A program made the position numbers and the translations under genes. This document shows, in pieces, positions 1-64,000 of a stretch of 64,000 nucleotides of DNA (position 1 is the first letter of the stretch; every line of letters starts with the position of its first letter). Where the stretch lies: contig NZCW01000007.1 of the NCBI GenBank assembly GCA_002688435.1, forward strand, positions 9,269 to 73,268. Reading direction: 5' to 3'. Below the pieces are notes generated by a model. It worked only from the letters and a program-made list of their open reading frames with translations. It did not search any database and had not been told where the DNA came from. Source of the DNA: Dehalococcoidales bacterium (GTDB lineage Bacteria; Chloroflexota; Dehalococcoidia; Dehalococcoidales; RBG-16-60-22).

Positions 1-133
1 CAAAACTATAAGCAGCTATTACTAGAAATATTGAAAAAGGAATACCTGGTGTTATTACACCAATATATGCCATACCAACACAAAACATTCCTAAAGTAAA
101 CCATACTGGTTTTGGGATTCTTGATTTTTTCAT
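1..133 (-). CDS. DUF454/YbaN-like inner-membrane protein, N-terminal part (gene runs off the window edge)
   Basis: ATG at 133 on the minus strand. It translates to MKKSRIPKPVWFTLGMFCVGMAYIGVITPGIPFSIFLVIAAYSF..., a basic N-terminus followed by a hydrophobic helix as in YbaN-type proteins. It is not in the ORF track because the window truncates it. Confidence 0.5.
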   Translation of the reverse strand, partial: MKKSRIPKPVWFTLGMFCVGMAYIGVITPGIPFSIFLVIAAYSF

Positions 134-503
134 TTTCAGCCTCTATGCTGCTATCGAGTCGGTGAGTGATATTTTCTAGACCCCGGTCAAAGACCTTCTT
201 TGTACGTAGTGAAACCTCGTCGCCCATTAATATTCGGACTTTATCAACCTTTTGCCATTCGCCACCTAAAGCAAGCAAAGAGCCAATTTCGAAAAACCCT
301 GTGGCTATATCAATTGATTGAGAAAGCTGGCACCACTCATGGAGATAATCTCTTACTTTCCAGTCTTCATCACTATTATCGATGATAAATAGTTCAGTAC
401 CAGATTTCTTTGGCGTGCTATCACGGGATTCTCCAAGTCTGGTTCCAAGTAACTAATCCCCTAAACCCAGTTGATCCTTTTTACTTTTCTTAGATTTACT
501 CAT
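134..503 (-). pseudogene. N-terminal relic of a PLD-domain/helicase-type (restriction- or defence-associated) protein
   Basis: ATG at 503, in-frame TAG at 455-453, then ...GTELFIIDNSDEDWKVRDYLHEWCQLSQSIDIATGFFEIGSLLALGGEWQKVDKVRILMGDEVSLRTKKVF...SIEAENEK. This resembles the N-termini of PLD-nuclease/helicase fusion proteins. The similarity stops near 140, where the YbaN-like gene starts in another frame. Confidence 0.5.
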
Positions 504-643
504 TAGATAGTCTTGTCATTTTCCAATCCACTAGGAAGTCCTTATAGCTGAGGAAATTATACACCTGTGGCCGTTTGTCAACAAGGAATATTTTTATCCT
601 TGATTCGTTCTGCTTTTTTCGAATGTAGTATTGGAACCATCCA

Positions 644-742
644 TGTATTACGTCATCCGAAGCCCTCAGCTTGGGGTAAACTATTTTTTAAAATTCAATT
701 AATCGTGGGGATTATCTTTGGGAATAGTTTCGCACATCCCTA
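644..742. repeat. Copy A of a ~100-bp repeat; matches the right half of the 235-bp inverted-repeat element at 40301-40401
   Basis: Aligned by eye: 3 substitutions plus a 2-nt T-run length difference over ~100 bp. Same orientation as the 40.3 kb copy. It ends in the same ...TTTCGCACATCCCTA terminus. Weaker similarity may extend left to about 603. Confidence 0.85.
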
Positions 743-834
743 AGCTTAAAAATAACAATCAAAAAATATTGCAATAATTTATCTAACGTGCTATACTTCC
801 CCTGACTAAACTGAAAAGGGAAATAAATGTGAAC

Positions 835-928
835 CTTTAAGCTGGTCCGGCGAGGCTGGCAAGGAAAATCAAGAAAACTGACCTGAACTAAAATAACCTC
901 TTGCCAGCCACGGCAGGAGGTTATTTTT
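835..928 (+). promoter_or_regulatory. PyrR-binding attenuator / leader of the pyr operon
   Basis: GUCCGGCGAGGCU (845-857) fits the PyrR box RUCCRGMGAGGYU inside the hairpin CCUUUAAGCUGGUCCGGCGAGGCUGGCAAGG. GGCTGGCAAG (855-864) can alternatively pair with CTTGCCAGCC (900-909). A terminator stem CCTCTTGCC/GGCAGGAGG (897-920) is followed by TTATTTTT. The stem also sequesters the GGAGG Shine-Dalgarno of pyrR. Confidence 0.75.
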
Positions 929-1531
929 ATGTCCAAAAAAATCGTGATGACCCCGGAAGATATCCAGCGTACGCTGGCCCGTGTCGCCCACGAAATCCTC
1001 GAGCAGAACAAGACCTTCGACCGGCTGGTACTGGTGGGAATACGTACCCGGGGCGCGCCTCTGGCTGAACGGCTGGCGGTCAACATAGCAAGCTTTGAGC
1101 AAGCCAAAATACCGGTAGGTGCGTTGGACATCAATCTCTACCGAGATGATTTTCCTTCACCAGACCGTCAGTCTATGGTCCACCACGCTGACATCCCCGC
1201 GGACATTAGCGGCAAATCAATCGTGCTGGTAGATGATGTCCTCTATACCGGGCGCAGCACCCGTGCGGCCATGGACGCACTGATAGACCTGGGACGTCCC
1301 GACTCAATCCAGCTGGCCGTCCTCATTGACCGGGGCCACCGGGAGATGCCGATACGGCCCGACTATATCGGCAAGAACGTACCCAGCTCCAAGCACGAAG
1401 AGATAAAAGTCCAGCTGGTGGAGACCGACGGCCTAGACGAAGTCGCCATCGTCCGCCAGGACACTGATAAACTGAGTGAACCAGAAGAAGTAATTTCTCG
1501 GAAAAGGAGCTACTATGCGTCTAGCAAATAA
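929..1531 (+). CDS. pyrR: Bifunctional pyr operon regulator / uracil phosphoribosyltransferase PyrR
   Basis: 200-aa ORF with the PRTase motif [16 protein letters not shown]. Preceded by a PyrR-type attenuator and followed by pyrB with a 17-nt overlap. Confidence 0.93.
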
Positions 1532-2939
1532 AAATCTGGTAACCATAGACGATTTATCCAATGGGGAAATGGAAGCCATATTTTCCCTGGCTAATGAGAT
1601 GTCCGGCACGATGAATGAGCAGTTTGGCCTGTGCCGGGGCAAGGTTATGGCCAGCCTGTTCTTTGAACCGAGCACCCGGACACGGCTCTCCTTCGAGACG
1701 GCCATGCACCGCCTCGGCGGCAGTATCATTACGGTGTCGGATGTCGGCGCCACCTCGCTAGCCAAGGGAGAAAGCATCGCTGATATGGCCAGAGTGATCG
1801 GGAGTTATGTTGACTTGATTGTCATCCGGCACCCCTGGGAAGGCGCCGCCAGGGTGGTGGCCGATTACTCCAGCGTACCGGTGATAAATGCCGGTGACGG
1901 AGGCCACCAGCACCCTACCCAGACCTTGTGCGACCTTTACACCATCCAGAAAGATAAGAAAACCATCAAGGGGTTAAACATTGCCCTGTGGGGCGACCTG
2001 AAATATGGGCGGACGGTGCACTCTCTGATTTTCGCCCTGGCCAAGTTCGGGGCCAATATCCTTTTCTACCCCACTCCCGGTCTGAAAGTACCGGAGCACG
2101 TGCTCAAGAAATTGACCATGGAATACGGAGGGGAACTAGAAAGGCGGGATACGCTTAACCGCACCGTGAAAGACAGCCTCATCCCCCTGGATGCCATATA
2201 CCTGACCCCGAGCAGCCCGCACCAGCTGGCCATGATGCCCAATCTCAATCTCCAGGTTGAGACGAGGACAGGTATTGACGCCCTTTACGTCACCAGACCA
2301 CAGAAGGAGAGGTTCACCGCCGCCGAGAAGGGGCAGGAGCTAAAGAAAAGCCACCCAGTGGTCGACAAAAAAATGCTCCGGGGCAAAGCGTTTCGCCAGA
2401 CCCTAGTCATGCACCCACTACCGCGGGTGGACGAGCTGGCTTACGAGCTGGACGCCGACCCCAGGAGCCGATATTTCCAGCAGGCAGCCCAAGGAGTGCC
2501 GGTCAGGATGGCGCTCATCTCTCTCTTGCTAGGAATCAAGGAAGTGCCTCTACCAGCGGAAGATACCTTACCCGAAATAGAATATCCCCTGTACCGTCGC
2601 GAATTCGGTCCCAGTTGCCCGAACCCGCGGTGTGTCTCGATACAGGAAACCGAAACCAAGTACCTCCAGCCGGAATTCAAGGTAGTAAACCGCGAGCCTC
2701 TGACACTGCGCTGCACCTATTGTGAACACGGGTTTGAGCCCAGATACGTGGCCAGCTCGGACTGGCATAAGGGTACAATAGCGACCAAAAAGTACCACAG
2801 CGCGGTCAGCCACTGGGCGAGGAAAATCAGGCCGGAGTACCTGATCGTTTTCAACTCCGAAGAAGAAGCCCTGGCTCGCGGCTTCAAGCCCAGCCGTTTT
2901 TCCGGTATGCGCCGGCAGGGAAAATCCAAGAAACAATGA
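1515..2939 (+). CDS. pyrB: Aspartate carbamoyltransferase catalytic chain fused to a PyrI-type zinc domain and an extra C-terminal tail
   Basis: 474 aa. ATCase motifs [16 protein letters not shown] and HPLPRV lie in the first ~330 aa. These are followed by CPNPRCVS...[10 protein letters not shown] (PyrI C-terminal Zn-domain pattern) and [39 protein letters not shown]. Confidence 0.9.
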
Positions 2940-4261
2940 TGCATTCCTGGTTAATCCAGAAAGGGCGGATAATCGACCCCGACCAGGGGATAGATGAAAT
3001 CGGCAGTCTGCTTATCCGTGAGGGCAAAATCGTCTGGCGGGGGGAAATTCCGCCCCAAGCGGATTACCACGTCCTTCACGCCGAAGGGTTAATTGTCTGT
3101 CCCGGGTTCATCGATTTCCACTGCCATCTCCGGCAGCCCGGCTTTGAGGAAAAAGAGACCATCGCCACCGGCACTCAGGCAGCCGCCAGAGGCGGCTTTA
3201 CCACCGTCTGTTGTATGCCCAACACCAGCCCACCTCTGGATAACTCCAGAATTATAGATTATGTTAAATCTCTGGCGACCCGGGAGAGCGTTGTCCGGGT
3301 GCTGCCGATTGGCTGTGTCACCATTGGTCGAAAAGGAGAAGTGCTGGTCCCGATGGCTGATCTGGCGACCGCAGGGGTAGTCGCCTACAGTGATGACGGC
3401 AGTCCGATACGCAGTTCCCGCCTGATGCACCAAGCGCTGAACCACAGCCGCACCCTCGGTCTACCGGTGATTGACCACTGCGAGGACGCCGCCTTGAGTG
3501 AAGGCGGCCAAGTCAATGAAGGCGTCGTCTCGTTAGAATTGGGGCTGCGCGGTATACCCACCGCTGCCGAGGAAACCATGGTCCACCGCAACCTGACACT
3601 GGCCAAGCAGCTGGCGGGATGTCACCTGCACATCGCCCATGTCAGCACCGGGGGCTCGGTTGAGCTTATCCGCCGCGCCAAAAAGCAGGGCATCACGGTT
3701 ACCGCCGAGGTCACGCCGCATCATCTGACCATGACCGAGGCCGCCGCCCTAGGCCACAATACCAGCGCCAAGGTAAGTCCCCCTCTGAGAACAGAGCGGG
3801 ACAACCGGGCTCTGGTTCAGGGACTCAGGGAAAACGTAATTGATATTATCGCCACCGACCATGCCCCACACGCCGCCGCGGACAAGGACTACTCCATGAC
3901 CCTCGCCGCCTCCGGCATCAGCGTCTTTGAGACCGCCCTAGGCAGTCTGATGGGCCTAGTGCACGACGGACAGCTACCATTAGATACCCTCATCGCCCGG
4001 CTTACCGCGGCCCCGGCTCGGCTGATTAATGACCAGATACGGGGTACGCTGAAAATCGGCGCCCCGGCGGATATCACCATCTTTGACCCGGACAAAGAGT
4101 GGGTGGTAGACACCGCAAAATTTATCTCCAAAGGCAGAAACACCCCACTAGCGGGCGCCACGCTCAAAGGAAAGACGATGGCCACCATTTGCGATGGAGA
4201 ACTGGTCTATCAAGACGATTCGATTAAACTGACCGAGTTTCAGAAAGGCAGAGCCGCATAA
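2936..4261 (+). CDS. pyrC: Dihydroorotase
   Basis: 441 aa. Amidohydrolase HxH motif FIDFHCHLRQPG, plus ATDHAPH. ATGA start/stop overlap with pyrB. Confidence 0.93.
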   Translation: MMHSWLIQKGRIIDPDQGIDEIGSLLIREGKIVWRGEIPPQADYHVLHAEGLIVCPGFIDFHCHLRQPGFEEKETIATGTQAAARGGFTTVCCMPNTSPPLDNSRIIDYVKSLATRESVVRVLPIGCVTIGRKGEVLVPMADLATAGVVAYSDDGSPIRSSRLMHQALNHSRTLGLPVIDHCEDAALSEGGQVNEGVVSLELGLRGIPTAAEETMVHRNLTLAKQLAGCHLHIAHVSTGGSVELIRRAKKQGITVTAEVTPHHLTMTEAAALGHNTSAKVSPPLRTERDNRALVQGLRENVIDIIATDHAPHAAADKDYSMTLAASGISVFETALGSLMGLVHDGQLPLDTLIARLTAAPARLINDQIRGTLKIGAPADITIFDPDKEWVVDTAKFISKGRNTPLAGATLKGKTMATICDGELVYQDDSIKLTEFQKGRAA

Positions 4262-4298
4262 TAGGCCTGAGGGGAATCAAAGAGGGGCAGGGATAAAA

Positions 4299-4532
4299 AT
4301 GATATGGAGATTGAAAGACAGATTAGAAGTCACCCGGATAAACTTAAACGACGGCACCGTAGACGGTGTGGTCAATACCATCACCGGGAGACAGACGGCA
4401 CTAAGAGACGGGTTCTATATTCGCCGGGCGGCGGAAAAGCGCATTCCCTGTTTCACCCCCCTGGACACCGTCCGAGCCACCCCCTTCCAGAGCACCGAGG
4501 AAAGGAATCAACTTGAAGCAGGTTACAGCTAA
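4299..4532 (+). pseudogene. Relic of the C-terminal (MGS-like) end of carbamoyl-phosphate synthase large subunit
   Basis: 77-aa ORF ...DGTVDGVVNTITGRQTALRDGFYIRRAAEKRIPCFTPLDTVRA... resembles the last ~55 residues of CarB/PyrAB. It sits where carA-carB lie in Bacillus-type pyr operons, and its end overlaps the pyrK start. Confidence 0.65.
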
Positions 4533-5319
4533 AATTATCAGGAATGAGCCGGTTCTAAAAGAGTTGGCACGGCGCCATGCCCGGAGTATCTCCGGCAGCT
4601 GGCTCATCTGGCTGAGATGCCCGGAAATCGCTCGGGAAGTCCGCCCGGGACAATTCGTCATGGTACGCTGCGGGGAAAAGTTAACCTTGCCACGCCCGTT
4701 CAGCGTACACCGGGTAAAGGAGAACAGGGTGGCCCTTTTCTTCACCGTCTGGGCTGACGGCCAGGGCACTCACTGGCTATCACGGCGTAAAGCCGGCGAC
4801 AGTCTGGAGCTATTCGGGCCACTGGGCAACGGCTATGATATTTACCGCGCTTCCAAAAACCTGCTGCTGGTCGGCGGTGGCATGGGCGTGGCCCCGCTGT
4901 ACTTTCTGGGAGAACAGGCACGAGACCAAGGCTATGCGCTAACGCTGCTGCTGGGAGCGCAAACAGCCTCTCAGCTTTACCCGGAAAAACTCCTGCCGTC
5001 CGGAATAGACCTAGTAACCGCTACCGACGACGGGACCGCCGGTAAAAAGGGGTCGGTAAGTGCCCTGCTCCCGGACTATACCAGCCGGGCCGACCAGATT
5101 TTCGCCTGCGGCCCCCGCGCCATGTACCGGGCTATGTCACCGATGCCAGCGCTAAAAGATAAGCCGGTCCAAGTCTCCTTGGAAGCGAGGATGGGCTGCG
5201 GACTCGGTATCTGCTATGGCTGCACCGTCAGGATCAACAACGGTTTGAGACAGGTATGCCAAGACGGCCCGGTCTTCAACCTGAACGACCTCCCGGCAGA
5301 GGAACTAAACCCCATCTAA
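4513..5319 (+). CDS. pyrK: Dihydroorotate dehydrogenase electron-transfer subunit
   Basis: 268 aa, TTG start. Ferredoxin-reductase-like fold with the C-terminal 2Fe-2S motif CGLGICYGCTV...VCQDGPVF. Confidence 0.9.
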   Translation: MKQVTAKIIRNEPVLKELARRHARSISGSWLIWLRCPEIAREVRPGQFVMVRCGEKLTLPRPFSVHRVKENRVALFFTVWADGQGTHWLSRRKAGDSLELFGPLGNGYDIYRASKNLLLVGGGMGVAPLYFLGEQARDQGYALTLLLGAQTASQLYPEKLLPSGIDLVTATDDGTAGKKGSVSALLPDYTSRADQIFACGPRAMYRAMSPMPALKDKPVQVSLEARMGCGLGICYGCTVRINNGLRQVCQDGPVFNLNDLPAEELNPI

Positions 5320-5341
5320 ACTTCTGTCCCTCACTGCTCTT

Positions 5342-6194
5342 CTAGAGTGAGGTGTCTTTGCCCGCCCACCGCCTCTCTTTCAGCCACTGCTTGCGGGCGG
5401 AGTAAAAGGTGTCCCACTTCACTTGGCCTATGGGCAGAGTCATACCGCCGTCCACGCTCAGGCTAGTGCCGGTAACCATCAGTGCCCGGTCCGAGGCCAG
5501 AAACACCACTGCATCCGCCTGGTCTTCCGGCAGAATGAAGTCCTGCAAGGCCGTGGCCAGACGCATCTCTTCCTTGACCTCGGGTGTCATCCGGCTCTAC
5601 ACCACCTCGGTCAGCGTGGAGCCGGGACAGACGGCGTTGACATTTATTTTATAAGGCCCCAACTCGAAAGCGGCGTGCCGGGTAAAGCCCAGGACGGCCG
5701 CCTTGGCCGCGCTGTAAGCTATTCCTCCGTACATGGTCATCCTCAGCCCAGCAATGGAGGCCATGTTCACTATTTTGCCGCCGCCCCCCTTTTTCATGAC
5801 CTCGGCCACCGCCTTAGTGCAGTTGAAGAGCCCTTTTAGATTGATGTCCATCGTCCAGTCCCATTCGGCGACTGGCATGTCTTCCAGCAACCAAGCATGG
5901 TCGCCCCCCCCACACATTATTCACTAGGACGTCAATCCCGCCCCATTCGGTAACCATACGGTCGACCATCCCTGTGACTTCAGCTTCTTTCAGCACGTTA
6001 GCGTGGAAAGCCATCGCCTTGGCGCCCAGTTTTTCTATCTCCTGGGCTGTCTCCTCGGCATTATACAGGTCAGCCACCGCCACGCAGGCGCCCTCTCGGG
6101 CCAAGGCCAGACAGCACGCTTTGCCCAAGCCGCGGCCGCTCCCTGTCACCAGCGCTTTCTTCCTTTCCAGCCCGGCATACATCGGGTCAGGCAT
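5342..6194 (-). pseudogene. Short-chain dehydrogenase/reductase (FabG-like), disrupted
   Basis: Three consecutive ORFs (5814-6194, 5597-5917, 5342-5590) together give a full SDR: TGSGRGLG, NNVWGG, YSAAKAAV, PG..T. There is a +1 frameshift in a run of 8 G (plus-strand C8 at 5904-5911; 7 would restore the frame) and an in-frame TAG at 5599-5597. Confidence 0.8.
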
Positions 6195-6306
6195 AGGTCC
6201 ACCTCCATTATTTCATGCGGAATCCCCGTCCCTATTTTACACCTTGATCCGGTTCTCCACCACTCTTGTTTTTCGCTTAAAGAAAGTGTGATAAACCAGC
6301 ACCCGG

Positions 6307-6470
6307 CTACAAACTCAGCAGCCGGGCCGGGTTTGTTTTCACCATCTGGGTAATTTCCTCTTCGCCGAGGTCACCCCAGAGCATAGAGCTGATGAATCTT
6401 CTCAGGCTCTCCGCTGCGGGAGATTGTATGGTCAAGCCCTTGGCCTATCGCCGCTATTTAGGGCAGGGTG
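6307..6470 (-). pseudogene. C-terminal fragment of an amidohydrolase-type gene (frameshifted relic)
   Basis: The minus strand reads ...GDLGEEEITQMVKTNPARLLSL* (stop at 6309-6307), a typical amidohydrolase-superfamily C-terminus. The upstream part (...EPEKIHQLYALG) is in a different frame, and no intact N-terminal region exists. Confidence 0.4.
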
Positions 6471-6539
6471 TATTCAAGCATGACCTCATCTCGTTAAATC
6501 CTGTTTATTTTGAAGGCCATTCAATATCAGGTGGCTTTA

Positions 6540-6567
6540 ATTATAGTCCTACTTACGCAATTGTCAA
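6540..6567 (-). promoter_or_regulatory. Sigma70-type promoter (TTGACA-16-TATAAT) with no intact gene downstream
   Basis: Minus strand: TTGACA (6567-6562), a 16-nt spacer, TATAAT (6545-6540). It fires toward the amidohydrolase relic. Confidence 0.5.
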
Positions 6568-6645
6568 TACCCTGTGGTCCGCTTATTTTCCCTTATCTTC
6601 CCTCTTTCTCTTATAATATGTTTTAGCCGTAAGAGGAGGTGTGCT

Positions 6646-7062
6646 ATGGTCATCACTGGGAAAATCAGCCTGAAGAGCCGGGGAGAATGTGATATTCTAG
6701 ATATCACACCCCAAGTAGCGCAGCAGGTCACCAAAGCGGAGATAAATAGCGGCGTGGTCACCTTGTTTGTCGCCGGCTCCACCGCCGGCCTGACCACTAT
6801 TGAATTTGAGCCCGGCCTGATCTCTGATTTTCAGAGCGTATGGGAGCGCGTTGCCCCCAAAAGTATCCCCTATAACCACGACCGCCGCTGGGGCGACGGT
6901 AATGGCTATTCCCACGTCCAGGCCTCACTATTGGGCGCCTCACTGGTCGTCCCTTTTCATAAACAAAAATTAACCCTAGGCACCTGGCAGCAGATAGTGG
7001 TGGTGGACTTTGATAACCGACCGCGGTCAAGACAGATCATCGTGCAGATTATGGGAGATTAG
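6646..7062 (+). CDS. YjbQ/UPF0047 family protein (secondary thiamine-phosphate synthase-like)
   Basis: I prefer the ATG at 6646, preceded by GAGGAGG, over the track start at 6574. MVITGKISLKSRGECDILDITPQV...GTWQQIVVVDFDNRPRSRQIIVQIMGD is typical of YjbQ. Confidence 0.85.
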   Translation: MVITGKISLKSRGECDILDITPQVAQQVTKAEINSGVVTLFVAGSTAGLTTIEFEPGLISDFQSVWERVAPKSIPYNHDRRWGDGNGYSHVQASLLGASLVVPFHKQKLTLGTWQQIVVVDFDNRPRSRQIIVQIMGD

Positions 7063-7160
7063 GAGATTTACTATTAACCCCATCCCCCTTCTCCCTATTT
7101 AGCCAACTTATTTCAGAGGTGATATAATAGTCATATACTCCTTTAAATCACAATTCTTAC

Positions 7161-8003
7161 GTGGAGACAAATGAAGTGAATATAGATAAAACTAAATGTA
7201 TCGGATGTGCCAACTGTGTTCCCATCTGTCCGATGGGAGCGATATACATAGCCGATGATGGTCTGTCAGAGATAAATCAAGAAACATGCGTTGAGTGCTA
7301 CACGTGCTACAGAGGAATGAGCACGGAGAACCTCCTTCAGCAACCTACGCGCTTCCTGAGAGGCCTTTTAGCTTTCTTCAAACTCCGCTTTCAGCCCGAT
7401 CCTGACATTTGCCCCAGCGGAGCCATAACAGCAGACGAACTGACTTGGCCAAGAATACTTCGCCGCGCCTTTAGCGACCCTCAGGCACCACATGAATCCA
7501 CAGGCATAGGAGGTAGAGGAACCCAGGAAGTGAAGACAAACGAGCTAACAGGGCGCGTAAAGGAAGGGGAAACCGGATTCACTGTAGAGTTCGGGAGACC
7601 GGGAGTTGGAGTCTATTTCAAGGAGGTAGACAAAGTGAGTCAGGCGCTTGCCAAAATGTCGGTCGAGTTTCAACCTGAGAATCCATTAACAGCACTCATG
7701 TTCAATGTTAAAACCGGGGAACTACGAGAGGATGTATTGAACGAGAAGGTGATGTCTTGTATCCTCGAGTTTAAAACCGACATAGCAAAAATGCCTGACA
7801 TACTGAATACAATCGAGGACGAGATCAGACAACTGGATACAGTAGTGGCACTAGGAGTATCTGTCCGATGCGATTCAAATGGGGACGATGCCGTGAGAGA
7901 CCAACTCACGTCAATGGGCTATGATGCCTGGCGAGCAAAGATAAATATCGGACTTGGCAAACATACTAATCCGGCACCCGCCGGAGAGGAGAAAGTATCT
8001 TGA
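7161..8003 (+). CDS. Uncharacterised protein with an N-terminal 2x[4Fe-4S] ferredoxin-like domain
   Basis: GTG start. CIGCANCVPICP plus CVECYTC...(long insert)...CPSGAI. I do not recognise the ~190-aa C-terminal region (GRGTQEVKTNELTGRVKEGETGFTVEFGRPG...). By eye it has lower GC than its neighbours. Confidence 0.7.
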   Translation: METNEVNIDKTKCIGCANCVPICPMGAIYIADDGLSEINQETCVECYTCYRGMSTENLLQQPTRFLRGLLAFFKLRFQPDPDICPSGAITADELTWPRILRRAFSDPQAPHESTGIGGRGTQEVKTNELTGRVKEGETGFTVEFGRPGVGVYFKEVDKVSQALAKMSVEFQPENPLTALMFNVKTGELREDVLNEKVMSCILEFKTDIAKMPDILNTIEDEIRQLDTVVALGVSVRCDSNGDDAVRDQLTSMGYDAWRAKINIGLGKHTNPAPAGEEKVS

Positions 8004-8692
8004 CAAACACTCTACATAGATTCGGAAAGCCGGATGAGCTTAAGGATGATTATATTGCCTTCACGCTGGTATGCCCCGGCAAGAATGATATAGGTTCAAT
8101 AGAAAGGGCACGTGACTTCTTGAAGATTGCCCTTAAATACAATCCGGTTAATTTTGCGGCTGAGTCCCGCCATGGTCCCGTGTTCAGACCAGAGAAGAAC
8201 CTCAATCTTTTCCGGTTATACCTCAGAGGGCGGAAAGAAATTGTATCACCAGAACTGGTAATGGACGAGATGGAACCACCGGCACATGCAGTGGTCGTAT
8301 TCAGCAAGAAGCAGGCTCTCGAAGAATTCCTCAAGGAAATCAAGGAAATTGATCTTGGGCTATCAGTGAATGTGTCGTCCTTGGTCGAAGACTTTAAAGA
8401 AATAGCTCAACGTATAGGCATTTCCCCTCACTCGATTAACTACTCACTGGGTTTCAGAGGAAATTTATATCGTTTACCCGAACAGCAAGTACTAGCGCTT
8501 ACTACCATGTGTGGCCATGGCCTTATCGCTAGCAGCTTCGCTAAGAAGATGATAGACAGGGTAAAAGAAAGACGGCTGGCCCCGGAAAAAGCAGCCCGGT
8601 ATATGGCCAAGTTATGCGTGTGTGGTGCTTTCAATACGTCCCGGGCGGAGCGCATACTTCATGAGGCCCGGATGTCGAAATCGAAGGCATAA
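8000..8692 (+). CDS. Uncharacterised protein, translationally coupled to the preceding Fe-S protein
   Basis: TTG start overlapping the upstream stop by 4 nt. 230 aa. Cys-containing motifs MCGHGLI and LCVCGAFN near the C-terminus. No family recognised. Confidence 0.6.
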   Translation: MTNTLHRFGKPDELKDDYIAFTLVCPGKNDIGSIERARDFLKIALKYNPVNFAAESRHGPVFRPEKNLNLFRLYLRGRKEIVSPELVMDEMEPPAHAVVVFSKKQALEEFLKEIKEIDLGLSVNVSSLVEDFKEIAQRIGISPHSINYSLGFRGNLYRLPEQQVLALTTMCGHGLIASSFAKKMIDRVKERRLAPEKAARYMAKLCVCGAFNTSRAERILHEARMSKSKA

Positions 8693-8865
8693 CTTGTTAT
8701 TTACACCAATAAATCCTTTGATTTCATTCACAGCATTACCCCTGTATGTGGTCAGCGAAAGTGGGACAATGTGTGCCTTTGAAGTAACGGACACTTTAGA
8801 GGTCGCTGCCCCTTGGCGGGCACTTTCCCTTTCCCCTTGACAACCATACCATCATTAGCTATAAG

Positions 8866-9177
8866 TTATTCGGTTTCCGATTCGGCTTGCGGTTCGGTTT
8901 CCGCCGGAGGCGCCCCCGGAGCCGCGTTCAGTTTCTTCACTAAACGTGATTTGCGCCGGGCGGTATTTTCCCGGTGGAGGATCTTTTTCTCCGCCGCCCT
9001 ATCCAGTGAACTGACCGCCGCCGCCACCGCTTCACTGGCTCGCTCACGCTCCCCGGTGAAGATAAGCTTTTCCGCCTTGGTGATATTGGTCTTGACCATG
9101 CTGCGGACGGACTTATTACGCGCCCGCCGTCTCTCGGAGACACCCATCTGCTTCTGCGCTGACTTAATTCTTGGCAC
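8866..9177 (-). CDS. rpsT: 30S ribosomal protein S20
   Basis: MPRIKSAQKQMGVSERRRARNKSVRSMVKT... is a typical S20. It has an acidic/proline-rich C-terminal extension. Confidence 0.93.
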   Translation of the reverse strand: MPRIKSAQKQMGVSERRRARNKSVRSMVKTNITKAEKLIFTGERERASEAVAAAVSSLDRAAEKKILHRENTARRKSRLVKKLNAAPGAPPAETEPQAESETE

Positions 9178-9209
9178 TATCTATCCCCCTCAGATTAACC
9201 GGTTTTTTA

Positions 9210-11363
9210 TCACTCCGTAACCCGGTGAATGTTGGTCACTCCCCGCACTGTTTCCATTTTTTTCAAGAGCCGGCTTAACTGGGCCAGTCCTTCCGTCTCT
9301 ACGGTAAGGAAAATTGAGGTAGCGCTATCGTACTGGTTTACCAAGTTTACCGAATCAATATTAATCTTCTCTTCCGCTACCACCGTGGTGATATCACGCA
9401 TCAGCCCCACCCTATCCCAAGCCTCCACCTGAATACTGACCGGGTAGCGCGCATCAGTCTTTCCCCACTCCGCCGCTACCAGCCGATCCGTCTCGTCCTC
9501 GTTAACCACATTGTAACAGTCCTGGTGGTGTATTGTCACCCCCCGGCTACGCGTAATGTAGCCGATAATACCATCCCCGGGCACCGGATGGCAGCACTGG
9601 GCTAAATGAGTCGCCAGATCGCCGACTCCCAACACCTGAACTACCGATGGCACCAGCTTGGAACGGGTAATTTCCGTCGGCAATTGAAGCGGTTCCTGCT
9701 CGGCGGCCAGCCGCAGAGCAATCTGGTGAGTGGTCACGCCTCCGTAGCCGAGCGCCGCCAGAAAGTCATCCGAGTTACTGTAATTGAACAGGCCAGCTAG
9801 CTCGGCGCGCTCCATCCTTACGCCCAGATGCCTCAACTCTTTCTCCAGAAGCTGACGGCCACGCTCAATATTCTCCGTTCTTTCCTGTCTTTTAAACCAC
9901 TGCCGTATCTTCTCTCTGGCATGTGCGGTATTGACATAGCCCAAGTGCGCGTTCAGCCAGTCCCGGCTCGGTCCTTTCTCCCCCTTGGTCGCCATAATTT
10001 CAACGACGTCGCCATTTTTCAGGTTACAACTCATCGGCACCAGCCGGCCATTCACCTTGGCACCAATGCAGCGGTGCCCCAGCTCGGTGTGGACTCGATA
10101 AGCAAAATCAAGAGGGGTAGACCCTTTGGGCAGGTCTTTTATCTCTCCCTGGGGAGTATAAACAAAGACCTGGTCAATAAAGATATCCGTTTTCACTGAT
10201 TCCAGGAATTCCTCCGCCCCACTGAGCTCCCGGTGCCATTCAATCAGCTGGCGCAACCAGCCTACCTTCTCCTCAAAATACATGTCCTTTTTCTGGCTTT
10301 CTTTATAGCGCCAGTGAGCGGCTACCCCATACTCGGCAATGCGGTGCATATCACGGGTGCGAATCTGGACCTCCAGAGGGGTAGTGCCCAGGCACAACAC
10401 CGTCGTATGGATGGATTGATACCCGTTGGGCTTAGAGTTGGCCAGATAATCGTCAAATTCGTCGGGCAAAGGGTGCCACAAACTGTGGATGACACCCACC
10501 GCGCTGTAGCAGTCAGGCACCGTATCGACCAGCACCCTGAGAGCAAAGAGGTCATGGATATCGTTAAAGTGCTTGCCATTGGCGGCATAATGCTCGATTT
10601 TCTGGTGGATACTGTAGATATGCTTCGGCCGGCCGGACATCTCGACCTGAAGACCGGTTTTTTCAAACTCTCCCCCCAAAACCTCTATCACATGGGCGAT
10701 AAAGTTTTCCCGCTGAACACGCCGAGCGGCCAGCAGGTCAACGATCCGGCGGTACTCCTCCAGCCTTAGGTACTGGAAAGATAAATCTTCCAGCTGCCAC
10801 TTAAGTTCCCGTATCCCCAGACGATGAGCTAACGGGGCATATATCTCCAGAGTTTCCTGAGCAATACCCTGCTGCCTCTCCGGTGGCAGAGCCTCCAGGG
10901 TACGCATATTATGCAACCGATCCGCCAGCTTGATAAACACCACGCGGAGATCTTCCGCCATGGCCACCAGCATTTTTCTCAGGTTATCCGCCTGAACTTT
11001 CCGAGTAGTGGCTCCCGGGTCCTGCCAAGAGACTTTACCCAGCTTGGTGACGCCGTCAACCAGCTTGCCTATTTCCGGACCGAACCTGGCTCTAATCTCG
11101 GCAGCCGGCAGACCGCAGTTCTCCGGGATATCGTGGAGCAGCGCCGCAGCCAGAGAGCTGGCGTCAAGCTGTAGTTCCGCCAGTATCAAGGCCGTCTGTA
11201 ACGGGTGCTCGATATAGGGCTCGCCCGACTTCCGGTATTGTCCCTGGTGCGCCTCAATGGCAAAATGGTAGGCATCTGCCACCACGGCTATCTTCCCCGC
11301 GGGAAGGTATTCCCCGGCCTTCTCTTTAAGCTGACTAAAATCCTGTACTCTAGCCGTCGCCAA
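9210..11363 (-). CDS. relA: Bifunctional (p)ppGpp synthetase/hydrolase, RelA/SpoT family
   Basis: 717 aa with HD hydrolase domain, RelA/SpoT synthetase domain, and TGS and ACT-like C-terminal regions recognisable in the translation. Confidence 0.93.
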   Translation of the reverse strand: MATARVQDFSQLKEKAGEYLPAGKIAVVADAYHFAIEAHQGQYRKSGEPYIEHPLQTALILAELQLDASSLAAALLHDIPENCGLPAAEIRARFGPEIGKLVDGVTKLGKVSWQDPGATTRKVQADNLRKMLVAMAEDLRVVFIKLADRLHNMRTLEALPPERQQGIAQETLEIYAPLAHRLGIRELKWQLEDLSFQYLRLEEYRRIVDLLAARRVQRENFIAHVIEVLGGEFEKTGLQVEMSGRPKHIYSIHQKIEHYAANGKHFNDIHDLFALRVLVDTVPDCYSAVGVIHSLWHPLPDEFDDYLANSKPNGYQSIHTTVLCLGTTPLEVQIRTRDMHRIAEYGVAAHWRYKESQKKDMYFEEKVGWLRQLIEWHRELSGAEEFLESVKTDIFIDQVFVYTPQGEIKDLPKGSTPLDFAYRVHTELGHRCIGAKVNGRLVPMSCNLKNGDVVEIMATKGEKGPSRDWLNAHLGYVNTAHAREKIRQWFKRQERTENIERGRQLLEKELRHLGVRMERAELAGLFNYSNSDDFLAALGYGGVTTHQIALRLAAEQEPLQLPTEITRSKLVPSVVQVLGVGDLATHLAQCCHPVPGDGIIGYITRSRGVTIHHQDCYNVVNEDETDRLVAAEWGKTDARYPVSIQVEAWDRVGLMRDITTVVAEEKINIDSVNLVNQYDSATSIFLTVETEGLAQLSRLLKKMETVRGVTNIHRVTE

Positions 11364-11480
11364 GTTTACCAGACTCCTTCCGCTTTAACCGCGTCCCAGA
11401 CTTATATTTAAGTATAGCCCAATCAGCCGACTGTGTAAACACGCTTGAAATTAGTCCCTACCTCCCGGACTACACCCCTA

Positions 11481-11510
11481 TTGACAAGGACGATCTTAGT
11501 TCTGTATATT
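11481..11510 (+). promoter_or_regulatory. Putative sigma70-type promoter of aor
   Basis: TTGACA (11481-11486), an 18-nt spacer, TATATT (11505-11510), about 35 nt upstream of the GTG start. Confidence 0.45.
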
Positions 11511-11546
11511 AACAATACTCAAGTAAAAGCAAGGAGGTAATTTCAG

Positions 11547-13292
11547 GTGAGCAAAATTCTACGAGTCAACATGACCGACTTGACCGCCAGATTCGAGGAT
11601 GTACCGGAGAAGTACCGGCTGACGGGCGGACGCGGCCTGACCTCATCGATAACCTGTGATGAGGTACCACCCACCTGCCACCCCCTAGGCCCCAACAACA
11701 AGATCACCTTTGCCGTGGGTATCGTTGCCGGGACCAGTGCCCCTACCTCCGGCCGCATCTCCATCGGCGGCAAGTCCCCTTTGACCGGCACCATCAAGGA
11801 GACCAACTCCGGCGGTATGGCCGGCCAGAAGCTCGCCCGTCTCGGCCTCAAGGCGATTATCGTCGAGGGGCAGCCCAAAGAAAAGGGTAAATTATGGCTA
11901 CTCAAGGTGGACAAAGCCGGTGCCCAGCTCCAGCCGGCAGACGGTTTCACAAGCAAAGGACTGTACGAGACCTACCCGATGCTCTTCAAAAAGTTCAGTG
12001 ACAAGGTAGCCATCATTGGCATCGGCACTTCCGGAGAGAGGCTGATGTCAATGGCCGGCATCTGCGTTAATGACCCCGAGAACCGCCCCAGCCGCTACGC
12101 CGGACGCGGCGGGATGGGCGCAGTGATGGGCAGTAAGGGACTCAAGGCCATCATCCTCGATGATGCTGGCGGCCCCGGCGTCCCCATCGCCAACAAGGAG
12201 GCCTTTGACGCCGGGCGCAAGAAACTCGTGGCCGCCCTGCGGGAACATGATATTACCAAGCCCGGTGGAGCGCTGAACACCACCGGCACCGCCACCTTAA
12301 TTAACGTCATCGATGAGGCCGGCGCCCTACCCACCCGTAACTTCAGTGACGGGCGCTTCGAGGGCGCCAATAAGATTTCCGGTGAGACCCTCAAAGAGAC
12401 CTGCGAAAAACGGGGTGGTGTGGGCATGGTCGGCCACAGTTGCTCTCCCGGCTGCATCATCAAATGCTCCAACGTCTACCCCAGACCTGATGGCACCGAG
12501 CACGTCTCCGTCCAAGAGTATGAGTCCATCTGGGCTCTCGGTGCCAACTGCGGCATTGACAGCCTAGACGCCACCGGGGAACTCATCCGCCTCTGCAACG
12601 ACTACGGCGTAGATACCATTGAGGCCGGGGTAACCATCGGTGTGGCCATGGAAGCCGGACTGGCCAAGTTCGGTGATAGCCAAAAGGCCATCGAGCTGAT
12701 GCATGAAATCGGCCAAGGCACCCCCCTAGGCCACATCCTAGGCAGTGGTGCCGCCGCCACCGCCAGCACTTTCGGCGTGGTGCGCTGCCCCACCGTCAAA
12801 GGACAGGCCATGCCCGCCTACGAACCCAGACCTATCAAGGGCATCGGCATTATCTATGCCACCTCCACCATGGGCGCCGACCACACCGCGGGCTACACCA
12901 TTGCCCCGGAGATACTGGATATCGGCGGCTCAGTAGACAAGTTAGTCGCGGAGAAGTCAGCCCTAGCACGCCACTTCCTCCATGCCACGGCCTATCTCTT
13001 TGACAGCACCGGGCACTGCCTGTTCATTTCCTTCGCCGTTCTGGACAATCCCTCCGGACTAGAGGGAGTGGTGGAGGAGTGCAATGGGGTACTGGGCACC
13101 AGCTGGACGGTGGATGATGTGCTCCGGATGGGCGGGGATATCGTTAAAAAAGAGCGGGCTTTTAACAAAGCCGCCGGCTTTACCAGTGTTGACGACCGCT
13201 TACCCGAGTTCATGAAATATGAGAAGCTCCCGCCTCACAACGTGGCCTTCGACGTGCCGGATACCGAGCTGGACAAGACCCATGACTCCTAA
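11547..13292 (+). CDS. aor: Aldehyde:ferredoxin oxidoreductase family (tungstopterin) enzyme
   Basis: 581 aa, GTG start. The N-terminus MSKILRVNMTDLT..., the conserved GGR/GLG regions and the Cys ligands (HSCSPGCIIKC) are typical of the AOR family. Confidence 0.9.
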   Translation: MSKILRVNMTDLTARFEDVPEKYRLTGGRGLTSSITCDEVPPTCHPLGPNNKITFAVGIVAGTSAPTSGRISIGGKSPLTGTIKETNSGGMAGQKLARLGLKAIIVEGQPKEKGKLWLLKVDKAGAQLQPADGFTSKGLYETYPMLFKKFSDKVAIIGIGTSGERLMSMAGICVNDPENRPSRYAGRGGMGAVMGSKGLKAIILDDAGGPGVPIANKEAFDAGRKKLVAALREHDITKPGGALNTTGTATLINVIDEAGALPTRNFSDGRFEGANKISGETLKETCEKRGGVGMVGHSCSPGCIIKCSNVYPRPDGTEHVSVQEYESIWALGANCGIDSLDATGELIRLCNDYGVDTIEAGVTIGVAMEAGLAKFGDSQKAIELMHEIGQGTPLGHILGSGAAATASTFGVVRCPTVKGQAMPAYEPRPIKGIGIIYATSTMGADHTAGYTIAPEILDIGGSVDKLVAEKSALARHFLHATAYLFDSTGHCLFISFAVLDNPSGLEGVVEECNGVLGTSWTVDDVLRMGGDIVKKERAFNKAAGFTSVDDRLPEFMKYEKLPPHNVAFDVPDTELDKTHDS

Positions 13293-13399
13293 ACCCGATT
13301 AAGACGCCTTACCGCGAGCTCCTTCGCCCTACGGCGGAGGGGCTTGTCTTTTCCGAGCCGAAGCGCTATATTAAATACGTTTACTGGTTTAAGGAGAAG

Positions 13400-13645
13400 A
13401 TGATAAACACAGTTGAAGTCAGGCTCTACGCCAGCCTACGGAGATACTATCCCGACCTCAAGAGCGGTGAGCCTCTGTCCTTAACGCTGGATGATAATGT
13501 TAACCTAGAAAACCTGCTGGACAAACTCAAGGTCCCCAGAGAAGAGATAACCATTGTCATGGTGAACGGTCGGCGAGAGCAGGGAAGCTATCTTTTCCAG
13601 GACGGCGATCGGATAGGCGTCTTCCCGCTTATCGGCGGGGGTTAA
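13400..13645 (+). CDS. MoaD/ThiS-type beta-grasp sulfur-carrier-like protein (C-terminal Gly-Gly)
   Basis: 81 aa ending ...GDRIGVFPLIGGG, the C-terminal diglycine expected of MoaD/ThiS carriers. Confidence 0.75.
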   Translation: MINTVEVRLYASLRRYYPDLKSGEPLSLTLDDNVNLENLLDKLKVPREEITIVMVNGRREQGSYLFQDGDRIGVFPLIGGG

Positions 13646-13647
13646 AG

Positions 13648-13902
13648 ATGATCGAAGTGCGCCTCTACGGCAAGCTGCGCCGTTTCACCGATAACCAAGA
13701 CCCTGCCCGCGATTCCATTATTTACATCCCCGCGGAGACAGGAGACACCATCGAGGACATCATCAGGCGCATCGGTATCCCGCCTGAGGAAGTAGGCAGC
13801 ACCATCTTCCTTAACGGGAGGTACGTCGTCTTGAATCGGAAGGTGAAGGACGGTGACCGCCTAGCGATATTCCCAGATAATATGGCTATGGTAATCGTGT
13901 AA
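13648..13902 (+). CDS. Ubiquitin-like beta-grasp protein without C-terminal Gly-Gly (Mut7-C-ubiquitin-like)
   Basis: 84 aa. ...IEDIIRRIGIPPEEVGSTIFLNGRYVVLNRKVKDGDRLAIFP then DNMAMVIV. Paralog of the next gene. Confidence 0.7.
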   Translation: MIEVRLYGKLRRFTDNQDPARDSIIYIPAETGDTIEDIIRRIGIPPEEVGSTIFLNGRYVVLNRKVKDGDRLAIFPDNMAMVIV

Positions 13903-13932
13903 TACCCTAGCTGTAAGGATAAAACGACCAGA

Positions 13933-14211
13933 ATGATTGAAGTGCACCTCTACGGCAAGCTGCGCCGTTTCACCGATAACCAGGACCCTGCCCGCGATTC
14001 CATTCTTAACCTCCCCGTGGAGACAGGAGACACCATCGAGGACATCGCCCGGCACGGCAGCATCCCGATTGAGGAAATCGGCAGCAACATTTTCCTCAAC
14101 GGGGAGTATTCCGCACTGACTCGAAAGGTCAAGGACGGCGACCGTTTAGGGATATTCCCTACCGAGATGCAACTGCTCTACAAGTGGCATTTCGCCAAGA
14201 AACGAGAGTAA
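13933..14211 (+). CDS. Ubiquitin-like beta-grasp protein, paralog of 13648-13902
   Basis: 92 aa. By eye, the first ~120 nt are close to 90% identical at the DNA level to 13648-13770. It has a different C-terminal tail (EMQLLYKWHFAKKRE). Confidence 0.7.
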   Translation: MIEVHLYGKLRRFTDNQDPARDSILNLPVETGDTIEDIARHGSIPIEEIGSNIFLNGEYSALTRKVKDGDRLGIFPTEMQLLYKWHFAKKRE

Positions 14212-14303
14212 GCCACCGCCAAAAGATGGAAACGACCTGTCTTTACAAACCTTGCGTCAATACTGTATTCTAGCTTTAAGATAAGCACTCGGGAGAGAAT
14301 AGA

Positions 14304-15554
14304 TTGTACCAGGCACCGCGCGGCACTTCAGACATTTTACCGGAAGAGCAGGCTTACTGGCGCTTTGTGGAGCAAAAAGTGACCAGCATCTGCCAGCTCT
14401 ACGGCTACGAGCGCCTTGACTCCCCGGTTTTCGAGGACACCGGTCTTTTCGCCCGCAGTGTCGGCCCGGGAACGGACGTCGTCGAGAAAGAGATGTACAC
14501 CTTTACCGACAAAGGCGGTAACCAATTAACCCTGAGACCGGAAGGCACTGCACCGGTGTGCCGGGCCTATCTGGAACACGGCATGCCTAATCTGCCCCGT
14601 CCGGTAAAGTTATATTATTACTTTATCCCTGTTTTTCGGTACGAAAGACCGCAGGCGGGGAGATACCGGCAGCACTACCAGTTCGGCTTTGAGGCTATCG
14701 GTGAGGATGACCCCGCCCTTGACGCTGAAGTCATTGATATGGCTTGGCAATTCTTCCTATCCCTAGGCCTTCACCACCTATCACTCCAGCTTAACAGCAT
14801 CGGCTGCCGGCAGTGCCGTCCCATCTACCTTAACGCCCTCAAAAACCATTACGCCAGTCATGCCACCGAGCTGTGTACCGACTGTAAAGTCCGGCTGGAA
14901 CGGAACCCTCTCCGCCTGCTCGATTGCAAAAAGTCCTCCTGTCAGGCCGTGGCCGACTCGGCTCCCCGGAGCACCGACTACCTCTGCTCCGAGTGCCGAG
15001 TTCATTTCAGCCGATTAAAAGAATATTTAAAACTCCTTAAAATTCCATTTACCTTAAACCACCGTCTGGTGCGAGGCTTGGACTACTACACCCGGACGGT
15101 CTTTGAAATCCAGCCCAGGGACGCCGGCGCCCAGAGCACCCTCGGCGGCGGGGGAAGATATGACGACCTGATTGAGGAGCTGGGGGGTAAGCCGACCCCA
15201 GCGATAGGCCTGGCCGCCGGCATAGAAAGAATGGTGCTTAACCTGAAGAAACAGGCGGTTGCTGTTCCCCCTTTCCCCAGACCTCAGGTGTTTATCGCCC
15301 ACCTCGGTAACGAAGCCAAGGACGAGGCCATCAAGCTGGCCTCCCGACTGAGGCAGGCAAGCACCAGCATCATTATGGCTACTGGCCAGCGAAGTCTGAA
15401 AGCCCAGTTACGGCAGGCCAATACTTCCGCCATCCGCCACGCCGTGATTATCGGGGAGCAGGAGGTAAAGAGCGGGACAGTAGTACTGCGGGATATGACC
15501 AACGCCCGGCAAAAGACCGTTAACCCTGCAGCCTTACCGGGACTGCTCGGTTAG
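14304..15554 (+). CDS. hisS: Histidine--tRNA ligase
   Basis: 416 aa, TTG start. Class II aaRS HisRS sequence (MYQAPRGTSDILPEE..., GGGGRYD). Confidence 0.93.
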   Translation: MYQAPRGTSDILPEEQAYWRFVEQKVTSICQLYGYERLDSPVFEDTGLFARSVGPGTDVVEKEMYTFTDKGGNQLTLRPEGTAPVCRAYLEHGMPNLPRPVKLYYYFIPVFRYERPQAGRYRQHYQFGFEAIGEDDPALDAEVIDMAWQFFLSLGLHHLSLQLNSIGCRQCRPIYLNALKNHYASHATELCTDCKVRLERNPLRLLDCKKSSCQAVADSAPRSTDYLCSECRVHFSRLKEYLKLLKIPFTLNHRLVRGLDYYTRTVFEIQPRDAGAQSTLGGGGRYDDLIEELGGKPTPAIGLAAGIERMVLNLKKQAVAVPPFPRPQVFIAHLGNEAKDEAIKLASRLRQASTSIIMATGQRSLKAQLRQANTSAIRHAVIIGEQEVKSGTVVLRDMTNARQKTVNPAALPGLLG

Positions 15555-15700
15555 CCGGTTTCACACTTCGGACACCTCCCTTCCCCATTTTAAATTTCCG
15601 GACGATATCTCTAGCTACTCTAGCTGCCGCACTTTGCTCAAACACCCGAGTATGTTATATTACCTTAACTAAGAAACTGGCAAACCTGAGGTACTAAAAA

Positions 15701-16417
15701 TTGATATGCGCTAGCTGTGGCCAGAGAACCAGTGGAGACTACTGTCAGCACTGTCACTATCCACTGTTTGAGGAGAGCCGGGAAAAACAACGGAAGGCAC
15801 GGATATGGGCCAAAGAACAGGCCCGGCGGGAAGCCAAGGAAAAGGCCAGAACGGAATACGCCGCCGCCATCGAACAAGCCAAACTGGAAGCCGAAGAAGC
15901 CCGGAAAGCCAGAGAAAAGACCAGACTGGAGGCAGCCGAAGCTAGAAAAGCGAGAAGGGCAAAAAGGCAGGCCAGTAAACAGGCAAGGCTGGAAGCCAAA
16001 AAGAAAGCGAACCAGGACCGGGAACAGGCAAAACGGGAAGCCAGGGAAAAAGCCAAATTAGAAGCCGGGGACGCCTGGGAAAAGACCAGACTGGGGGCGG
16101 AAGAAAGAAAACGAGCTAAGGAGACAGAAGAGCAGGCCCGCAAACAGGCGGAACGGGCAGTGAAAGAAAAGGCCAAACTGAAGACCAGAAAAGCTGGGAA
16201 AGACAGAGGTAAGACCAAAAAAGCGAAACAAGCTAGAGAAGTGGAAGAGCAAACCCGGGAACAGATGGGACAGACTAAAAAGCAAATTGAAGAAAGCCTG
16301 AAACGGATAGAGCGCCTTCAGGAAGAACTGATTCAGAAAAAAGTCGGGACAGAAGAAACTATGCAAAAGCTGGCTGATATATCAAAACAAATAGATAACT
16401 CTCGGTCGTCTCAATAA
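15701..16417 (+). CDS. Zinc-ribbon protein with a long Lys/Glu/Ala-rich coiled-coil region
   Basis: TTG start. N-terminal CASCG...CQHCH zinc ribbon, then about 190 aa of degenerate EAKEKAR/EKTRLEA repeats. Both antisense frames are open only because of the low complexity. Confidence 0.6.
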   Translation: MICASCGQRTSGDYCQHCHYPLFEESREKQRKARIWAKEQARREAKEKARTEYAAAIEQAKLEAEEARKAREKTRLEAAEARKARRAKRQASKQARLEAKKKANQDREQAKREAREKAKLEAGDAWEKTRLGAEERKRAKETEEQARKQAERAVKEKAKLKTRKAGKDRGKTKKAKQAREVEEQTREQMGQTKKQIEESLKRIERLQEELIQKKVGTEETMQKLADISKQIDNSRSSQ

Positions 16418-17043
16418 TCCAGTAGAAACACCTGGGTACTGACCGGTAGGCTTGACGGCGTGAGCGATAACTTGGGCTGGGCGGCCATCTGTTCAATTCC
16501 CATTTCCTCGAGAAACTTTTCCACAGTACCTAGCTCCCGTTTTAACGCCGGGGTCTTGTAGTGCATCGGAACCGCTACTTCCGGTTCCAACTGGCGAATT
16601 ACCTCAGCCGCCATCAGCGCATCAATCGTGGATGCCCCTCCCACCGGAAGCAAGAGCACGTCCACATCCCCTATCTCCTCTACCTGCTCCGTGGTAAGTA
16701 CATGGCCCAGATCACCGAGATGGCATATGGCTACCCCGTCCACCTCCATAAGAAAGACCGTGTTCTTGCCTTTCTCTTTACCTCCCACCCTGTCATGAAA
16801 AGTCGGCACCCCGATAATCAGGACACCGCTAATTTCGTACTCTCCGGGCCCAGTAACCAGCTTGGGCTCCCCACCAACTCCCTTGGCGTAAGCGTGAGAC
16901 GGGTGCTGATGGCTTACCGTTACGATATCGGCCGTTGGCTCACCCGGGGAATAACCAAGATCCGATGGTATCGGGTCAGTAATAATTATCGCCTGTTTCC
17001 CTTTGATCCGAAAGCAGGAATGACCGAACCAGTTAATATCCAT
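16411..17043 (-). CDS. Metallo-beta-lactamase-fold hydrolase (UPF0173-like)
   Basis: I prefer the ATG at 17043 (MDINWFGHSCFRIKG...). HQHPSH metal motif. The 3' end overlaps the convergent gene by 7 nt. Confidence 0.8.
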   Translation of the reverse strand: MDINWFGHSCFRIKGKQAIIITDPIPSDLGYSPGEPTADIVTVSHQHPSHAYAKGVGGEPKLVTGPGEYEISGVLIIGVPTFHDRVGGKEKGKNTVFLMEVDGVAICHLGDLGHVLTTEQVEEIGDVDVLLLPVGGASTIDALMAAEVIRQLEPEVAVPMHYKTPALKRELGTVEKFLEEMGIEQMAAQPKLSLTPSSLPVSTQVFLLDY

Positions 17044-17150
17044 CGGCTCAAATATAGCACAGGCGAGTTTTACAGTCAAGGAATACGACGACTGCTCATC
17101 GCCTTCACTCGTCTGTTTTGTGGCTGTCTACCCTAGCCTTAAAATTTCTC

Positions 17151-17179
17151 TTGACAAGTAATTACCAAAGATGTTAAAT
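17151..17179 (+). promoter_or_regulatory. Sigma70-type promoter of the hrcA-grpE-dnaK operon
   Basis: TTGACA (17151-17156), a 17-nt spacer, TTAAAT (17174-17179), directly upstream of the CIRCE element. Confidence 0.6.
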
Positions 17180-17188
17180 TAATATCGG

Positions 17189-17215
17189 TTAGCAGTCTTA
17201 GCATTAGAGTGCTAA
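17189..17215 (+). promoter_or_regulatory. CIRCE operator (HrcA binding site)
   Basis: TTAGCAGTC-N9-GAGTGCTAA versus the consensus TTAGCACTC-N9-GAGTGCTAA, 13 nt upstream of hrcA. Confidence 0.9.
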
Positions 17216-17227
17216 CAGGAGATTGAG

Positions 17228-18268
17228 ATGTTATCTGCCCGTACCGGAACCGTACTCAGGTCGATAGTGGGGCAATATATTGCCCGGGCGATACCCGTAC
17301 CATCACAGGACATTGCCAGTGACCCCAATCTGGGAGTAAGCTCGGCAACCGTCCGCCATGAGATGGCCCGTCTGGAACAAGAAGGCTATATCACCCGCGC
17401 CCACCCTTCCGCCGGAAGTATCCCCTCGGATAACGGCTACCGCTACTACGTAGAATCGCTAAGAGATGTCCGGCTCTCCCCGACCGAGCAGCGTTTCCTC
17501 AGCCACCTCTTCCACCAAGTGGAGAAGGAGCTGGAGAAATGGCTCAGTCTGGCCGCCACACTCCTGGCCCAGCAAGTACAAAATATCGCCGTCGTCACCA
17601 TGCCCAAGTCAACTGACTGCCGACTGAAGCACGTGGAATTGGTCGCCCTGCAAGACTCTCTGGCACTGGTGGTACTGGTCCTCCATGGCGCCAAGCTAAA
17701 GCAGCAGCTGGTACTCTTTGAACAGATTGTATCTCAGCCGGAGCTAGCGGCTATGGCCAACAAACTAAATGAGAATTATTCAGGCCTGACCCGCCAGAAA
17801 ATTCTGGCCGAAGACACCATCCTCTCCAGCACCGAAAAGCAGCTGGCCGACCTCCTGATAAAGATGATGCGGGATGAAGATGTACGGGAGTACGCAGAGC
17901 CCTATCTCGATGGTCTGCACTTTATACTCAACCAGCCCGAATTTACCCGCAGCCAAAACATGCTCGGCTTAATGGAGTTAGTGGAGCACCGGAACCTGCT
18001 GCCGACCATCGCCCCGAAGAAACTGGAAAGTCAACAGGTACGGGTAATTATCGGCAAGGAGAACCAAGACAAAACTTTCCACAACTACAGCCTAGTCATC
18101 AGCAAGTACGGTATCCCGGAAGAAGCCGAGGGCACGGTAAGCGTGCTCGGGCCTACCCGGATGCCCTACGCCCACACCATCTCCACCGTAGGCTATCTCG
18201 CCTCGCTACTGAGCGGGCTGGTGGCAGTATTATATGGCAAAGAACCGGCTGACCATGGTCAAAGTTGA
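17228..18268 (+). CDS. hrcA: Heat-inducible transcription repressor HrcA
   Basis: 346 aa. Winged-helix N-terminus. Context is CIRCE upstream and grpE-dnaK downstream. Confidence 0.92.
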   Translation: MLSARTGTVLRSIVGQYIARAIPVPSQDIASDPNLGVSSATVRHEMARLEQEGYITRAHPSAGSIPSDNGYRYYVESLRDVRLSPTEQRFLSHLFHQVEKELEKWLSLAATLLAQQVQNIAVVTMPKSTDCRLKHVELVALQDSLALVVLVLHGAKLKQQLVLFEQIVSQPELAAMANKLNENYSGLTRQKILAEDTILSSTEKQLADLLIKMMRDEDVREYAEPYLDGLHFILNQPEFTRSQNMLGLMELVEHRNLLPTIAPKKLESQQVRVIIGKENQDKTFHNYSLVISKYGIPEEAEGTVSVLGPTRMPYAHTISTVGYLASLLSGLVAVLYGKEPADHGQS

Positions 18269-18383
18269 GAACCGTCCCACTCGGCCGCCGGACTTTCTCT
18301 TTTCGGAATGTAGAGATGAGGACAACGTGACTAAAGTCATATTAATCGACCGGTGATTAAGGTAGCATAAATCAGGAAGGATA

Positions 18384-18932
18384 ATGATGCCACCGGAAGC
18401 AGAAGAAAATATAAACAATGAAACCGCTCCGGAAGTCCCGGAGACGGAGGGCGTCGAGGGCCTGAAACAGGCACTGGATGAGGAAAAGAAAAAGGCGGAA
18501 ATCTACCTAACCAGTTGGCAAAGAGCTCAGGCCGACTTCGTTAACTACAAGCGGCGCCACGAGCAGGACCGACAGGAGTTCCGCCAGTTCGCCAATACCG
18601 ACCTCATACTCGGCCTTTTACCTGTCCTAGACGACCTAGAGCGGGCCCTGAATTCTACCGCACCCAAACCAGCCCGGCACTCCTGGATAGACGGCGTCAG
18701 GATGATTATACGCAAGTTCCAGGCCACCCTAGAAGCCCGGGGGCTGACCCCGATAGAGGCACTGGGCAAGCCTTTTGACCCCAACCAGCACGAAGCGGTC
18801 AGGCAGGCTAAAGGGGCCGAAGGCATCGTTATTGAAGAGGTCAGAAAAGGTTATAAACTACACGATAGAGTTATCCGGCCAACCATGGCCGTGGTTGGCC
18901 ATGGAGAAGAGGCCGAAAAGGAGGACAAGTAA
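18384..18932 (+). CDS. grpE: Nucleotide exchange factor GrpE
   Basis: 182 aa. A typical GrpE core (...FDPNQHEAV...) placed directly before dnaK. Confidence 0.92.
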   Translation: MMPPEAEENINNETAPEVPETEGVEGLKQALDEEKKKAEIYLTSWQRAQADFVNYKRRHEQDRQEFRQFANTDLILGLLPVLDDLERALNSTAPKPARHSWIDGVRMIIRKFQATLEARGLTPIEALGKPFDPNQHEAVRQAKGAEGIVIEEVRKGYKLHDRVIRPTMAVVGHGEEAEKEDK

Positions 18933-20852
18933 ATGGCCAAGGTAATCGGTATTGATTTAGGCACCACTAATTCCGCCGTAGCGGTAATGGAAGCCGGCGA
19001 GCCGGTAATCATCACCAACGCCGAGGGCGGGCGCATCACCCCGTCCACCGTCGCCGCGAGCAAAACCGGAGAACGCCTGGTGGGACAGGTAGCCAAGCGT
19101 CAGGCAGTAACCAACCCGGATAATACCATCTTCAGCATCAAGCGCCTGATGGGGCGCAAGTACGACGAGCCGACCGCGGAGTACGACCGCAAAATGCTGC
19201 CCTTCAAGATAACCAAGGCCGCCAACGGTGACGCCAGTGTCATCATGGGCGATAAGGACTACAGCCCGCCCGAAGTCTCGGCGATGATCCTACAAAAACT
19301 AAAAACGGACGCCGAAGCCTACCTCGGGGAGAAAGTAACCGAAGCCGTCATCACCGTGCCGGCCTACTTCAGCGATAGCCAACGGCAGGCCACTAAGGAC
19401 GCCGGTAAAATCGCCGGTCTGGAGGTGCTACGCATCGTAAACGAACCCACCGCCGCCGCACTAGCCTACGGACTGGACAAAAAACATGATGAGGCCATCG
19501 CCGTCTATGACCTAGGCGGCGGCACCTTTGATATCTCCATCCTTGAGCTGGGCGAAGGCACCTTCCAGGTCAAGTCAACCAATGGCGACACCCACCTCGG
19601 CGGTGACGACTTTGATCAGAGAGTTATGGACTGGCTGTGCGATGAGTTCAAACGGGATCAGGGAATTGACCTGAGACAGGACAAAATGGCCCTCCAGCGA
19701 CTGAAAGAAGCTGCAGAAAAGGCTAAGAGCGAGCTGTCCACCGTCCAGCAGACCGAGGTAAACCTCCCTTTCATCACCGCCGATGCCAGCGGCCCCAAGC
19801 ACCTGACCATTACCTTTACCCGGGCGAAACTGGAGCAGCTGGTCATGGACTTGGTAGAGAAGACCATCGGGCCCTGTAAGCAGGCACTGGAAGACGCCGA
19901 AAAGACCACCGCCCAGATTGACGAGGTGATTCTGGTCGGCGGGCAGACCCGGATGCCGCTGGTGCAGGAGAAAGTAAAGCAGTTCTTCAGCAAAGAACCC
20001 CACAAGGGGGTCAACCCGGACGAGGTGGTCGCGACCGGCGCCGCCATCCAGGCCGGAGTACTGAAAGGGGATGTCAAGGACGTCCTGCTGCTCGATGTCA
20101 CCCCTCTTACCCTAGGCATCGAGACCTTAGGCAGCGTGGCAACACCCCTCATCCCGCGCAACACCACCATTCCCACCTCCAAGAGCCAGATTTTCAGCAC
20201 GGCGGCGGACAACCAGCCCAGCGTGGAGATTCACGTCCTCCAGGGAGAAAGACCCATGGCCCCCGATAACCGAACCTTAGGGCGCTTCATGCTGGACGGC
20301 ATCCTGCCGGCGCCGCGCGGCGTACCCCAAGTTGAGGTCAGCTTTGACATTGACGCCAATGGCATCCTCAGCGTCAAGGCGATTGACAAAGGCACCGGCC
20401 GGGAACAGAAGATAACCATCACCGCCTCCAGTGGACTGAACAAGGAAGAGGTGGAAAAGTTACAGAAGGAGGCGGAACTACACGCCACCGAGGACGCCAA
20501 GCGCCGCGAGGAGGTAGAAGCACGCAACAACGCGGATACCTTAGCCTATACCGCCGAAAAGACCCTCCGCGAGCAGAAGGACAAGATACCGGCCGACCTG
20601 AACCAAGAGGTAGAAGATAAGGTGGCCGCGGTACGCTCGGCCTTGCAAGGCGCCGACACCAACGCCATCCAGCAGGCCACTAAGGAGCTGTCCGAGGTAA
20701 TACAGAAAGTCGGCGCGGCCGTTTACCAGCAACAGCAGCCACCGCCATCGGGTGAGGAACCACCGCCGGAAGGCGAAGCTCCGCCCGAACCGGAAGAAGG
20801 AGAGGGTGGTGAAGGCGAAGGCACGGTAGAAGGCGAGTTCCGCGAAGTTTAG
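18933..20852 (+). CDS. dnaK: Molecular chaperone DnaK (Hsp70)
   Basis: 639 aa. Motifs [10 protein letters not shown] and DLGGGTFD. Pro/Glu/Gly-rich C-terminal tail. No dnaJ follows it. Confidence 0.97.
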
Positions 20853-21142
20853 AACTTTTCACTTAAAGAGAGTTCAAGAGAAGGCTTAAAGCCCCCTCTT
20901 TCCTTTCCCATCCGCACTGCCCTCGTATCATCTACGGCTTATCCTACAATTTTATTCCCCATTTATTCCCCACCCTCCTACTGTTTGGAGAGGGGGATAC
21001 AGGGAGTGAGGCAGGAAATAACCTACCGGCTCGCTCTAAAATAAAGTCCCAACAAGAGAAAAGGGAGGCAAAACCTCTCCTTCTTGATTTTATTCCCTTT
21101 TTAAGCTAAAGTCGTATATCCTCATCATCACGGAGGCGTAAT

Positions 21143-22960
21143 TTGCCCTACCCAGACAACCTACTGAGCCAGGTGACCAAGCCGGCCCGCTACACCGGCG
21201 GCGAATGGAACAGCGCCGTCAAAGACTGGGCAGCCACCCCCATCCGGATTGCCCTCAGCTACCCCGATGTCTATGAAATCGGCATGTCCAACATCGCCCT
21301 GCCCGTTCTCTACGACCTACTCAATCGCCAGCCGGACATCCTAGCCGAGAGGGTCTTTGCCCCGTGGGTGGATATGGCCACCGCCATGTCAGCCGCAGTC
21401 ATCCCTTTGCTCAGCCTTGAATCCCAGCATCCGCTTAAAGACTTTGATATCATCGGTTTCTCCTTAGGCTATGAGCTGACCTATACCAATGTCCTGAATA
21501 TGCTCCACTTGGCGCAAGTCCCGGTCCTAGCCACCGAGAGAAATGACGCTCACCCGGTAATCATCGCCGGAGGCAGTGGCGCGCTGAACCCGGAGCCGAT
21601 GGCTGACTTTATCGACCTCTTCGTCGTCGGCGATGGCGAAGAGGTGCTGCTGGAACTGTTGGACTGTTTTCGAGACCGTAAAGAACGGGGCAAAAACGAG
21701 CTGCTCCGCCGGGCTGCGGCTATCCCCAGCATCTATGTGCCCAGCCTGTATCGGGTAACCTACGATGCTGACGGACTATTTCGAAGCATCACCCCGACTG
21801 CGCCCGAGGCCAGCCCTCGCATTCCGCGGCGAATGGTGACCAGTCTGCCACCCTCGATCACATGCCCGGTGGTCCCTTTTATCGAGGTGGTTCACGACCG
21901 AGGGGCCATCGAGATTCAGCGGGGCTGCAGCCGCGGCTGCCGCTTCTGTCAAGCCGGCTTTACCTACCGTCCAGTGCGTGAGCGCCCCAAGGAAGAGGTG
22001 GTGCGGGCGGCCGGTGAGCTCGTCGCCAACTGCGGCTACGATGAGGTCTCCCTAGTCTCGCTGAGCACCTGCGACTATACCGGCATTGACCAGCTGGTGA
22101 CCGAATTAGCCCATCACTACCCAAACCTCGCCCTGTCGCTACCCAGCCTGCGCATTGATAATTCTTCGGTAAAATTGATGGGTTCCCTGCCTGCGCGCAG
22201 CCGGACCGGGCTCACCTTCGCCCCGGAAGCCGGCAGCGATAGACTGCGGCAGACCATCAACAAGAATGTCCCAGAAGATATCCTCCTAGAGACGGTGACC
22301 ACCGCCTTCGCCCAGGGCTGGCACGCACTCAAACTGTATTTCATGGTCGGCCTGCCCACCGAGACCTTCGATGACGTTGAGGGAATCGTCCAGCTCGTGG
22401 AAAAAGTCCGCGCCGCGGGTCGGCAGGCCAGTGGCAAAACCCCCCAGTTAAGAATCAGCGTCGCCACCTTTATCCCCAAGCCGCATACTTCCTTCCAGCG
22501 GGTAGCCCAGGAGAACGAGGCATCACTTAACGCCAAACACGAAATTCTCAGGGCGGGACTACGCCGGAAAGGAGTCCGGCTATCGTGGTCGGATCCGAAG
22601 CTAAGCCTCTTGGAGGCGGTGCTGTCGCGGGGAGACCGACGCCTGGGCAAAGTCATTCACCACGCCTGGCAACTGGGCTCGACCTTTGACGCCTGGGACG
22701 AGCACTTCAACTACGAAAACTGGCGCCGCGCTTTTACCGAGAGCGGGCTTGAGCCTGATTTCTATGCCCGGCGCGAGCGCCCCCCAGATGAACCTCTACC
22801 TTGGTCTCACATTGACACCGGGATATCGGCCGATTTCCTGAAACGGGAACACCGGCAGGCGATGGAAAACACCGAGACCCCCGACTGCCGCCATAATCCC
22901 TGCCAAGCCTGCGGTCTAGAGGGTCGTCACCTGGTCTGCCGGCAAAAGTTAGGTGGCTAG
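21143..22960 (+). CDS. Radical SAM protein with an N-terminal B12-binding-like domain (uncharacterised family)
   Basis: 605 aa, TTG start. The CSRGCRFCQAG motif fits CxxxCxxC. Confidence 0.8.
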   Translation: MPYPDNLLSQVTKPARYTGGEWNSAVKDWAATPIRIALSYPDVYEIGMSNIALPVLYDLLNRQPDILAERVFAPWVDMATAMSAAVIPLLSLESQHPLKDFDIIGFSLGYELTYTNVLNMLHLAQVPVLATERNDAHPVIIAGGSGALNPEPMADFIDLFVVGDGEEVLLELLDCFRDRKERGKNELLRRAAAIPSIYVPSLYRVTYDADGLFRSITPTAPEASPRIPRRMVTSLPPSITCPVVPFIEVVHDRGAIEIQRGCSRGCRFCQAGFTYRPVRERPKEEVVRAAGELVANCGYDEVSLVSLSTCDYTGIDQLVTELAHHYPNLALSLPSLRIDNSSVKLMGSLPARSRTGLTFAPEAGSDRLRQTINKNVPEDILLETVTTAFAQGWHALKLYFMVGLPTETFDDVEGIVQLVEKVRAAGRQASGKTPQLRISVATFIPKPHTSFQRVAQENEASLNAKHEILRAGLRRKGVRLSWSDPKLSLLEAVLSRGDRRLGKVIHHAWQLGSTFDAWDEHFNYENWRRAFTESGLEPDFYARRERPPDEPLPWSHIDTGISADFLKREHRQAMENTETPDCRHNPCQACGLEGRHLVCRQKLGG

Positions 22961-22971
22961 GTCAGGCAGGC

Positions 22972-25446
22972 TCAGGTTTCGCTTTTCCTTTTATCTTCCT
23001 CCACGACAAAGGAAGTAACCGCCACCACTTTATCGCTGTCCCTAAGCTCCATTAGCCTCACCCCCTTGGTGACCCGGCCCTGACAGGTAATTCCCTGCCT
23101 GGGGTTTTTTTCTTCCACCGGCGTGCGGGTGACAATCCCATCTGCCGAGATTATCATCACCTGCTCCGATAGAGCCACCACCTTGGCCGCCACCACCTCG
23201 CCCGTCTCTGCCATTATTTTGAAAGTCCTTACCCCACCGCCGGCCCGGTGCTGCCGCGGATAATCCTTAAGCCGCACTCGCTTACCAAAGCCGCCGGCCG
23301 TCACCACCAGTAGGCAGGTCTCGATATCGGACTCGATTTTATCCATGCTGACCACACGGTCATCGGAGACCAAGCGGATGGCGCGCACGCCGCCGCTGGT
23401 CCGGGAGCTAGCCCGCAGACTCTTAATGGCAAACCGGATGGACTGCCCTTGTCGGGTTACCAGTATCACATCGTTCCCATCGGTGGTCAGGCTTGTGGCT
23501 ACCAGCTCGTCTTTCTCGGTCAGGTCCATAGCAATAAGCCCGTTACTCCGCACCGCAGCGAACTTATCCAGCGCCGTCTTCTTTATCTCTCCTCTGCAGG
23601 TAGCCATCAGTATAAAGGTGTCCGGCGTAAAATCGGCCACTGCCACCATCGCCGTGACTATCTCTCCCTCGGTCACGGGGAACAAATTAATCACCGCCGT
23701 CCCCTTGGCCACGCGGGAGCTGTCCCCCGGGAGTTCGTGGCACTTGAGGCAAAAGACCTTACCCTGGTTGGTAAAGAAAAGCATGCTATCATGGGTATCC
23801 GCCGCTGTCAACAGCTTGACCGCGTCTTCCTCCCGAGTCAACATGCCGATAATCCCCTTACCGCCGCGATGCTGTGGGGTATAGAGGTGAGTGGGTACCC
23901 TCTTAACATATCCCCTCTTGGTCAGGGTTACCACCATTCTTTGATGGGGAATAAGGTCTTCTTCACGGAATGACACCTCCCCCCACTCGGCTATCTCGGT
24001 CCGCCGCGAGTCGCCATACCGAGACTTTAACTCGTCCACCTCTCCCTTTATCAGGAGAAGCATTCGTCGTGGGTTGGCCAGCAGGTCTTCCAGATAGGCA
24101 ATCTTTTTCACCACCTCGGCATACTCCTCAAGCACCTTGCGCCGCTCCAGGTTAGCCAAGCGGCGTAACTGCATTTCCAGAATCGCCTGCGCCTGCGCCT
24201 GGGACAGACCGAAGCCGTCTATGAGGTTCTGGCGAGCCACCTCGGCGGTCTCGGACTTCCGAATGGTGGCAATTATCCGGTCAATATTATCCAGCGCGAT
24301 TTTCAGTCCTTCCAGTATGTGGGCTCGCGCTTTGGCCTCTTTCAGTTCAAACCTAGAGCGCCGGGTAATAACCTCGTGCCGAAAGTCGATATAAAATTGC
24401 AGCGCTTCTTTCAGGCTGATTACCCTAGGCTGCCCACCGACCAGCGCCAGCATATTGGCGAAGAAAGACGATTGCATGGCGGTGTGCTTATATAGGTTAT
24501 TCAGCACCTGTTCCGGATGGGCCTCTTTCTTCAGCTCAATAACAATCCGCATACCCTGACGGTCAGACTCGTCACGCAAGTCACTGATACCCACGATTTT
24601 CTTATCCTTAACCAGCTCGGCCATCGTCTCCATCAGGGCGGCCTTATTTGCCTGATAGGGCAGCTCGGTAACCACTATCTGGTGGTGGCCGGTCTGACTG
24701 ACACTTTCGATACGGGACTTGGCACGAATCACTATCTTGCCGCGTCCGGTGGCGTAGGCATTTTTAATCCCTTCCTGCCCCAGGATGATACCCGCCGTAG
24801 GGAAGTCAGGGCCATGGATAAACTGGAGAAGGTCATCAAGCGTCGCCTTGGGGCTATCGATGAGAAAGGAAATAGCGTCACACACCTCCCCAAGGTTATG
24901 CGGGGGAATATTGGTCGCCATCCCCACGGCAATCCCGGAACTACCGTTGAGCAGTAGGTTGGGTAAGCGGGTGGGCAGGACTTTAGGCTCTTTTAAGCTT
25001 TCGTCAAAGTTAGGCATGAAGTCCACGGTTTCTTTTTCAATATCGACCAGCATCTCTCCGGCAACGCTAGCCAGACGGGCTTCAGTGTAACGCATAGCCG
25101 CCGGGGGATCGGCATCCACACTACCGAAGTTACCTTGTCCGTCAACCAGCGGATACCGCATGGAGAAGTCCTGTGCCATACGCACCATAGCGTCATAAAT
25201 CGAGGTGTCACCATGGGGGTGGTACTTACCCAGCACCTCACCAACAATGCGGGCGCTCTTCCGATGGGGGCTGGCATGCACCAGTCCCATGTCGTTAATG
25301 GCATATAGAATACGCCGGTGTACCGGTTTTAATCCGTCCCGTACATCGGGTAAGGCGCGGGAAACGATGACACTCATGGCGTAATCGAGGTAAGAGCTCC
25401 GCATTTCCTCTTCAATATTTACCGGTTTGACTGTTCCTAGAACCAT
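22972..25446 (-). CDS. gyrA: DNA gyrase subunit A
   Basis: 824 aa. ...[28 protein letters not shown]..., an active-site Tyr region, and C-terminal beta-pinwheel repeats. Confidence 0.97.
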
Positions 25447-25460
25447 GTTCCCAGAACCTC

Positions 25461-26282
25461 CTATTCTTCCTCGCTGACTATATCATCGCTGATGCCCGAC
25501 GGCTCTTCCGGCGTTACCACTACCCCTCCTCTGTCGACTATAGTGTAGCCGAACCCTTCGGGCATTATCTCCTCATGCTCTGATTCCAGCTTGAATACTC
25601 TCTCGTCAACATAGGGCTTGGCTTCCTCCATCTCTTTAGGGGGGAAAGAAAGCCGCCTTGCTTGGCTCGGGTCCTGATACATCTCTCTAATGATAACCGT
25701 CATCGTTTCTCCCGCCGAGCTGACCACGGCCGCGGAATACTTATTGCCCCCCTCCATTAATCTGACCAGCCGTTGCTCATGTTTGGGGTCAACCTGTCCC
25801 AGATATTCCCCGCGGCTATCTTCCACGGTTAACCTAGTACCAGCTATCTTCAAATATACCTCGTCACCAGCCACCATCCGCGCCCATAGCTCAGTTGGCG
25901 CCAGGTGGTAAAGGTCGACCACGCCGGCTTTACCTATTTCCTCAATGAATTGCTGCGGCTCGACCTTACGCGTTCCCCCCTCAGCGCCGACCGCCTTTTC
26001 CTCTCCCAGGTAGTCCAAACGCTGCAGGTTCTTTTTGGCAATGGCGTTAAAAGGGTCAAGCTCCATCGTCCGCTGGTAGGCTTCTCTTGATCGGGTAAGT
26101 TCTCCAAGCTCCATATAAGCCCGGCCCAGACGATTATGGGCCTCCGCATCCCTAGGGAAGTTCTCTATGATAAGTTTATTAGCCACCACCGCCTCCTGCC
26201 AGTGCCCCCGTACCGCCAAGGCTATGGCCTGCTTACCGCTCTGGCGCTTCAGTCTGGCCAGCCTTTCCTCCTGATAGGTCAT
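25461..26282 (-). CDS. TPR-repeat protein
   Basis: 273 aa. The N-terminal ~90 aa form TPR-like helices ([32 protein letters not shown]). It lies 14 nt upstream of gyrA on the same strand. Confidence 0.65.
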
Positions 26283-26687
26283 GCCCCGCTCCCGAATAAA
26301 CCCAATTTTGAATAATACATTCTACTCCAACCAAAACAACTAAACAAGCTTTTTGCCCTTTCTTCAAGTCACGTTCTCAATAATTTTTGTTTATTATACC
26401 CGTTTCCTCTTTAATTACTTGCGGGGGACTCCGTCCCTCGATAACCCTCTTAATTATACCCGAAACCGTGTCCCGCATAAACTCCCGATAAGCGTAACTC
26501 GGAGGTTTCGCCCTTCTTAAATTTCCTTTCCCTAGGTAAATAAGCGGGGCGTCTCCAGAACACCCTGTTCCAGAGTAATAAAGTGGGGTATTTCAGAGAG
26601 GCGCCGGCGATTCAATTTGACGGTACACCCTGCTCAAGGTTAGAATTAAATATGAAGTAAACAAGTTCAAACCGAAGGAGATTATAA

Positions 26688-26906
26688 ATGCGCGAAAAAG
26701 TAGAAGAAGTACTGAGCCGGATACGTCCCTCTCTGGAAGCGGATGGTGGTAATGTGGAACTGATTGAGGTTAATGATGGCATTGTCAAGGTAAACCTGAC
26801 CGGGGCCTGCGCCAACTGCCCCATGTCTACCATGACCTTGAAGATGGGAATCGAAAAATTGCTGCGGGAGGAAATCCCGGAAGTCAAGGAAGTCGTCTCC
26901 GTCTAG
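26688..26906 (+). CDS. NifU C-terminal-domain (Nfu-type) Fe-S cluster carrier
   Basis: 72 aa. ...IRPSLEADGGNVELIEV...GACANCPMSTMTLKMGIE... carries the CxxC motif. Confidence 0.88.
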   Translation: MREKVEEVLSRIRPSLEADGGNVELIEVNDGIVKVNLTGACANCPMSTMTLKMGIEKLLREEIPEVKEVVSV

Positions 26907-26920
26907 GCGGGTGCCACTTA

Positions 26921-28141
26921 TCAGCCTTCTATTTCTATTTCAAAAGCATGGTGCAGGGCACGCACCGCGTCTTTCACCTTGGCCTCGGTAATGATACAGG
27001 TTATCCTTACCTCCGAGGTCGTAATCAGCTGGATATTTACGCCTTTTTCACTGAGGGCATTGAACATCCGGGCAGCATAGCCAGGCGTATTCTGCATACC
27101 TGTACCGATAATACTAACCGTACCCAGTGTGGCATCGCTGACACAGTCTCTGGCACCGATGGATCCGGCAATGGGTTTAACGACCTCCATTGCCCGCGAC
27201 AACTGGCTTGTAGTCACGGTGAAGGTCAAGTCAGTAACCTTCTCAATACTGGCGTTTTGCACGATAGTATCCACGCTGATGCCGGCCCTAGCCAGAGGCT
27301 CAAAGATAGACGCGGCAATACCGGGACAGTCCGGAACACCGATAACCGTTATCTTGGCCACATCAAGGTTATGAGCAATGCCTCTCACCTTCTCGCGTAC
27401 TTCCATCGATACCCCTCCATGAATTAATGTTCCCGGTTTTTCCGTGAAGCTAGAAGCTACCAGAATCGGCACGTTAAATAGCTCCCCCAGTTCCACCGCC
27501 CGCGGGTGCAGTACATTGGCCCCATAACTAGCCAGTTCCAGCATCTCCTCGTAGCCCATCTCCGCCAAGGGACGGGCTTCCGGGACCAGACGCGGGTCGG
27601 CGTCATATACCCCTTCCACATCGGTATATATCTGGCATACCTCGGCGCCCAAGCTGGCCGCCAGTGCCACGGCGGTAGTATCCGAGCCACCTCGCCCTAG
27701 AGTGGTGACGTCCATCTCGTCAGTAATCCCTTGGAAGCCGGCGACGATGACAATGTTCCCTCTCTCCAGCTCCTTGACCACCCGCCGAGACTCTACCTTG
27801 AGGATGCGGGCCCGATTGTACACCGAGTCGGTACGTATCCCCGCCTGAGCCCCGCTGAGACTAATGGCCGGATAGCCCATGTGATGCAGCGCCATGGCCA
27901 GCAGGGTACTGGAAACAACTTCACCGGTGGAAAGGAGAACGTCTAGCTCTCGGTTGTCCGGCGTTTCCGAAATCCGGTAAGCCAGCTCAATTAGCTCGTC
28001 CGTAGTGTCCCCCATCGCCGAGACGACCACCACTACCTGGTTGCCTTGATTTTTTGTCCGAGCGATACGCCGGGCGACCTTGGTAATTTTCTCCGCATCC
28101 GCCACCGAAGAGCCGCCGTATTTCTGCACGATTAAAGCCAT
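26921..28141 (-). CDS. lysC: Aspartate kinase (monofunctional, two ACT domains)
   Basis: 406 aa. [19 protein letters not shown]..., [14 protein letters not shown]. Confidence 0.94.
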
Positions 28142-29338
28142 TTACTCCTTAACCTTCCCCACTAGCCTACCCATTATCTTATACCCTTCCTCGATGAAAA
28201 AGCCAGTCTTTTTGGCCTCGGCCTCGGTGAATCTTCTACCCCCGTTAGCCGTAAACCCTTCTCCCCAGAGCAAAAACGGCACCGGATCATCGGTGTGGGT
28301 CTGCACTTCAATCGGGGTGGCGTGGTCGGGCAAGACCAGCAGCCGCAGGGCGTCTCCCTGCCAGGCGCGCAGCCGGCCGACCACTTCCCAATCGGCTCTC
28401 TGGATAGCCGCTACTTTATCGTCAATCGAGTTGTCGTGGGCAGCCTCGTCCGGCGCTTCAATATGGACCACCACCAAGTCATACTTGGCCAGCGCCTCAA
28501 CGGCGCCGACAGCCTGGGCGGCGTAGTCGTTGTCTTGGCCAGCGGTGACGCCGGCGATTTCCAGCTCGGCCATGTTCGCCATCCGGACCAGGCCGTGGAG
28601 AAGATCAACCCCGGAGGTCAGCGCCACCTCGAGACCGTAAAGCTCCTGAAAAGCGGGCATATCCGGCACCTGGCCACTCCCCCAGAAAAGCCAGAGCATG
28701 GTCGCCGGTATCTCACCACGGGCCTGCCGGGCTAGGTTCACCGGATGCTCCCGGAGCACCGCCGCCGAGCGCCTTATCAGGTCGCGCAGGACTTCACTAC
28801 CCGGGCCGCGGGGCAGAAATTCGGCCACCGACCGGCCCGGGATGTCATGCGGCGGCGTACAGCTAGCCTGGAGCGTATCCTCATGGCCTTTGAGCTTGCA
28901 GATATGTCGGTAGCTGACCCCAGGATAAAAGCGCACCTCATCACTACCGAGACTCTGGTTTAGTGCAGTAACCAAGGTCCGAGCCTCATCCGTGCTGATA
29001 TAGCCCGCACTGTAGCTCCACATTTTCCTATCGCGGACCGCCACCAGATTACAGCGGAAAACGACTTCCCCTTCGCCAATGGGGATATCCAAGCCCCTAG
29101 CCTCAATGCCCGCCCGCCCGCGAAAATAGACCTTTGGGTCATATCCGAGCACGGACATGCAGGCGCAGGCGCTGCTCGGCTCCATCCCGGGCGGTACGGT
29201 ACGGACTAGCCCCAGCAGGCTCTGCTGCGCCAGAGCGTCCAGATTAGGGGTGTGGGCCAGCTCTAGGCAGGTCTTACCACCCCACCTTGGTAAGGGCCAG
29301 CCGGAGGCACCATCAAGTATCAACACACAGTATTTCAT
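28142..29338 (-). CDS. Cofactor-independent phosphoglycerate mutase family (ApgM-like) protein; possible homoserine kinase
   Basis: 398 aa. MKYCVLILDGASGWPL...TPNLDAL... is the ApgM-type metalloenzyme fold. Its TAA stop is immediately followed by the ATG of aspartate kinase (TAAATG). Confidence 0.8.
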   Translation of the reverse strand: MKYCVLILDGASGWPLPRWGGKTCLELAHTPNLDALAQQSLLGLVRTVPPGMEPSSACACMSVLGYDPKVYFRGRAGIEARGLDIPIGEGEVVFRCNLVAVRDRKMWSYSAGYISTDEARTLVTALNQSLGSDEVRFYPGVSYRHICKLKGHEDTLQASCTPPHDIPGRSVAEFLPRGPGSEVLRDLIRRSAAVLREHPVNLARQARGEIPATMLWLFWGSGQVPDMPAFQELYGLEVALTSGVDLLHGLVRMANMAELEIAGVTAGQDNDYAAQAVGAVEALAKYDLVVVHIEAPDEAAHDNSIDDKVAAIQRADWEVVGRLRAWQGDALRLLVLPDHATPIEVQTHTDDPVPFLLWGEGFTANGGRRFTEAEAKKTGFFIEEGYKIMGRLVGKVKE

Positions 29339-29551
29339 CAGTTCACCGCTTTGGTAACCTTATCCCCACTTTAACTATATTTATTAGGAGCCCACCTCTT
29401 TTACCTCTCTCCCTTGATAATGGAGGGGAAAGGGTTTGGAAAGAGGGGCGAACACCTCTCTTAAACACCCCGAAGACTTATATTCTGGGGGCTCCGCCTC
29501 TCTTACGCCCTCCTTGCTAGAAGAGGTCAATTCCGTTTATAATACTTCTGG

Positions 29552-29629
<78 letters not shown>

Positions 29630-29632
29630 TTC

Positions 29633-30412
29633 TCAGGCCACCTCCCGCTTGGCTTCCTCCCACAGGGCACCTTGCTCGTCAAAGGTTAATTCCACGATAT
29701 TTACCCTACGCCTCCGACAGGCCTCTTCCATGTAGGAAAAACGGCGGAAAAACCGCTTATTGGCTTCCCGTAACGCCGCCTCCGAGTCTACGCCCAACTG
29801 GCGGGCCACATTCACCAGGGTAAAGAGCAAATCGCCAAACTCGTGCCTCCGCTGCTCACAGTTGTCCACTTGTTTTAGTTCTCTTACTTCCTCTACCAGT
29901 TTATCGATAACACCATCAACATTCTCCCAGTCAAAGCCAACCCTCGCCACCCGGCCCTGAATTTCCTGGCTGTAGCTCAATGCCGGCAGTTGCTTAGGCA
30001 CGTTGGCCAGTGTCGAGATCTCGCTACCCCTCTCCCTCTTCTTGAACACCTCCCAGTTCAGCAGTACCTCATCGGCGTCCTTCACTTGGAGCGAGCCGAA
30101 GACGTGGGGGTGGCGGCGGATGAGTTTCGTGTTTATTTCGCGGAGAACGTCTCCCAGTTCAAAATCGCCGGCTTCGGTAGCAATCCGGGCATGAAATACT
30201 ATCTGCAACAGCAGGTCGCCCAGCTCCTCGCAGAGCCGCCTTGACGCCCCTTCATCCAAGGCCTCCAGAACCTCGTAGCACTCTTCGAGCAGGTCGTCCC
30301 GCAGCGAGGCGTGGGTCTGCTCCCGGTCCCAAGGACAGCCGTCCGGGGCCCGTAGCCTAGCCAGCATATTGACCAGAGTCTCAAACTGGTCCAGCTTCTC
30401 CGGTAAAGACAA
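29633..30412 (-). CDS. mazG: Nucleoside triphosphate pyrophosphohydrolase MazG
   Basis: 259 aa. Tandem MazG domains (...CPWDREQTHASLRDDLLEECYEVLEA...). Confidence 0.9.
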   Translation of the reverse strand: MSLPEKLDQFETLVNMLARLRAPDGCPWDREQTHASLRDDLLEECYEVLEALDEGASRRLCEELGDLLLQIVFHARIATEAGDFELGDVLREINTKLIRRHPHVFGSLQVKDADEVLLNWEVFKKRERGSEISTLANVPKQLPALSYSQEIQGRVARVGFDWENVDGVIDKLVEEVRELKQVDNCEQRRHEFGDLLFTLVNVARQLGVDSEAALREANKRFFRRFSYMEEACRRRRVNIVELTFDEQGALWEEAKREVA

Positions 30413-30426
30413 AGTAACCTCCTTAA

Positions 30427-31401
30427 CTAATCGGGCAGCACCGCCCCGATAAACGGCTGCTGCCCTCTGACAAACTCGGTGGCGGACATCGCCCGCTTCC
30501 CCTCAAGTTGCACCCGGAGCACGCCCAGAATCCCGTCACCAGTATTCACACCGAAGGCTGCCCCCTCTTTTTTCAACGCCACCACCCGTCCTGCCTCCAA
30601 GGGCTTACCCCCCAGTAGCGGCACCGCTTCCCTAATCTCCAGCCGCCTTCCTTGCCACCTAGTGTAGCTTCCCGGCCAAGGCTGATAGGCGCGCACCTGC
30701 CGTCCGATAGCCATTGCCGGCCGCCGCCAGTAAATCTCCCCGTCCTTCTTGGTGAGGACCTGGCAGTAGGTCACCCCCGCCTCATTCTGAGGCTGGGGTT
30801 TAATTTCACCTCTTGTCCAGCCAATCACGACCTCTGGGAGCAGCCGGGCGGCCACCTGTAACAGTTTATCCGTCAGGGAACCGGTAGTGTCCTGCGGGGC
30901 AATTGTAACCGTCTTTCGGGCCAAAACTGGTCCGGTATCCAAGCCGCTATCCATCAGCATAATACTCACCCCGGTGGACTCGTCTCCCGCCAAAATGGCC
31001 GCCGCTACCGGTGCAGCGCCCCTGAACCTAGGCAGGAGCGAGGGATGAAGGTTAAGGCACCCGTGGCGCGGTATCTCTAGAACCGACGGCGGCAGAATTT
31101 GACCGAAGGCCGCCACCACGATAATATCAGGACGGAAACCAGCTAGCTGTGCCACCGCCGCCGCCTCTTTCAGATTAGCCGGCTGTACTACCGTTAAACC
31201 TCGGGCCAGTGCCGCTTTCTTCACCGGAGAAGGACTCAGGGAACGACCTCTTCCCGCCGGCCGATCCGGCTGGGTGTAAACGGCGATGACCTGGTAATGG
31301 TTCAGGCAGAGGTACTCCAGAGGCGGAACCGCAAACTCAGGGGTGCCCATGAAAAGAACGCGCAACTTTGGTCTCCCAATACCGGTACTAAATTCTAACA
31401 T
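30427..31401 (-). CDS. fmt: Methionyl-tRNA formyltransferase
   Basis: 324-aa ORF with LRVLFMGTPEFAVPPLE, HGCLNLHPSLLPRFRGAAP. The real start may be the TTG at 31365 (giving MRVLFMGT...), which has GGGAGA upstream. Confidence 0.92.
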   Translation of the reverse strand: MLEFSTGIGRPKLRVLFMGTPEFAVPPLEYLCLNHYQVIAVYTQPDRPAGRGRSLSPSPVKKAALARGLTVVQPANLKEAAAVAQLAGFRPDIIVVAAFGQILPPSVLEIPRHGCLNLHPSLLPRFRGAAPVAAAILAGDESTGVSIMLMDSGLDTGPVLARKTVTIAPQDTTGSLTDKLLQVAARLLPEVVIGWTRGEIKPQPQNEAGVTYCQVLTKKDGEIYWRRPAMAIGRQVRAYQPWPGSYTRWQGRRLEIREAVPLLGGKPLEAGRVVALKKEGAAFGVNTGDGILGVLRVQLEGKRAMSATEFVRGQQPFIGAVLPD

Positions 31402-31722
31402 TAAAATATTTTTGCCACAACCGCTGTTTTGAGGCTATCCCCGCAAAATTAAGCAAAAAAGAAAGCCCGATACACTTAGCAAGGGAAGAAGGGGACGAAA
31501 AATACCCAGCGATAACCGCCAAAACCCTTGCCAGCCAAAACCTCTAGTGGTATTCTCTAATCCATCAACTAGGAACGGAACCATTGGCCTCTTGTCCGGA
31601 AACCTCCCGCTGACAAGTTCCCGATGATAGGTAATAGGAGTATGTTTATACCTTGAGGGGGAGTCTTTGTCCCCAAGAAGGGATTTTAAGCGTCAAACCG
31701 GATCAAAGATACACGGAAAGGA

Positions 31723-33099
31723 TTGATGGGAACTAGACCAGCACAAGCAATCTGGAACGCCGCTTTAGGCGAGTTGCAGGTCCAAGTAAGCAAACCGAAC
31801 TACCGTACTTGGCTGGAAAAAACGACCGGCGTGAGCTATCAGGACGAACAGTTTGTCGTCAGCGCGCCGAATGTCTTTGTCGCCGAATATCTGAACCGGA
31901 ACCAGCGCTCACTGATTGAAAAAACGCTAATCGGCATCACCGCCTCCCCTAATATCAGGATAGTCTTCCAAGTAGACGGCAAGTATAAAAACTCGTCTGA
32001 GGCATACGCTACTGCCAGGAAACACTCTCCGGCTGCGCCCTTATCCTCCTCGGTATTCAAATCAAATTATATTTTCGATACGTTCATCGTTGGTAAAGGT
32101 AACCATTTTGCTTACGCCGCCGCCCAAGAGGTAGCCCTGAGCCCTCGGCAAAGCTATAACCCGCTGTTTATCTACGGGGGAGTGGGGCTGGGCAAGACCC
32201 ATCTCCTGCATGCCATCGGCCAAGCCGTCACCGCCCACCACACTAACGTGATTTGCCTCAGTGCCGAGCAGTTCACCAACGAGTTCGTGAATACCGTCCG
32301 GGAAAGAAATGTGGACGAATTCCGCCGTAAATACCGCAACGCCGACATGCTGCTTGTGGATGATATCCACTTCATCAGCGGCAAGGAGCAGACTGAGGAA
32401 TGCTTTTTCCATATCTTTAACGAGCTGCATCACGCCAACCGCCAAGTAGTACTGACCAGTGACCAGCCGCCGAAATCTATAACCTCACTCACTGAACGGC
32501 TGCGTTCCCGTTTCGAATGGGGACTACTGGTGGACATCCAGCTACCTGACTTCGAAACGCGCCTAGCTATACTGGAGGCCAAAGTCAAGCAGAGAGGTGT
32601 GGAAGCTACCTTGGAGATACTAGAATTTCTGGCCCGGCGTTCCCTACAAAACATCCGGGAACTGGAAGGTTCCCTAAACCGCGTCATCGCTTACGCCCGG
32701 TTATTCCAGACAGCGCCCACCATTGAGCTGGCGACCAGAGCACTGGAGAATATCTCCGACAAAGAACCCGAAAGCACCGCATCAATTACGTTGGGTCTGG
32801 TGACCAAGGCAGTTGCCGACAGTTTCCAGCTATCAGTGGAGGACCTAAAAAGCCGCCGGAGAGATAAAGAGACCGCTTTAGCCCGCCGGGTGGGGATGTA
32901 CATTCTCCGCCAAGAGACCAATTTCTCGGTAGCCCAGATTGGGCAGGAACTGGGGGGCCGGGACCCCTCGTCAGTCACCAACGCCTGCCAGAACATCACC
33001 GGTGATATTACAGCCAACCCTTATCTCCGACGCAAGATTCTGGATATTCAAAAAAGAATCAATTCTGTGCCAAATCCAAAGAGCCGCAGAGCCAAATAA
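31723..33099 (+). CDS. dnaA: Chromosomal replication initiator DnaA
   Basis: 458 aa, with TTG at 31723 or ATG at 31726. Walker A GGVGLGKTHLLHA, a box VII region, and a C-terminal DNA-binding domain. Confidence 0.97.
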   Translation: MMGTRPAQAIWNAALGELQVQVSKPNYRTWLEKTTGVSYQDEQFVVSAPNVFVAEYLNRNQRSLIEKTLIGITASPNIRIVFQVDGKYKNSSEAYATARKHSPAAPLSSSVFKSNYIFDTFIVGKGNHFAYAAAQEVALSPRQSYNPLFIYGGVGLGKTHLLHAIGQAVTAHHTNVICLSAEQFTNEFVNTVRERNVDEFRRKYRNADMLLVDDIHFISGKEQTEECFFHIFNELHHANRQVVLTSDQPPKSITSLTERLRSRFEWGLLVDIQLPDFETRLAILEAKVKQRGVEATLEILEFLARRSLQNIRELEGSLNRVIAYARLFQTAPTIELATRALENISDKEPESTASITLGLVTKAVADSFQLSVEDLKSRRRDKETALARRVGMYILRQETNFSVAQIGQELGGRDPSSVTNACQNITGDITANPYLRRKILDIQKRINSVPNPKSRRAK

Positions 33100-33169
33100 T
33101 CCTCAAAGCTTCTGTCGCCGGTTTTCTTTTCCCGCGCACCGAACCTTGGCATTCCATTGCAGTCCTAAC

Positions 33170-33416
33170 TCGAGAAAGATTTATATAATGTCTCTGTAAT
33201 TCACCTGTGAGAATTTTGTGAAAATTTTGCCTCCATTTTTATTTTCCCTAAACAGGGATATTGGCTAATGTAGCTTCATTAAGCGGTATATCCCCACTAT
33301 ATTATTATGATAATCATTACTAAGAATAAGAAGGTGATAAATTATTAGAATAGTATATAATTATACTGATTATATTTACTGATATTTGTAGAGGCGATAG
33401 GAATGAGGATAGTAGA
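33170..33416. other. AT-rich intergenic region downstream of dnaA; candidate oriC unwinding element
   Basis: About 250 bp, with 33280-33400 dominated by A/T (far below the window average by eye). It contains short tandem motifs (TACTGATTATATT/TACTGATATTTG). Only degenerate DnaA-box-like 9-mers were seen, e.g. ATATCCCCA. Confidence 0.5.
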
Positions 33417-34682
33417 GTGATTGATTGGGTAGGAATAGTGGTAAAAGCTGGTAAAGGTGGGGATGGTGCCATAAGCTTCCGCCGGGAAAAGTTTGTGCCT
33501 TACGGTGGGCCGGACGGTGGCGATGGGGGTGTGGGAGGTAGTATCGTGGTGAAGGCCGACTCGACAGTAACCGACCTGCGAAAATTCAGGACGAAAAGAA
33601 TGTATCGGTCAGGAAACGGCGAGGGCGGACGGGGTAAAAAGAAGCACGGTCGGAACGGGGAAGCTGTGGTTCTGTCGGTACCCGCTGGCACCGTGGTATC
33701 CCGGAAGTGCCCGGCAGGTGATGATGCTATCATCGCTGACCTAGACGAGCCGGGCCAGTCGGTAGTGGTGGCCCGGGGCGGAAAAGGAGGACTGGGTAAT
33801 ACTCACTTCAGCTCGTCGACTAATCAGGCGCCGCGGATAGCCCAGCACGGTGAGTCCGGAGAAGAGAGCTCGGTAGTACTGGAATTGAGGCTGATTGCGG
33901 ACGCTGGTATCATTGGCTATCCCAACGTAGGTAAGTCAACTTTACTGGCCGCGGCCTCGGCCGCTAGGCCGAAAATTGCCAGCTATCCTTTCACTACGCT
34001 GGAGCCGATGTTGGGCGCGGTGGAAGACGGCCGGCAAGGCTTTGTCTTGGCGGAGATACCGGGACTGGTAGAGGACGCTCACTTGGGCCGGGGCCTGGGT
34101 CACGGTTTTCTGCGCCATATTATGCGGACCAGATTGCTGGTCCACTTGGTCGATGGTAGCGCTGAGTCGCCGCTGGATAATATGGTGCGGGTGAACAACG
34201 AGCTCAGTTTGTTTGACTCGGCGCTGGCGCAGAAGCTGCAGCTGGTGGCGGTCAATAAGATTGATTTGCCTCAGGTGCGAGCCCGCCAGGCCGGGATAGG
34301 AGATACCTTTGGTAAAGCTGGCGTTAAGGTCCTCTTCGTATCGGCAGAGACTGGGGATGGGGTTGACCGGCTTATGGCGGCAGTGGCCGATATGCTGGTG
34401 GGGATTACTGTGGAGAAGGAGACCGGTGAGAGGATACCCCGAAAGATTTTTCGTCCTCAGCCTAGGGGCACCGGCGCTGGTGTGCACCGGGAGGGGGACA
34501 CCTTTATCGTTGAAGCTCCGGGCATGGGACGCTTGGTTGCTGAGGGAGGGACAGTCAGTCCCGAGGTGCGCTATCAGTTGAAGAGACGGCTTACCCGGCT
34601 GGGTATTGGCCGGACGCTGCAAAAGGCCGGGATAAAACCGGGCGATAAAGTACGCTGCGGGACTCTGGAGTGGGAGTGGTAA
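33417..34682 (+). CDS. obg: GTPase Obg/CgtA
   Basis: 421 aa, GTG start. VKAGKGGDGAISFRREKFVPYGGPDGGDGG, G1 motif GYPNVGKST, and a C-terminal OCT domain. Confidence 0.95.
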   Translation: MIDWVGIVVKAGKGGDGAISFRREKFVPYGGPDGGDGGVGGSIVVKADSTVTDLRKFRTKRMYRSGNGEGGRGKKKHGRNGEAVVLSVPAGTVVSRKCPAGDDAIIADLDEPGQSVVVARGGKGGLGNTHFSSSTNQAPRIAQHGESGEESSVVLELRLIADAGIIGYPNVGKSTLLAAASAARPKIASYPFTTLEPMLGAVEDGRQGFVLAEIPGLVEDAHLGRGLGHGFLRHIMRTRLLVHLVDGSAESPLDNMVRVNNELSLFDSALAQKLQLVAVNKIDLPQVRARQAGIGDTFGKAGVKVLFVSAETGDGVDRLMAAVADMLVGITVEKETGERIPRKIFRPQPRGTGAGVHREGDTFIVEAPGMGRLVAEGGTVSPEVRYQLKRRLTRLGIGRTLQKAGIKPGDKVRCGTLEWEW

Positions 34683-34686
34683 TGCC

Positions 34687-35289
34687 ATGAATATCGGCGT
34701 GCTGGGGGGTACTTTTGACCCCGTGCATATCGGCCACCTTATCGTGGCCGAGGAGGTGATGGTTAGGCTTGGCCTAGCGGTGGTTATTTTCGTACCCGCC
34801 GGCCAGCCGTGGCTGAAAGCGGACTGGTCGGTAACTTCGAGGGAGCACCGTCTCCAGATGCTGCACTTGGCCCTAGCCGATAAGCCCGATTTCCAAATAT
34901 CGACTCTAGAAATAGAGCGGGCCGGGCCTTCCTATACCGTGGACACCATGGTCGAGCTGCGGGAGAAGATGGGTAGTGATGACGATCTTTTTTTCGTTCT
35001 GGGACGGGATAATTTAAATCAGCTTCCTCAGTGGCAGGAACCTTTCCGGCTGATGGAAATGTGCTATCTGGTGGTGGTCAACCGGCCGGGCGTACCAAAG
35101 CCCAGACTGAAATCTCTGGAAAAGAAGCTCCCCGGCATATCACCGCGGGTGGTACTGCTGGACCGTCCGGAAATAGATATCAGCGCCTCGGCTATCCGGG
35201 AACGGGTGGTGCGAGGCTTATCCGTCCGCCATCTTGTCCCTGAGCTGGTGGATCGGTATATCAAAGAAAACGGGCTGTATATCACCTGA
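34687..35289 (+). CDS. nadD: Nicotinate-nucleotide adenylyltransferase
   Basis: 200 aa. GGTFDPVHIGHL and ISASAIRE motifs. Confidence 0.93.
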   Translation: MNIGVLGGTFDPVHIGHLIVAEEVMVRLGLAVVIFVPAGQPWLKADWSVTSREHRLQMLHLALADKPDFQISTLEIERAGPSYTVDTMVELREKMGSDDDLFFVLGRDNLNQLPQWQEPFRLMEMCYLVVVNRPGVPKPRLKSLEKKLPGISPRVVLLDRPEIDISASAIRERVVRGLSVRHLVPELVDRYIKENGLYIT

Positions 35290-35494
35290 GGAACGCTCCA
35301 GACCCACCCTCAGACCCCATCAGATGGCTGAAAAACAGGGTGATGGCCTGAATATGGGGAAATATACTATCTCGTCGGAGAAAGGCGGCTCTTTTGTAGC
35401 GCTGGGGACTTATTTCTCGTCCGGTCCGTTTTCTTTCTGGACAGTTCCCACGCGATGCTTTAGAATATATTTTACAGAAGGAGGATAAAATTTC

Positions 35495-36289
35495 ATGTTG
35501 ATTGTGGCGGAAAGGGTAAACTCGTCGCGTAAGGCAATAAGTGCGGCCATTACCGGTAAGGATGCTGATTTTATCCGCGCCGAGGCTAAAGCTCAGGCGG
35601 AAGCAGGCGCGGACTACATTGACGTCAATGCCGGCAGCTTCGTCGGGCAGGAACTTGAATACCTGTGCTGGCTGGTGGAGACCGTTCAGGAGGCGACCGA
35701 GGTGCCTCTCTGTGTTGATAGCCCCAGCGCTGAGGCCATTGCCGCCGCGCTGGAGCGGGCCAAAAGGCCGGTCATGATTAATTCCATCAGTCTGGAAGAG
35801 AGCCGTATGGCAGGTATGCTGCCGCTGGTGAAGAAATATAAAGGTAAGATTGTCGCCCTGTGCCAGAGTGATGCCGGTATCGCCTCCACCGAAGGTGATA
35901 AAGTCAAAGTGGCTGAGCAGCTGGTGACCCGGCTCACCGGAGAAGGTGTGGCCTTGGACGATATCTATATCGACCCCTTGGTCTATCCCATCGCCACCGA
36001 TACCGGGTCCGCCGTGGCTATGCTGGGCGCCCTCGGTAAAATTATGGAAAAGTTCCCCGGCGTGCACACCATCTGCGGCCTAACCAATGTTTCCTTCGGG
36101 ATGCCAGTCCGTAAGCTGATTAACCGAACCTATCTGGTGGCTGCCATGTCCCAGGGACTGGATTCGGTCATTATTGACCCGACCGACCGGGAATTGATGG
36201 CCGGCCTGCGGGCGGCCGAAGCGCTGTTGAACCGGGATAAGTTCTGCGCCGAATATATTAAAGCCTTTCGGGAAGGGAAGCTGGCCTAG
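35495..36289 (+). CDS. Methyltetrahydrofolate:corrinoid methyltransferase (pterin-binding, AcsE/MeTr-like)
   Basis: 264 aa. MLIVAERVNSSRK...ADYIDVNAG...INSIS...GLTNVSFG is the pterin-binding (DHPS-like) barrel, as in AcsE and the MetH pterin module. Confidence 0.85.
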   Translation: MLIVAERVNSSRKAISAAITGKDADFIRAEAKAQAEAGADYIDVNAGSFVGQELEYLCWLVETVQEATEVPLCVDSPSAEAIAAALERAKRPVMINSISLEESRMAGMLPLVKKYKGKIVALCQSDAGIASTEGDKVKVAEQLVTRLTGEGVALDDIYIDPLVYPIATDTGSAVAMLGALGKIMEKFPGVHTICGLTNVSFGMPVRKLINRTYLVAAMSQGLDSVIIDPTDRELMAGLRAAEALLNRDKFCAEYIKAFREGKLA

Positions 36290-38116
36290 ATGAAGGTAAG
36301 TATTCGGGTGCTCCCGGCGGGTCGGGATCTGAAAGTAAAGGTCGGGGCTAACCTCCGGGAGGCCTTGATTGCGTCCGGGATTGCCTTGGACTCGCCCTGC
36401 GCCGGGCAGGGCACCTGCTTAAAATGCCAGGTCAAGGTTGCCGGCGTCAACCAGAAACTGACGGCCCAAGAAGAGGAAAAGCTCACCGAAGAGGAACTGC
36501 GGGATGGCTGGCGTCTGGCCTGCCAGGTAACCGTGGAAGTCCCTGGTGCAGTCTCCCTGCCGAAAATAGAGGCCTTGCAGGCTAAGGTGGGCTTTGGCCT
36601 GCTGGGAGAGGAAATCCCGCTGCTGCCCAACGTCCGCCGGAGACAGTTTACCCTCGATAAACCGGCGTTAAGTGACCAGCGGGCGGACTGGGACTGCCTG
36701 GCCGATTACCTGGAGGGTTCCGAGCCTGGCTCGGTGACCGCCGGCTTATCGCTGCTGCAGGGCATTTCTGCTCGACTCCGGGAGCAGAATTTTAAAGGCG
36801 AAGCGGTCATGGTGGGGAATAACGTCGCCGCTCTTGACCCGCCCGGTTCGGCAGCTGGTGTCCTGGGGGTGGCTATGGATATCGGTACCACCACGCTGGC
36901 CGTAGGGCTGGTTGACTTGGACAGCGGGCAAGTGATTACCCTAGATGCGGAGCTGAATCCCCAGATAACCTTTGGCGCCGACGTTATATCGCGGATACTT
37001 TACATGCAGGAGAGCTCGGAAAAGAGGAGCCAGCTTCAGAAAGAGTTGGTCAAAGGGCTGAACCAGCTTCTGCTGCGGCTCTGCCGGAACGCCGGGCGGG
37101 CCAGGGAGCGTATCTTTGAGGCCACGGTGGTGGGTAATACCACCATGCTGCATTCACTACTCGGACTGGACGCGCGGCACATTGCCGTGGCCCCGTATGT
37201 GGGCGGATTGAACCGGGCGCTGTGCCTCCCGGCGGAAGAGCTGGGGCTGCAGATTCACCCGCGGGGAAGAGTCCATGTTCTGCCGTCTATTGCCAGCTTT
37301 GTCGGCGCCGATACCGTGGCCGTGATGCTGGCAACGAGGTTGTCCCGGGCGGATGCACCCCGGCTGGCAATTGACATCGGCACCAACGGCGAGGTCATGC
37401 TGGCCACACCGGACGGTGTTTTCACCGCCTCTACCGCCGCCGGCCCCGCGTTTGAGGGCGGGCGGATAAAATACGGTATGCGCGCCGCCCGCGGAGCGGT
37501 CAGTTCCTTTCAGGCCGTCCCGTCTCTGGACTACACGGTGATTGGCGGCACGGTGCCCCGGGGTATTTGCGGCTCCGGGCTGATTGACTTGGTAGCCGAA
37601 CTCTTCCGGGCGGGGGTGCTTGACTGCAAAGGACGGATGCTCCTGCCCTCGGAGGCCGGATCTTCTCTGGCGGCGGAGCTGACACCGCGGGTTCGCACCC
37701 GGGGAGAGAGCCGGGAATTCGTTATCTTTCAAGACGGAGCAGCGGAGGTTACCATTACCCAGCAGGATGTCCGGGAACTTCAGTTGGCTAAGGGGGCCAT
37801 GCGCGCCGGCATTGAGCTGCTGATGAAAGAGGCCGGTATCGGCGCCGGCGACCTCCGGGAGATCCTACTGTCGGGCGTGTTCGGTAACTACATCAACCGC
37901 GCGAAAGCGGTGGCACTGGGCCTGATTCCACCGATTCCCTTGGAGAGGATTCACTTCATTGGCGGCGGAGCGATGGACGGGGCTTTGCGCGCCCTGATAA
38001 ATCTGGAGGAAAGGACACGGGCCGACCAGATTTCTGTTCAGGTGCGCCACATCGAGCTTTCCGGGCGGCCGGATTTTGAGGAGACTTTCCTCCGCCACTT
38101 GGCGCTGGGAGAATAA
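36290..38116 (+). CDS. ATP-dependent reductive activator of corrinoid proteins (RACo-type: 2Fe-2S ferredoxin + ASKHA ATPase)
   Basis: 608 aa. N-terminal plant-type ferredoxin motif CAGQGTCLKCQV...C. ASKHA motifs DIGTTT and DIGTNGE. The start abuts the MeTr stop. Confidence 0.85.
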   Translation: MKVSIRVLPAGRDLKVKVGANLREALIASGIALDSPCAGQGTCLKCQVKVAGVNQKLTAQEEEKLTEEELRDGWRLACQVTVEVPGAVSLPKIEALQAKVGFGLLGEEIPLLPNVRRRQFTLDKPALSDQRADWDCLADYLEGSEPGSVTAGLSLLQGISARLREQNFKGEAVMVGNNVAALDPPGSAAGVLGVAMDIGTTTLAVGLVDLDSGQVITLDAELNPQITFGADVISRILYMQESSEKRSQLQKELVKGLNQLLLRLCRNAGRARERIFEATVVGNTTMLHSLLGLDARHIAVAPYVGGLNRALCLPAEELGLQIHPRGRVHVLPSIASFVGADTVAVMLATRLSRADAPRLAIDIGTNGEVMLATPDGVFTASTAAGPAFEGGRIKYGMRAARGAVSSFQAVPSLDYTVIGGTVPRGICGSGLIDLVAELFRAGVLDCKGRMLLPSEAGSSLAAELTPRVRTRGESREFVIFQDGAAEVTITQQDVRELQLAKGAMRAGIELLMKEAGIGAGDLREILLSGVFGNYINRAKAVALGLIPPIPLERIHFIGGGAMDGALRALINLEERTRADQISVQVRHIELSGRPDFEETFLRHLALGE

Positions 38117-38188
38117 GGCGCGGCGCAGCTTGCTGTCAGGTTGTCGGTAGACCGGCCACCGTGCTAGAATCTAAGTGAGGGAAAGAAT

Positions 38189-38878
38189 ATGAAAATGCTG
38201 GTAATCGCCTGCCGGGTGTTAAAAAATGAGCTATTGGCCGTTGATGCCCCCGGGGCGTGCTTTGAATTTCTGGAGCAGGGACTCCACCGCACGCCCAATA
38301 AAATGCCGCAGGCCATCCAGGAAATAATCCACCAGGCCGGTGATGATATAGACTATATCCTGCTTGGTTACGGCGCCTGTGGCAGCGGTATTCTGGGGGT
38401 GAAAGCGGGAAAACAGCCGGTAGTTATCCCTAGGGCTCATGACTGTATTAGTTTCTGGTTGGGCTCCGCTGAGGCCCACCGCAAGGAGCATGAGAAAGCG
38501 CCGGGCACCTATTACTTGAATAAGGGATGGATTGACGAGGCGAAATCTCCCCTGGGCTCGTTTGCTGAATATACCGAGCGCTATGGTCGGGAGACCGCCG
38601 AATGGGTCATCAGCGAGATGTTCAAGAATTATACCCGCGTGGCTCTGGTAGATACCGGGACCTATGACCCGGCGGTTTATCGTGAGCATGCCCGAGCGAA
38701 CGCCGCGTTCCTCAAGGTGGACTATGAAGAGATTAAAGGTTCTCTGTCTCTCTTTAAAAAAATGGTCGGCGGTAAGTGGTCCGAAGACGACTTCATTATC
38801 CTGCAGCCCGGGGAAGAGGTCACCCAGGAGATATTTCTGTCTTTAATCGGCGGTGGGAGCAATCTTCCCGCTCGGTGA
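38189..38878 (+). CDS. DUF1638 domain protein
   Basis: 229 aa. I recognise the pattern MKMLVIACRVL...YILLGYGACG...RAHDCISF as DUF1638, a family that recurs next to corrinoid methyltransferase genes. Confidence 0.7.
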   Translation: MKMLVIACRVLKNELLAVDAPGACFEFLEQGLHRTPNKMPQAIQEIIHQAGDDIDYILLGYGACGSGILGVKAGKQPVVIPRAHDCISFWLGSAEAHRKEHEKAPGTYYLNKGWIDEAKSPLGSFAEYTERYGRETAEWVISEMFKNYTRVALVDTGTYDPAVYREHARANAAFLKVDYEEIKGSLSLFKKMVGGKWSEDDFIILQPGEEVTQEIFLSLIGGGSNLPAR

Positions 38879-38948
38879 ATTTATTCGTGGCCCTGAATCA
38901 GGTAGTGCCCTCTCCCGCTACAGAGCCTTTAGCCGCCAGGTTTGAAAT

Positions 38949-39803
38949 TTATTGAATCGGGCCTTTCTTGAGTCGGGCCTGCAGCTTTTCGTGTTCCCCT
39001 TCCAGCATGCGATAGCAGTGTTTCTCCTCAGGGAACTTGCCGCTCCTGATGTCTTCGGCGTACTCGGTGAAAGCTTTCACGATAATTTCACCCACGTTGG
39101 CGTATCTCTTGACGAACTTAGGGGTAAAAGCCTCAAACATGCCCAGTATGTCACCATTAATCAGGACTTGGCCGTCGGTATACATGCCAGCGCCGATGCC
39201 CAGTACCGGGATTTTAACTGTTTCGGTAATTATTTTACCCACTTCTGGAGGGACGGCTTCCACTAGGAGGGCGAAAGCGCCCGCCTTTTCTACGGCCGCG
39301 GCGTCTTGCAGTAGTTCCATGGCGGTTTCTACGGTGAGGCCTTGGGCTTTAAAGCCGCCCAGTTGGCCCGAGCTCTGGGGAGTCAGGCCGATATGGCCCA
39401 TGACCGACATCCCGCTATCCACAATGCCTTTGATTTGAGAGATTAAACACCGGCCGCCTTCCAGTTTGACGGCGTCAACACTAGCCTCTTTATAAAACCG
39501 GCCCGAATTATAGATGGCGTTCTCCGTGGATAGCTGGTAGGATAGGAAAGGCAAATCACCGATAACGAAGGTGTTAGGTGCTCCTCTCCTCACATCTTCG
39601 GCATGGGCCACCATCTGATCCATGGTCATCGGAACGGTCCCGGAGTAACCGTGGACCACCATGCCGGCGCTGTCACCGACTAGGATCATGTCGATACCGG
39701 CTTTTTCCACAAAGCTGGCCATGGGAAAGTCATAGGCGGTGATGTAGGTGATTTTTTCACCCCTCTTTTTCATTTCGTGGAAGTTAAGAATGGATTTCTT
39801 CAT
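38949..39803 (-). CDS. panB: 3-methyl-2-oxobutanoate hydroxymethyltransferase
   Basis: 284 aa. ITAYDFPMASFVEKAGIDMILVGDS..., VKLEGG, GHIGLTPQS. Confidence 0.93.
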   Translation of the reverse strand: MKKSILNFHEMKKRGEKITYITAYDFPMASFVEKAGIDMILVGDSAGMVVHGYSGTVPMTMDQMVAHAEDVRRGAPNTFVIGDLPFLSYQLSTENAIYNSGRFYKEASVDAVKLEGGRCLISQIKGIVDSGMSVMGHIGLTPQSSGQLGGFKAQGLTVETAMELLQDAAAVEKAGAFALLVEAVPPEVGKIITETVKIPVLGIGAGMYTDGQVLINGDILGMFEAFTPKFVKRYANVGEIIVKAFTEYAEDIRSGKFPEEKHCYRMLEGEHEKLQARLKKGPIQ

Positions 39804-40041
39804 CTATCGTTTCCTCCCGTATTATTTTGGCCGGGAAACTTTCAGGTTTTCGGCTCCCTGCGGGGATAGCTTTAGTGGGAAAAGCCTTGCGGGAAGTCGG
39901 TAATTCATACCGGTCTCCCTCGGGCATGCCCAATTTTCCCAAAGCTTTGGTGAGCTTTGACGTGGTTAATCCCTCCGTAAGAAAATACCTCAGAATCGAT
40001 GAAGAAACACATTAGAACAGGTTAATGGTTGACCAGAAGAC
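39804..40041 (-). ncRNA. Long structured 5' leader of panB (candidate pan-motif-like cis-regulatory RNA)
   Basis: About 238 nt between the predicted promoter and the panB ATG. It holds at least two imperfect hairpins with unpaired A residues (GGGAGACCGGUA-UGAAU-UACCGACUUCCC; GCCG(A)AAAC-CUGAAA-GUUUC(CC)GGC). No convincing ORF. Confidence 0.4.
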
Positions 40042-40047
40042 CAGCCT

Positions 40048-40076
40048 ATTATCCCACCCCACACTGTCCGTGTCAA
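40048..40076 (-). promoter_or_regulatory. Sigma70-type promoter upstream of panB
   Basis: Minus strand: TTGACA (40076-40071), a 17-nt spacer, GATAAT (40053-40048). Confidence 0.6.
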
Positions 40077-40091
40077 GAGAATAACACGCTT

Positions 40092-40159
40092 CTTATTACT
40101 CAATCTTAGTTGGTGTCCATATCCACCACCACCACCACCAACCAAGATTGAGTAATAAG
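40092..40159. mobile_element. 68-bp miniature inverted-repeat element with 8-bp target-site duplication
   Basis: 22-bp TIRs at 40092-40113 and 40138-40159 with 1 mismatch. (CCA)6 core. Perfect direct repeats ACACGCTT at 40084-40091 and 40160-40167. Confidence 0.8.
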
Positions 40160-40166
40160 ACACGCT

Positions 40167-40401
40167 TAGGGATGTGCGAAACTATTCCCAAAGCTAATTC
40201 GTAACTAATCTTAATACTACTGTGCGTCGACCGAGATTCCTTCTTTCAAATCCTCTAGTTTTGCCACCTTACACCTATTAGTATTATTAAGCTTGTTTCT
40301 TGTATTACGTCTTCCGAAGCCCTCAGCTTGGGGTAAACTATTTTTTTTAAAATTCAATTAATCGTGGGGATTAGCTTTGGGATTAGTTTCGCACATCCCT
40401 A
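40167..40401. mobile_element. 235-bp non-autonomous inverted-repeat element with 5-bp target-site duplication
   Basis: 32-bp TIRs TAGGGATGTGCGAAACTATTCCCAAAGCTAAT (40167-40198) and its inverse (40370-40401), with 1 mismatch. Flanked by ACGCT at 40162-40166 and 40402-40406. No ORF inside. A half-copy lies at 644-742. Confidence 0.8.
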
Positions 40402-40430
40402 ACGCTAGATAAATAATGCGTAATTGCTCA

Positions 40431-40757
40431 TTAGCGCAATTGCGCATTTGCTCTCTTGAGTAGTTCCTCGTCGGTCCTGACTCCCTGTACGTCTAGTTTG
40501 GAACGGCGGAAAGCCCGGACCATGGCCTCAATGAGCTTTGTCTTGCTCAGCTTTTTCCCGCCGCTGAACTTAGCCCTAGAAGCTAGGCTTTCTAGGTAGG
40601 CGTCTTCGCCGCGGTGCAGGAATACGGATAGCTTTATCATGGTTGTTCCGGATGGTTCGGCGGGAGGCTGCTTTTTGACGGCGGGTCGGTCTGTACCGGT
40701 GAGGCGATCCAAGGCATTCCCATAAGCAAGATCCTCAGTGATACTGACTCTTTTCAT
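40431..40757 (-). CDS. Small ParA partner, predicted ribbon-helix-helix (ParG/omega-like) DNA-binding protein
   Basis: 108 aa. ATGA overlap with the parA stop. A disordered basic N-terminal part is followed by the beta-alpha-alpha pattern KLSVFLHRGEDAYLESLASRAKF...SKTKLIEAMVRAF. Confidence 0.6.
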   Translation of the reverse strand: MKRVSITEDLAYGNALDRLTGTDRPAVKKQPPAEPSGTTMIKLSVFLHRGEDAYLESLASRAKFSGGKKLSKTKLIEAMVRAFRRSKLDVQGVRTDEELLKRANAQLR

Positions 40758-41530
40758 TTCATCACCTCTCTGGAAAGTAGTCGGTAGGCGTTGGCTCCAT
40801 CGCTTGTCGGGGCGTAGGTCAGGATTGACCCTCCAGCGGCCGGGGCTTCCTTGAAACGGACACTGCTGGGGATAAGGGCGTCAAAGACTCTTATCCGGTC
40901 ACCAAAGGCTTTGCGGGTTACCTCGATAACCTCTTTGCTGTGCAAGGTGCGGGAATGAGTCATGGTGAATAGTATGCCGGAAATCTCCAGTTTTGGGTTA
41001 ATTCTTTCCCTTACCCGGATAACCGTTCTCAGCAGGAGTGTCAGTCCTTTCATCGCCAGAAAATCGGCCTGCAGGGGTATCAGTATTCGGTCGGCAGCGG
41101 ACAGGGCATTGACGGTTAGCAGTCCGAGACTGGGTAGGCAGTCAATCAGAATAAAATCGTACTGCTGGCGTATCGGCTGGAGCATCTCTTTTAACACCTG
41201 TTCCCGGGTAAACGCGCCCACCAGGTCAAGCTCGGCCTGCGACAGCTCTATGTTAGCCGGAACGAGGTCAATACTAGGGTTACCGGTCCGGGCGGTAACG
41301 TCACTGATTGATGGGTTTTTCTTGTCCCGGATGGCAGCCGCCAGGACATTATAGCTGGTGCGGGTGAGTTTGTCGGGGTCAAGACCTAGGGTAATGGTGA
41401 GGCTGGCCTGAGGGTCCCAGTCGACCAGTAGCACCCGCTGGTTTTGTTCGCTTAGACCGTCGGCCAAGGCGGCGGCGGTGGTAGTCTTACCCACGCCGCC
41501 TTTCTGGTTGGCGATGCAGATAACCGGCAC
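40754..41530 (-). CDS. parA: ParA/Soj-family partition ATPase
   Basis: 258 aa, GTG start. Deviant Walker A NQKGGVGKTTT. ...LLVDWDPQASLT... Confidence 0.92.
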   Translation of the reverse strand: MPVICIANQKGGVGKTTTAAALADGLSEQNQRVLLVDWDPQASLTITLGLDPDKLTRTSYNVLAAAIRDKKNPSISDVTARTGNPSIDLVPANIELSQAELDLVGAFTREQVLKEMLQPIRQQYDFILIDCLPSLGLLTVNALSAADRILIPLQADFLAMKGLTLLLRTVIRVRERINPKLEISGILFTMTHSRTLHSKEVIEVTRKAFGDRIRVFDALIPSSVRFKEAPAAGGSILTYAPTSDGANAYRLLSREVMK

Positions 41531-41564
41531 GGTTTAGTCCCCCTTTCACCTGATGGCTAGGGTA

Positions 41565-41593
41565 ATTATAGCGTAATTGCGTAATTACGTCAA
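41565..41593 (-). promoter_or_regulatory. parA promoter with GCGTAATT iterons in the spacer (candidate operator/centromere-like site)
   Basis: Minus strand: TTGACG (41593-41588), a 17-nt spacer, TATAAT (41570-41565). The spacer is made of two tandem GCGTAATT units (41571-41586). A third copy is at 41603-41610. Related GCGTAATT and GCGCAATTGCGC sites lie at 40418-40445, at the other end of the operon. Confidence 0.65.
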
Positions 41594-41733
41594 TACTCTT
41601 TTGCGTAATTTACCGGTGCGACCATCTAGGCCGGGAGGTCTTGACAACTGGCGAGATAGAGGCGCAATATAGTTATCGTCAAAACGGAAACAAGGAGTAA
41701 CGTGAAATATTACCGGAAGGAGAATAAGTAGAG

Positions 41734-42903
41734 ATGAGACTATCCAGAAAGATGTCACGATTGGGTACTGAGACGGCATTTAAAGTTCTGGCCCAGGCCC
41801 AATCTCTTGAAGCTAATGGGGTAGATGTAGTTCATCTGGAAATTGGTGAGCCTGACTTCATTACACCTAAGTACATTTGTGAGGCGGCCACCGATGCATT
41901 GGATAAGGGTTACACTCATTACTGTAACTCTCAGGGATTGCTTCCACTGCGTACTGAAATTGCTAAAAAATACGAAAAAACATACGGTATTTCGGTAGAC
42001 CCAGAGTGCGTTGTCGTGACCTCTGGTGCTAAGCCCATCATGTTCTACTCAATCTTAGCACTGCTTGAGGAAGGAGATGAAGTAATATACCCTAATCCTC
42101 TTTTCCCGATTTATGAATCAATGATTAATTTTACTGGGGCTAAAGCAGTGCCTATCCAACTTCGCGAGGAACAAGATTTTCGTTTTGACATAGCTGAATT
42201 GAGAGCTAAGGTTACACCACGTACCAAGCTTATTATCATCAACTCGCCTCATAATCCAACTGGCAGCGTTTTAGAGACGGATGATATCCTTGCTATCGCA
42301 GATATTGCTCAAAAGTATGGTATAACTATCCTTTCTGATGAAATCTATGAAAATATTATTTATGAGGGAAAGCACAATAGTATTGCTAGCCTACCGGGCA
42401 TGTTGGACAGGACGATACTGATAAGCGGCTTTTCCAAGGCCTACGCTATGACTGGTTGGCGTTTAGGCTATGCGGTGATGCCATCGGAACTGATTGATCC
42501 TGTAGTACGCCTAATCGTAAACAGCGTCTCCTGCACCGCACCGTTTATCCAGTACGCTGGCATTGAGGCACTAACCGGCTCACAAGACAGCGTACGTAAA
42601 ATGGTAGATGAATTCAGAAAGCGACGGGACCTGATCGTAGACGGACTGAATGCTATAGCAGGTATAAGCTGCTTGCGTCCTAAGGGTGCTTTCTACGTGT
42701 TCCTTAATGTAAAAAAATTGGGGACGGATTGCAGACAGGTGGCTAATTTTCTCTTAAATGAAGCTGGCGTAGCCACACTGGCTGGCGCCGATTTTGGCAT
42801 GTATGGTGAAGGCTACATCAGACTATCCTACGCTACCTCATTGGAAAATCTAAAGAAGGGATTGGATAGGATAAAAGCTGCAGTAGTGAAGATTACGGCT
42901 TAG
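41734..42903 (+). CDS. PLP-dependent class I/II aminotransferase (aspartate aminotransferase-like)
   Basis: 389 aa. NPHNPTG and SGFSKAYAMTGWRLGY (PLP lysine). A 60-nt sample counted about 38% GC. Confidence 0.88.
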   Translation: MRLSRKMSRLGTETAFKVLAQAQSLEANGVDVVHLEIGEPDFITPKYICEAATDALDKGYTHYCNSQGLLPLRTEIAKKYEKTYGISVDPECVVVTSGAKPIMFYSILALLEEGDEVIYPNPLFPIYESMINFTGAKAVPIQLREEQDFRFDIAELRAKVTPRTKLIIINSPHNPTGSVLETDDILAIADIAQKYGITILSDEIYENIIYEGKHNSIASLPGMLDRTILISGFSKAYAMTGWRLGYAVMPSELIDPVVRLIVNSVSCTAPFIQYAGIEALTGSQDSVRKMVDEFRKRRDLIVDGLNAIAGISCLRPKGAFYVFLNVKKLGTDCRQVANFLLNEAGVATLAGADFGMYGEGYIRLSYATSLENLKKGLDRIKAAVVKITA

Positions 42904-42939
42904 TGTAGAGGTTGTTTTGAAACCATTCTTTTTGCACTT

Positions 42940-43356
42940 CTATTCGTTCGACCATCTGTACAGAAATACCAATTTCAAGTTTTTCATAATATCCATCAAT
43001 TGCTCTCCGTCTATCAAATTAATCGGATACGTACCTGTTTTTTTAGTCTCTTTCCTAGCTTCTCCGCTATAACTTCTCGTTGTTATAAATAATCCTTTGT
43101 AAGCCCGCCCATCATATCCGCCTCTAAAATCCCTAATGCCTGACGGTGATATACTTCCTTTACACCTTTTACATTGGCACATTACATGAAATGAAAGTAC
43201 GTTACCGAATCTGAATACTTCCTTACCGTCTATGCCACCATCCCTACTAGGGATGGTGGCATAGACCTGCTTAAACCCTAACTCCCGTAGAATTCTTTGA
43301 TATAATTTTTCGAATTTGAACGGGTCCATCTCTCGGGGAAGTAATATTCTGGCCAA
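42940..43356 (-). CDS. Stand-alone Mrr-type restriction endonuclease catalytic domain
   Basis: 138 aa, TTG start. FEKLYQRILRELGF...SRDGGIDG...MCQCKRCKGSISPSGIRDF...GLFITT fits the Mrr_cat pattern (D...QxK). No N-terminal DNA-binding domain. Confidence 0.7.
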   Translation of the reverse strand: MARILLPREMDPFKFEKLYQRILRELGFKQVYATIPSRDGGIDGKEVFRFGNVLSFHVMCQCKRCKGSISPSGIRDFRGGYDGRAYKGLFITTRSYSGEARKETKKTGTYPINLIDGEQLMDIMKNLKLVFLYRWSNE

Positions 43357-43554
43357 TTGTTACATCGGTGCGCCGGCCCATTTGTCTCTATTTAGGACAT
43401 TGACAAAATCTCAAAACAGCACTAAACTCCAGTCGTAACTTGTGAAATAGCCTGTCAATCGAAATCATAACACGATTTAGAGGACTATTGGACAGGAGAG
43501 TCCACGGTGGCGTCTGAAGGCTGGCGTTGGTAAAGCATAGAAGGAGGATAGTTA

Positions 43555-44133
43555 ATGTTTACATTGCAAATAGGTGATAAAGCCTGCGATTTTGCGTTAC
43601 CGGCAACTGACGGTAAAACCTACAGCCTGGCTGACTTTGAGATGGCTAAGGTGCTGGTAGTTTTTTTTACCTGTAACCACTGTCCTTTCGTGATCGGATC
43701 AGATGAAGTCACACGCGCAACGGCGCTTCGTTTCAAGGATAAGGGCGTTGCCTTTGTTGGTATCAATTCCAACAGCGAACAAACCTATCCGGAGGATGAT
43801 TTTGATAATATGGTGAAACGGATGAAGGAGCATGATTTTCCGTGGGTTTACGTCCGGGACAAAAGCCAGGATGTAGCGAAGGCTTATGGCGCACTCAGGA
43901 CGCCGCATTTTTATGTGTTTAACCAGGAGCGAAGACTCGTCTATACTGGCCGCGGGGTGGATAATCCGCGTAGTACGGCCGTAATGAAGACCAATGATTT
44001 GGAAAAAACCTTGGATGAAATCCTGATAGGTAAGCCGGTAAGTACGCCCCTGACCAATCCGATTGGATGCAACGTTAAGTGGGAAGGAAAGGATGCTCAT
44101 TGGATGCCACCCGAAGCGTGCGATCTAGTCTAG
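43555..44133 (+). CDS. Thioredoxin-fold (AhpC/TSA / TlpA-like) protein
   Basis: 192 aa. ...[14 protein letters not shown]... redox motif. ...RTPHFYVF... Confidence 0.8.
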
Positions 44134-44282
44134 TGGTGACCTATGGATAGTTGTAAAAGAACTAGGGGAGCAGCAGCGCTCCCCTATCCATTATGTAAAA
44201 TACACCGATAGTTATGGTGAGATCTTTATTTCCATAACACGTAGTTATTGGTGGCATTAATAATAGGAGGTATGAAATCAGG

Positions 44283-45182
44283 ATGGATCTTAGAGAAAGA
44301 CTGCGAGATACTGATGAGATACTGCTTCACTATGTACCGCTTCACTCGCTACTTGCTGACTGGGGTAAAGATTTGGAGTCTCATCTATCAGAGTGGATTA
44401 TTAATAACCCTGAGAAATATCAAGACGCACTACGACAATCATTCGCTGCTGGTTGTGATTTTGCTTGTACAATGACACAATCAAGCTCACCATGGAGAGC
44501 GGAGCCCTTTGGTTTACGGGATAGAATACATGAGCTTAACTGGAGGTCAGCTAAATTGGCCAAGGAGGTTACTCCACCAGGTCGTTATGTACTCGCGATA
44601 GTGTCAACTACAAATCCCGATTTCTTAGAACCATTGGGTAACATGACATATGATGAGGTCTATGAAGGCTATAAAGAGCAGATATCAGCCTTATTAGAAG
44701 GTGGGATTGATGTTTTTCTCATTGTTGGGAACCATATAGATGAAGCGTTGATAGCTATCGAGGTAGCACGCGATCTCTGCGACGTTCCCATAATATCCCA
44801 AAATATATTCTATTCGACTAAAAATGGGTTCAGAACAATGATGGGGGATAACCCTATAAAAGCATCAGCTAAGCTCGAAGAAGTAGGGGTTGATGTCATC
44901 GGTGGTAGCTGTGGACTAATGACTAAATCACTCGATACTTCAGAATGGTATCCAGCAGCTACCACTCTTATCAAAGAAATGAGAAAAGGTTGCCGCGGGC
45001 CATTATCTATACAACCGGATGCTGGCTTAGCGCAATTGGCAGACGGTAAGACCGTTTATCCGGTATCACCTGAAGAGATGGTCGACGAGGTTAAAGCTTG
45101 GGTTGATGCCGGCGCACGTATTGTAGGAGGGTGTTGCGGCACAAGTTTAGAACATTATAGAAAGATTTCAGCCGCGACATGA
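44283..45182 (+). CDS. Stand-alone homocysteine S-methyltransferase-domain protein (MetH Hcy-module-like)
   Basis: 299 aa. Zn-ligand pattern VIGGSCG ... IVGGCCGTSLEHYRKI is typical of the S-methyl_trans (Hcy-binding) domain. Divergent N-terminus. Low GC. Confidence 0.75.
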   Translation: MDLRERLRDTDEILLHYVPLHSLLADWGKDLESHLSEWIINNPEKYQDALRQSFAAGCDFACTMTQSSSPWRAEPFGLRDRIHELNWRSAKLAKEVTPPGRYVLAIVSTTNPDFLEPLGNMTYDEVYEGYKEQISALLEGGIDVFLIVGNHIDEALIAIEVARDLCDVPIISQNIFYSTKNGFRTMMGDNPIKASAKLEEVGVDVIGGSCGLMTKSLDTSEWYPAATTLIKEMRKGCRGPLSIQPDAGLAQLADGKTVYPVSPEEMVDEVKAWVDAGARIVGGCCGTSLEHYRKISAAT

Positions 45183-45321
45183 AGGACTGTAGTTAAGAGG
45201 TTTAATTTGGGTGGATTTGGTAAAATATGCGCGTTAGCTGTGCGTAACATTTGCATGCACAGCACGTGGGACTGAAAGTAGTGGTATATATCAATAACTA
45301 TCGTACTTGGTCGTTTAAATA

Positions 45322-45346
45322 AGCAGCGGTCTACCAGACCGCTGCT
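45322..45346 (-). terminator. Stem-loop (11-bp stem) likely terminating minus-strand transcription from the tRNA-Ala side
   Basis: AGCAGCGGTCT-ACC-AGACCGCTGCT. On the minus strand it is followed by TATTTAAA. Confidence 0.45.
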
Positions 45347-45721
45347 ATAGGGCTATATAACGTAGCCTTCCAGCTTACTACACTGCCTCTACTATGACTT
45401 TAATGGATTGTGGATCATCGAGCTCTTTGGCTTGCTCCTTGGTTAGATAGATGGTCATTGGGTGGTCTTCCTTGTCTTCCTGGAATCTCCAAGTGCCCGG
45501 TGTTTCTTTCTCTTTGAAAAAGGTACTTTTGATGAGCGACGGCTTTGTACCAAAAGTGCTTGAGAAATGGGACTTTTAATACAAAGCCATGAGCGACGAT
45601 AAATCTGTGAGACAATGTTTAAGCGTATCTATGTAGAGGAAGGTAGAGTGACTAGGGCGGAACTCGACGCGCCTCTCGCTATTATCGTAGCCAGCGCTAA
45701 AGGTTCGGGAGCTGTTACGAA

Positions 45722-45797
<76 letters not shown>

Positions 45798-45933
45798 AGA
45801 TTAACGTTGAGATTATAGCATATTCTCAGGAAATATGGTCCTTCCGGTAAGGAAGGATGATAACCTTACTGTTTGGACTAATGAGATGGAGTGTTTAATT
45901 CTCTTTTTTAAGGAGAGTCATGTGGGGTGTCTG

Positions 45934-45961
45934 AGAGGGGCGTTAGCCCCTCTTTATTTTT
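45934..45961 (+). terminator. Intrinsic-terminator-like hairpin with no obvious upstream plus-strand gene
   Basis: AGAGGGGC-GTTA-GCCCCTCT followed by TTATTTTT. Confidence 0.4.
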
Positions 45962-46077
45962 ATCCCCCGTCCTCTAGCGGGTTAACATAACATTATGTAC
46001 GCTCCTCTTAATAGGGGAAGGGCATTAAGGGGGTGGGTTTCCTGATAAATATTAAGGGGGGATGAGGTCACCTGTTC

Positions 46078-46106
46078 TTGTCAGTCACCGATATTGTTGT
46101 TATACT
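46078..46106 (+). promoter_or_regulatory. Putative promoter of gatB
   Basis: TTGTCA (46078-46083), a 17-nt spacer, TATACT (46101-46106). Confidence 0.5.
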
Positions 46107-46132
46107 GAACGCGTTACCTGATGAGGCTGCGG

Positions 46133-47605
46133 ATGAATTTTGAGACGATTATCGGGCTGGAAGTCCACGCCCAGTTGCTGACCAAAAGTAAGATGTTCTG
46201 CCGCTGCCGCGCCGATTATGCCAGTGCGCCGCCCAATACTCATGTCTGCCCGGTGTGCCTCGGTATGCCCGGTGTCCTGCCCGTTATTAATCGGCAGGCG
46301 GTGGAATACACCATAATGACAGCACTGGCCCTGAACTGTATCATACCGGAATATGCTAAGTTTGACCGCAAAAACTACCCGTATCCCGACCTAGTGAAGG
46401 GTTACCAGATTTCGCAGTATGATACCCCGTTTGGCCGTGATGGCTGGCTCACCATTGAGATTAACGGAACCAAGAAGAAGATGGGCATAACCCGCGTCCA
46501 CTTGGAAGAGGATGTGGCCAAATTGCTACATCGTAAGTCCGCCGATGGAGAAGTGTACAGCCTGGTGGATGTCAACCGCTCCGGCGTGCCGCTGATGGAG
46601 ATTGTCGGGGAACCGGACCTGCGTTCCTCGGAAGAAGCCCGGCAGTATCTGGTCAAGCTGCGCACTATCCTCCAGTACCTGGGAGTATCCACCGGGAACA
46701 TGGAAGAAGGGAGCTTCCGGTGCGACGCCAATATCAGCATCCGTCCCGAGGACAACCCGGAGTCTATGGCTAAGGTCGAGGTCAAGAATATGAACAGCTT
46801 CAAGGCAGTCTATCAGGCGATGGACTACGAAGCCAAACGGCAACGGCAGGCGGTAGCCGAAGGCTGGAAGCTCGTCCAGGAGACGAGGGGCTGGGTGGAA
46901 GAGCAAGGGAAGACCGTGGCCCAGCGTAGTAAGGAATATGCCCATGACTATCGCTATTTCCCGGAGCCGGACCTCCCGCCCCTGACGGTCGGTCGGGAAT
47001 GGGTGGCCGAGATAAAGGCCAGACTGCCGGAACTGCCCGAAGACCGGCGTGACCGATTTGTCGCCGAATATGGGTTGCCGCTCTACGATGCCAGCCTGCT
47101 CACCGGCTCCCGGACTATGGCCGACTACTTTGAAGAATGCACCCAGACCGGGGCGTATTGGAAACTGCCGCCGGATACGGCCGCCAAAGAGGTCAGTAAC
47201 TGGCTGCTGGGTGAGGCTAGCCGTATCATGAACGCCAGCGGCATTGATGTCAGTCAGTTCCGGCAAAAAATTAACCCCGGAGAGCTTTCCGGGCTGATAT
47301 TAAGCGCGCACGGGGTGATTAACACGGCCACGGCCAAGTCCGTGCTGGGAGAAATGTTCCACACCGGGAAGGAAGCCGGCGAGATTATTGTACGGCGAGG
47401 ACTCAGCCAGATTAGTGATACCCGTCAACTTGAAGAAGTGGTCATCGAGGTGATAAACTCAAATGCACAGCCGGTAGCCGATTTTAAGTCGGGGAAGGAG
47501 ACCGCACTTAAGTTTCTCGTCGGGCAGGTGATGAAAGCGACCAGAGGGCAGGCTAATCCGGCGCTGGCGAACGAGATATTGAAGAAAAGGCTGACCGAAG
47601 GTTAA
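46133..47605 (+). CDS. gatB: Asp/Glu-tRNA(Asn/Gln) amidotransferase subunit B
   Basis: [15 protein letters not shown]... is a typical GatB. I prefer the ATG at 46133 over the track start at 46121 on N-terminal conservation and SD spacing. Confidence 0.94.
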
Positions 47606-47626
47606 AATACCTAGAGGAAGGATGAT

Positions 47627-47848
47627 ATGCAGACCTATTTAAGTATCGCTCAGATAGTACTGGCCGTAGCCTTGATACTGATTGTCCTGCTGCAGGTGCG
47701 GGGTGGGGGGCTGGGAGGTATCTTCGGCCAGGCGGATACCGTGTATCGTACTAAGCGGGGCCTAGAAAAAACGATGTTTCAGCTTACCATTGCCTTGGCG
47801 GTCCTGTTCATTGTTATCGCCTTAATTTCGCTCAAGATTACCCCGTAA
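47627..47848 (+). CDS. secG: Preprotein translocase subunit SecG
   Basis: 73 aa. Two TM helices flank a Gly-rich loop (LLQVRGGGLGGIFG). Confidence 0.85.
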   Translation: MQTYLSIAQIVLAVALILIVLLQVRGGGLGGIFGQADTVYRTKRGLEKTMFQLTIALAVLFIVIALISLKITP

Positions 47849-47975
47849 CCGGTTGGCACGGTAAAAATTAAGATGGAAAGACCAACATAAGACAATTTTT
47901 AGCCCGTACCGCCTTGACAAATGCCGATATGTTTGCTACCCTGCTTTCAAGAATATCATGAGGAGGACTGGAAAA

Positions 47976-48119
47976 ATGCCCCAAGCTTACTGTATGAAAT
48001 GTCGGTCAAAGAGAGAAATTAAGAATCCACAGGCGACTACCCTTAAGAACAAACGCCCGGCGACTCAGGGTACCTGCTCTAGCTGTGGCACCAAGGTTTT
48101 CCGTATCGGTAAGGGTTAA
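47976..48119 (+). CDS. Small zinc-ribbon protein (DUF5679-like)
   Basis: 47 aa, not in the ORF track. MPQAYCMKCRSKREIKNPQATTLKNKRPATQGTCSSCGTKVFRIGKG. AGGAGG lies 9 nt upstream. Confidence 0.7.
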   Translation: MPQAYCMKCRSKREIKNPQATTLKNKRPATQGTCSSCGTKVFRIGKG

Positions 48120-48266
48120 GACGGTCCTGACCCTTGGTTCACCCCGGTATTAGACGCTTTCTGATCTGTGGTGGTGCGGGAGTGCCGGACAGGATGGTGT
48201 TATCCGGATTTGCGAGGGTGGCTTTTAGGGTATAGGTTGTAATCACGGAAAGGGTCGTTTTAACGA

Positions 48267-48300
48267 CAGAAAGGTAGCAGCGCTGCTACCTTTCTGTTTT
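48267..48300 (+). terminator. Strong intrinsic terminator
   Basis: The 30-nt palindrome CAGAAAGGTAGCAGC/GCTGCTACCTTTCTG is followed by TTTT. It lies 147 nt after the nearest plus-strand stop codon. Confidence 0.7.
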
Positions 48301-48501
48301 GGTGGCGCGGGGGGCTGTAGTTAAGCGGAAAAGAGAAATAACCTGACCAATGAAGCTGGAGATGGATCGGCCGATGCCCGCCTTGGCCGGTAATGTGAAG
48401 GTCGTCCTCTTAACTCAGTTACTTCTGGGCATCGGCTATATTCTGGGCTGGGTTATCGGGTGAGCCACTGGAGCCAGTGGCCGGTTACCGGGGGCAGGAG
48501 T

Positions 48502-49743
48502 TTAAATTTGTCGCTCGATGTAAAATTCTCGGAGACCGTTCAGGGCGGTGAAGAACTCTCGCATCATGACGCTTACCGGGTACATCCCCCGCGGCGTGAC
48601 TCTGATGGTTTCGGCTTCTTTCACTAGGCCGGAGAGTTTTAAAAATAGTAGTTCATCTCTTAATTTCTCGTGAATGCCGGCGTTGAACCGCCGGTAAAAC
48701 TTCTCCCCGGCCACTTCTAGGCCAAAGAGTTTGGTCAGCAGGTAGTAGCGCCGGTGCTCTCTGGCCGATAGTCGGCGCCAGCCGACCACGGGTAGTCTAT
48801 CGCGACCGGTAAACTCTTCATATCTGTCCAGCGAAAATGAATTGACCAGGAAATTCCCTTGGTAAACGCTTACCGAGCCGGCGCCGATGCCGATGTAATC
48901 GTCGAAGTCAATGATGTATTCGTCTATCATTCTCTCACCCCGGGAGAAGCACCAGGCGGTGGAGGCTTTGTACCCGCCGGCGTAGAGTTCCCTCAAGAGG
49001 ATGCCGTAAAAAACTTTCTCCCGGAAGGTATCCACTCGGTTAAATTTTCGCTCTAGGGAACTCTTCTTGTGCGGTGAAGCCATCAGTGGGTAAAATGTGG
49101 CCTGGTCTATGCCTAGTTCTTTGAAGGTTCTCACATCGGCTTCAAATTTGGTCAGGGTCTGGCTGGGAAAGTTGAAGACGAAATCTACGTTGAGCGTGTC
49201 GAATTCACCCTGCGCCATTGATAATTTCTCTTTGGCCTCTTCACCGGTGACGAAAGGTCGTCCCATCGCTTTCAGCGTGTCATTATCAAAGCTCTGCACC
49301 CCGATGGAGAGGCGGTTGATACCGGCTGCTTTCAGCATGGCTATGTTCTGCCGGCTGACCTCGCGCGGCGTGGTTTCCAGGGACATCCGTTTTACCACAA
49401 AGTGTTTTTTGAGATAAGCGATAAAGTCGGTCAGCTCATCCATAAGTATGGTCGGGGTGCCCCCGCCGAAGTAAAAATCGGAGAATTTAAAACCTCTCTG
49501 GATATAGAGGTCAAGCTCGCTTCTCAGGTGCCGGAAATATCTCCGGGTACGAGCTTCCTTGAAGAGATAGCGGTTAAAGCAGCAGAAGGGGCACAGGGTT
49601 TTGCAGAAAGGAATGTGAATGTAGAGAGAGACTTCTTCGTCGCCCGCTTCTTCCGCAGTTACCGACTCGTCAAATTCCGGGTTGAGCTTCAGGAACTTCC
49701 GGCCCTCGCGCCGGGTGACCAGGCCAACAAATTGGGAAATCAT
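48502..49743 (-). CDS. HemN-like radical SAM protein (oxygen-independent coproporphyrinogen oxidase family; function uncertain)
   Basis: I prefer the ATG at 49743 (MISQFVGLV...), 1 nt after the ybjQ stop. CKTLCPFC is the radical SAM motif, plus GGGTPT. Confidence 0.8.
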   Translation of the reverse strand: MISQFVGLVTRREGRKFLKLNPEFDESVTAEEAGDEEVSLYIHIPFCKTLCPFCCFNRYLFKEARTRRYFRHLRSELDLYIQRGFKFSDFYFGGGTPTILMDELTDFIAYLKKHFVVKRMSLETTPREVSRQNIAMLKAAGINRLSIGVQSFDNDTLKAMGRPFVTGEEAKEKLSMAQGEFDTLNVDFVFNFPSQTLTKFEADVRTFKELGIDQATFYPLMASPHKKSSLERKFNRVDTFREKVFYGILLRELYAGGYKASTAWCFSRGERMIDEYIIDFDDYIGIGAGSVSVYQGNFLVNSFSLDRYEEFTGRDRLPVVGWRRLSAREHRRYYLLTKLFGLEVAGEKFYRRFNAGIHEKLRDELLFLKLSGLVKEAETIRVTPRGMYPVSVMMREFFTALNGLREFYIERQI

Positions 49744-49744
49744 T

Positions 49745-50071
49745 TCAGGCTTGCTTCGAGTCCACCACCACGCCGGTGCCGTAGGCGAGTATCTCGGCGG
49801 CATTCTGCATCACCATTGAGGTGGTAAATCTCATCCCTACGATACCATTAGCTCCCTGTTTTTCGGCGTCTTCCACCATCCGCTGGATGGCTTCCTCCCG
49901 GGCTTCGGCCATCATCTTGGTGTATTCCGGTATCTCCCCGCCGGCTATACCCCGGAAGGCCGCCATAATGTCCTTACCCAGATGTTTTGCCCGGATAGTG
50001 CTGCCCTTGACTAGGCCCATCGATTTGGTAATTTTTTTGCCTTCAATCTGCGCTGATGTGGTAATAATCAG
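49745..50071 (-). CDS. YbjQ/UPF0145 family protein, probably starting at CTG
   Basis: The track ORF starts at M (50020). The family-typical N-terminus (M)IITTSAQIEGKKITKS lies upstream in frame and begins at CTG 50071-50069, with AGGAGG 8 nt upstream and a cTGA overlap with the upstream stop. Confidence 0.65.
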   Translation of the reverse strand: MIITTSAQIEGKKITKSMGLVKGSTIRAKHLGKDIMAAFRGIAGGEIPEYTKMMAEAREEAIQRMVEDAEKQGANGIVGMRFTTSMVMQNAAEILAYGTGVVVDSKQA

Positions 50072-50283
50072 TTCTCTACCTCCTTAAAATCCTCAGTTTT
50101 TGCCTTGGATATCCGGTCTTTAATGGCTATGGTGATGAGAATCAGTATCCCGGCGCCAACGGCGCCGACGGTAATCCTGATGAGTAGGGGAGTATCACTG
50201 GTCATGAAAAAGTCTTTAACTCCCCAGCTAATCAGGACCAGTACCCCCAGGCCAATCAGTATCAATCCCAGATTGTACCACAT
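50068..50283 (-). CDS. Small two-TM membrane protein
   Basis: 71 aa with two hydrophobic helices. It forms an operon with ybjQ and the HemN-like gene. Confidence 0.55.
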   Translation of the reverse strand: MWYNLGLILIGLGVLVLISWGVKDFFMTSDTPLLIRITVGAVGAGILILITIAIKDRISKAKTEDFKEVEN

Positions 50284-50327
50284 GGTTAACCTCCCGATAA
50301 ATATAATTACCCTCTGCTTCTATCAGG

Positions 50328-51881
50328 TTATCTCTTTCTTTTCCACACCGTGCCCCGGGGGGTATCTTCCAAGGTGATGCCGGCCTCGTCCAGCTTTGCC
50401 CGGACCATATCGGCCAGCTGCCACAACTTGGCGACTCTCAGGCCTTGGCGTATCTCAATTAAGGAATTAATAACCTCGTCTCTCTTGCTCTGTATCTCTT
50501 CATTAGGCGCTTCTATGTGGCTACTTATCGACTGGTCAATTGTGTCAAAGGCATGATTTATCTCTTCAATAACTTCTTCTATGTGACTACCTGGCAACTG
50601 GTCAATTGTGTCAAAGGCATGATTTATCTCTTTAATGGCTGAGTCCACAGCTTCAGTAATTCGTTTCGTATCAAGAGGTTTAGCCAGCTCTGGCTGGAAG
50701 GTAAATCCCAGTACCCCCCCCAGCTCTTTCAGCGCGTCGCGCGCTTCCTCAGCCTCACTGCCTTCGCTATCATAGCGGTTAATCTCCCGGGCTAGGTCAA
50801 AGAGAGCGGCTATCGCTTGGGCGGTGTTGAAATCGTCGTCCATCGCCGTGACGAACCTCTTGCGGTACTGTTCGCTATTTAGTCTCTTGCCGTTTTTCAG
50901 GCCGCTGGCGGTGTTGTTCGCCGTCTGCCGTAGTCTTGCTACTCCCCTCTCCGCCGTTTCCATAATCTCCTCGGAGTAGGTCAGCGGGCTGCGGTAGTGG
51001 GAACCGAGAACAAAGATGCGGATGGCATCGGCGCTATATTTCTTCACCGCTTCCTTGATGGTGATAAGGTTCCCCAGCGACTTGCTCATCTTCTCTCCGC
51101 CCAGCTGCAGCATACCGCTATGCAGCCAGTAGCGGACAAAAGGCTTGACGCCGGTAAAGCTTTCCGACTGGGCAATCTCGTTCTCGTGGTGGGGGAAGAT
51201 CAGGTCCTGCCCGCCGCCGTGGATATCTAGGGTATCCCCTAGGTATTTCAGTGACATGGCGCTGCACTCAATATGCCATCCCGGTCGGCCCGGGCCCCAA
51301 GGGCTTTCCCAAGAGGGTTCGCCGGGCTTGGATGCCTTCCACAAGACGAAGTCCATGGGGTGCTCTTTCTCTTCCTCGGTGGCTACGCGTGTCCCGGTTA
51401 TCATTGCCTCCAGGCTGCGGCGGGATAGTTTCCCGTAGTCGGGGACGTTTCTTACCCGGAAATAGACGCTGCCCTGTACCGGGTAGGCGTACCCCTTATC
51501 TATCAGGCCTCGGACTATCTCGATGATTTTCGGTATCTCTCCGGTGGCCCGCGGCTGGATGTCCGCTGGGCCGATGTTTAGTGACTCCATATCGGCAAAA
51601 TAGCCGGCGGTGAACTTTTCCGCCAGCTCGCTGGGGGAAATGCCCAGCTTATTCGCCCGGTCGATTATTTTATCGTCAATATCGGTCACGTTCTGCACGT
51701 ACTTCACTTTGTAGTCGCGGAACTGGAGGTAACGCCAGATGACATCAAATATGATATAGCTCATGGCGTGCCCCAGGTGGGTGTCATCATAGGGCGTCAC
51801 GCCGCAGACGTACATGTTGACCACCTCACCCAGCGGGGTAAACTCCTCCTTTTTCCTGGAGAGGGAATTAAAGACTTTCAT
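50328..51881 (-). CDS. cysS: Cysteine--tRNA ligase with an extended, internally duplicated C-terminal region
   Basis: 517 aa. HLGHA (HIGH) and KMSKS motifs. The C-terminal region contains a 22-aa tandem duplication. Confidence 0.95.
50511..50642. repeat. 2 x 66-bp in-frame tandem duplication inside cysS
   Basis: Units 50511-50576 and 50577-50642 differ at about 10 positions. They encode [11 protein letters not shown]...SHIEE twice. Confidence 0.85.
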
Positions 51882-52366
51882 TATATTTTCTCCACGGTAG
51901 CGATGGTATAGACAGCGATGCCTTCACTCCGGCCGATAAAGCCTAGGCGGTCGGCGGTGCTGGCCTTCACGCTCACCTGGTCGATGTCAATACCCAGCGT
52001 CCAGCTGAGCTGCCGGCGCATTGGGTCGATAAAGTCTTTTAGCGTGGGCTTCTCCGCTACTATGGTAGCGTCAACGTTGTTTACCCGCCAGCTGTTTTTG
52101 GCCAGTTCGTCGGCGGTCTTGGCCAGCAATACCAGACTGGAAATATCTTGGTATTCGGGATCGCCGGGTGGGAAATGGCCGCCGATGTTACCCAGCGCCG
52201 CTGCCCCCAGTAAGGCATCAATAATAGCGTGGGTCAGGGCGTCGGCGTCACTCCAGCCGCTGAGTTCCCGGTCAAAAGGGATCTCCACCCCGCCGAGCAC
52301 TAGACAGCGCCCCGGGACTAGTGAATGGGCGTCAAAACCGATACCGGCGCGTAATTTATCGTTCAT
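51881..52366 (-). CDS. ispF: 2-C-methyl-D-erythritol 2,4-cyclodiphosphate synthase
   Basis: 161 aa. GIGFDAHSL...[19 protein letters not shown]. Confidence 0.94.
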
Positions 52367-53060
52367 ATCTCGGCCACAGCATTCCGGCTAAAGTTAGGTC
52401 ATCGGGAGTGGTTATCTTTATATTATCATAAGCGCCCATGTACAGTTTAACCTTATAGCCCGACCGCTCTACCAGGGAGGCGTCATCGGTGACGTCCTCA
52501 TTTGCCCGCTGGTACGCCTTGGTTATGATGTCAATACGGAACACTTGTGGCGTCTGTATGGCCCATAGATTTTGACGCGGCGGCGTCTGGTGGACAATTC
52601 TATCGTCTCCCGCCAGCTTGATGGTGTCCTTGACCGGGACGGCGGCTACGGCGGCACCGGTCTCTCTGGCCGCCGCCAAACCACGTTCAATTAAGTTTGT
52701 GGTCACCAGCGGGCGGGCGCCGTCATGGACTATTATCCAGTCATAGTCGTCAAGCTGCACCAGCCCGGCGGCGACCGAGTCTTGCCGCCGTTTGCCCCCG
52801 AGGCAGATGTTACTTACTTTGGACCACTCCTCCCCGGTGAGCAGCTGTCGGCACTGTAATTCTTTCTCCCCGCTCACCACCACCACTACCCGATCCACTA
52901 GGCGGCATTTTTGAAAAGGGCTGATGGTCTGGAGTAAGAGAGGCTTATCGCCCAGTGGTGCCAACAGCTTTTCCGCTCCGCCCATCCGTTCTCCTTGGCC
53001 TGCGGCCACGATAATTGTTCCCACTCCTTGCCTTTTACCTTGTTTCAAGTTTGCGCTCAC
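52356..53060 (-). CDS. ispD: 2-C-methyl-D-erythritol 4-phosphate cytidylyltransferase
   Basis: 234 aa. IIVAAGQGERMG motif. Overlaps ispF by 11 nt. Confidence 0.93.
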   Translation of the reverse strand: MSANLKQGKRQGVGTIIVAAGQGERMGGAEKLLAPLGDKPLLLQTISPFQKCRLVDRVVVVVSGEKELQCRQLLTGEEWSKVSNICLGGKRRQDSVAAGLVQLDDYDWIIVHDGARPLVTTNLIERGLAAARETGAAVAAVPVKDTIKLAGDDRIVHQTPPRQNLWAIQTPQVFRIDIITKAYQRANEDVTDDASLVERSGYKVKLYMGAYDNIKITTPDDLTLAGMLWPRYER

Positions 53061-53125
53061 TTACCGTTTCGGTCAAATTGAGTTTACACGGAATTGCGTT
53101 GGATTTCAAATCGTGTTAGGATGTT

Positions 53126-53587
53126 TTGCGGAGGGGATATAAGAGGGCTGTGGATAAATACGCTGACCGACGTTATGATATTGAGCGGGAAGGCGCCATT
53201 GACGTTGCCATGCTTGAAACTATTCCCTTTGACTATCCCGACTCGGCCACCGAAGTAGTCTACGAGACCGACGAGTTTACCTTTGTCTGCCCTTGGTCCG
53301 GCCTGCCTGACTTCGCCCGGCTGGTGGTAAGCTACCTGCCGCGCCATTCTCTGGTGGAGCTTAAGTCCTTGAAATACTATTTGACTTCCTACCGTAATGT
53401 GGGTATTTTACAGGAGCATACCGTCAACCGTATCCTGCATGACCTGGTGTCGTTACTGCGGCCGGTCTCTCTGATGGTGGCCGCGGAATGCAAGGAGAGG
53501 GGCGGCCTGAAGACCAAGGTTACCACCAGCTATGATAGCCGTAAAAATAAGGAGGCTTCCGATGAAAGTCATCAGCCACTATCTTGA
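53126..53587 (+). CDS. queF: NADPH-dependent 7-cyano-7-deazaguanine reductase (unimodular QueF)
   Basis: Catalytic Cys context FVCPWSGLPDF and QueF motif ELKSLKYYL. TTG at 53126, with GTG at 53150 as an alternative start. Confidence 0.88.
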   Translation: MRRGYKRAVDKYADRRYDIEREGAIDVAMLETIPFDYPDSATEVVYETDEFTFVCPWSGLPDFARLVVSYLPRHSLVELKSLKYYLTSYRNVGILQEHTVNRILHDLVSLLRPVSLMVAAECKERGGLKTKVTTSYDSRKNKEASDESHQPLS

Positions 53588-53912
53588 GGTAAAACCGAAG
53601 GAAGAAGTACCTGGCGCCGCCATGCGCGAGGTCATTACTGGCGATGACGGAGCACATAATTTTAGTATGCGTGTCTTTGAGGTGGCACCTGGCGGCTCAA
53701 CCCCTTTTCATTCTCACCCGTGGGAACACGAGGTATTTATTCTTTCCGGGCAGGGAACGGTGAAAGGCGGGCCGAGAGAATCTTAATTAACCGGCGGTAG
53801 CGTTGTCTTTATTCCCGCTGACGAGCACCACTGCTTTATGAATAATAGCCAGAGCGAGCCCTTGCATTTTGTCTGTCTTATCCCGATACAGGGCGCTTGC
53901 TCTTTGCAGTAG
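53562..53912 (+). pseudogene. Cupin-domain protein interrupted by an in-frame TAA
   Basis: ATG at 53562 after AAGGAGG. ...FHSHPWEHEVFILSGQGTVKGGPRES-TAA(53784-53786)-LTGGSVVFIPADEHHCFMNNSQSEPLHFVCLIP... Both halves are in one frame and together give a 116-aa cupin. Confidence 0.75.
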
Positions 53913-53949
53913 GGCCGCCAGTACTTTGCTTGGGCTAGTTGGATAACAT

Positions 53950-55341
53950 TCAATTTTTACTGGCTCCGGGTTTGGCGTTGACCAGCCCGGCGTTTATCGC
54001 CTCTCGCAAAGTGCTCGCCGGGATAAGCTTAATGTCTTTCGAAGGGCTGATTACGACACCCACTTTGGGTACTAGGCAGCGTTTGAAGCCCAGTCTGGTT
54101 ACCTCGGCTACTCTTCTCTCTAGCTGGGAGGTGGCTCTCAGCTCGCCGCTTAGACCCACCTCCCCCACTGCCGCTAGGCCGGGGTCGATGGCGGTATCGC
54201 GGAAGCTGGAGGTAATCGCCAGGGCGATGCCCAGGTCCGCCGCCGGCTCGCCAATCCTGAGTCCGCCAGTAACGTTAACGATGATATCTTGATTGCCCAG
54301 CCTCAGACCGACACGCTTGGTCAGTACCGCCGTCACCAGCAGCAGCCGGTTAAAGTCCACCCCGTTGGCGGTGCGCCGGGGTAGGCCGAAGCTGGTCAGG
54401 GTGGTCAGCGCTTGGATCTCCACCAGCAGGGGACGGCTGCCTTCCAGCGTTGGCACCACCGCTGATCCCATCGCTTCTCCCCATCGCTGGGAAAGGAAAG
54501 CCCGTGACGGATTGTCCACCTCTATCAATCCGTTCTCCTTCATTTCAAAGATGCCCACCTCATTGGTTGAGCCGAAGCGATTTTTTACACTGCGCAGTAA
54601 ACGGTAGGCGCTGAAAGGCTCGCCCTCGAGGTAGAGTACCACATCAACGATATGCTCCAAGATCCGTGGGCCAGCGATGGTCCCGTCCTTGGTGACATGC
54701 CCGGCGATGAAGGCGGGTACGGCGTGGTGCTTGGTCCAGTGCATCAGTCTCAGGGTGCTCTCCCGTACTTGGGTTATGCTGCCCGGGGTGGCCGCTATCT
54801 CTGGCAAGTAGATGGTCTGAATGGAATCAATAACCACCAGCCCTGGGGATAACGGTTCAAGCTGGTCTAGGATAACCTCTAGGTTAGTTTCCGCCAGTAG
54901 GTAGAGCCCCTCGCCTTTTATGCCCAGCCTCTCGGCTCGGAGTCTGGTCTGGTGTAGTGTCTCCTCGCCGGAAATATAGACCACTTTACCCTGATCTTTG
55001 GCGGCGGCGGCCGCCTGCAGCAAAAGGGTGGATTTACCGATGCCTGGCTCACCACTGATAAGTACCAGGGAACCGGAGACCAGTCCGCCGCCGAGTACCC
55101 GGTTGAGCTCGGCTAGAGGAAGAGGGGAGCGGTCTGCCGTCGGCGTAACCACTTGGGACAGTTCCTGAGGCGGGTTGACCGGCGTAAGGGGGCGGGACGG
55201 GGAAACCGGCGCTATGACCGTTTCTACGAAGCTGTTCCATTGCTGGCAGTCAGGACAGCGCCCCAGCCACTTCAGGCTCTCCCGGCCGCACTGCTGGCAG
55301 ACGAAAACCGTCCTGGAACGAGATTTTTCTGGCTTGCTCAT
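53950..55341 (-). CDS. radA: DNA repair protein RadA/Sms
   Basis: 463 aa. N-terminal Zn finger CQQCG...CPDC, Walker A GEPGIGKST, KNRFG motif, Lon-like C-terminal domain. Confidence 0.95.
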   Translation of the reverse strand: MSKPEKSRSRTVFVCQQCGRESLKWLGRCPDCQQWNSFVETVIAPVSPSRPLTPVNPPQELSQVVTPTADRSPLPLAELNRVLGGGLVSGSLVLISGEPGIGKSTLLLQAAAAAKDQGKVVYISGEETLHQTRLRAERLGIKGEGLYLLAETNLEVILDQLEPLSPGLVVIDSIQTIYLPEIAATPGSITQVRESTLRLMHWTKHHAVPAFIAGHVTKDGTIAGPRILEHIVDVVLYLEGEPFSAYRLLRSVKNRFGSTNEVGIFEMKENGLIEVDNPSRAFLSQRWGEAMGSAVVPTLEGSRPLLVEIQALTTLTSFGLPRRTANGVDFNRLLLVTAVLTKRVGLRLGNQDIIVNVTGGLRIGEPAADLGIALAITSSFRDTAIDPGLAAVGEVGLSGELRATSQLERRVAEVTRLGFKRCLVPKVGVVISPSKDIKLIPASTLREAINAGLVNAKPGASKN

Positions 55342-55508
55342 AGGTTGACTTTACCTGATTGAAGGTAATAAGACAAGGGTAATTTTCAAAAAGTGATTGG
55401 TAATCTATCCCTGTGTTATATTAACATGGTACCGTGAATTCATAGTAAATATTCCAGAACGAAGAGTGCACGAACAGTTATGTCAATTATACAGAATATC
55501 GATATAGA

Positions 55509-55754
55509 ATGTCCTATTATGTTCAAATTGCATCGGCCGAGCATCGACAGAAAATATTGAGTTATCTGACCCATCTCTACCTGTTCTCAATCTTGAAAAG
55601 GAAGGATTACACGAGTTTGCTAAATGGCGCGCCAATAAAGCTACAGGATGGAAACCAACTAATAACACCGCAGATATATGTTCCATCTGAAAAAGCCTTT
55701 ACTGCTAGTACCCTCTGTGAGAGCCGTGCTGACGATTATTTGGTCTGGCTATAG
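55509..55754 (+). CDS. Hypothetical protein (low-GC islet)
   Basis: 81-aa ORF with no recognisable motif. It may be a fragment. Confidence 0.3.
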   Translation: MSYYVQIASAEHRQKILSYLTHLYLFSILKRKDYTSLLNGAPIKLQDGNQLITPQIYVPSEKAFTASTLCESRADDYLVWL

Positions 55755-55784
55755 TTTAAGCCATGTCAAAGGAACTATTTATTA

Positions 55785-56325
55785 ATGACGACTAATAATA
55801 CATATGATGCCTATCTTGATATTGAGACCACCGGTCTATCTCGGTTTGAGGATGACATTACAGTAGCCGGTATCTATACTTTGTAACGGCTATGATAGTA
55901 AATTAATTCGACTTGTTGGCAGAGATATAACTGTGGACAATCTCACTTCGACCCTTTAGGGCGTGAACACAATCTATACTTACAACGGTAGTCGGTTTGA
56001 TGTTCCTTTCATCCACGCCCGCCTCGGGCTGGACCTGCGCCTCACGCACCACCGCCATGATCTCATGTATGACTGTTGGGGGCATAATTTAAAGGGTGGG
56101 TTTAAAGCTGTGGAGTATCAACTCGGTATCCCACGAAAACTAAAGGGAATCGAAGGATTTATGGTTGTAGTTTTATGGTGGAGGTATTATAAACGCAACG
56201 ATCGGAACGCTCTTGAACTGCTACTGCAGTACAATGAAGAGGACGTAGTGAATCTAAAAGTATTAAAGGAGCAGTTACTAGTAAGATCAAGACAATTCCT
56301 GTTAAAAGGCTGCGGCCATAAATAG
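55785..56325 (+). pseudogene. RNase H-like (YprB/COG3359-type) exonuclease, disrupted
   Basis: MTTNNTYDAYLDIETTGLSRFEDDITVAGIYTL, then a stop at 55884. After a frameshift it continues ...NGYDSKLIRLVGRDITVDNLTSTL-TAG(55957-55959)-GVNTIYTYNGSRFDVPFIHARLG...YNEEDVVNL. Confidence 0.7.
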
Positions 56326-56349
56326 ATGTGATAAAAACGAGGTAATACC

Positions 56350-57582
56350 TTAGCCGCCAAACAAACCGAAGAACACGCCCTCGGGTCTGAAGCCGGTGAT
56401 GTAGATACCGGTGAAGATGGCGGTGGTAATCACTCCGGCGACGCATGGCCCCATGGCGAAGGGCAAAATCATCGCTTTTTTATTGACCGTCACGGCGCAC
56501 TTCTGGGCCACTTTGGCTGTGGTCGGCACGCAGGACACCGCGGCGATGCCTATCAGGGGATTAAAAGGCTCTTTGGTTATCTTGTGGTAGATTAAGCCGC
56601 CGGTTATCCCACCTAGACCGGAGAGCGTCAGCGCGATAATACCTAGGACCAGTAGCGTCAGTACTTTTGGATTCAGAATAATATCCACGCCGAGTAGGGC
56701 GCCCAAGGTAAAGCCTAGGAAAAAGGTGGCGCCGTACAGCAGCGGTCCAGATAAGAACTCAATGAACCTCAGGACTCCAGCCTCTTTGATGGCTAACCCG
56801 ACGAAGAACGAACCGAACAGCGGTGCCGCCACCGGGAAGAGCAGGCACAGGAAGCCGCAGGCAAGAATGGCAAAGGTGAACTTGGCTCCCGGGGATACCT
56901 GCGGTATGGTGCGCCAGTCCATCTCTATCCCTCTCAATCGCCTCGGGATAATCTTGGCGAGGAAGGGATAACCAGCGTAAATCACCCCGAGATAGACATA
57001 GGCCACGACGGTGATGGGCACGAATAGGTCTCTGGCCAGCATGATGGAGCCGTACAGGACCATGGGGCCATCAGCCCCGCCCACCAAGGCAATGGCGGCC
57101 GACTCATTGGGTGCCAAGCCCATGGCCATGGCGATAGGGAGAGTCAGCACGGTGCCCAGTTCTGCACAGATGGCCAAAAAGAGGCTCATATATGGCCTAG
57201 CCAGTAAAATGTCGATGTCGGTTATGGCGCCGATGCCCATGAAAACCAGGCAGGCGATTAAGCCGTTACTGAAAGTGAAATTGTAGATAGGTTGAAGGAA
57301 GTCTATTTGTAGGTAGTACATTACCTGCTCAACGTTGCTGGCCAGGGGGTTGATAAAGAGGTTGCCTAGCTGACCGGTTTGCGCATCCATTACCATGAGG
57401 CCGGCATTTACCGCCAGCATGCCCATCCCTAGGGGGAGCATTACCAGCGGCTCCAGTATTTTCTTATAGGAGAGGAAGACGAAGAGAAGTCCTAGGGCAA
57501 TCAGGAATAGCCGGCCGAAGGCAATCTCAGGCGCGGTGAGAAAAAATGTGTAGATACCCTGGAAGAGTTCCAGTATCAGCAT
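56350..57582 (-). CDS. Na+-translocating decarboxylase beta subunit (OadB/MmdB/GcdB family)
   Basis: 410-aa polytopic membrane protein. Sequence typical of the family (...GGADGPMVLY..., ...AVSCVPTTAKV...). Confidence 0.9.
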   Translation of the reverse strand: MLILELFQGIYTFFLTAPEIAFGRLFLIALGLLFVFLSYKKILEPLVMLPLGMGMLAVNAGLMVMDAQTGQLGNLFINPLASNVEQVMYYLQIDFLQPIYNFTFSNGLIACLVFMGIGAITDIDILLARPYMSLFLAICAELGTVLTLPIAMAMGLAPNESAAIALVGGADGPMVLYGSIMLARDLFVPITVVAYVYLGVIYAGYPFLAKIIPRRLRGIEMDWRTIPQVSPGAKFTFAILACGFLCLLFPVAAPLFGSFFVGLAIKEAGVLRFIEFLSGPLLYGATFFLGFTLGALLGVDIILNPKVLTLLVLGIIALTLSGLGGITGGLIYHKITKEPFNPLIGIAAVSCVPTTAKVAQKCAVTVNKKAMILPFAMGPCVAGVITTAIFTGIYITGFRPEGVFFGLFGG

Positions 57583-57597
57583 TGGTTCTGGTCACCT

Positions 57598-57750
57598 CTA
57601 ACTCTCGGGTAGGGCGCTGCTGGCGGCGGCAAGCTTGTCTCCCCTCCGGACAACGATGGCGATAAGCTTGATGGTGAGGGCTACGCACAGGGCAATGACC
57701 ATGGCGATGCCGTAAGCGATTAAGGCAAATATTAAAGAATTAAGTACCAT
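57598..57750 (-). CDS. Small single-TM subunit (OadG-like gamma/delta subunit)
   Basis: 50 aa, not in the ORF track. MVLNSLIFALIAYGIAMVIALCVALTIKLIAIVVRRGDKLAAASSALPES. It sits directly upstream of the beta subunit. Confidence 0.6.
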   Translation of the reverse strand: MVLNSLIFALIAYGIAMVIALCVALTIKLIAIVVRRGDKLAAASSALPES

Positions 57751-57889
57751 ATTCTCCCAGCGTGTTTCCGGCCGGATTCCGGCCGGTTATCCTGTAGTTT
57801 GGCTTCCTCCGGTGAGAGATAATGAAATTATTGATGGAAGGAAGAAAAACCCGCTTTCCCGGGCGCCGCACTGAAGCTATCGGTTGGGA

Positions 57890-58111
57890 TTAGTACTCGA
57901 TAACCGCGATAGTATCCCCCGGTTTCACCGTCTGATCCACCTTAATCCCTATCTGGGTCACGGTGCCGACGGTCGGGGACAGTATCGGGTTCTCCATCTT
58001 CATGGACTCCAACAGGCAGATGACATCCCCTTCTTTAACTTCGTCTCCTTCTTTCACATTCACACTGAGAATCTTACCGGTTATGGGGACTTCCACCGTC
58101 TCTTGTGCCAA
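57890..58111 (-). CDS. Biotin carboxyl carrier (biotinyl domain) protein
   Basis: 73 aa with the biotinylation motif LESMKMEN. Confidence 0.9.
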   Translation of the reverse strand: MAQETVEVPITGKILSVNVKEGDEVKEGDVICLLESMKMENPILSPTVGTVTQIGIKVDQTVKPGDTIAVIEY

Positions 58112-58242
58112 GCTCAGGCTCCTCTCTTTACTTTGTTTCTTCCATCAAACGGCTTCTGGTTAACTAAAAAGGGCGGCTGGCTACCTCTTCCAGTTTCCTC
58201 CCCCCTATATTACCGGGAAAACAGCGTGTCCGCCACTACTGG

Positions 58243-60717
58243 CTATTTATCATCTCCCAGTAAGGCGCCTACCGTGGAGGGGTGGACGACAATTTCTTCT
58301 CCTTCCAGGTCGACGATAACCGTATCCCCGGACTGGAATTTGCCGCGGAGCAAGTCTTCAGAAAGCCTGTCCTCTATCATATCCTGAATCACCCGGCGTA
58401 GCGGCCGCGCTCCGAAGACTTCATCATAGCCCTTTTCCCCCAGGAAGTCTTTGGCGGCTTCGGTGACCTCCAGCTTTATTTCCTTCTCTTTCAGCTGTTG
58501 GGTGACCGAGGTCAGCATCAGGTCGGCTATTTGTCGAATTTGTTCTTTGCTCAGAGCGTGGAAGACCACTACCCCATCAACCCGGTTTAGAAACTCAGGA
58601 CGGAAGGTCTTTTTCAGTTCGTTTAGCAGGTTCTCCTTCATCTTGTCGTAGGCCTGCTCTCGCGTCTTGGACTCGTCGCTGTGCGAGGTAAAGCCAATGT
58701 TGGTCCCTTTCCGGATAAGGTCAGCTCCCACGTTACTGGTCATGATAATGATGCTGTTGCGGAAGTCAACCCGGCGTCCCTTGGCGTCGGTCAGGTGCCC
58801 GTCATCAAATATCTGGAGCAGCAGGTTAAACACATCGGGGTGGGCTTTTTCAATCTCGTCAAGGAGTATGCAGCAATACGATTTGCGCCTCACCGCCTCG
58901 GTCAGCTGCCCGCCTTCCTCGTAGCCGACGTATCCTGGGGGCGCTCCGACCAAACGGGAGACGGCGAATTTTTCCATGAACTCGGACATGTCAAATCTTA
59001 TCAGGGTGTCCTCGGCACCGAACATAAACTCGGCCAAAGCCCTGACAAGCTCGGTCTTACCGACGCCGGTGGGGCCGAGGAAAATGAAGTTGCCGATGGG
59101 ACGTCTCGGGTCTTTCAGTCCGGCCCGGGCTCTTCGGATGGCTTTGGCAATAGAATTAATCGCCTCGTCCTGTCCGATGATGCGCTCGTGTATCACCTCT
59201 TCCATATTAAGCAGCCGGCTGGTTTCATCACCGGCCAGTTGCACCACCGGGATGCTGGTCCACATACCCACCACTTCGGCGATATCTTCGGCACTGACTA
59301 CCGGCTTCTCCTGCCCTTGTTCCGCCCGCCATTCCTCTTCCATCTTCTTTATTTGCTCTTTGCTTTGTAGTTCCTGCTCCCGTAGTTCCGCAGCACGGTC
59401 ATACTGCTGCGTGGCCAAGGCGGCATCCTTGTCCTTACGTACGTTGTCGACCAGCCGCTTGGCTTCTTTTAACGTGAGGGGTATGGTCTGGTATTTAATC
59501 CTGACCCGGGATGAGGCCTCGTCCACTAGGTCAATCGCCTTATCGGGTAGAAAGCGGTCGGGGACATACCTGGCGGCTAGTAAGGTTGCCGAGTTTAATG
59601 CTTCATCGCTTATAGTGAGCTGGTGGTGTTCTTCATAGCGCTCTTTGATTCCCTTCAGGATGTCAAGCGTTTCGTCTACGGAGGGCTCATCCACCAGAAC
59701 TGGTTGGAAACGCCGCTCCAGGGCGGCGTCCCGCTCCACGTATTTACGGTAATCGTTAAGGGTGGTGGCGCCGATACACTGTAGTTCCCCCCGTGATAGC
59801 GACGGTTTAAGGATGTTTGCCGCGTCAACCGCGCCCTCGGCCGCGCCGGCCCCGACCATGGTGTGGAACTCATCGATGAAAAGCACGCAGTTTCCCGCTA
59901 CCTTTATCTCTTCAATGACTTTCTTGACCCGTTCTTCGAACTCTCCCCGGTATTTTGTCCCGGCGACTAGTGAACCCATGTCCAGTGCAACCAGCCGTTT
60001 TTCTTCTAGTGTCGCTGGTACATCACTGGCCACGATGCGGTGTGCTAGGCCTTCTACGATAGCCGTCTTGCCCACGCCCGGTTCACCGATGAGCGCCGGA
60101 TTGTTCTTGGTCCGGCGACTGAGTATCTGGATTACCCGCTCAATTTCTTTTACCCGTCCGATAACCGGGTCTAGTTTACCCGCCCGGGCGGCCGCCGTCA
60201 GGTCAACGCCCAACTGGTCCAGGGCAGGGGTACGGCTGGTACTGCGTGCCGGCGGCCTTGACCGGGATGTGCTCTGGCTGAGGACATGGGTCGTCTCGGC
60301 GCGTGCCCGTTCCATGGTAACCCCCAAGCTGTCCAATGCGTTCGCAGCCACTCCCTCCCCCCCGCGTAACAGCCCCAGCAGGAGATGTTCCGTGCCAATG
60401 TAGCTATGACCAAGCTGGCGCGCTTCATCTATGGCCAGCTCAATCACCCGCTTGGCCCGGGGAGTAAGCCCGCCGCTCTCGTCGGTGCCCGGGTTCTCAC
60501 CGCGTCCGCTGGTAAATTCCACCGCCGAGCGTATCTTACTCAGACTGATACCCAGGTTAGCCAGTACCTGGGCGGCCACTCCCCCTTCTTCGCGCACTAG
60601 GCCGAGCAGGACGTGTTCCGTACCGATATAGCTGTGGTTAAGCTTCTTGGCTTCTTCTTGGGCGGTGGTTAGCACCCGGCGTGCTCGCTCTGAGAATTTC
60701 TCAAATCGACTGGCCAT
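58243..60717 (-). CDS. clpC: ATP-dependent Clp protease ATP-binding subunit ClpC
   Basis: I prefer the ATG at 60717 ([15 protein letters not shown]...) after GGGGAGG. The track's longer start at 60822 would overlap the 5S rRNA. Double Clp_N repeat, two AAA+ modules, UVR-like linker. Confidence 0.95.
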
Positions 60718-60793
60718 TTTCCTCCCCGTGATTATCTGTCCCGCTATGGGTGTTACTCTTAATAGTATAGAGTAATCGCCGGTAAAAAGTAAA

Positions 60794-60918
60794 GCCTCTT
60801 GGCAGTGGCATATTTTCCACAAGGAGTCACCCCCTAAGTATCGTCTGCGCTAGGGCGTTTCACTTCCGTATTCGGGATGGGAACGGGTGGTGCCACCCCG
60901 CTCTAACCACCAAGAGGC
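60794..60918 (-). rRNA. rrf: 5S ribosomal RNA (orphan, not next to a 23S gene)
   Basis: The minus strand reads GCCTCTTGGTGG...CACCCGTTCCCATCCCGAATACGGAAGTGAAAC...CCACTGCCAAGAGGC. It has the conserved 5S core and a 9-bp helix I pairing GCCTCTTGG/CCAAGAGGC. Confidence 0.85.
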
Positions 60919-60959
60919 CATTTTTAGCGGTGTCTAGTGTATTGTTAAAGTCCGCGTTT

Positions 60960-60988
60960 ATCATAGCATATGCGAGCTAAAAGTGCAA
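60960..60988 (-). promoter_or_regulatory. Putative promoter of the 5S rRNA gene
   Basis: Minus strand: TTGCAC (60988-60983), a 17-nt spacer, TATGAT (60965-60960), about 40 nt upstream of the 5S 5' end. Confidence 0.5.
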
Positions 60989-61205
60989 GTACTATTTTGA
61001 TGTGCCACTCCGTTCCGGGCAAAGCCATTTTCCCGAAAAAGTAACAACAGCCAAAGAATCTACTCTCTCTTGACAACTGGTTGGGACAAGTGATAGTGTA
61101 GGGGGTGAGAATTTCCGCTGATGTTAGCCTGTAACTGGCTACCGCTGGACTGATGACGGTGACGATGAGGTTTAAAGGGTAGCTTTATTAAAATAATCTG
61201 TTGAG

Positions 61206-61493
61206 GTGGTAATAGTGGAAATAGAACTGATTCATATCGGATTCGGTAATATTCTGGCCATGAATAGGGTTATTGCCATGGCTGCACCGAACTCGGCGCC
61301 CACTAAACGCACCATTCAGGAAGGGAGAAACAAGGGACTATTAATTGATATGACCAACGGCCGAAGGACCAAAGTGGTCATCTTTATTGATAGCGGACAT
61401 ATTATTCTCGCCGCGCTTGCCCCGGAAACTATCGCCGGCCGACGGCAGGCACGGATAAGCTCAGGACCAAGACTGGACGTAAGCGATGAATAA
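61206..61493 (+). CDS. remA: RemA/DUF370 family regulator
   Basis: GTG start (61206, or 61215). ...[53 protein letters not shown]... is a typical RemA. Confidence 0.88.
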
Positions 61494-61495
61494 GG

Positions 61496-62128
61496 ATGAG
61501 CCGTAAACATCAGCTCTCCCCCATCCCCACCGCTGGACCGTTGCTCCTAGTTCTCTCCGGTCCTTCTGGAGTGGGTAAAGATGCCGTTTTAAGTCGGATG
61601 AGAGAACGGGACTGTTCCTTTGTCTATGTTATCACGGTAACCACGCGGGCGCAGCGGGTCGGAGAGAGAGATAACATCGACTACCGCTTTGTTTCCTCGG
61701 AAAAGTTCCAGGAGATGATTGACCACGGTGAGTTCCTAGAATGGGCTAACGTCTATGGTAACCACTACGGCGTGCCCCGGAAGTCGGTAAAGCAGGCACT
61801 GGACAGTGGCCGGGATACCGTCGTCAAGGTTGACGTTCAGGGTGCCGCCGCCATTAAGAAAATTCTGCCTCAGGCGGTACTTATCTTCCTGATGTCGTCC
61901 TCAGTAGAAGAGCTTATGCTGAGGTTAAAGCAGCGCCGTACCGAGTCGTCCTTTGACTTGGCCCTGCGTTCCGAAACCGCTAGGAAGGAGATAGAACAGC
62001 TGTCCTCGTTTGACTATGCCGTCTATAACTGGCAGGACGAAGTTGACCGGGCGGTCTCGGAAGTTGCTATGATTGTGGCCGCGGAGAAGTGCCGGGTAAC
62101 CTCCAGAGAAACCTCTTTACCGGACTAA
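61496..62128 (+). CDS. gmk: Guanylate kinase
   Basis: 210 aa. P-loop GPSGVGK, plus ...YGNHYGVP... Confidence 0.93.
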   Translation: MSRKHQLSPIPTAGPLLLVLSGPSGVGKDAVLSRMRERDCSFVYVITVTTRAQRVGERDNIDYRFVSSEKFQEMIDHGEFLEWANVYGNHYGVPRKSVKQALDSGRDTVVKVDVQGAAAIKKILPQAVLIFLMSSSVEELMLRLKQRRTESSFDLALRSETARKEIEQLSSFDYAVYNWQDEVDRAVSEVAMIVAAEKCRVTSRETSLPD

Positions 62129-63144
62129 AAGACTAGTTTAAGCAGTAGGGTAAAGAGATAGCCCAGCGCGCCGCAGATGGGGAAGGTTAGTATCCAGGCG
62201 GTGACGATGTTGCTGGCGAGGCTCCAGCGTACCGCGGAAAACCGATGGGTGGCCCCCACCCCCATCACCGAGGTGCTGACGCAGTGGGTGGTGCTTACCG
62301 GGACGCCGAAGTGTGAGGCCGTCTCAATAACGCTGGCGGCGGCAACATGGGTGGCAAAACCGTGAACCGGTCTCAGGCTCGTCATCCTCATGCCCACGGT
62401 TTTTATTACCCGCCAGCCCCCCATCGCCATACCGGAACTGATGGCGGCCGCGGAAATGACAATTACCCACCACAGGTCTGGATTAAGTAGTGAGAGGCGG
62501 TCCCAGATGCCCACGTCATTATAATAAATCACCAGCGCCATGGTGATGACGCCGATAGGCATCTGCCCATCATTCTTGCCGTGACTGTAAGCCATAAAGG
62601 CGGTGCTCAAGAACTGTCCCCGACTGAATAAGCGGCGCATTCTGTCCGGGGCGATGTTCCGAAAAGACCAGTATATGCCGAGCATAATGATAAAGCCGCC
62701 AATAAAGCCGAGGGTAGGGGCGATGACCACCGCTGCCAGAACGCGCTGCATCACGCTCCAGACCACGGCGGCACTACCCGCTGCGGCCATACCGGCCGCA
62801 GCCAGCCCGGCAATAAACCCGTGATGGATACTTATGGGTAGACCGGCCTTGGTCGCCAGCGTTCCCCAGACGATGATGGAGGCTAAAGCGGCAATGAGGG
62901 TGGGATAGGAAATTACTTCCTGGATGAGGATTCCCTTGCCGATGGTATGGGCCACCGCCGTGCCGGTGGCCGCGCCGGCGAAGTTGGCGATAACGGCCAC
63001 GATAATGGCATTTCTCGGGGAAAGGGCCCGGGTACCGATGGCAGCGGCGATAGCATTGGCCGCGTCATTAAAGCCGTTAACTACGCCAAAGCCAATGGCC
63101 AGAACAATAACCAAGATGAGGAGTCCGAAGGAAGAATCAGGCAT
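62125..63144 (-). CDS. pitA: Inorganic phosphate transporter, PiT family
   Basis: 339-aa polytopic protein. GFNDAANAIA and HGKNDGQ signature regions. Confidence 0.9.
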   Translation of the reverse strand: MPDSSFGLLILVIVLAIGFGVVNGFNDAANAIAAAIGTRALSPRNAIIVAVIANFAGAATGTAVAHTIGKGILIQEVISYPTLIAALASIIVWGTLATKAGLPISIHHGFIAGLAAAGMAAAGSAAVVWSVMQRVLAAVVIAPTLGFIGGFIIMLGIYWSFRNIAPDRMRRLFSRGQFLSTAFMAYSHGKNDGQMPIGVITMALVIYYNDVGIWDRLSLLNPDLWWVIVISAAAISSGMAMGGWRVIKTVGMRMTSLRPVHGFATHVAAASVIETASHFGVPVSTTHCVSTSVMGVGATHRFSAVRWSLASNIVTAWILTFPICGALGYLFTLLLKLVF

Positions 63145-63766
63145 GCTTGAGCGCTACCCCTTCAAGGACGTTGGCCACATCCTCGCAGCTATCAGTTGCG
63201 CTCTCCATATGTTCGTAAATCTCGCGCCATTTAATCACCTGAGCCATGTCAATACCATCATCAAAGAGCTCGGCCATCGCCGCGCGAAATACCCGGTCGG
63301 CCATATTCTCCAGCCGGTTAATCTCCACGCACCGGTCTAGAATCCGCTTCAGGTCAGCGTGGCGGCGCAGTCCGTGGACTGCCTTTTCCACCTCGGCCGT
63401 CGCCTGCACGATAATATTGGCTAGCTCTTTAGACCTAGGTGTGGGCTCGTTTATCTTGTAGATAAGCATGGCGTCCGCCGCGGCGTGAATAAAGTCGGTC
63501 ACGTCATCCATGGTATGGGCGAGGATGGCCATGTCCTCTCTATCAAAGGGGGTGACGAAAGTGCGGTGTAGCTGGGCGACAATCTGGTGGGTAATGGTGT
63601 CTCCGGCGTGCTCCAGCCCCGTTATTTCGGCGACTCTACCCTCTACCGGTTCCAAAGAGTCAAGCATCTCTCTCAGGGTTTGAGACGTCTTTAACATGTT
63701 GCGGGCGCTTTCCTCGAAGAGGTGAAAAAATTTGCTCTCCCGGGGAATAAGGGAAAATTTAACCAT
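63137..63766 (-). CDS. DUF47/PhoU-like protein associated with PiT transporters
   Basis: I prefer the ATG at 63766 (MVKFSLIPRESKFFHLFEE...) after AGGAGG. It overlaps the pit start by 8 nt. Confidence 0.85.
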   Translation of the reverse strand: MVKFSLIPRESKFFHLFEESARNMLKTSQTLREMLDSLEPVEGRVAEITGLEHAGDTITHQIVAQLHRTFVTPFDREDMAILAHTMDDVTDFIHAAADAMLIYKINEPTPRSKELANIIVQATAEVEKAVHGLRRHADLKRILDRCVEINRLENMADRVFRAAMAELFDDGIDMAQVIKWREIYEHMESATDSCEDVANVLEGVALKHA

Positions 63767-63964
63767 ACTTGATCCTCCTAGGCGGACCCTTCTCTCGGAA
63801 GGACTGGTGCTGGACACACTTAACCAGGGGATTAATAGATGAGGAAGTGTTGTCAGTCAAAAAGAAAACAGTGGCGGAAAGCCAATGCGAGACACCATAC
63901 TCTTCCGAATACCTATGCATTAAAGAAAGCACTCCGGAGAACTTCAAAACTCATCCTCACTACG

Positions 63965-63993
63965 AGTTTAGATAAGTTACCATTGGTTGTCAA
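63965..63993 (-). promoter_or_regulatory. Putative promoter of the DUF47-pit operon
   Basis: Minus strand: TTGACA (63993-63988), a 17-nt spacer, TAAACT (63970-63965). Confidence 0.45.
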
Positions 63994-64000
63994 GGTGTTT

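Follow-up and report, generated by a model that had tools for sequence, protein, structure and literature searches.

Two inverted-repeat elements upstream of panB in a Dehalococcoidales bacterium are very probably MITEs inserted one after the other

The window, a 64,000-nucleotide stretch of DNA from a Dehalococcoidales bacterium that was analyzed as a whole, contains two short inverted-repeat elements in the spacer between panB and a 108-amino-acid open reading frame (ORF108). We consider it very probable that these are two nonautonomous DNA transposons (MITEs) that inserted into this spacer one after the other. Each has the length, the inverted repeats, and the target-site duplication of a MITE, and each is missing from an empty site in relatives. 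In addition, the large element is without a transposase of its own and shares its ends with an element that encodes one. The coordinates of both elements and of the surrounding features are given in Table 1.

Table 1. Positions of the two elements and neighboring features in the window
Feature	Position	Strand	Evidence or remark
Solo right end, large-element family	644-742	-	Exact 18-mer at 725-742; tip at 742, reads toward lower coordinates
panB (ketopantoate hydroxymethyltransferase)	38949-39803	-	Pfam PF02548, E = 7e-106; downstream of the insertions
Sigma-70 promoter-like site toward panB	40048-40076	-	TTGACA, 17 nt, TG-extended GATAAT; 11/12; consensus match, predicted function
Small element, left 8-bp target-site duplication ACACGCTT	40084-40091	.	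Direct repeat D7, 100% identical
Small MITE, 68 bp	40092-40159	.	Inverted-repeat arms, core, duplication, empty sites
Small element, arms	40092-40113 / 40138-40159		22 nt, 1 mismatch
Small element, extended arms	40091-40115 / 40136-40160		~25 nt, 96% complementary
Small element, right 8-bp duplication ACACGCTT	40160-40167	.	Perfect match to left copy
ACGCT within the preceding feature	40162-40166		Doubles as left 5-bp duplication of the large element
Large MITE, 235 bp	40167-40401	.	Arms, duplication, absence from seven orthologous contigs
Large element, arms	40167-40198 / 40370-40401		32 nt, 1 mismatch
Large element, extended arms	40166-40198 / 40370-40402		33 nt, 97% complementary
Large element, right 5-bp target-site duplication ACGCT	40402-40406	.	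Single ACGCT in empty sites
Two 16-mers containing palindrome GCGCAATTGCGC	40418-40449
ORF108, 108 aa	40431-40757	-	Downstream of the ParA-like ATPase gene with a 4-nt overlap; syntenic in all relatives examined; no Pfam match
ParA-like ATPase gene	40754-41530

The small element has the end sequence CTTATTACTCAATCTTGGTTGG and a core that includes a (CCA)6 run. As single-stranded DNA, it folds into a near-perfect hairpin (-21 kcal/mol; z = -11.9 against shuffles), and its 22-mer arm has two matches in the window when none is expected by chance. Reading inward from 40401, the right end of the large element has the end module of roughly 95 nt that is described below for its family, including TTTACCCCAAGCT, and the 18-mer TAGGGATGTGCGAAACTA of this element has three matches in the window against 0.03 expected. 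The original prediction, made from the letters alone, had described a 68-bp element with 22-bp terminal repeats, a (CCA)6 core, and 8-bp direct repeats, next to a 235-bp element with 32-bp terminal repeats and ACGCT direct repeats, and we found both descriptions to be correct. It had also held that neither element has coding capacity and that no autonomous partner lies in the window. Consistent with this, the only open reading frames inside the elements are of 57 and 46 amino acids (the latter in the large element) and have no Pfam match, and no transposase of either family was found in the window or in any contig tied to this organism. However, the word "nested" in that prediction overstates the arrangement, as the elements touch with a 1-bp overlap and otherwise abut. 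Base 40167 is both the last base of the small element's duplication and the first base of the large element; the 8-bp target of the small element consists of seven flanking bases and this first base.

Using PanB homologues of 98 to 99% identity to obtain orthologous sites, we found seven contigs from relatives without either element. Here the site reads ...AATAACACGCTAGATAAATAATG..., as had been foretold for the empty site upstream of panB. The ancestral, or empty, sequence is AATAACACGCTAGAT (in longer context, ...GAGAATAACACGCTAGATAAATAATGCG...), with a single copy of ACACGCT and a single ACGCT. In six of these contigs (99% PanB, P0121), there is the exact 85-nt string that the window's sequence yields once the two elements are taken out along with one copy of each duplication, and the seventh (98% PanB, P0122) has this string with three single-nucleotide polymorphisms (SNPs). 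The spacer from ORF108 to panB is 311 nt when empty and 627 nt when filled, a difference of 316 that equals 68 + 8 + 235 + 5. The gene order of the empty contigs is also the same (aminotransferase, ParA-like gene, 108-amino-acid open reading frame, panB, DUF1638 gene, and RACo gene). Insertion aside, the filled and empty spacers differ by one SNP in 311 nt, and the insertions are therefore recent. The filled allele itself was recovered in seven contigs from four sources (ENA, NCBI, JGI, and Logan) with no mismatch to the window; six of them span all 627 nt, and the other (L026), which covers 392 nt, has its start within the large element. GCA_030744715.1 is an example of a MAG with the filled locus, and GCA_002998485.1 of one with the empty locus. 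Because seven contigs cover the spacer without a mismatch, the filled site is not an assembly artifact. An exact-protein look-up with the window's own PanB returned only the filled allele, again with no mismatch.

The empty site also settles the order of events. The large element went in first and the small one second, since ACGCT was duplicated and then ACACGCT together with the first T of the large element; the small-after-large order that had been proposed thus follows from the empty-site sequence. In the model that we favor, the ancestral spacer between the parA-linked 108-amino-acid open reading frame and panB had the sequence AATAACACGCTAGAT, and the 235-bp element entered it with duplication of ACGCT, presumably via a 5-bp staggered cut. 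The 68-bp element entered next, by an 8-bp staggered cut across the boundary that duplicated ACACGCTT and spared the large element. Among the alleles compared, we saw none with the large element alone (a junction of AATAACACGCT with TAGGG and no small element).

Next to the evidence from this site stand copies of the large element's repeats elsewhere, which the mobile-DNA reading had called for and which have unrelated flanks and their own target duplications. The conserved tip of the family is TAGGGATGTGCGAAAC. Exact 18-mer matches were found in 13 genome stretches (one genome per species), 11 of which belong to Dehalococcoidia/Chloroflexi metagenome-assembled genomes (MAGs) of marine, lake, peat, and sediment origin, and in 103 JGI metagenome stretches. 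By their outer flanks, these represent at least 91 distinct insertion contexts, and the similarity always begins at the T of TAGGG. Many ends share a module of about 95 nt made up of the 18-mer, an (A/T)AGCTA block at about position 26, a variable stretch of some 45 bases, and then TTCACCCCAAGCT, which lies roughly 75 to 90 nt inward. The tip had no match in viral contigs, and neither element matched the plasmid collection. A literature search returned no paper with the tip sequence and none on MITEs of Dehalococcoidia.

We examined 13 independent pairs of inward-facing ends, the window's included, that span 235 bp to 6.9 kb, and nine of them have abutting direct repeats. The duplications are 5 bp long in five pairs (window, L007, L018, L062, and L082), 6 bp in two (L131 and L156), 7 bp in one (L155), and 8 bp in one (L016); the remaining four pairs have no clean abutting repeat. 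An identical 526-bp element occupies two different sites (L007 and L015). In size, the family ranges from MITEs of about 250 bp up to full-length members of 3.8 and 6.9 kb, with transposase-less gene cassettes in between, and most of its ends (around 100) have no detectable partner on their own contig. One cassette without a transposase encodes a CCG-domain protein (L018), and another, of 4,937 bp with the duplication GGCAT (L062), encodes a Shedu SduA_C-domain protein, a radical-SAM protein, and an unknown protein. In a further locus (L012), DarT and a macro-domain protein lie directly inside a family end. Family ends recur upstream of pyrR (in the window, L062, L115/L101/L141, and L144), and the L018 end lies next to gyrB.

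The pyrR-associated end of the window is a solo end that the original prediction had missed. It is 99 nt long, is 92% identical to about 40301-40401 of the large element, and sits 187 nt upstream of pyrR, where it bounds a stretch of 38% GC (positions 1 to 742) containing a decayed open reading frame. No partner for it was found within 9 kb upstream in identical contigs. By eye, good -35 and -10 boxes follow many solo ends, and we considered whether the 18-mer is a promoter-upstream operator. The target duplications and the empty sites led us to reject this as the main explanation, and the boxes are accounted for equally well by a promoter located just within the end of a transposon.

The existence of longer copies with a transposase, which had been put forward as a check for both elements, held for the large one (L155 and L156); for the small one, no autonomous parent was found among the loci fetched. 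A 13.7-kb stretch between two inward-facing ends, one of them at a contig edge (L048), carries a 420-amino-acid DDE transposase with the Pfam domains DUF772, DDE_Tnp_1, and DDE_Tnp_1_6, together with passengers encoding ResIII and a methylase, Fic, a Panacea antitoxin, and an M78-HTH protein. This transposase has about 160 homologues, several of which are called Chloroflexota by their sources. When homologues were looked up, an exact or near-exact TAGGGATGTGCGAAAC tip faced the transposase from 0.7 to 3.7 kb away at all five independent loci; the probability of a chance 16-mer in about 10 kb is near 1e-5. One complete copy (L155, positions 9151 to 12982, 3,832 bp, flanked by the repeat TTCCCCT) contains a 142-amino-acid open reading frame, the transposase, an N6_N4 methyltransferase, and a 237-amino-acid open reading frame. 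The other (L156, about 6.9 kb, flanked by the repeat AACTAT) lies between thyA and rpoB and carries the same DDE transposase family. Unlike in a simple insertion sequence (IS), the transposase never sits tightly between the ends.

Against NCBIfam, the best match of this transposase was NF033551 (IS1182 family), with E values of 1e-39 to 1e-47 and 134 to 160 bits for five members. These scores are far below the 270-bit cutoff, and the match covers only model positions 250 to 485, the C-terminal half. The IS5, IS1634, IS982, and IS4 models all scored below their cutoffs, with the IS5 models reaching at most 74 bits against cutoffs of 110 to 275. Thus, by IS1182 standards, the protein has the expected DDE_Tnp_1 or DDE_Tnp_1_6 domain with an N-terminal DUF772 and falls short of 270 bits.

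Given these data, the 235-bp MITE derives by deletion from a family of DDE transposons that carry cargo and occur in Dehalococcoidia/Chloroflexota. Because it is without a transposase, it must have been moved in trans, and the transposase of about 420 amino acids from complete members would bind its 32-bp ends for this purpose. From the co-location of these ends with the transposase, whose catalysis we presume, we infer that the large element is a MITE whose parent family is IS1182-like and carries cargo. It is a serious possibility, short of a probable one, that the parent belongs to a family of IS1182-like DDE transposons, confined here to Dehalococcoidia/Chloroflexota, that has yet to be described. 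Such a family may be marked by TAGGGATGTGCGAAAC tips, the end module of about 95 nt, duplications of 5 to 8 bp, and a conserved partner protein of about 145 amino acids beside the transposase. Its cargo may be toxin-antitoxin and putative antiphage defense genes; the genes listed as cargo are Shedu SduA_C with radical-SAM, DarT with the macro-domain protein, the methylase with the ResIII helicase, Fic, Panacea, and PIN. It may also give rise to the transposase-less cassettes and MITEs. If this is true, recurrence upstream of pyrR and beside gyrB would imply some target selection and not random insertion.

A different parent would be implied if the large element were a derivative (TIME) of the Tn3 family moved by a Tn3-type TnpA, with the DDE_Tnp_1 transposase a mere passenger or part of an unrelated IS. 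Duplications of 5 bp are typical of Tn3 and occur in five pairs, but in four other pairs they are 6, 7, or 8 bp. The arms of about 32 bp end in AAGCTAAT, which we take to recall the ...ACGCTAAG inner end of Tn3-type repeats, yet the tips read TAGGG and not GGGG, and neither repeats of about 38 bp with GGGG nor a PF01526 transposase was present in the full copies. A Tn3 origin would also suit the cargo genes, the abundance of solo ends, and the existence of derivatives in the form of MITEs and cassettes. However, among the open reading frames of at least 550 amino acids in 116 loci with an exact TAGGGATGTGCGAAACTA end, none resembled a TnpA of about 1,000 amino acids (by eye, part of them checked by Pfam), and the Pfam annotations listed for genes at the look-up loci include no Tn3-type family. 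In contrast, the DDE_Tnp_1 protein is the only transposase in the two complete, repeat-flanked copies, and the tip was nearby in five of five transposase look-ups. A Tn3 origin is thus very unlikely, and we retain the DDE transposon as the parent of the large element.

Several other candidates were rejected. IS3/IS481-type transposases lie near some ends (L084, L060, and L130), and the one in L084 has its own TGT...GGGACAC inverted repeats and belongs to an unrelated IS. Large serine recombinases near other ends (L071, L089, and L117) do not explain duplications of 5 to 8 bp. The TA of the tip is not an IS630-type TA duplication, as five independent insertions have their 5-bp repeats outside the TA. 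Finally, TAGGGATG presumably resembles the maize Ac terminal repeat, and we treated this likeness as coincidence.

For the small element, the prediction of other copies was borne out by a marine contig (L047), in which two 117-bp copies lie in inverted orientation at 5138-5254 and 6536-6652. They match the window copy at 66 of 68 positions, the similarity ends exactly at the tips, and the flanks are unrelated. The window copy aligns end to end with the 117-bp form apart from a 49-bp internal deletion, which accounts for its (CCA)6 run. The pair bounds a 1,515-bp unit that is flanked by the 8-bp repeat GAAAAAAG and has no repeat at its inner junctions, thereby confirming the 8-bp duplication independently and showing that the element can move cargo as a pair. 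Inside the unit, we recognized by eye a c-type-cytochrome-like open reading frame with a CxxCH motif and an Rrf2-like fragment; no transposase was found in the unit or next to any small-element copy. On comparison of these sequences, the small element is a 117-bp element that has lost internal sequence, and the 117-bp form also moves as a cargo-bounding pair. Among the loci fetched, L047 is the only other locus with copies, with one doubtful remnant in L050, and no further copies were found in the window, viral contigs, or plasmids. The small 16-mer had 19 matches in viral contigs, none of which extended past the 16-mer except a 23-nt single-arm match (L033) in AT-rich phage DNA, which has no inverted partner and was taken as chance.

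These copies also bear on whether the 68-bp element is a transposon at all. If it had instead arisen from local palindromic duplication or repair where the large element ends, it could be very short and almost perfectly palindromic, could sit exactly at the tip of another element, and could include a slippage-prone (CCA)6 run, as is seen here. However, such a product would not account for a same-ended 117-bp version that occurs twice in L047, with a different 8-bp duplication, with similarity that ends at the tips, and with no extended flanks shared with the window, nor for the perfect 8-bp duplication around the window copy. We regard a repair origin as extremely unlikely and the small element as a MITE. 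The reading of both inverted repeats as native structured RNA or regulatory palindromes (attenuator, terminator, or operator) of the panB leader or parA operon has a nearly negligible probability: although both elements fold into long hairpins and adjoin a promoter-like site and palindromic repeats, all 316 bp are missing at a precise junction from relatives with 98 to 99% PanB identity, copies lie at many unrelated loci with target duplications, no Rfam family reached threshold (only subthreshold microRNA-like hairpin matches were seen), and the end module of the family shows neither a consensus fold (-1.8 kcal/mol) nor compensatory pairs. The original prediction had named an absence of copies together with compensatory changes as the case against mobile DNA, and this case is contradicted, with neither an Rfam match at threshold nor covariation.

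The placement of the insertions just upstream of the panB promoter, as first described, agrees with our annotation. The predicted -35 box is 8 nt from the small element's duplication, with the insertions 8 to 15 nt upstream of the box, and on the other side the stop codon of ORF108 is 25 nt from the large element's duplication. In the filled allele, 316 bp of hairpin-forming DNA thus separate the predicted -35 box of panB from its former upstream neighbors, namely the ORF108 stop codon at the end of the parA-ORF108 unit and the GCGCAATTGCGC-type repeats. From this layout, the insertions could alter the upstream control of panB or read-through into panB. The additional proposal that the edge of the parA/low-GC region is a hotspot for insertion did not gain support; synteny of parA and ORF108 extends to relatives with PanB identity as low as 90%. 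A recurrent place of insertion was seen upstream of pyrR, for the large-element family.

Dehalococcoidia are usually described as having small, streamlined genomes. Comparison of the filled and empty alleles shows that transposition occurred recently in a marine Dehalococcoidia population that is uncultured and has been sampled globally. With the insertions immediately upstream of the predicted panB promoter, strains of the filled and the empty type offer a ready-made comparison in which an effect on expression of the pantothenate pathway could be tested. Both MITE families have precise boundaries and can be used to mark strains and in annotation, and one of them is tied to a transposon family with toxin-antitoxin and putative defense cargo that is poorly captured by current IS models. 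The finding itself is ordinary mobile DNA, unusually well documented, and leaves the understanding of how MITEs work unchanged. The parent family is the more interesting thread, with its defense and toxin-antitoxin cargo, its many solo ends, and its recurrence at pyrR and gyrB.

Among known systems, TIMEs are like the large-element family in the 5-bp duplication seen at five of its pairs, in their arms of about 32 bp, and in having relatives with cargo; the family differs from them in having no GGGG tips, no Tn3-type transposase found, and a variable duplication length. The parent of the large element has the same DUF772, DDE_Tnp_1, and DDE_Tnp_1_6 layout as IS1182/IS5-type DDE transposons, and some sources label homologues of its transposase "IS5 family transposase." The family tip GGGATGTGCGAA also resembles the E. 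coli IS5 end, which we take to be GGAAGGTGCGAA. Simple ISs of the IS1182/IS5 type are 1.3 to 2 kb long, whereas complete copies of the parent, at 3.8 to 13.7 kb with passenger genes, set it apart from the IS1182 family. IS1182 has been described as heterogeneous (PMC5678879), and the duplications of 5 to 8 bp seen here compare with 4 bp for ISPse1 (PMC3281130). Because the curated thresholds are missed, we have not filed the parent as a member of IS1182 or IS5.

As inverted-repeat-bounded genes without a transposase, the L018 and L062 cassettes and the small-element composite of L047 correspond to mobile insertion cassettes (MICs) (PMC3129680). L155, with its methyltransferase, and L048 carry a transposase plus passengers in the manner of transporter ISs (tIS) (PMC3129680). 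The window's copies carry no gene and are MITEs, not MICs. Both elements fall within the definition of bacterial MITEs, being short, with inverted repeats, target duplications, no transposase, and copies elsewhere (PMC3129680). The small element is unusually short for a bacterial MITE and is a deletion derivative of the 117-bp form, and the large element matches this class further in having a longer, transposase-carrying relative (PMC3129680).

We observed a lone right end of the large family, the cargo-carrying DDE transposon family that shares its ends with the 235-bp MITE, 187 nt upstream of pyrR in the window (coordinates are collected in the table). At least three further Dehalococcoidia lineages (L062; L115, L101, and L141; and L144) likewise have a large-family end a short distance upstream of pyrR, which is followed by pyrB, and both the flanks and the cargo differ from case to case. 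At another locus, L018, gyrB lies 164 nt from a large-family copy; past the far side of the low-GC stretch, the next housekeeping gene in the window's genome is again gyrB. The pyrR/gyrB region could be a preferred landing place for the large family or an old island that has been remodelled repeatedly.

The low-GC stretch (38% GC) is delimited by the lone right end and holds a decayed ORF with an internal stop, MSKSKKSKKDQLGLGD*LLGTRLGES...KVRILMGDE..., for which Pfam gave no match. The start of this ORF resembles the N terminus of a methylase adjoining the right end of the L048 element, a long copy with a DDE transposase. The decayed ORF is probably what is left of a cargo gene.

Positions of features in the window and in the loci fetched for comparison
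Sequence	Positions	Strand	Feature
Window	1-742		Low-GC stretch
Window	140-510	-	Decayed ORF
Window	644-742		Lone right end of large family
Window	~32000-34000		Minimum of cumulative GC skew
Window	40048-40076	-	panB promoter-like site
Window	40418-40449		Tandem pair of 16-mers
Window	40431-40757	-	108-aa ORF
Window	40754-41530		ParA-like gene
Window	42000-46000		Second low-GC stretch
Window	45725-45797		tRNA gene
L047	5138-6652		Unit bounded by small-element copies
L048 element	8201-8662		~145-aa protein
L149	3453-3899		~145-aa protein
L155	9512-9940		~145-aa protein
L084	~575-2100		IS3-family element

The passengers of the large family are mostly of toxin-antitoxin or putative defence types (L012, L062, L048, L155, L156, L151, and L010). 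They comprise DarT with a macro-domain protein, a Shedu SduA_C-domain protein with a B12/radical-SAM protein, ResIII with an N6_N4 methylase, Fic, a Panacea antitoxin, M78-HTH with DUF4411, PIN with DUF433, and an SDH-type ClpP-like protease. Additionally, three long copies encode a protein of ~145 aa next to the transposase or in its vicinity. The N terminus of this protein is coiled-coil-like, its C terminus carries a G(P)GxYxL motif, and Pfam returned no match for it; it may serve the family as an accessory protein.

A 257-bp MITE in L143 shares its left flank with the L082 copy and its right flank with the L052 copy, an arrangement that points either to recombination between two copies of the MITE or to a chimeric assembly. 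In L084, an IS3-family element with inverted repeats of its own (TGT...CAGCGAAATGGGACAC) sits ~480 nt inside a large-family end, and thus other ISs accumulate in such regions. By eye, a large-family end abuts a tRNA-gene-like 3' half on the reverse strand in several marine contigs (L047, L079, L134, L051, and L098). Two ends in the same orientation, 0.8 to 4.7 kb apart, occur in L047/L079, L058, and L100.

Upstream of panB, the 108-aa ORF downstream of the ParA-like gene is overlapped at its stop codon by a tandem pair of 16-mers (GCGTAATTGCTCATTA / GCGCAATTGCGCATTT), which contains the perfect palindrome GCGCAATTGCGC. This pair could be a candidate partition site or operator, and the two MITE insertions have increased its distance from the panB promoter-like site by 316 bp. 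In L163 to L166, whose PanB is 90 to 93% identical, a 311-aa gene with no Pfam match lies between the 108-aa ORF and panB; it is missing from the window's lineage and from relatives with 98 to 99% identical PanB.

Across the window, cumulative GC skew falls to its minimum and rises thereafter, a turn that suggests a replication origin or terminus within the window. gyrB lies a short way before the window start, and the window also has the ParA-like gene. The second low-GC stretch (43 to 46% GC versus 54% for the whole window) ends close to a tRNA gene and may be an integrated island, distinct from the small and large elements.

The small element is a 68-bp internally deleted form of a 117-bp element. 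In L047, two 117-bp copies bound a 1,515-bp unit with an 8-bp duplication, GAAAAAAG. The cargo of the unit, identified by eye, is a c-type-cytochrome-like ORF bearing a CxxCH motif, together with an Rrf2-like regulator that is broken. This unit is a MITE-pair composite transposon.
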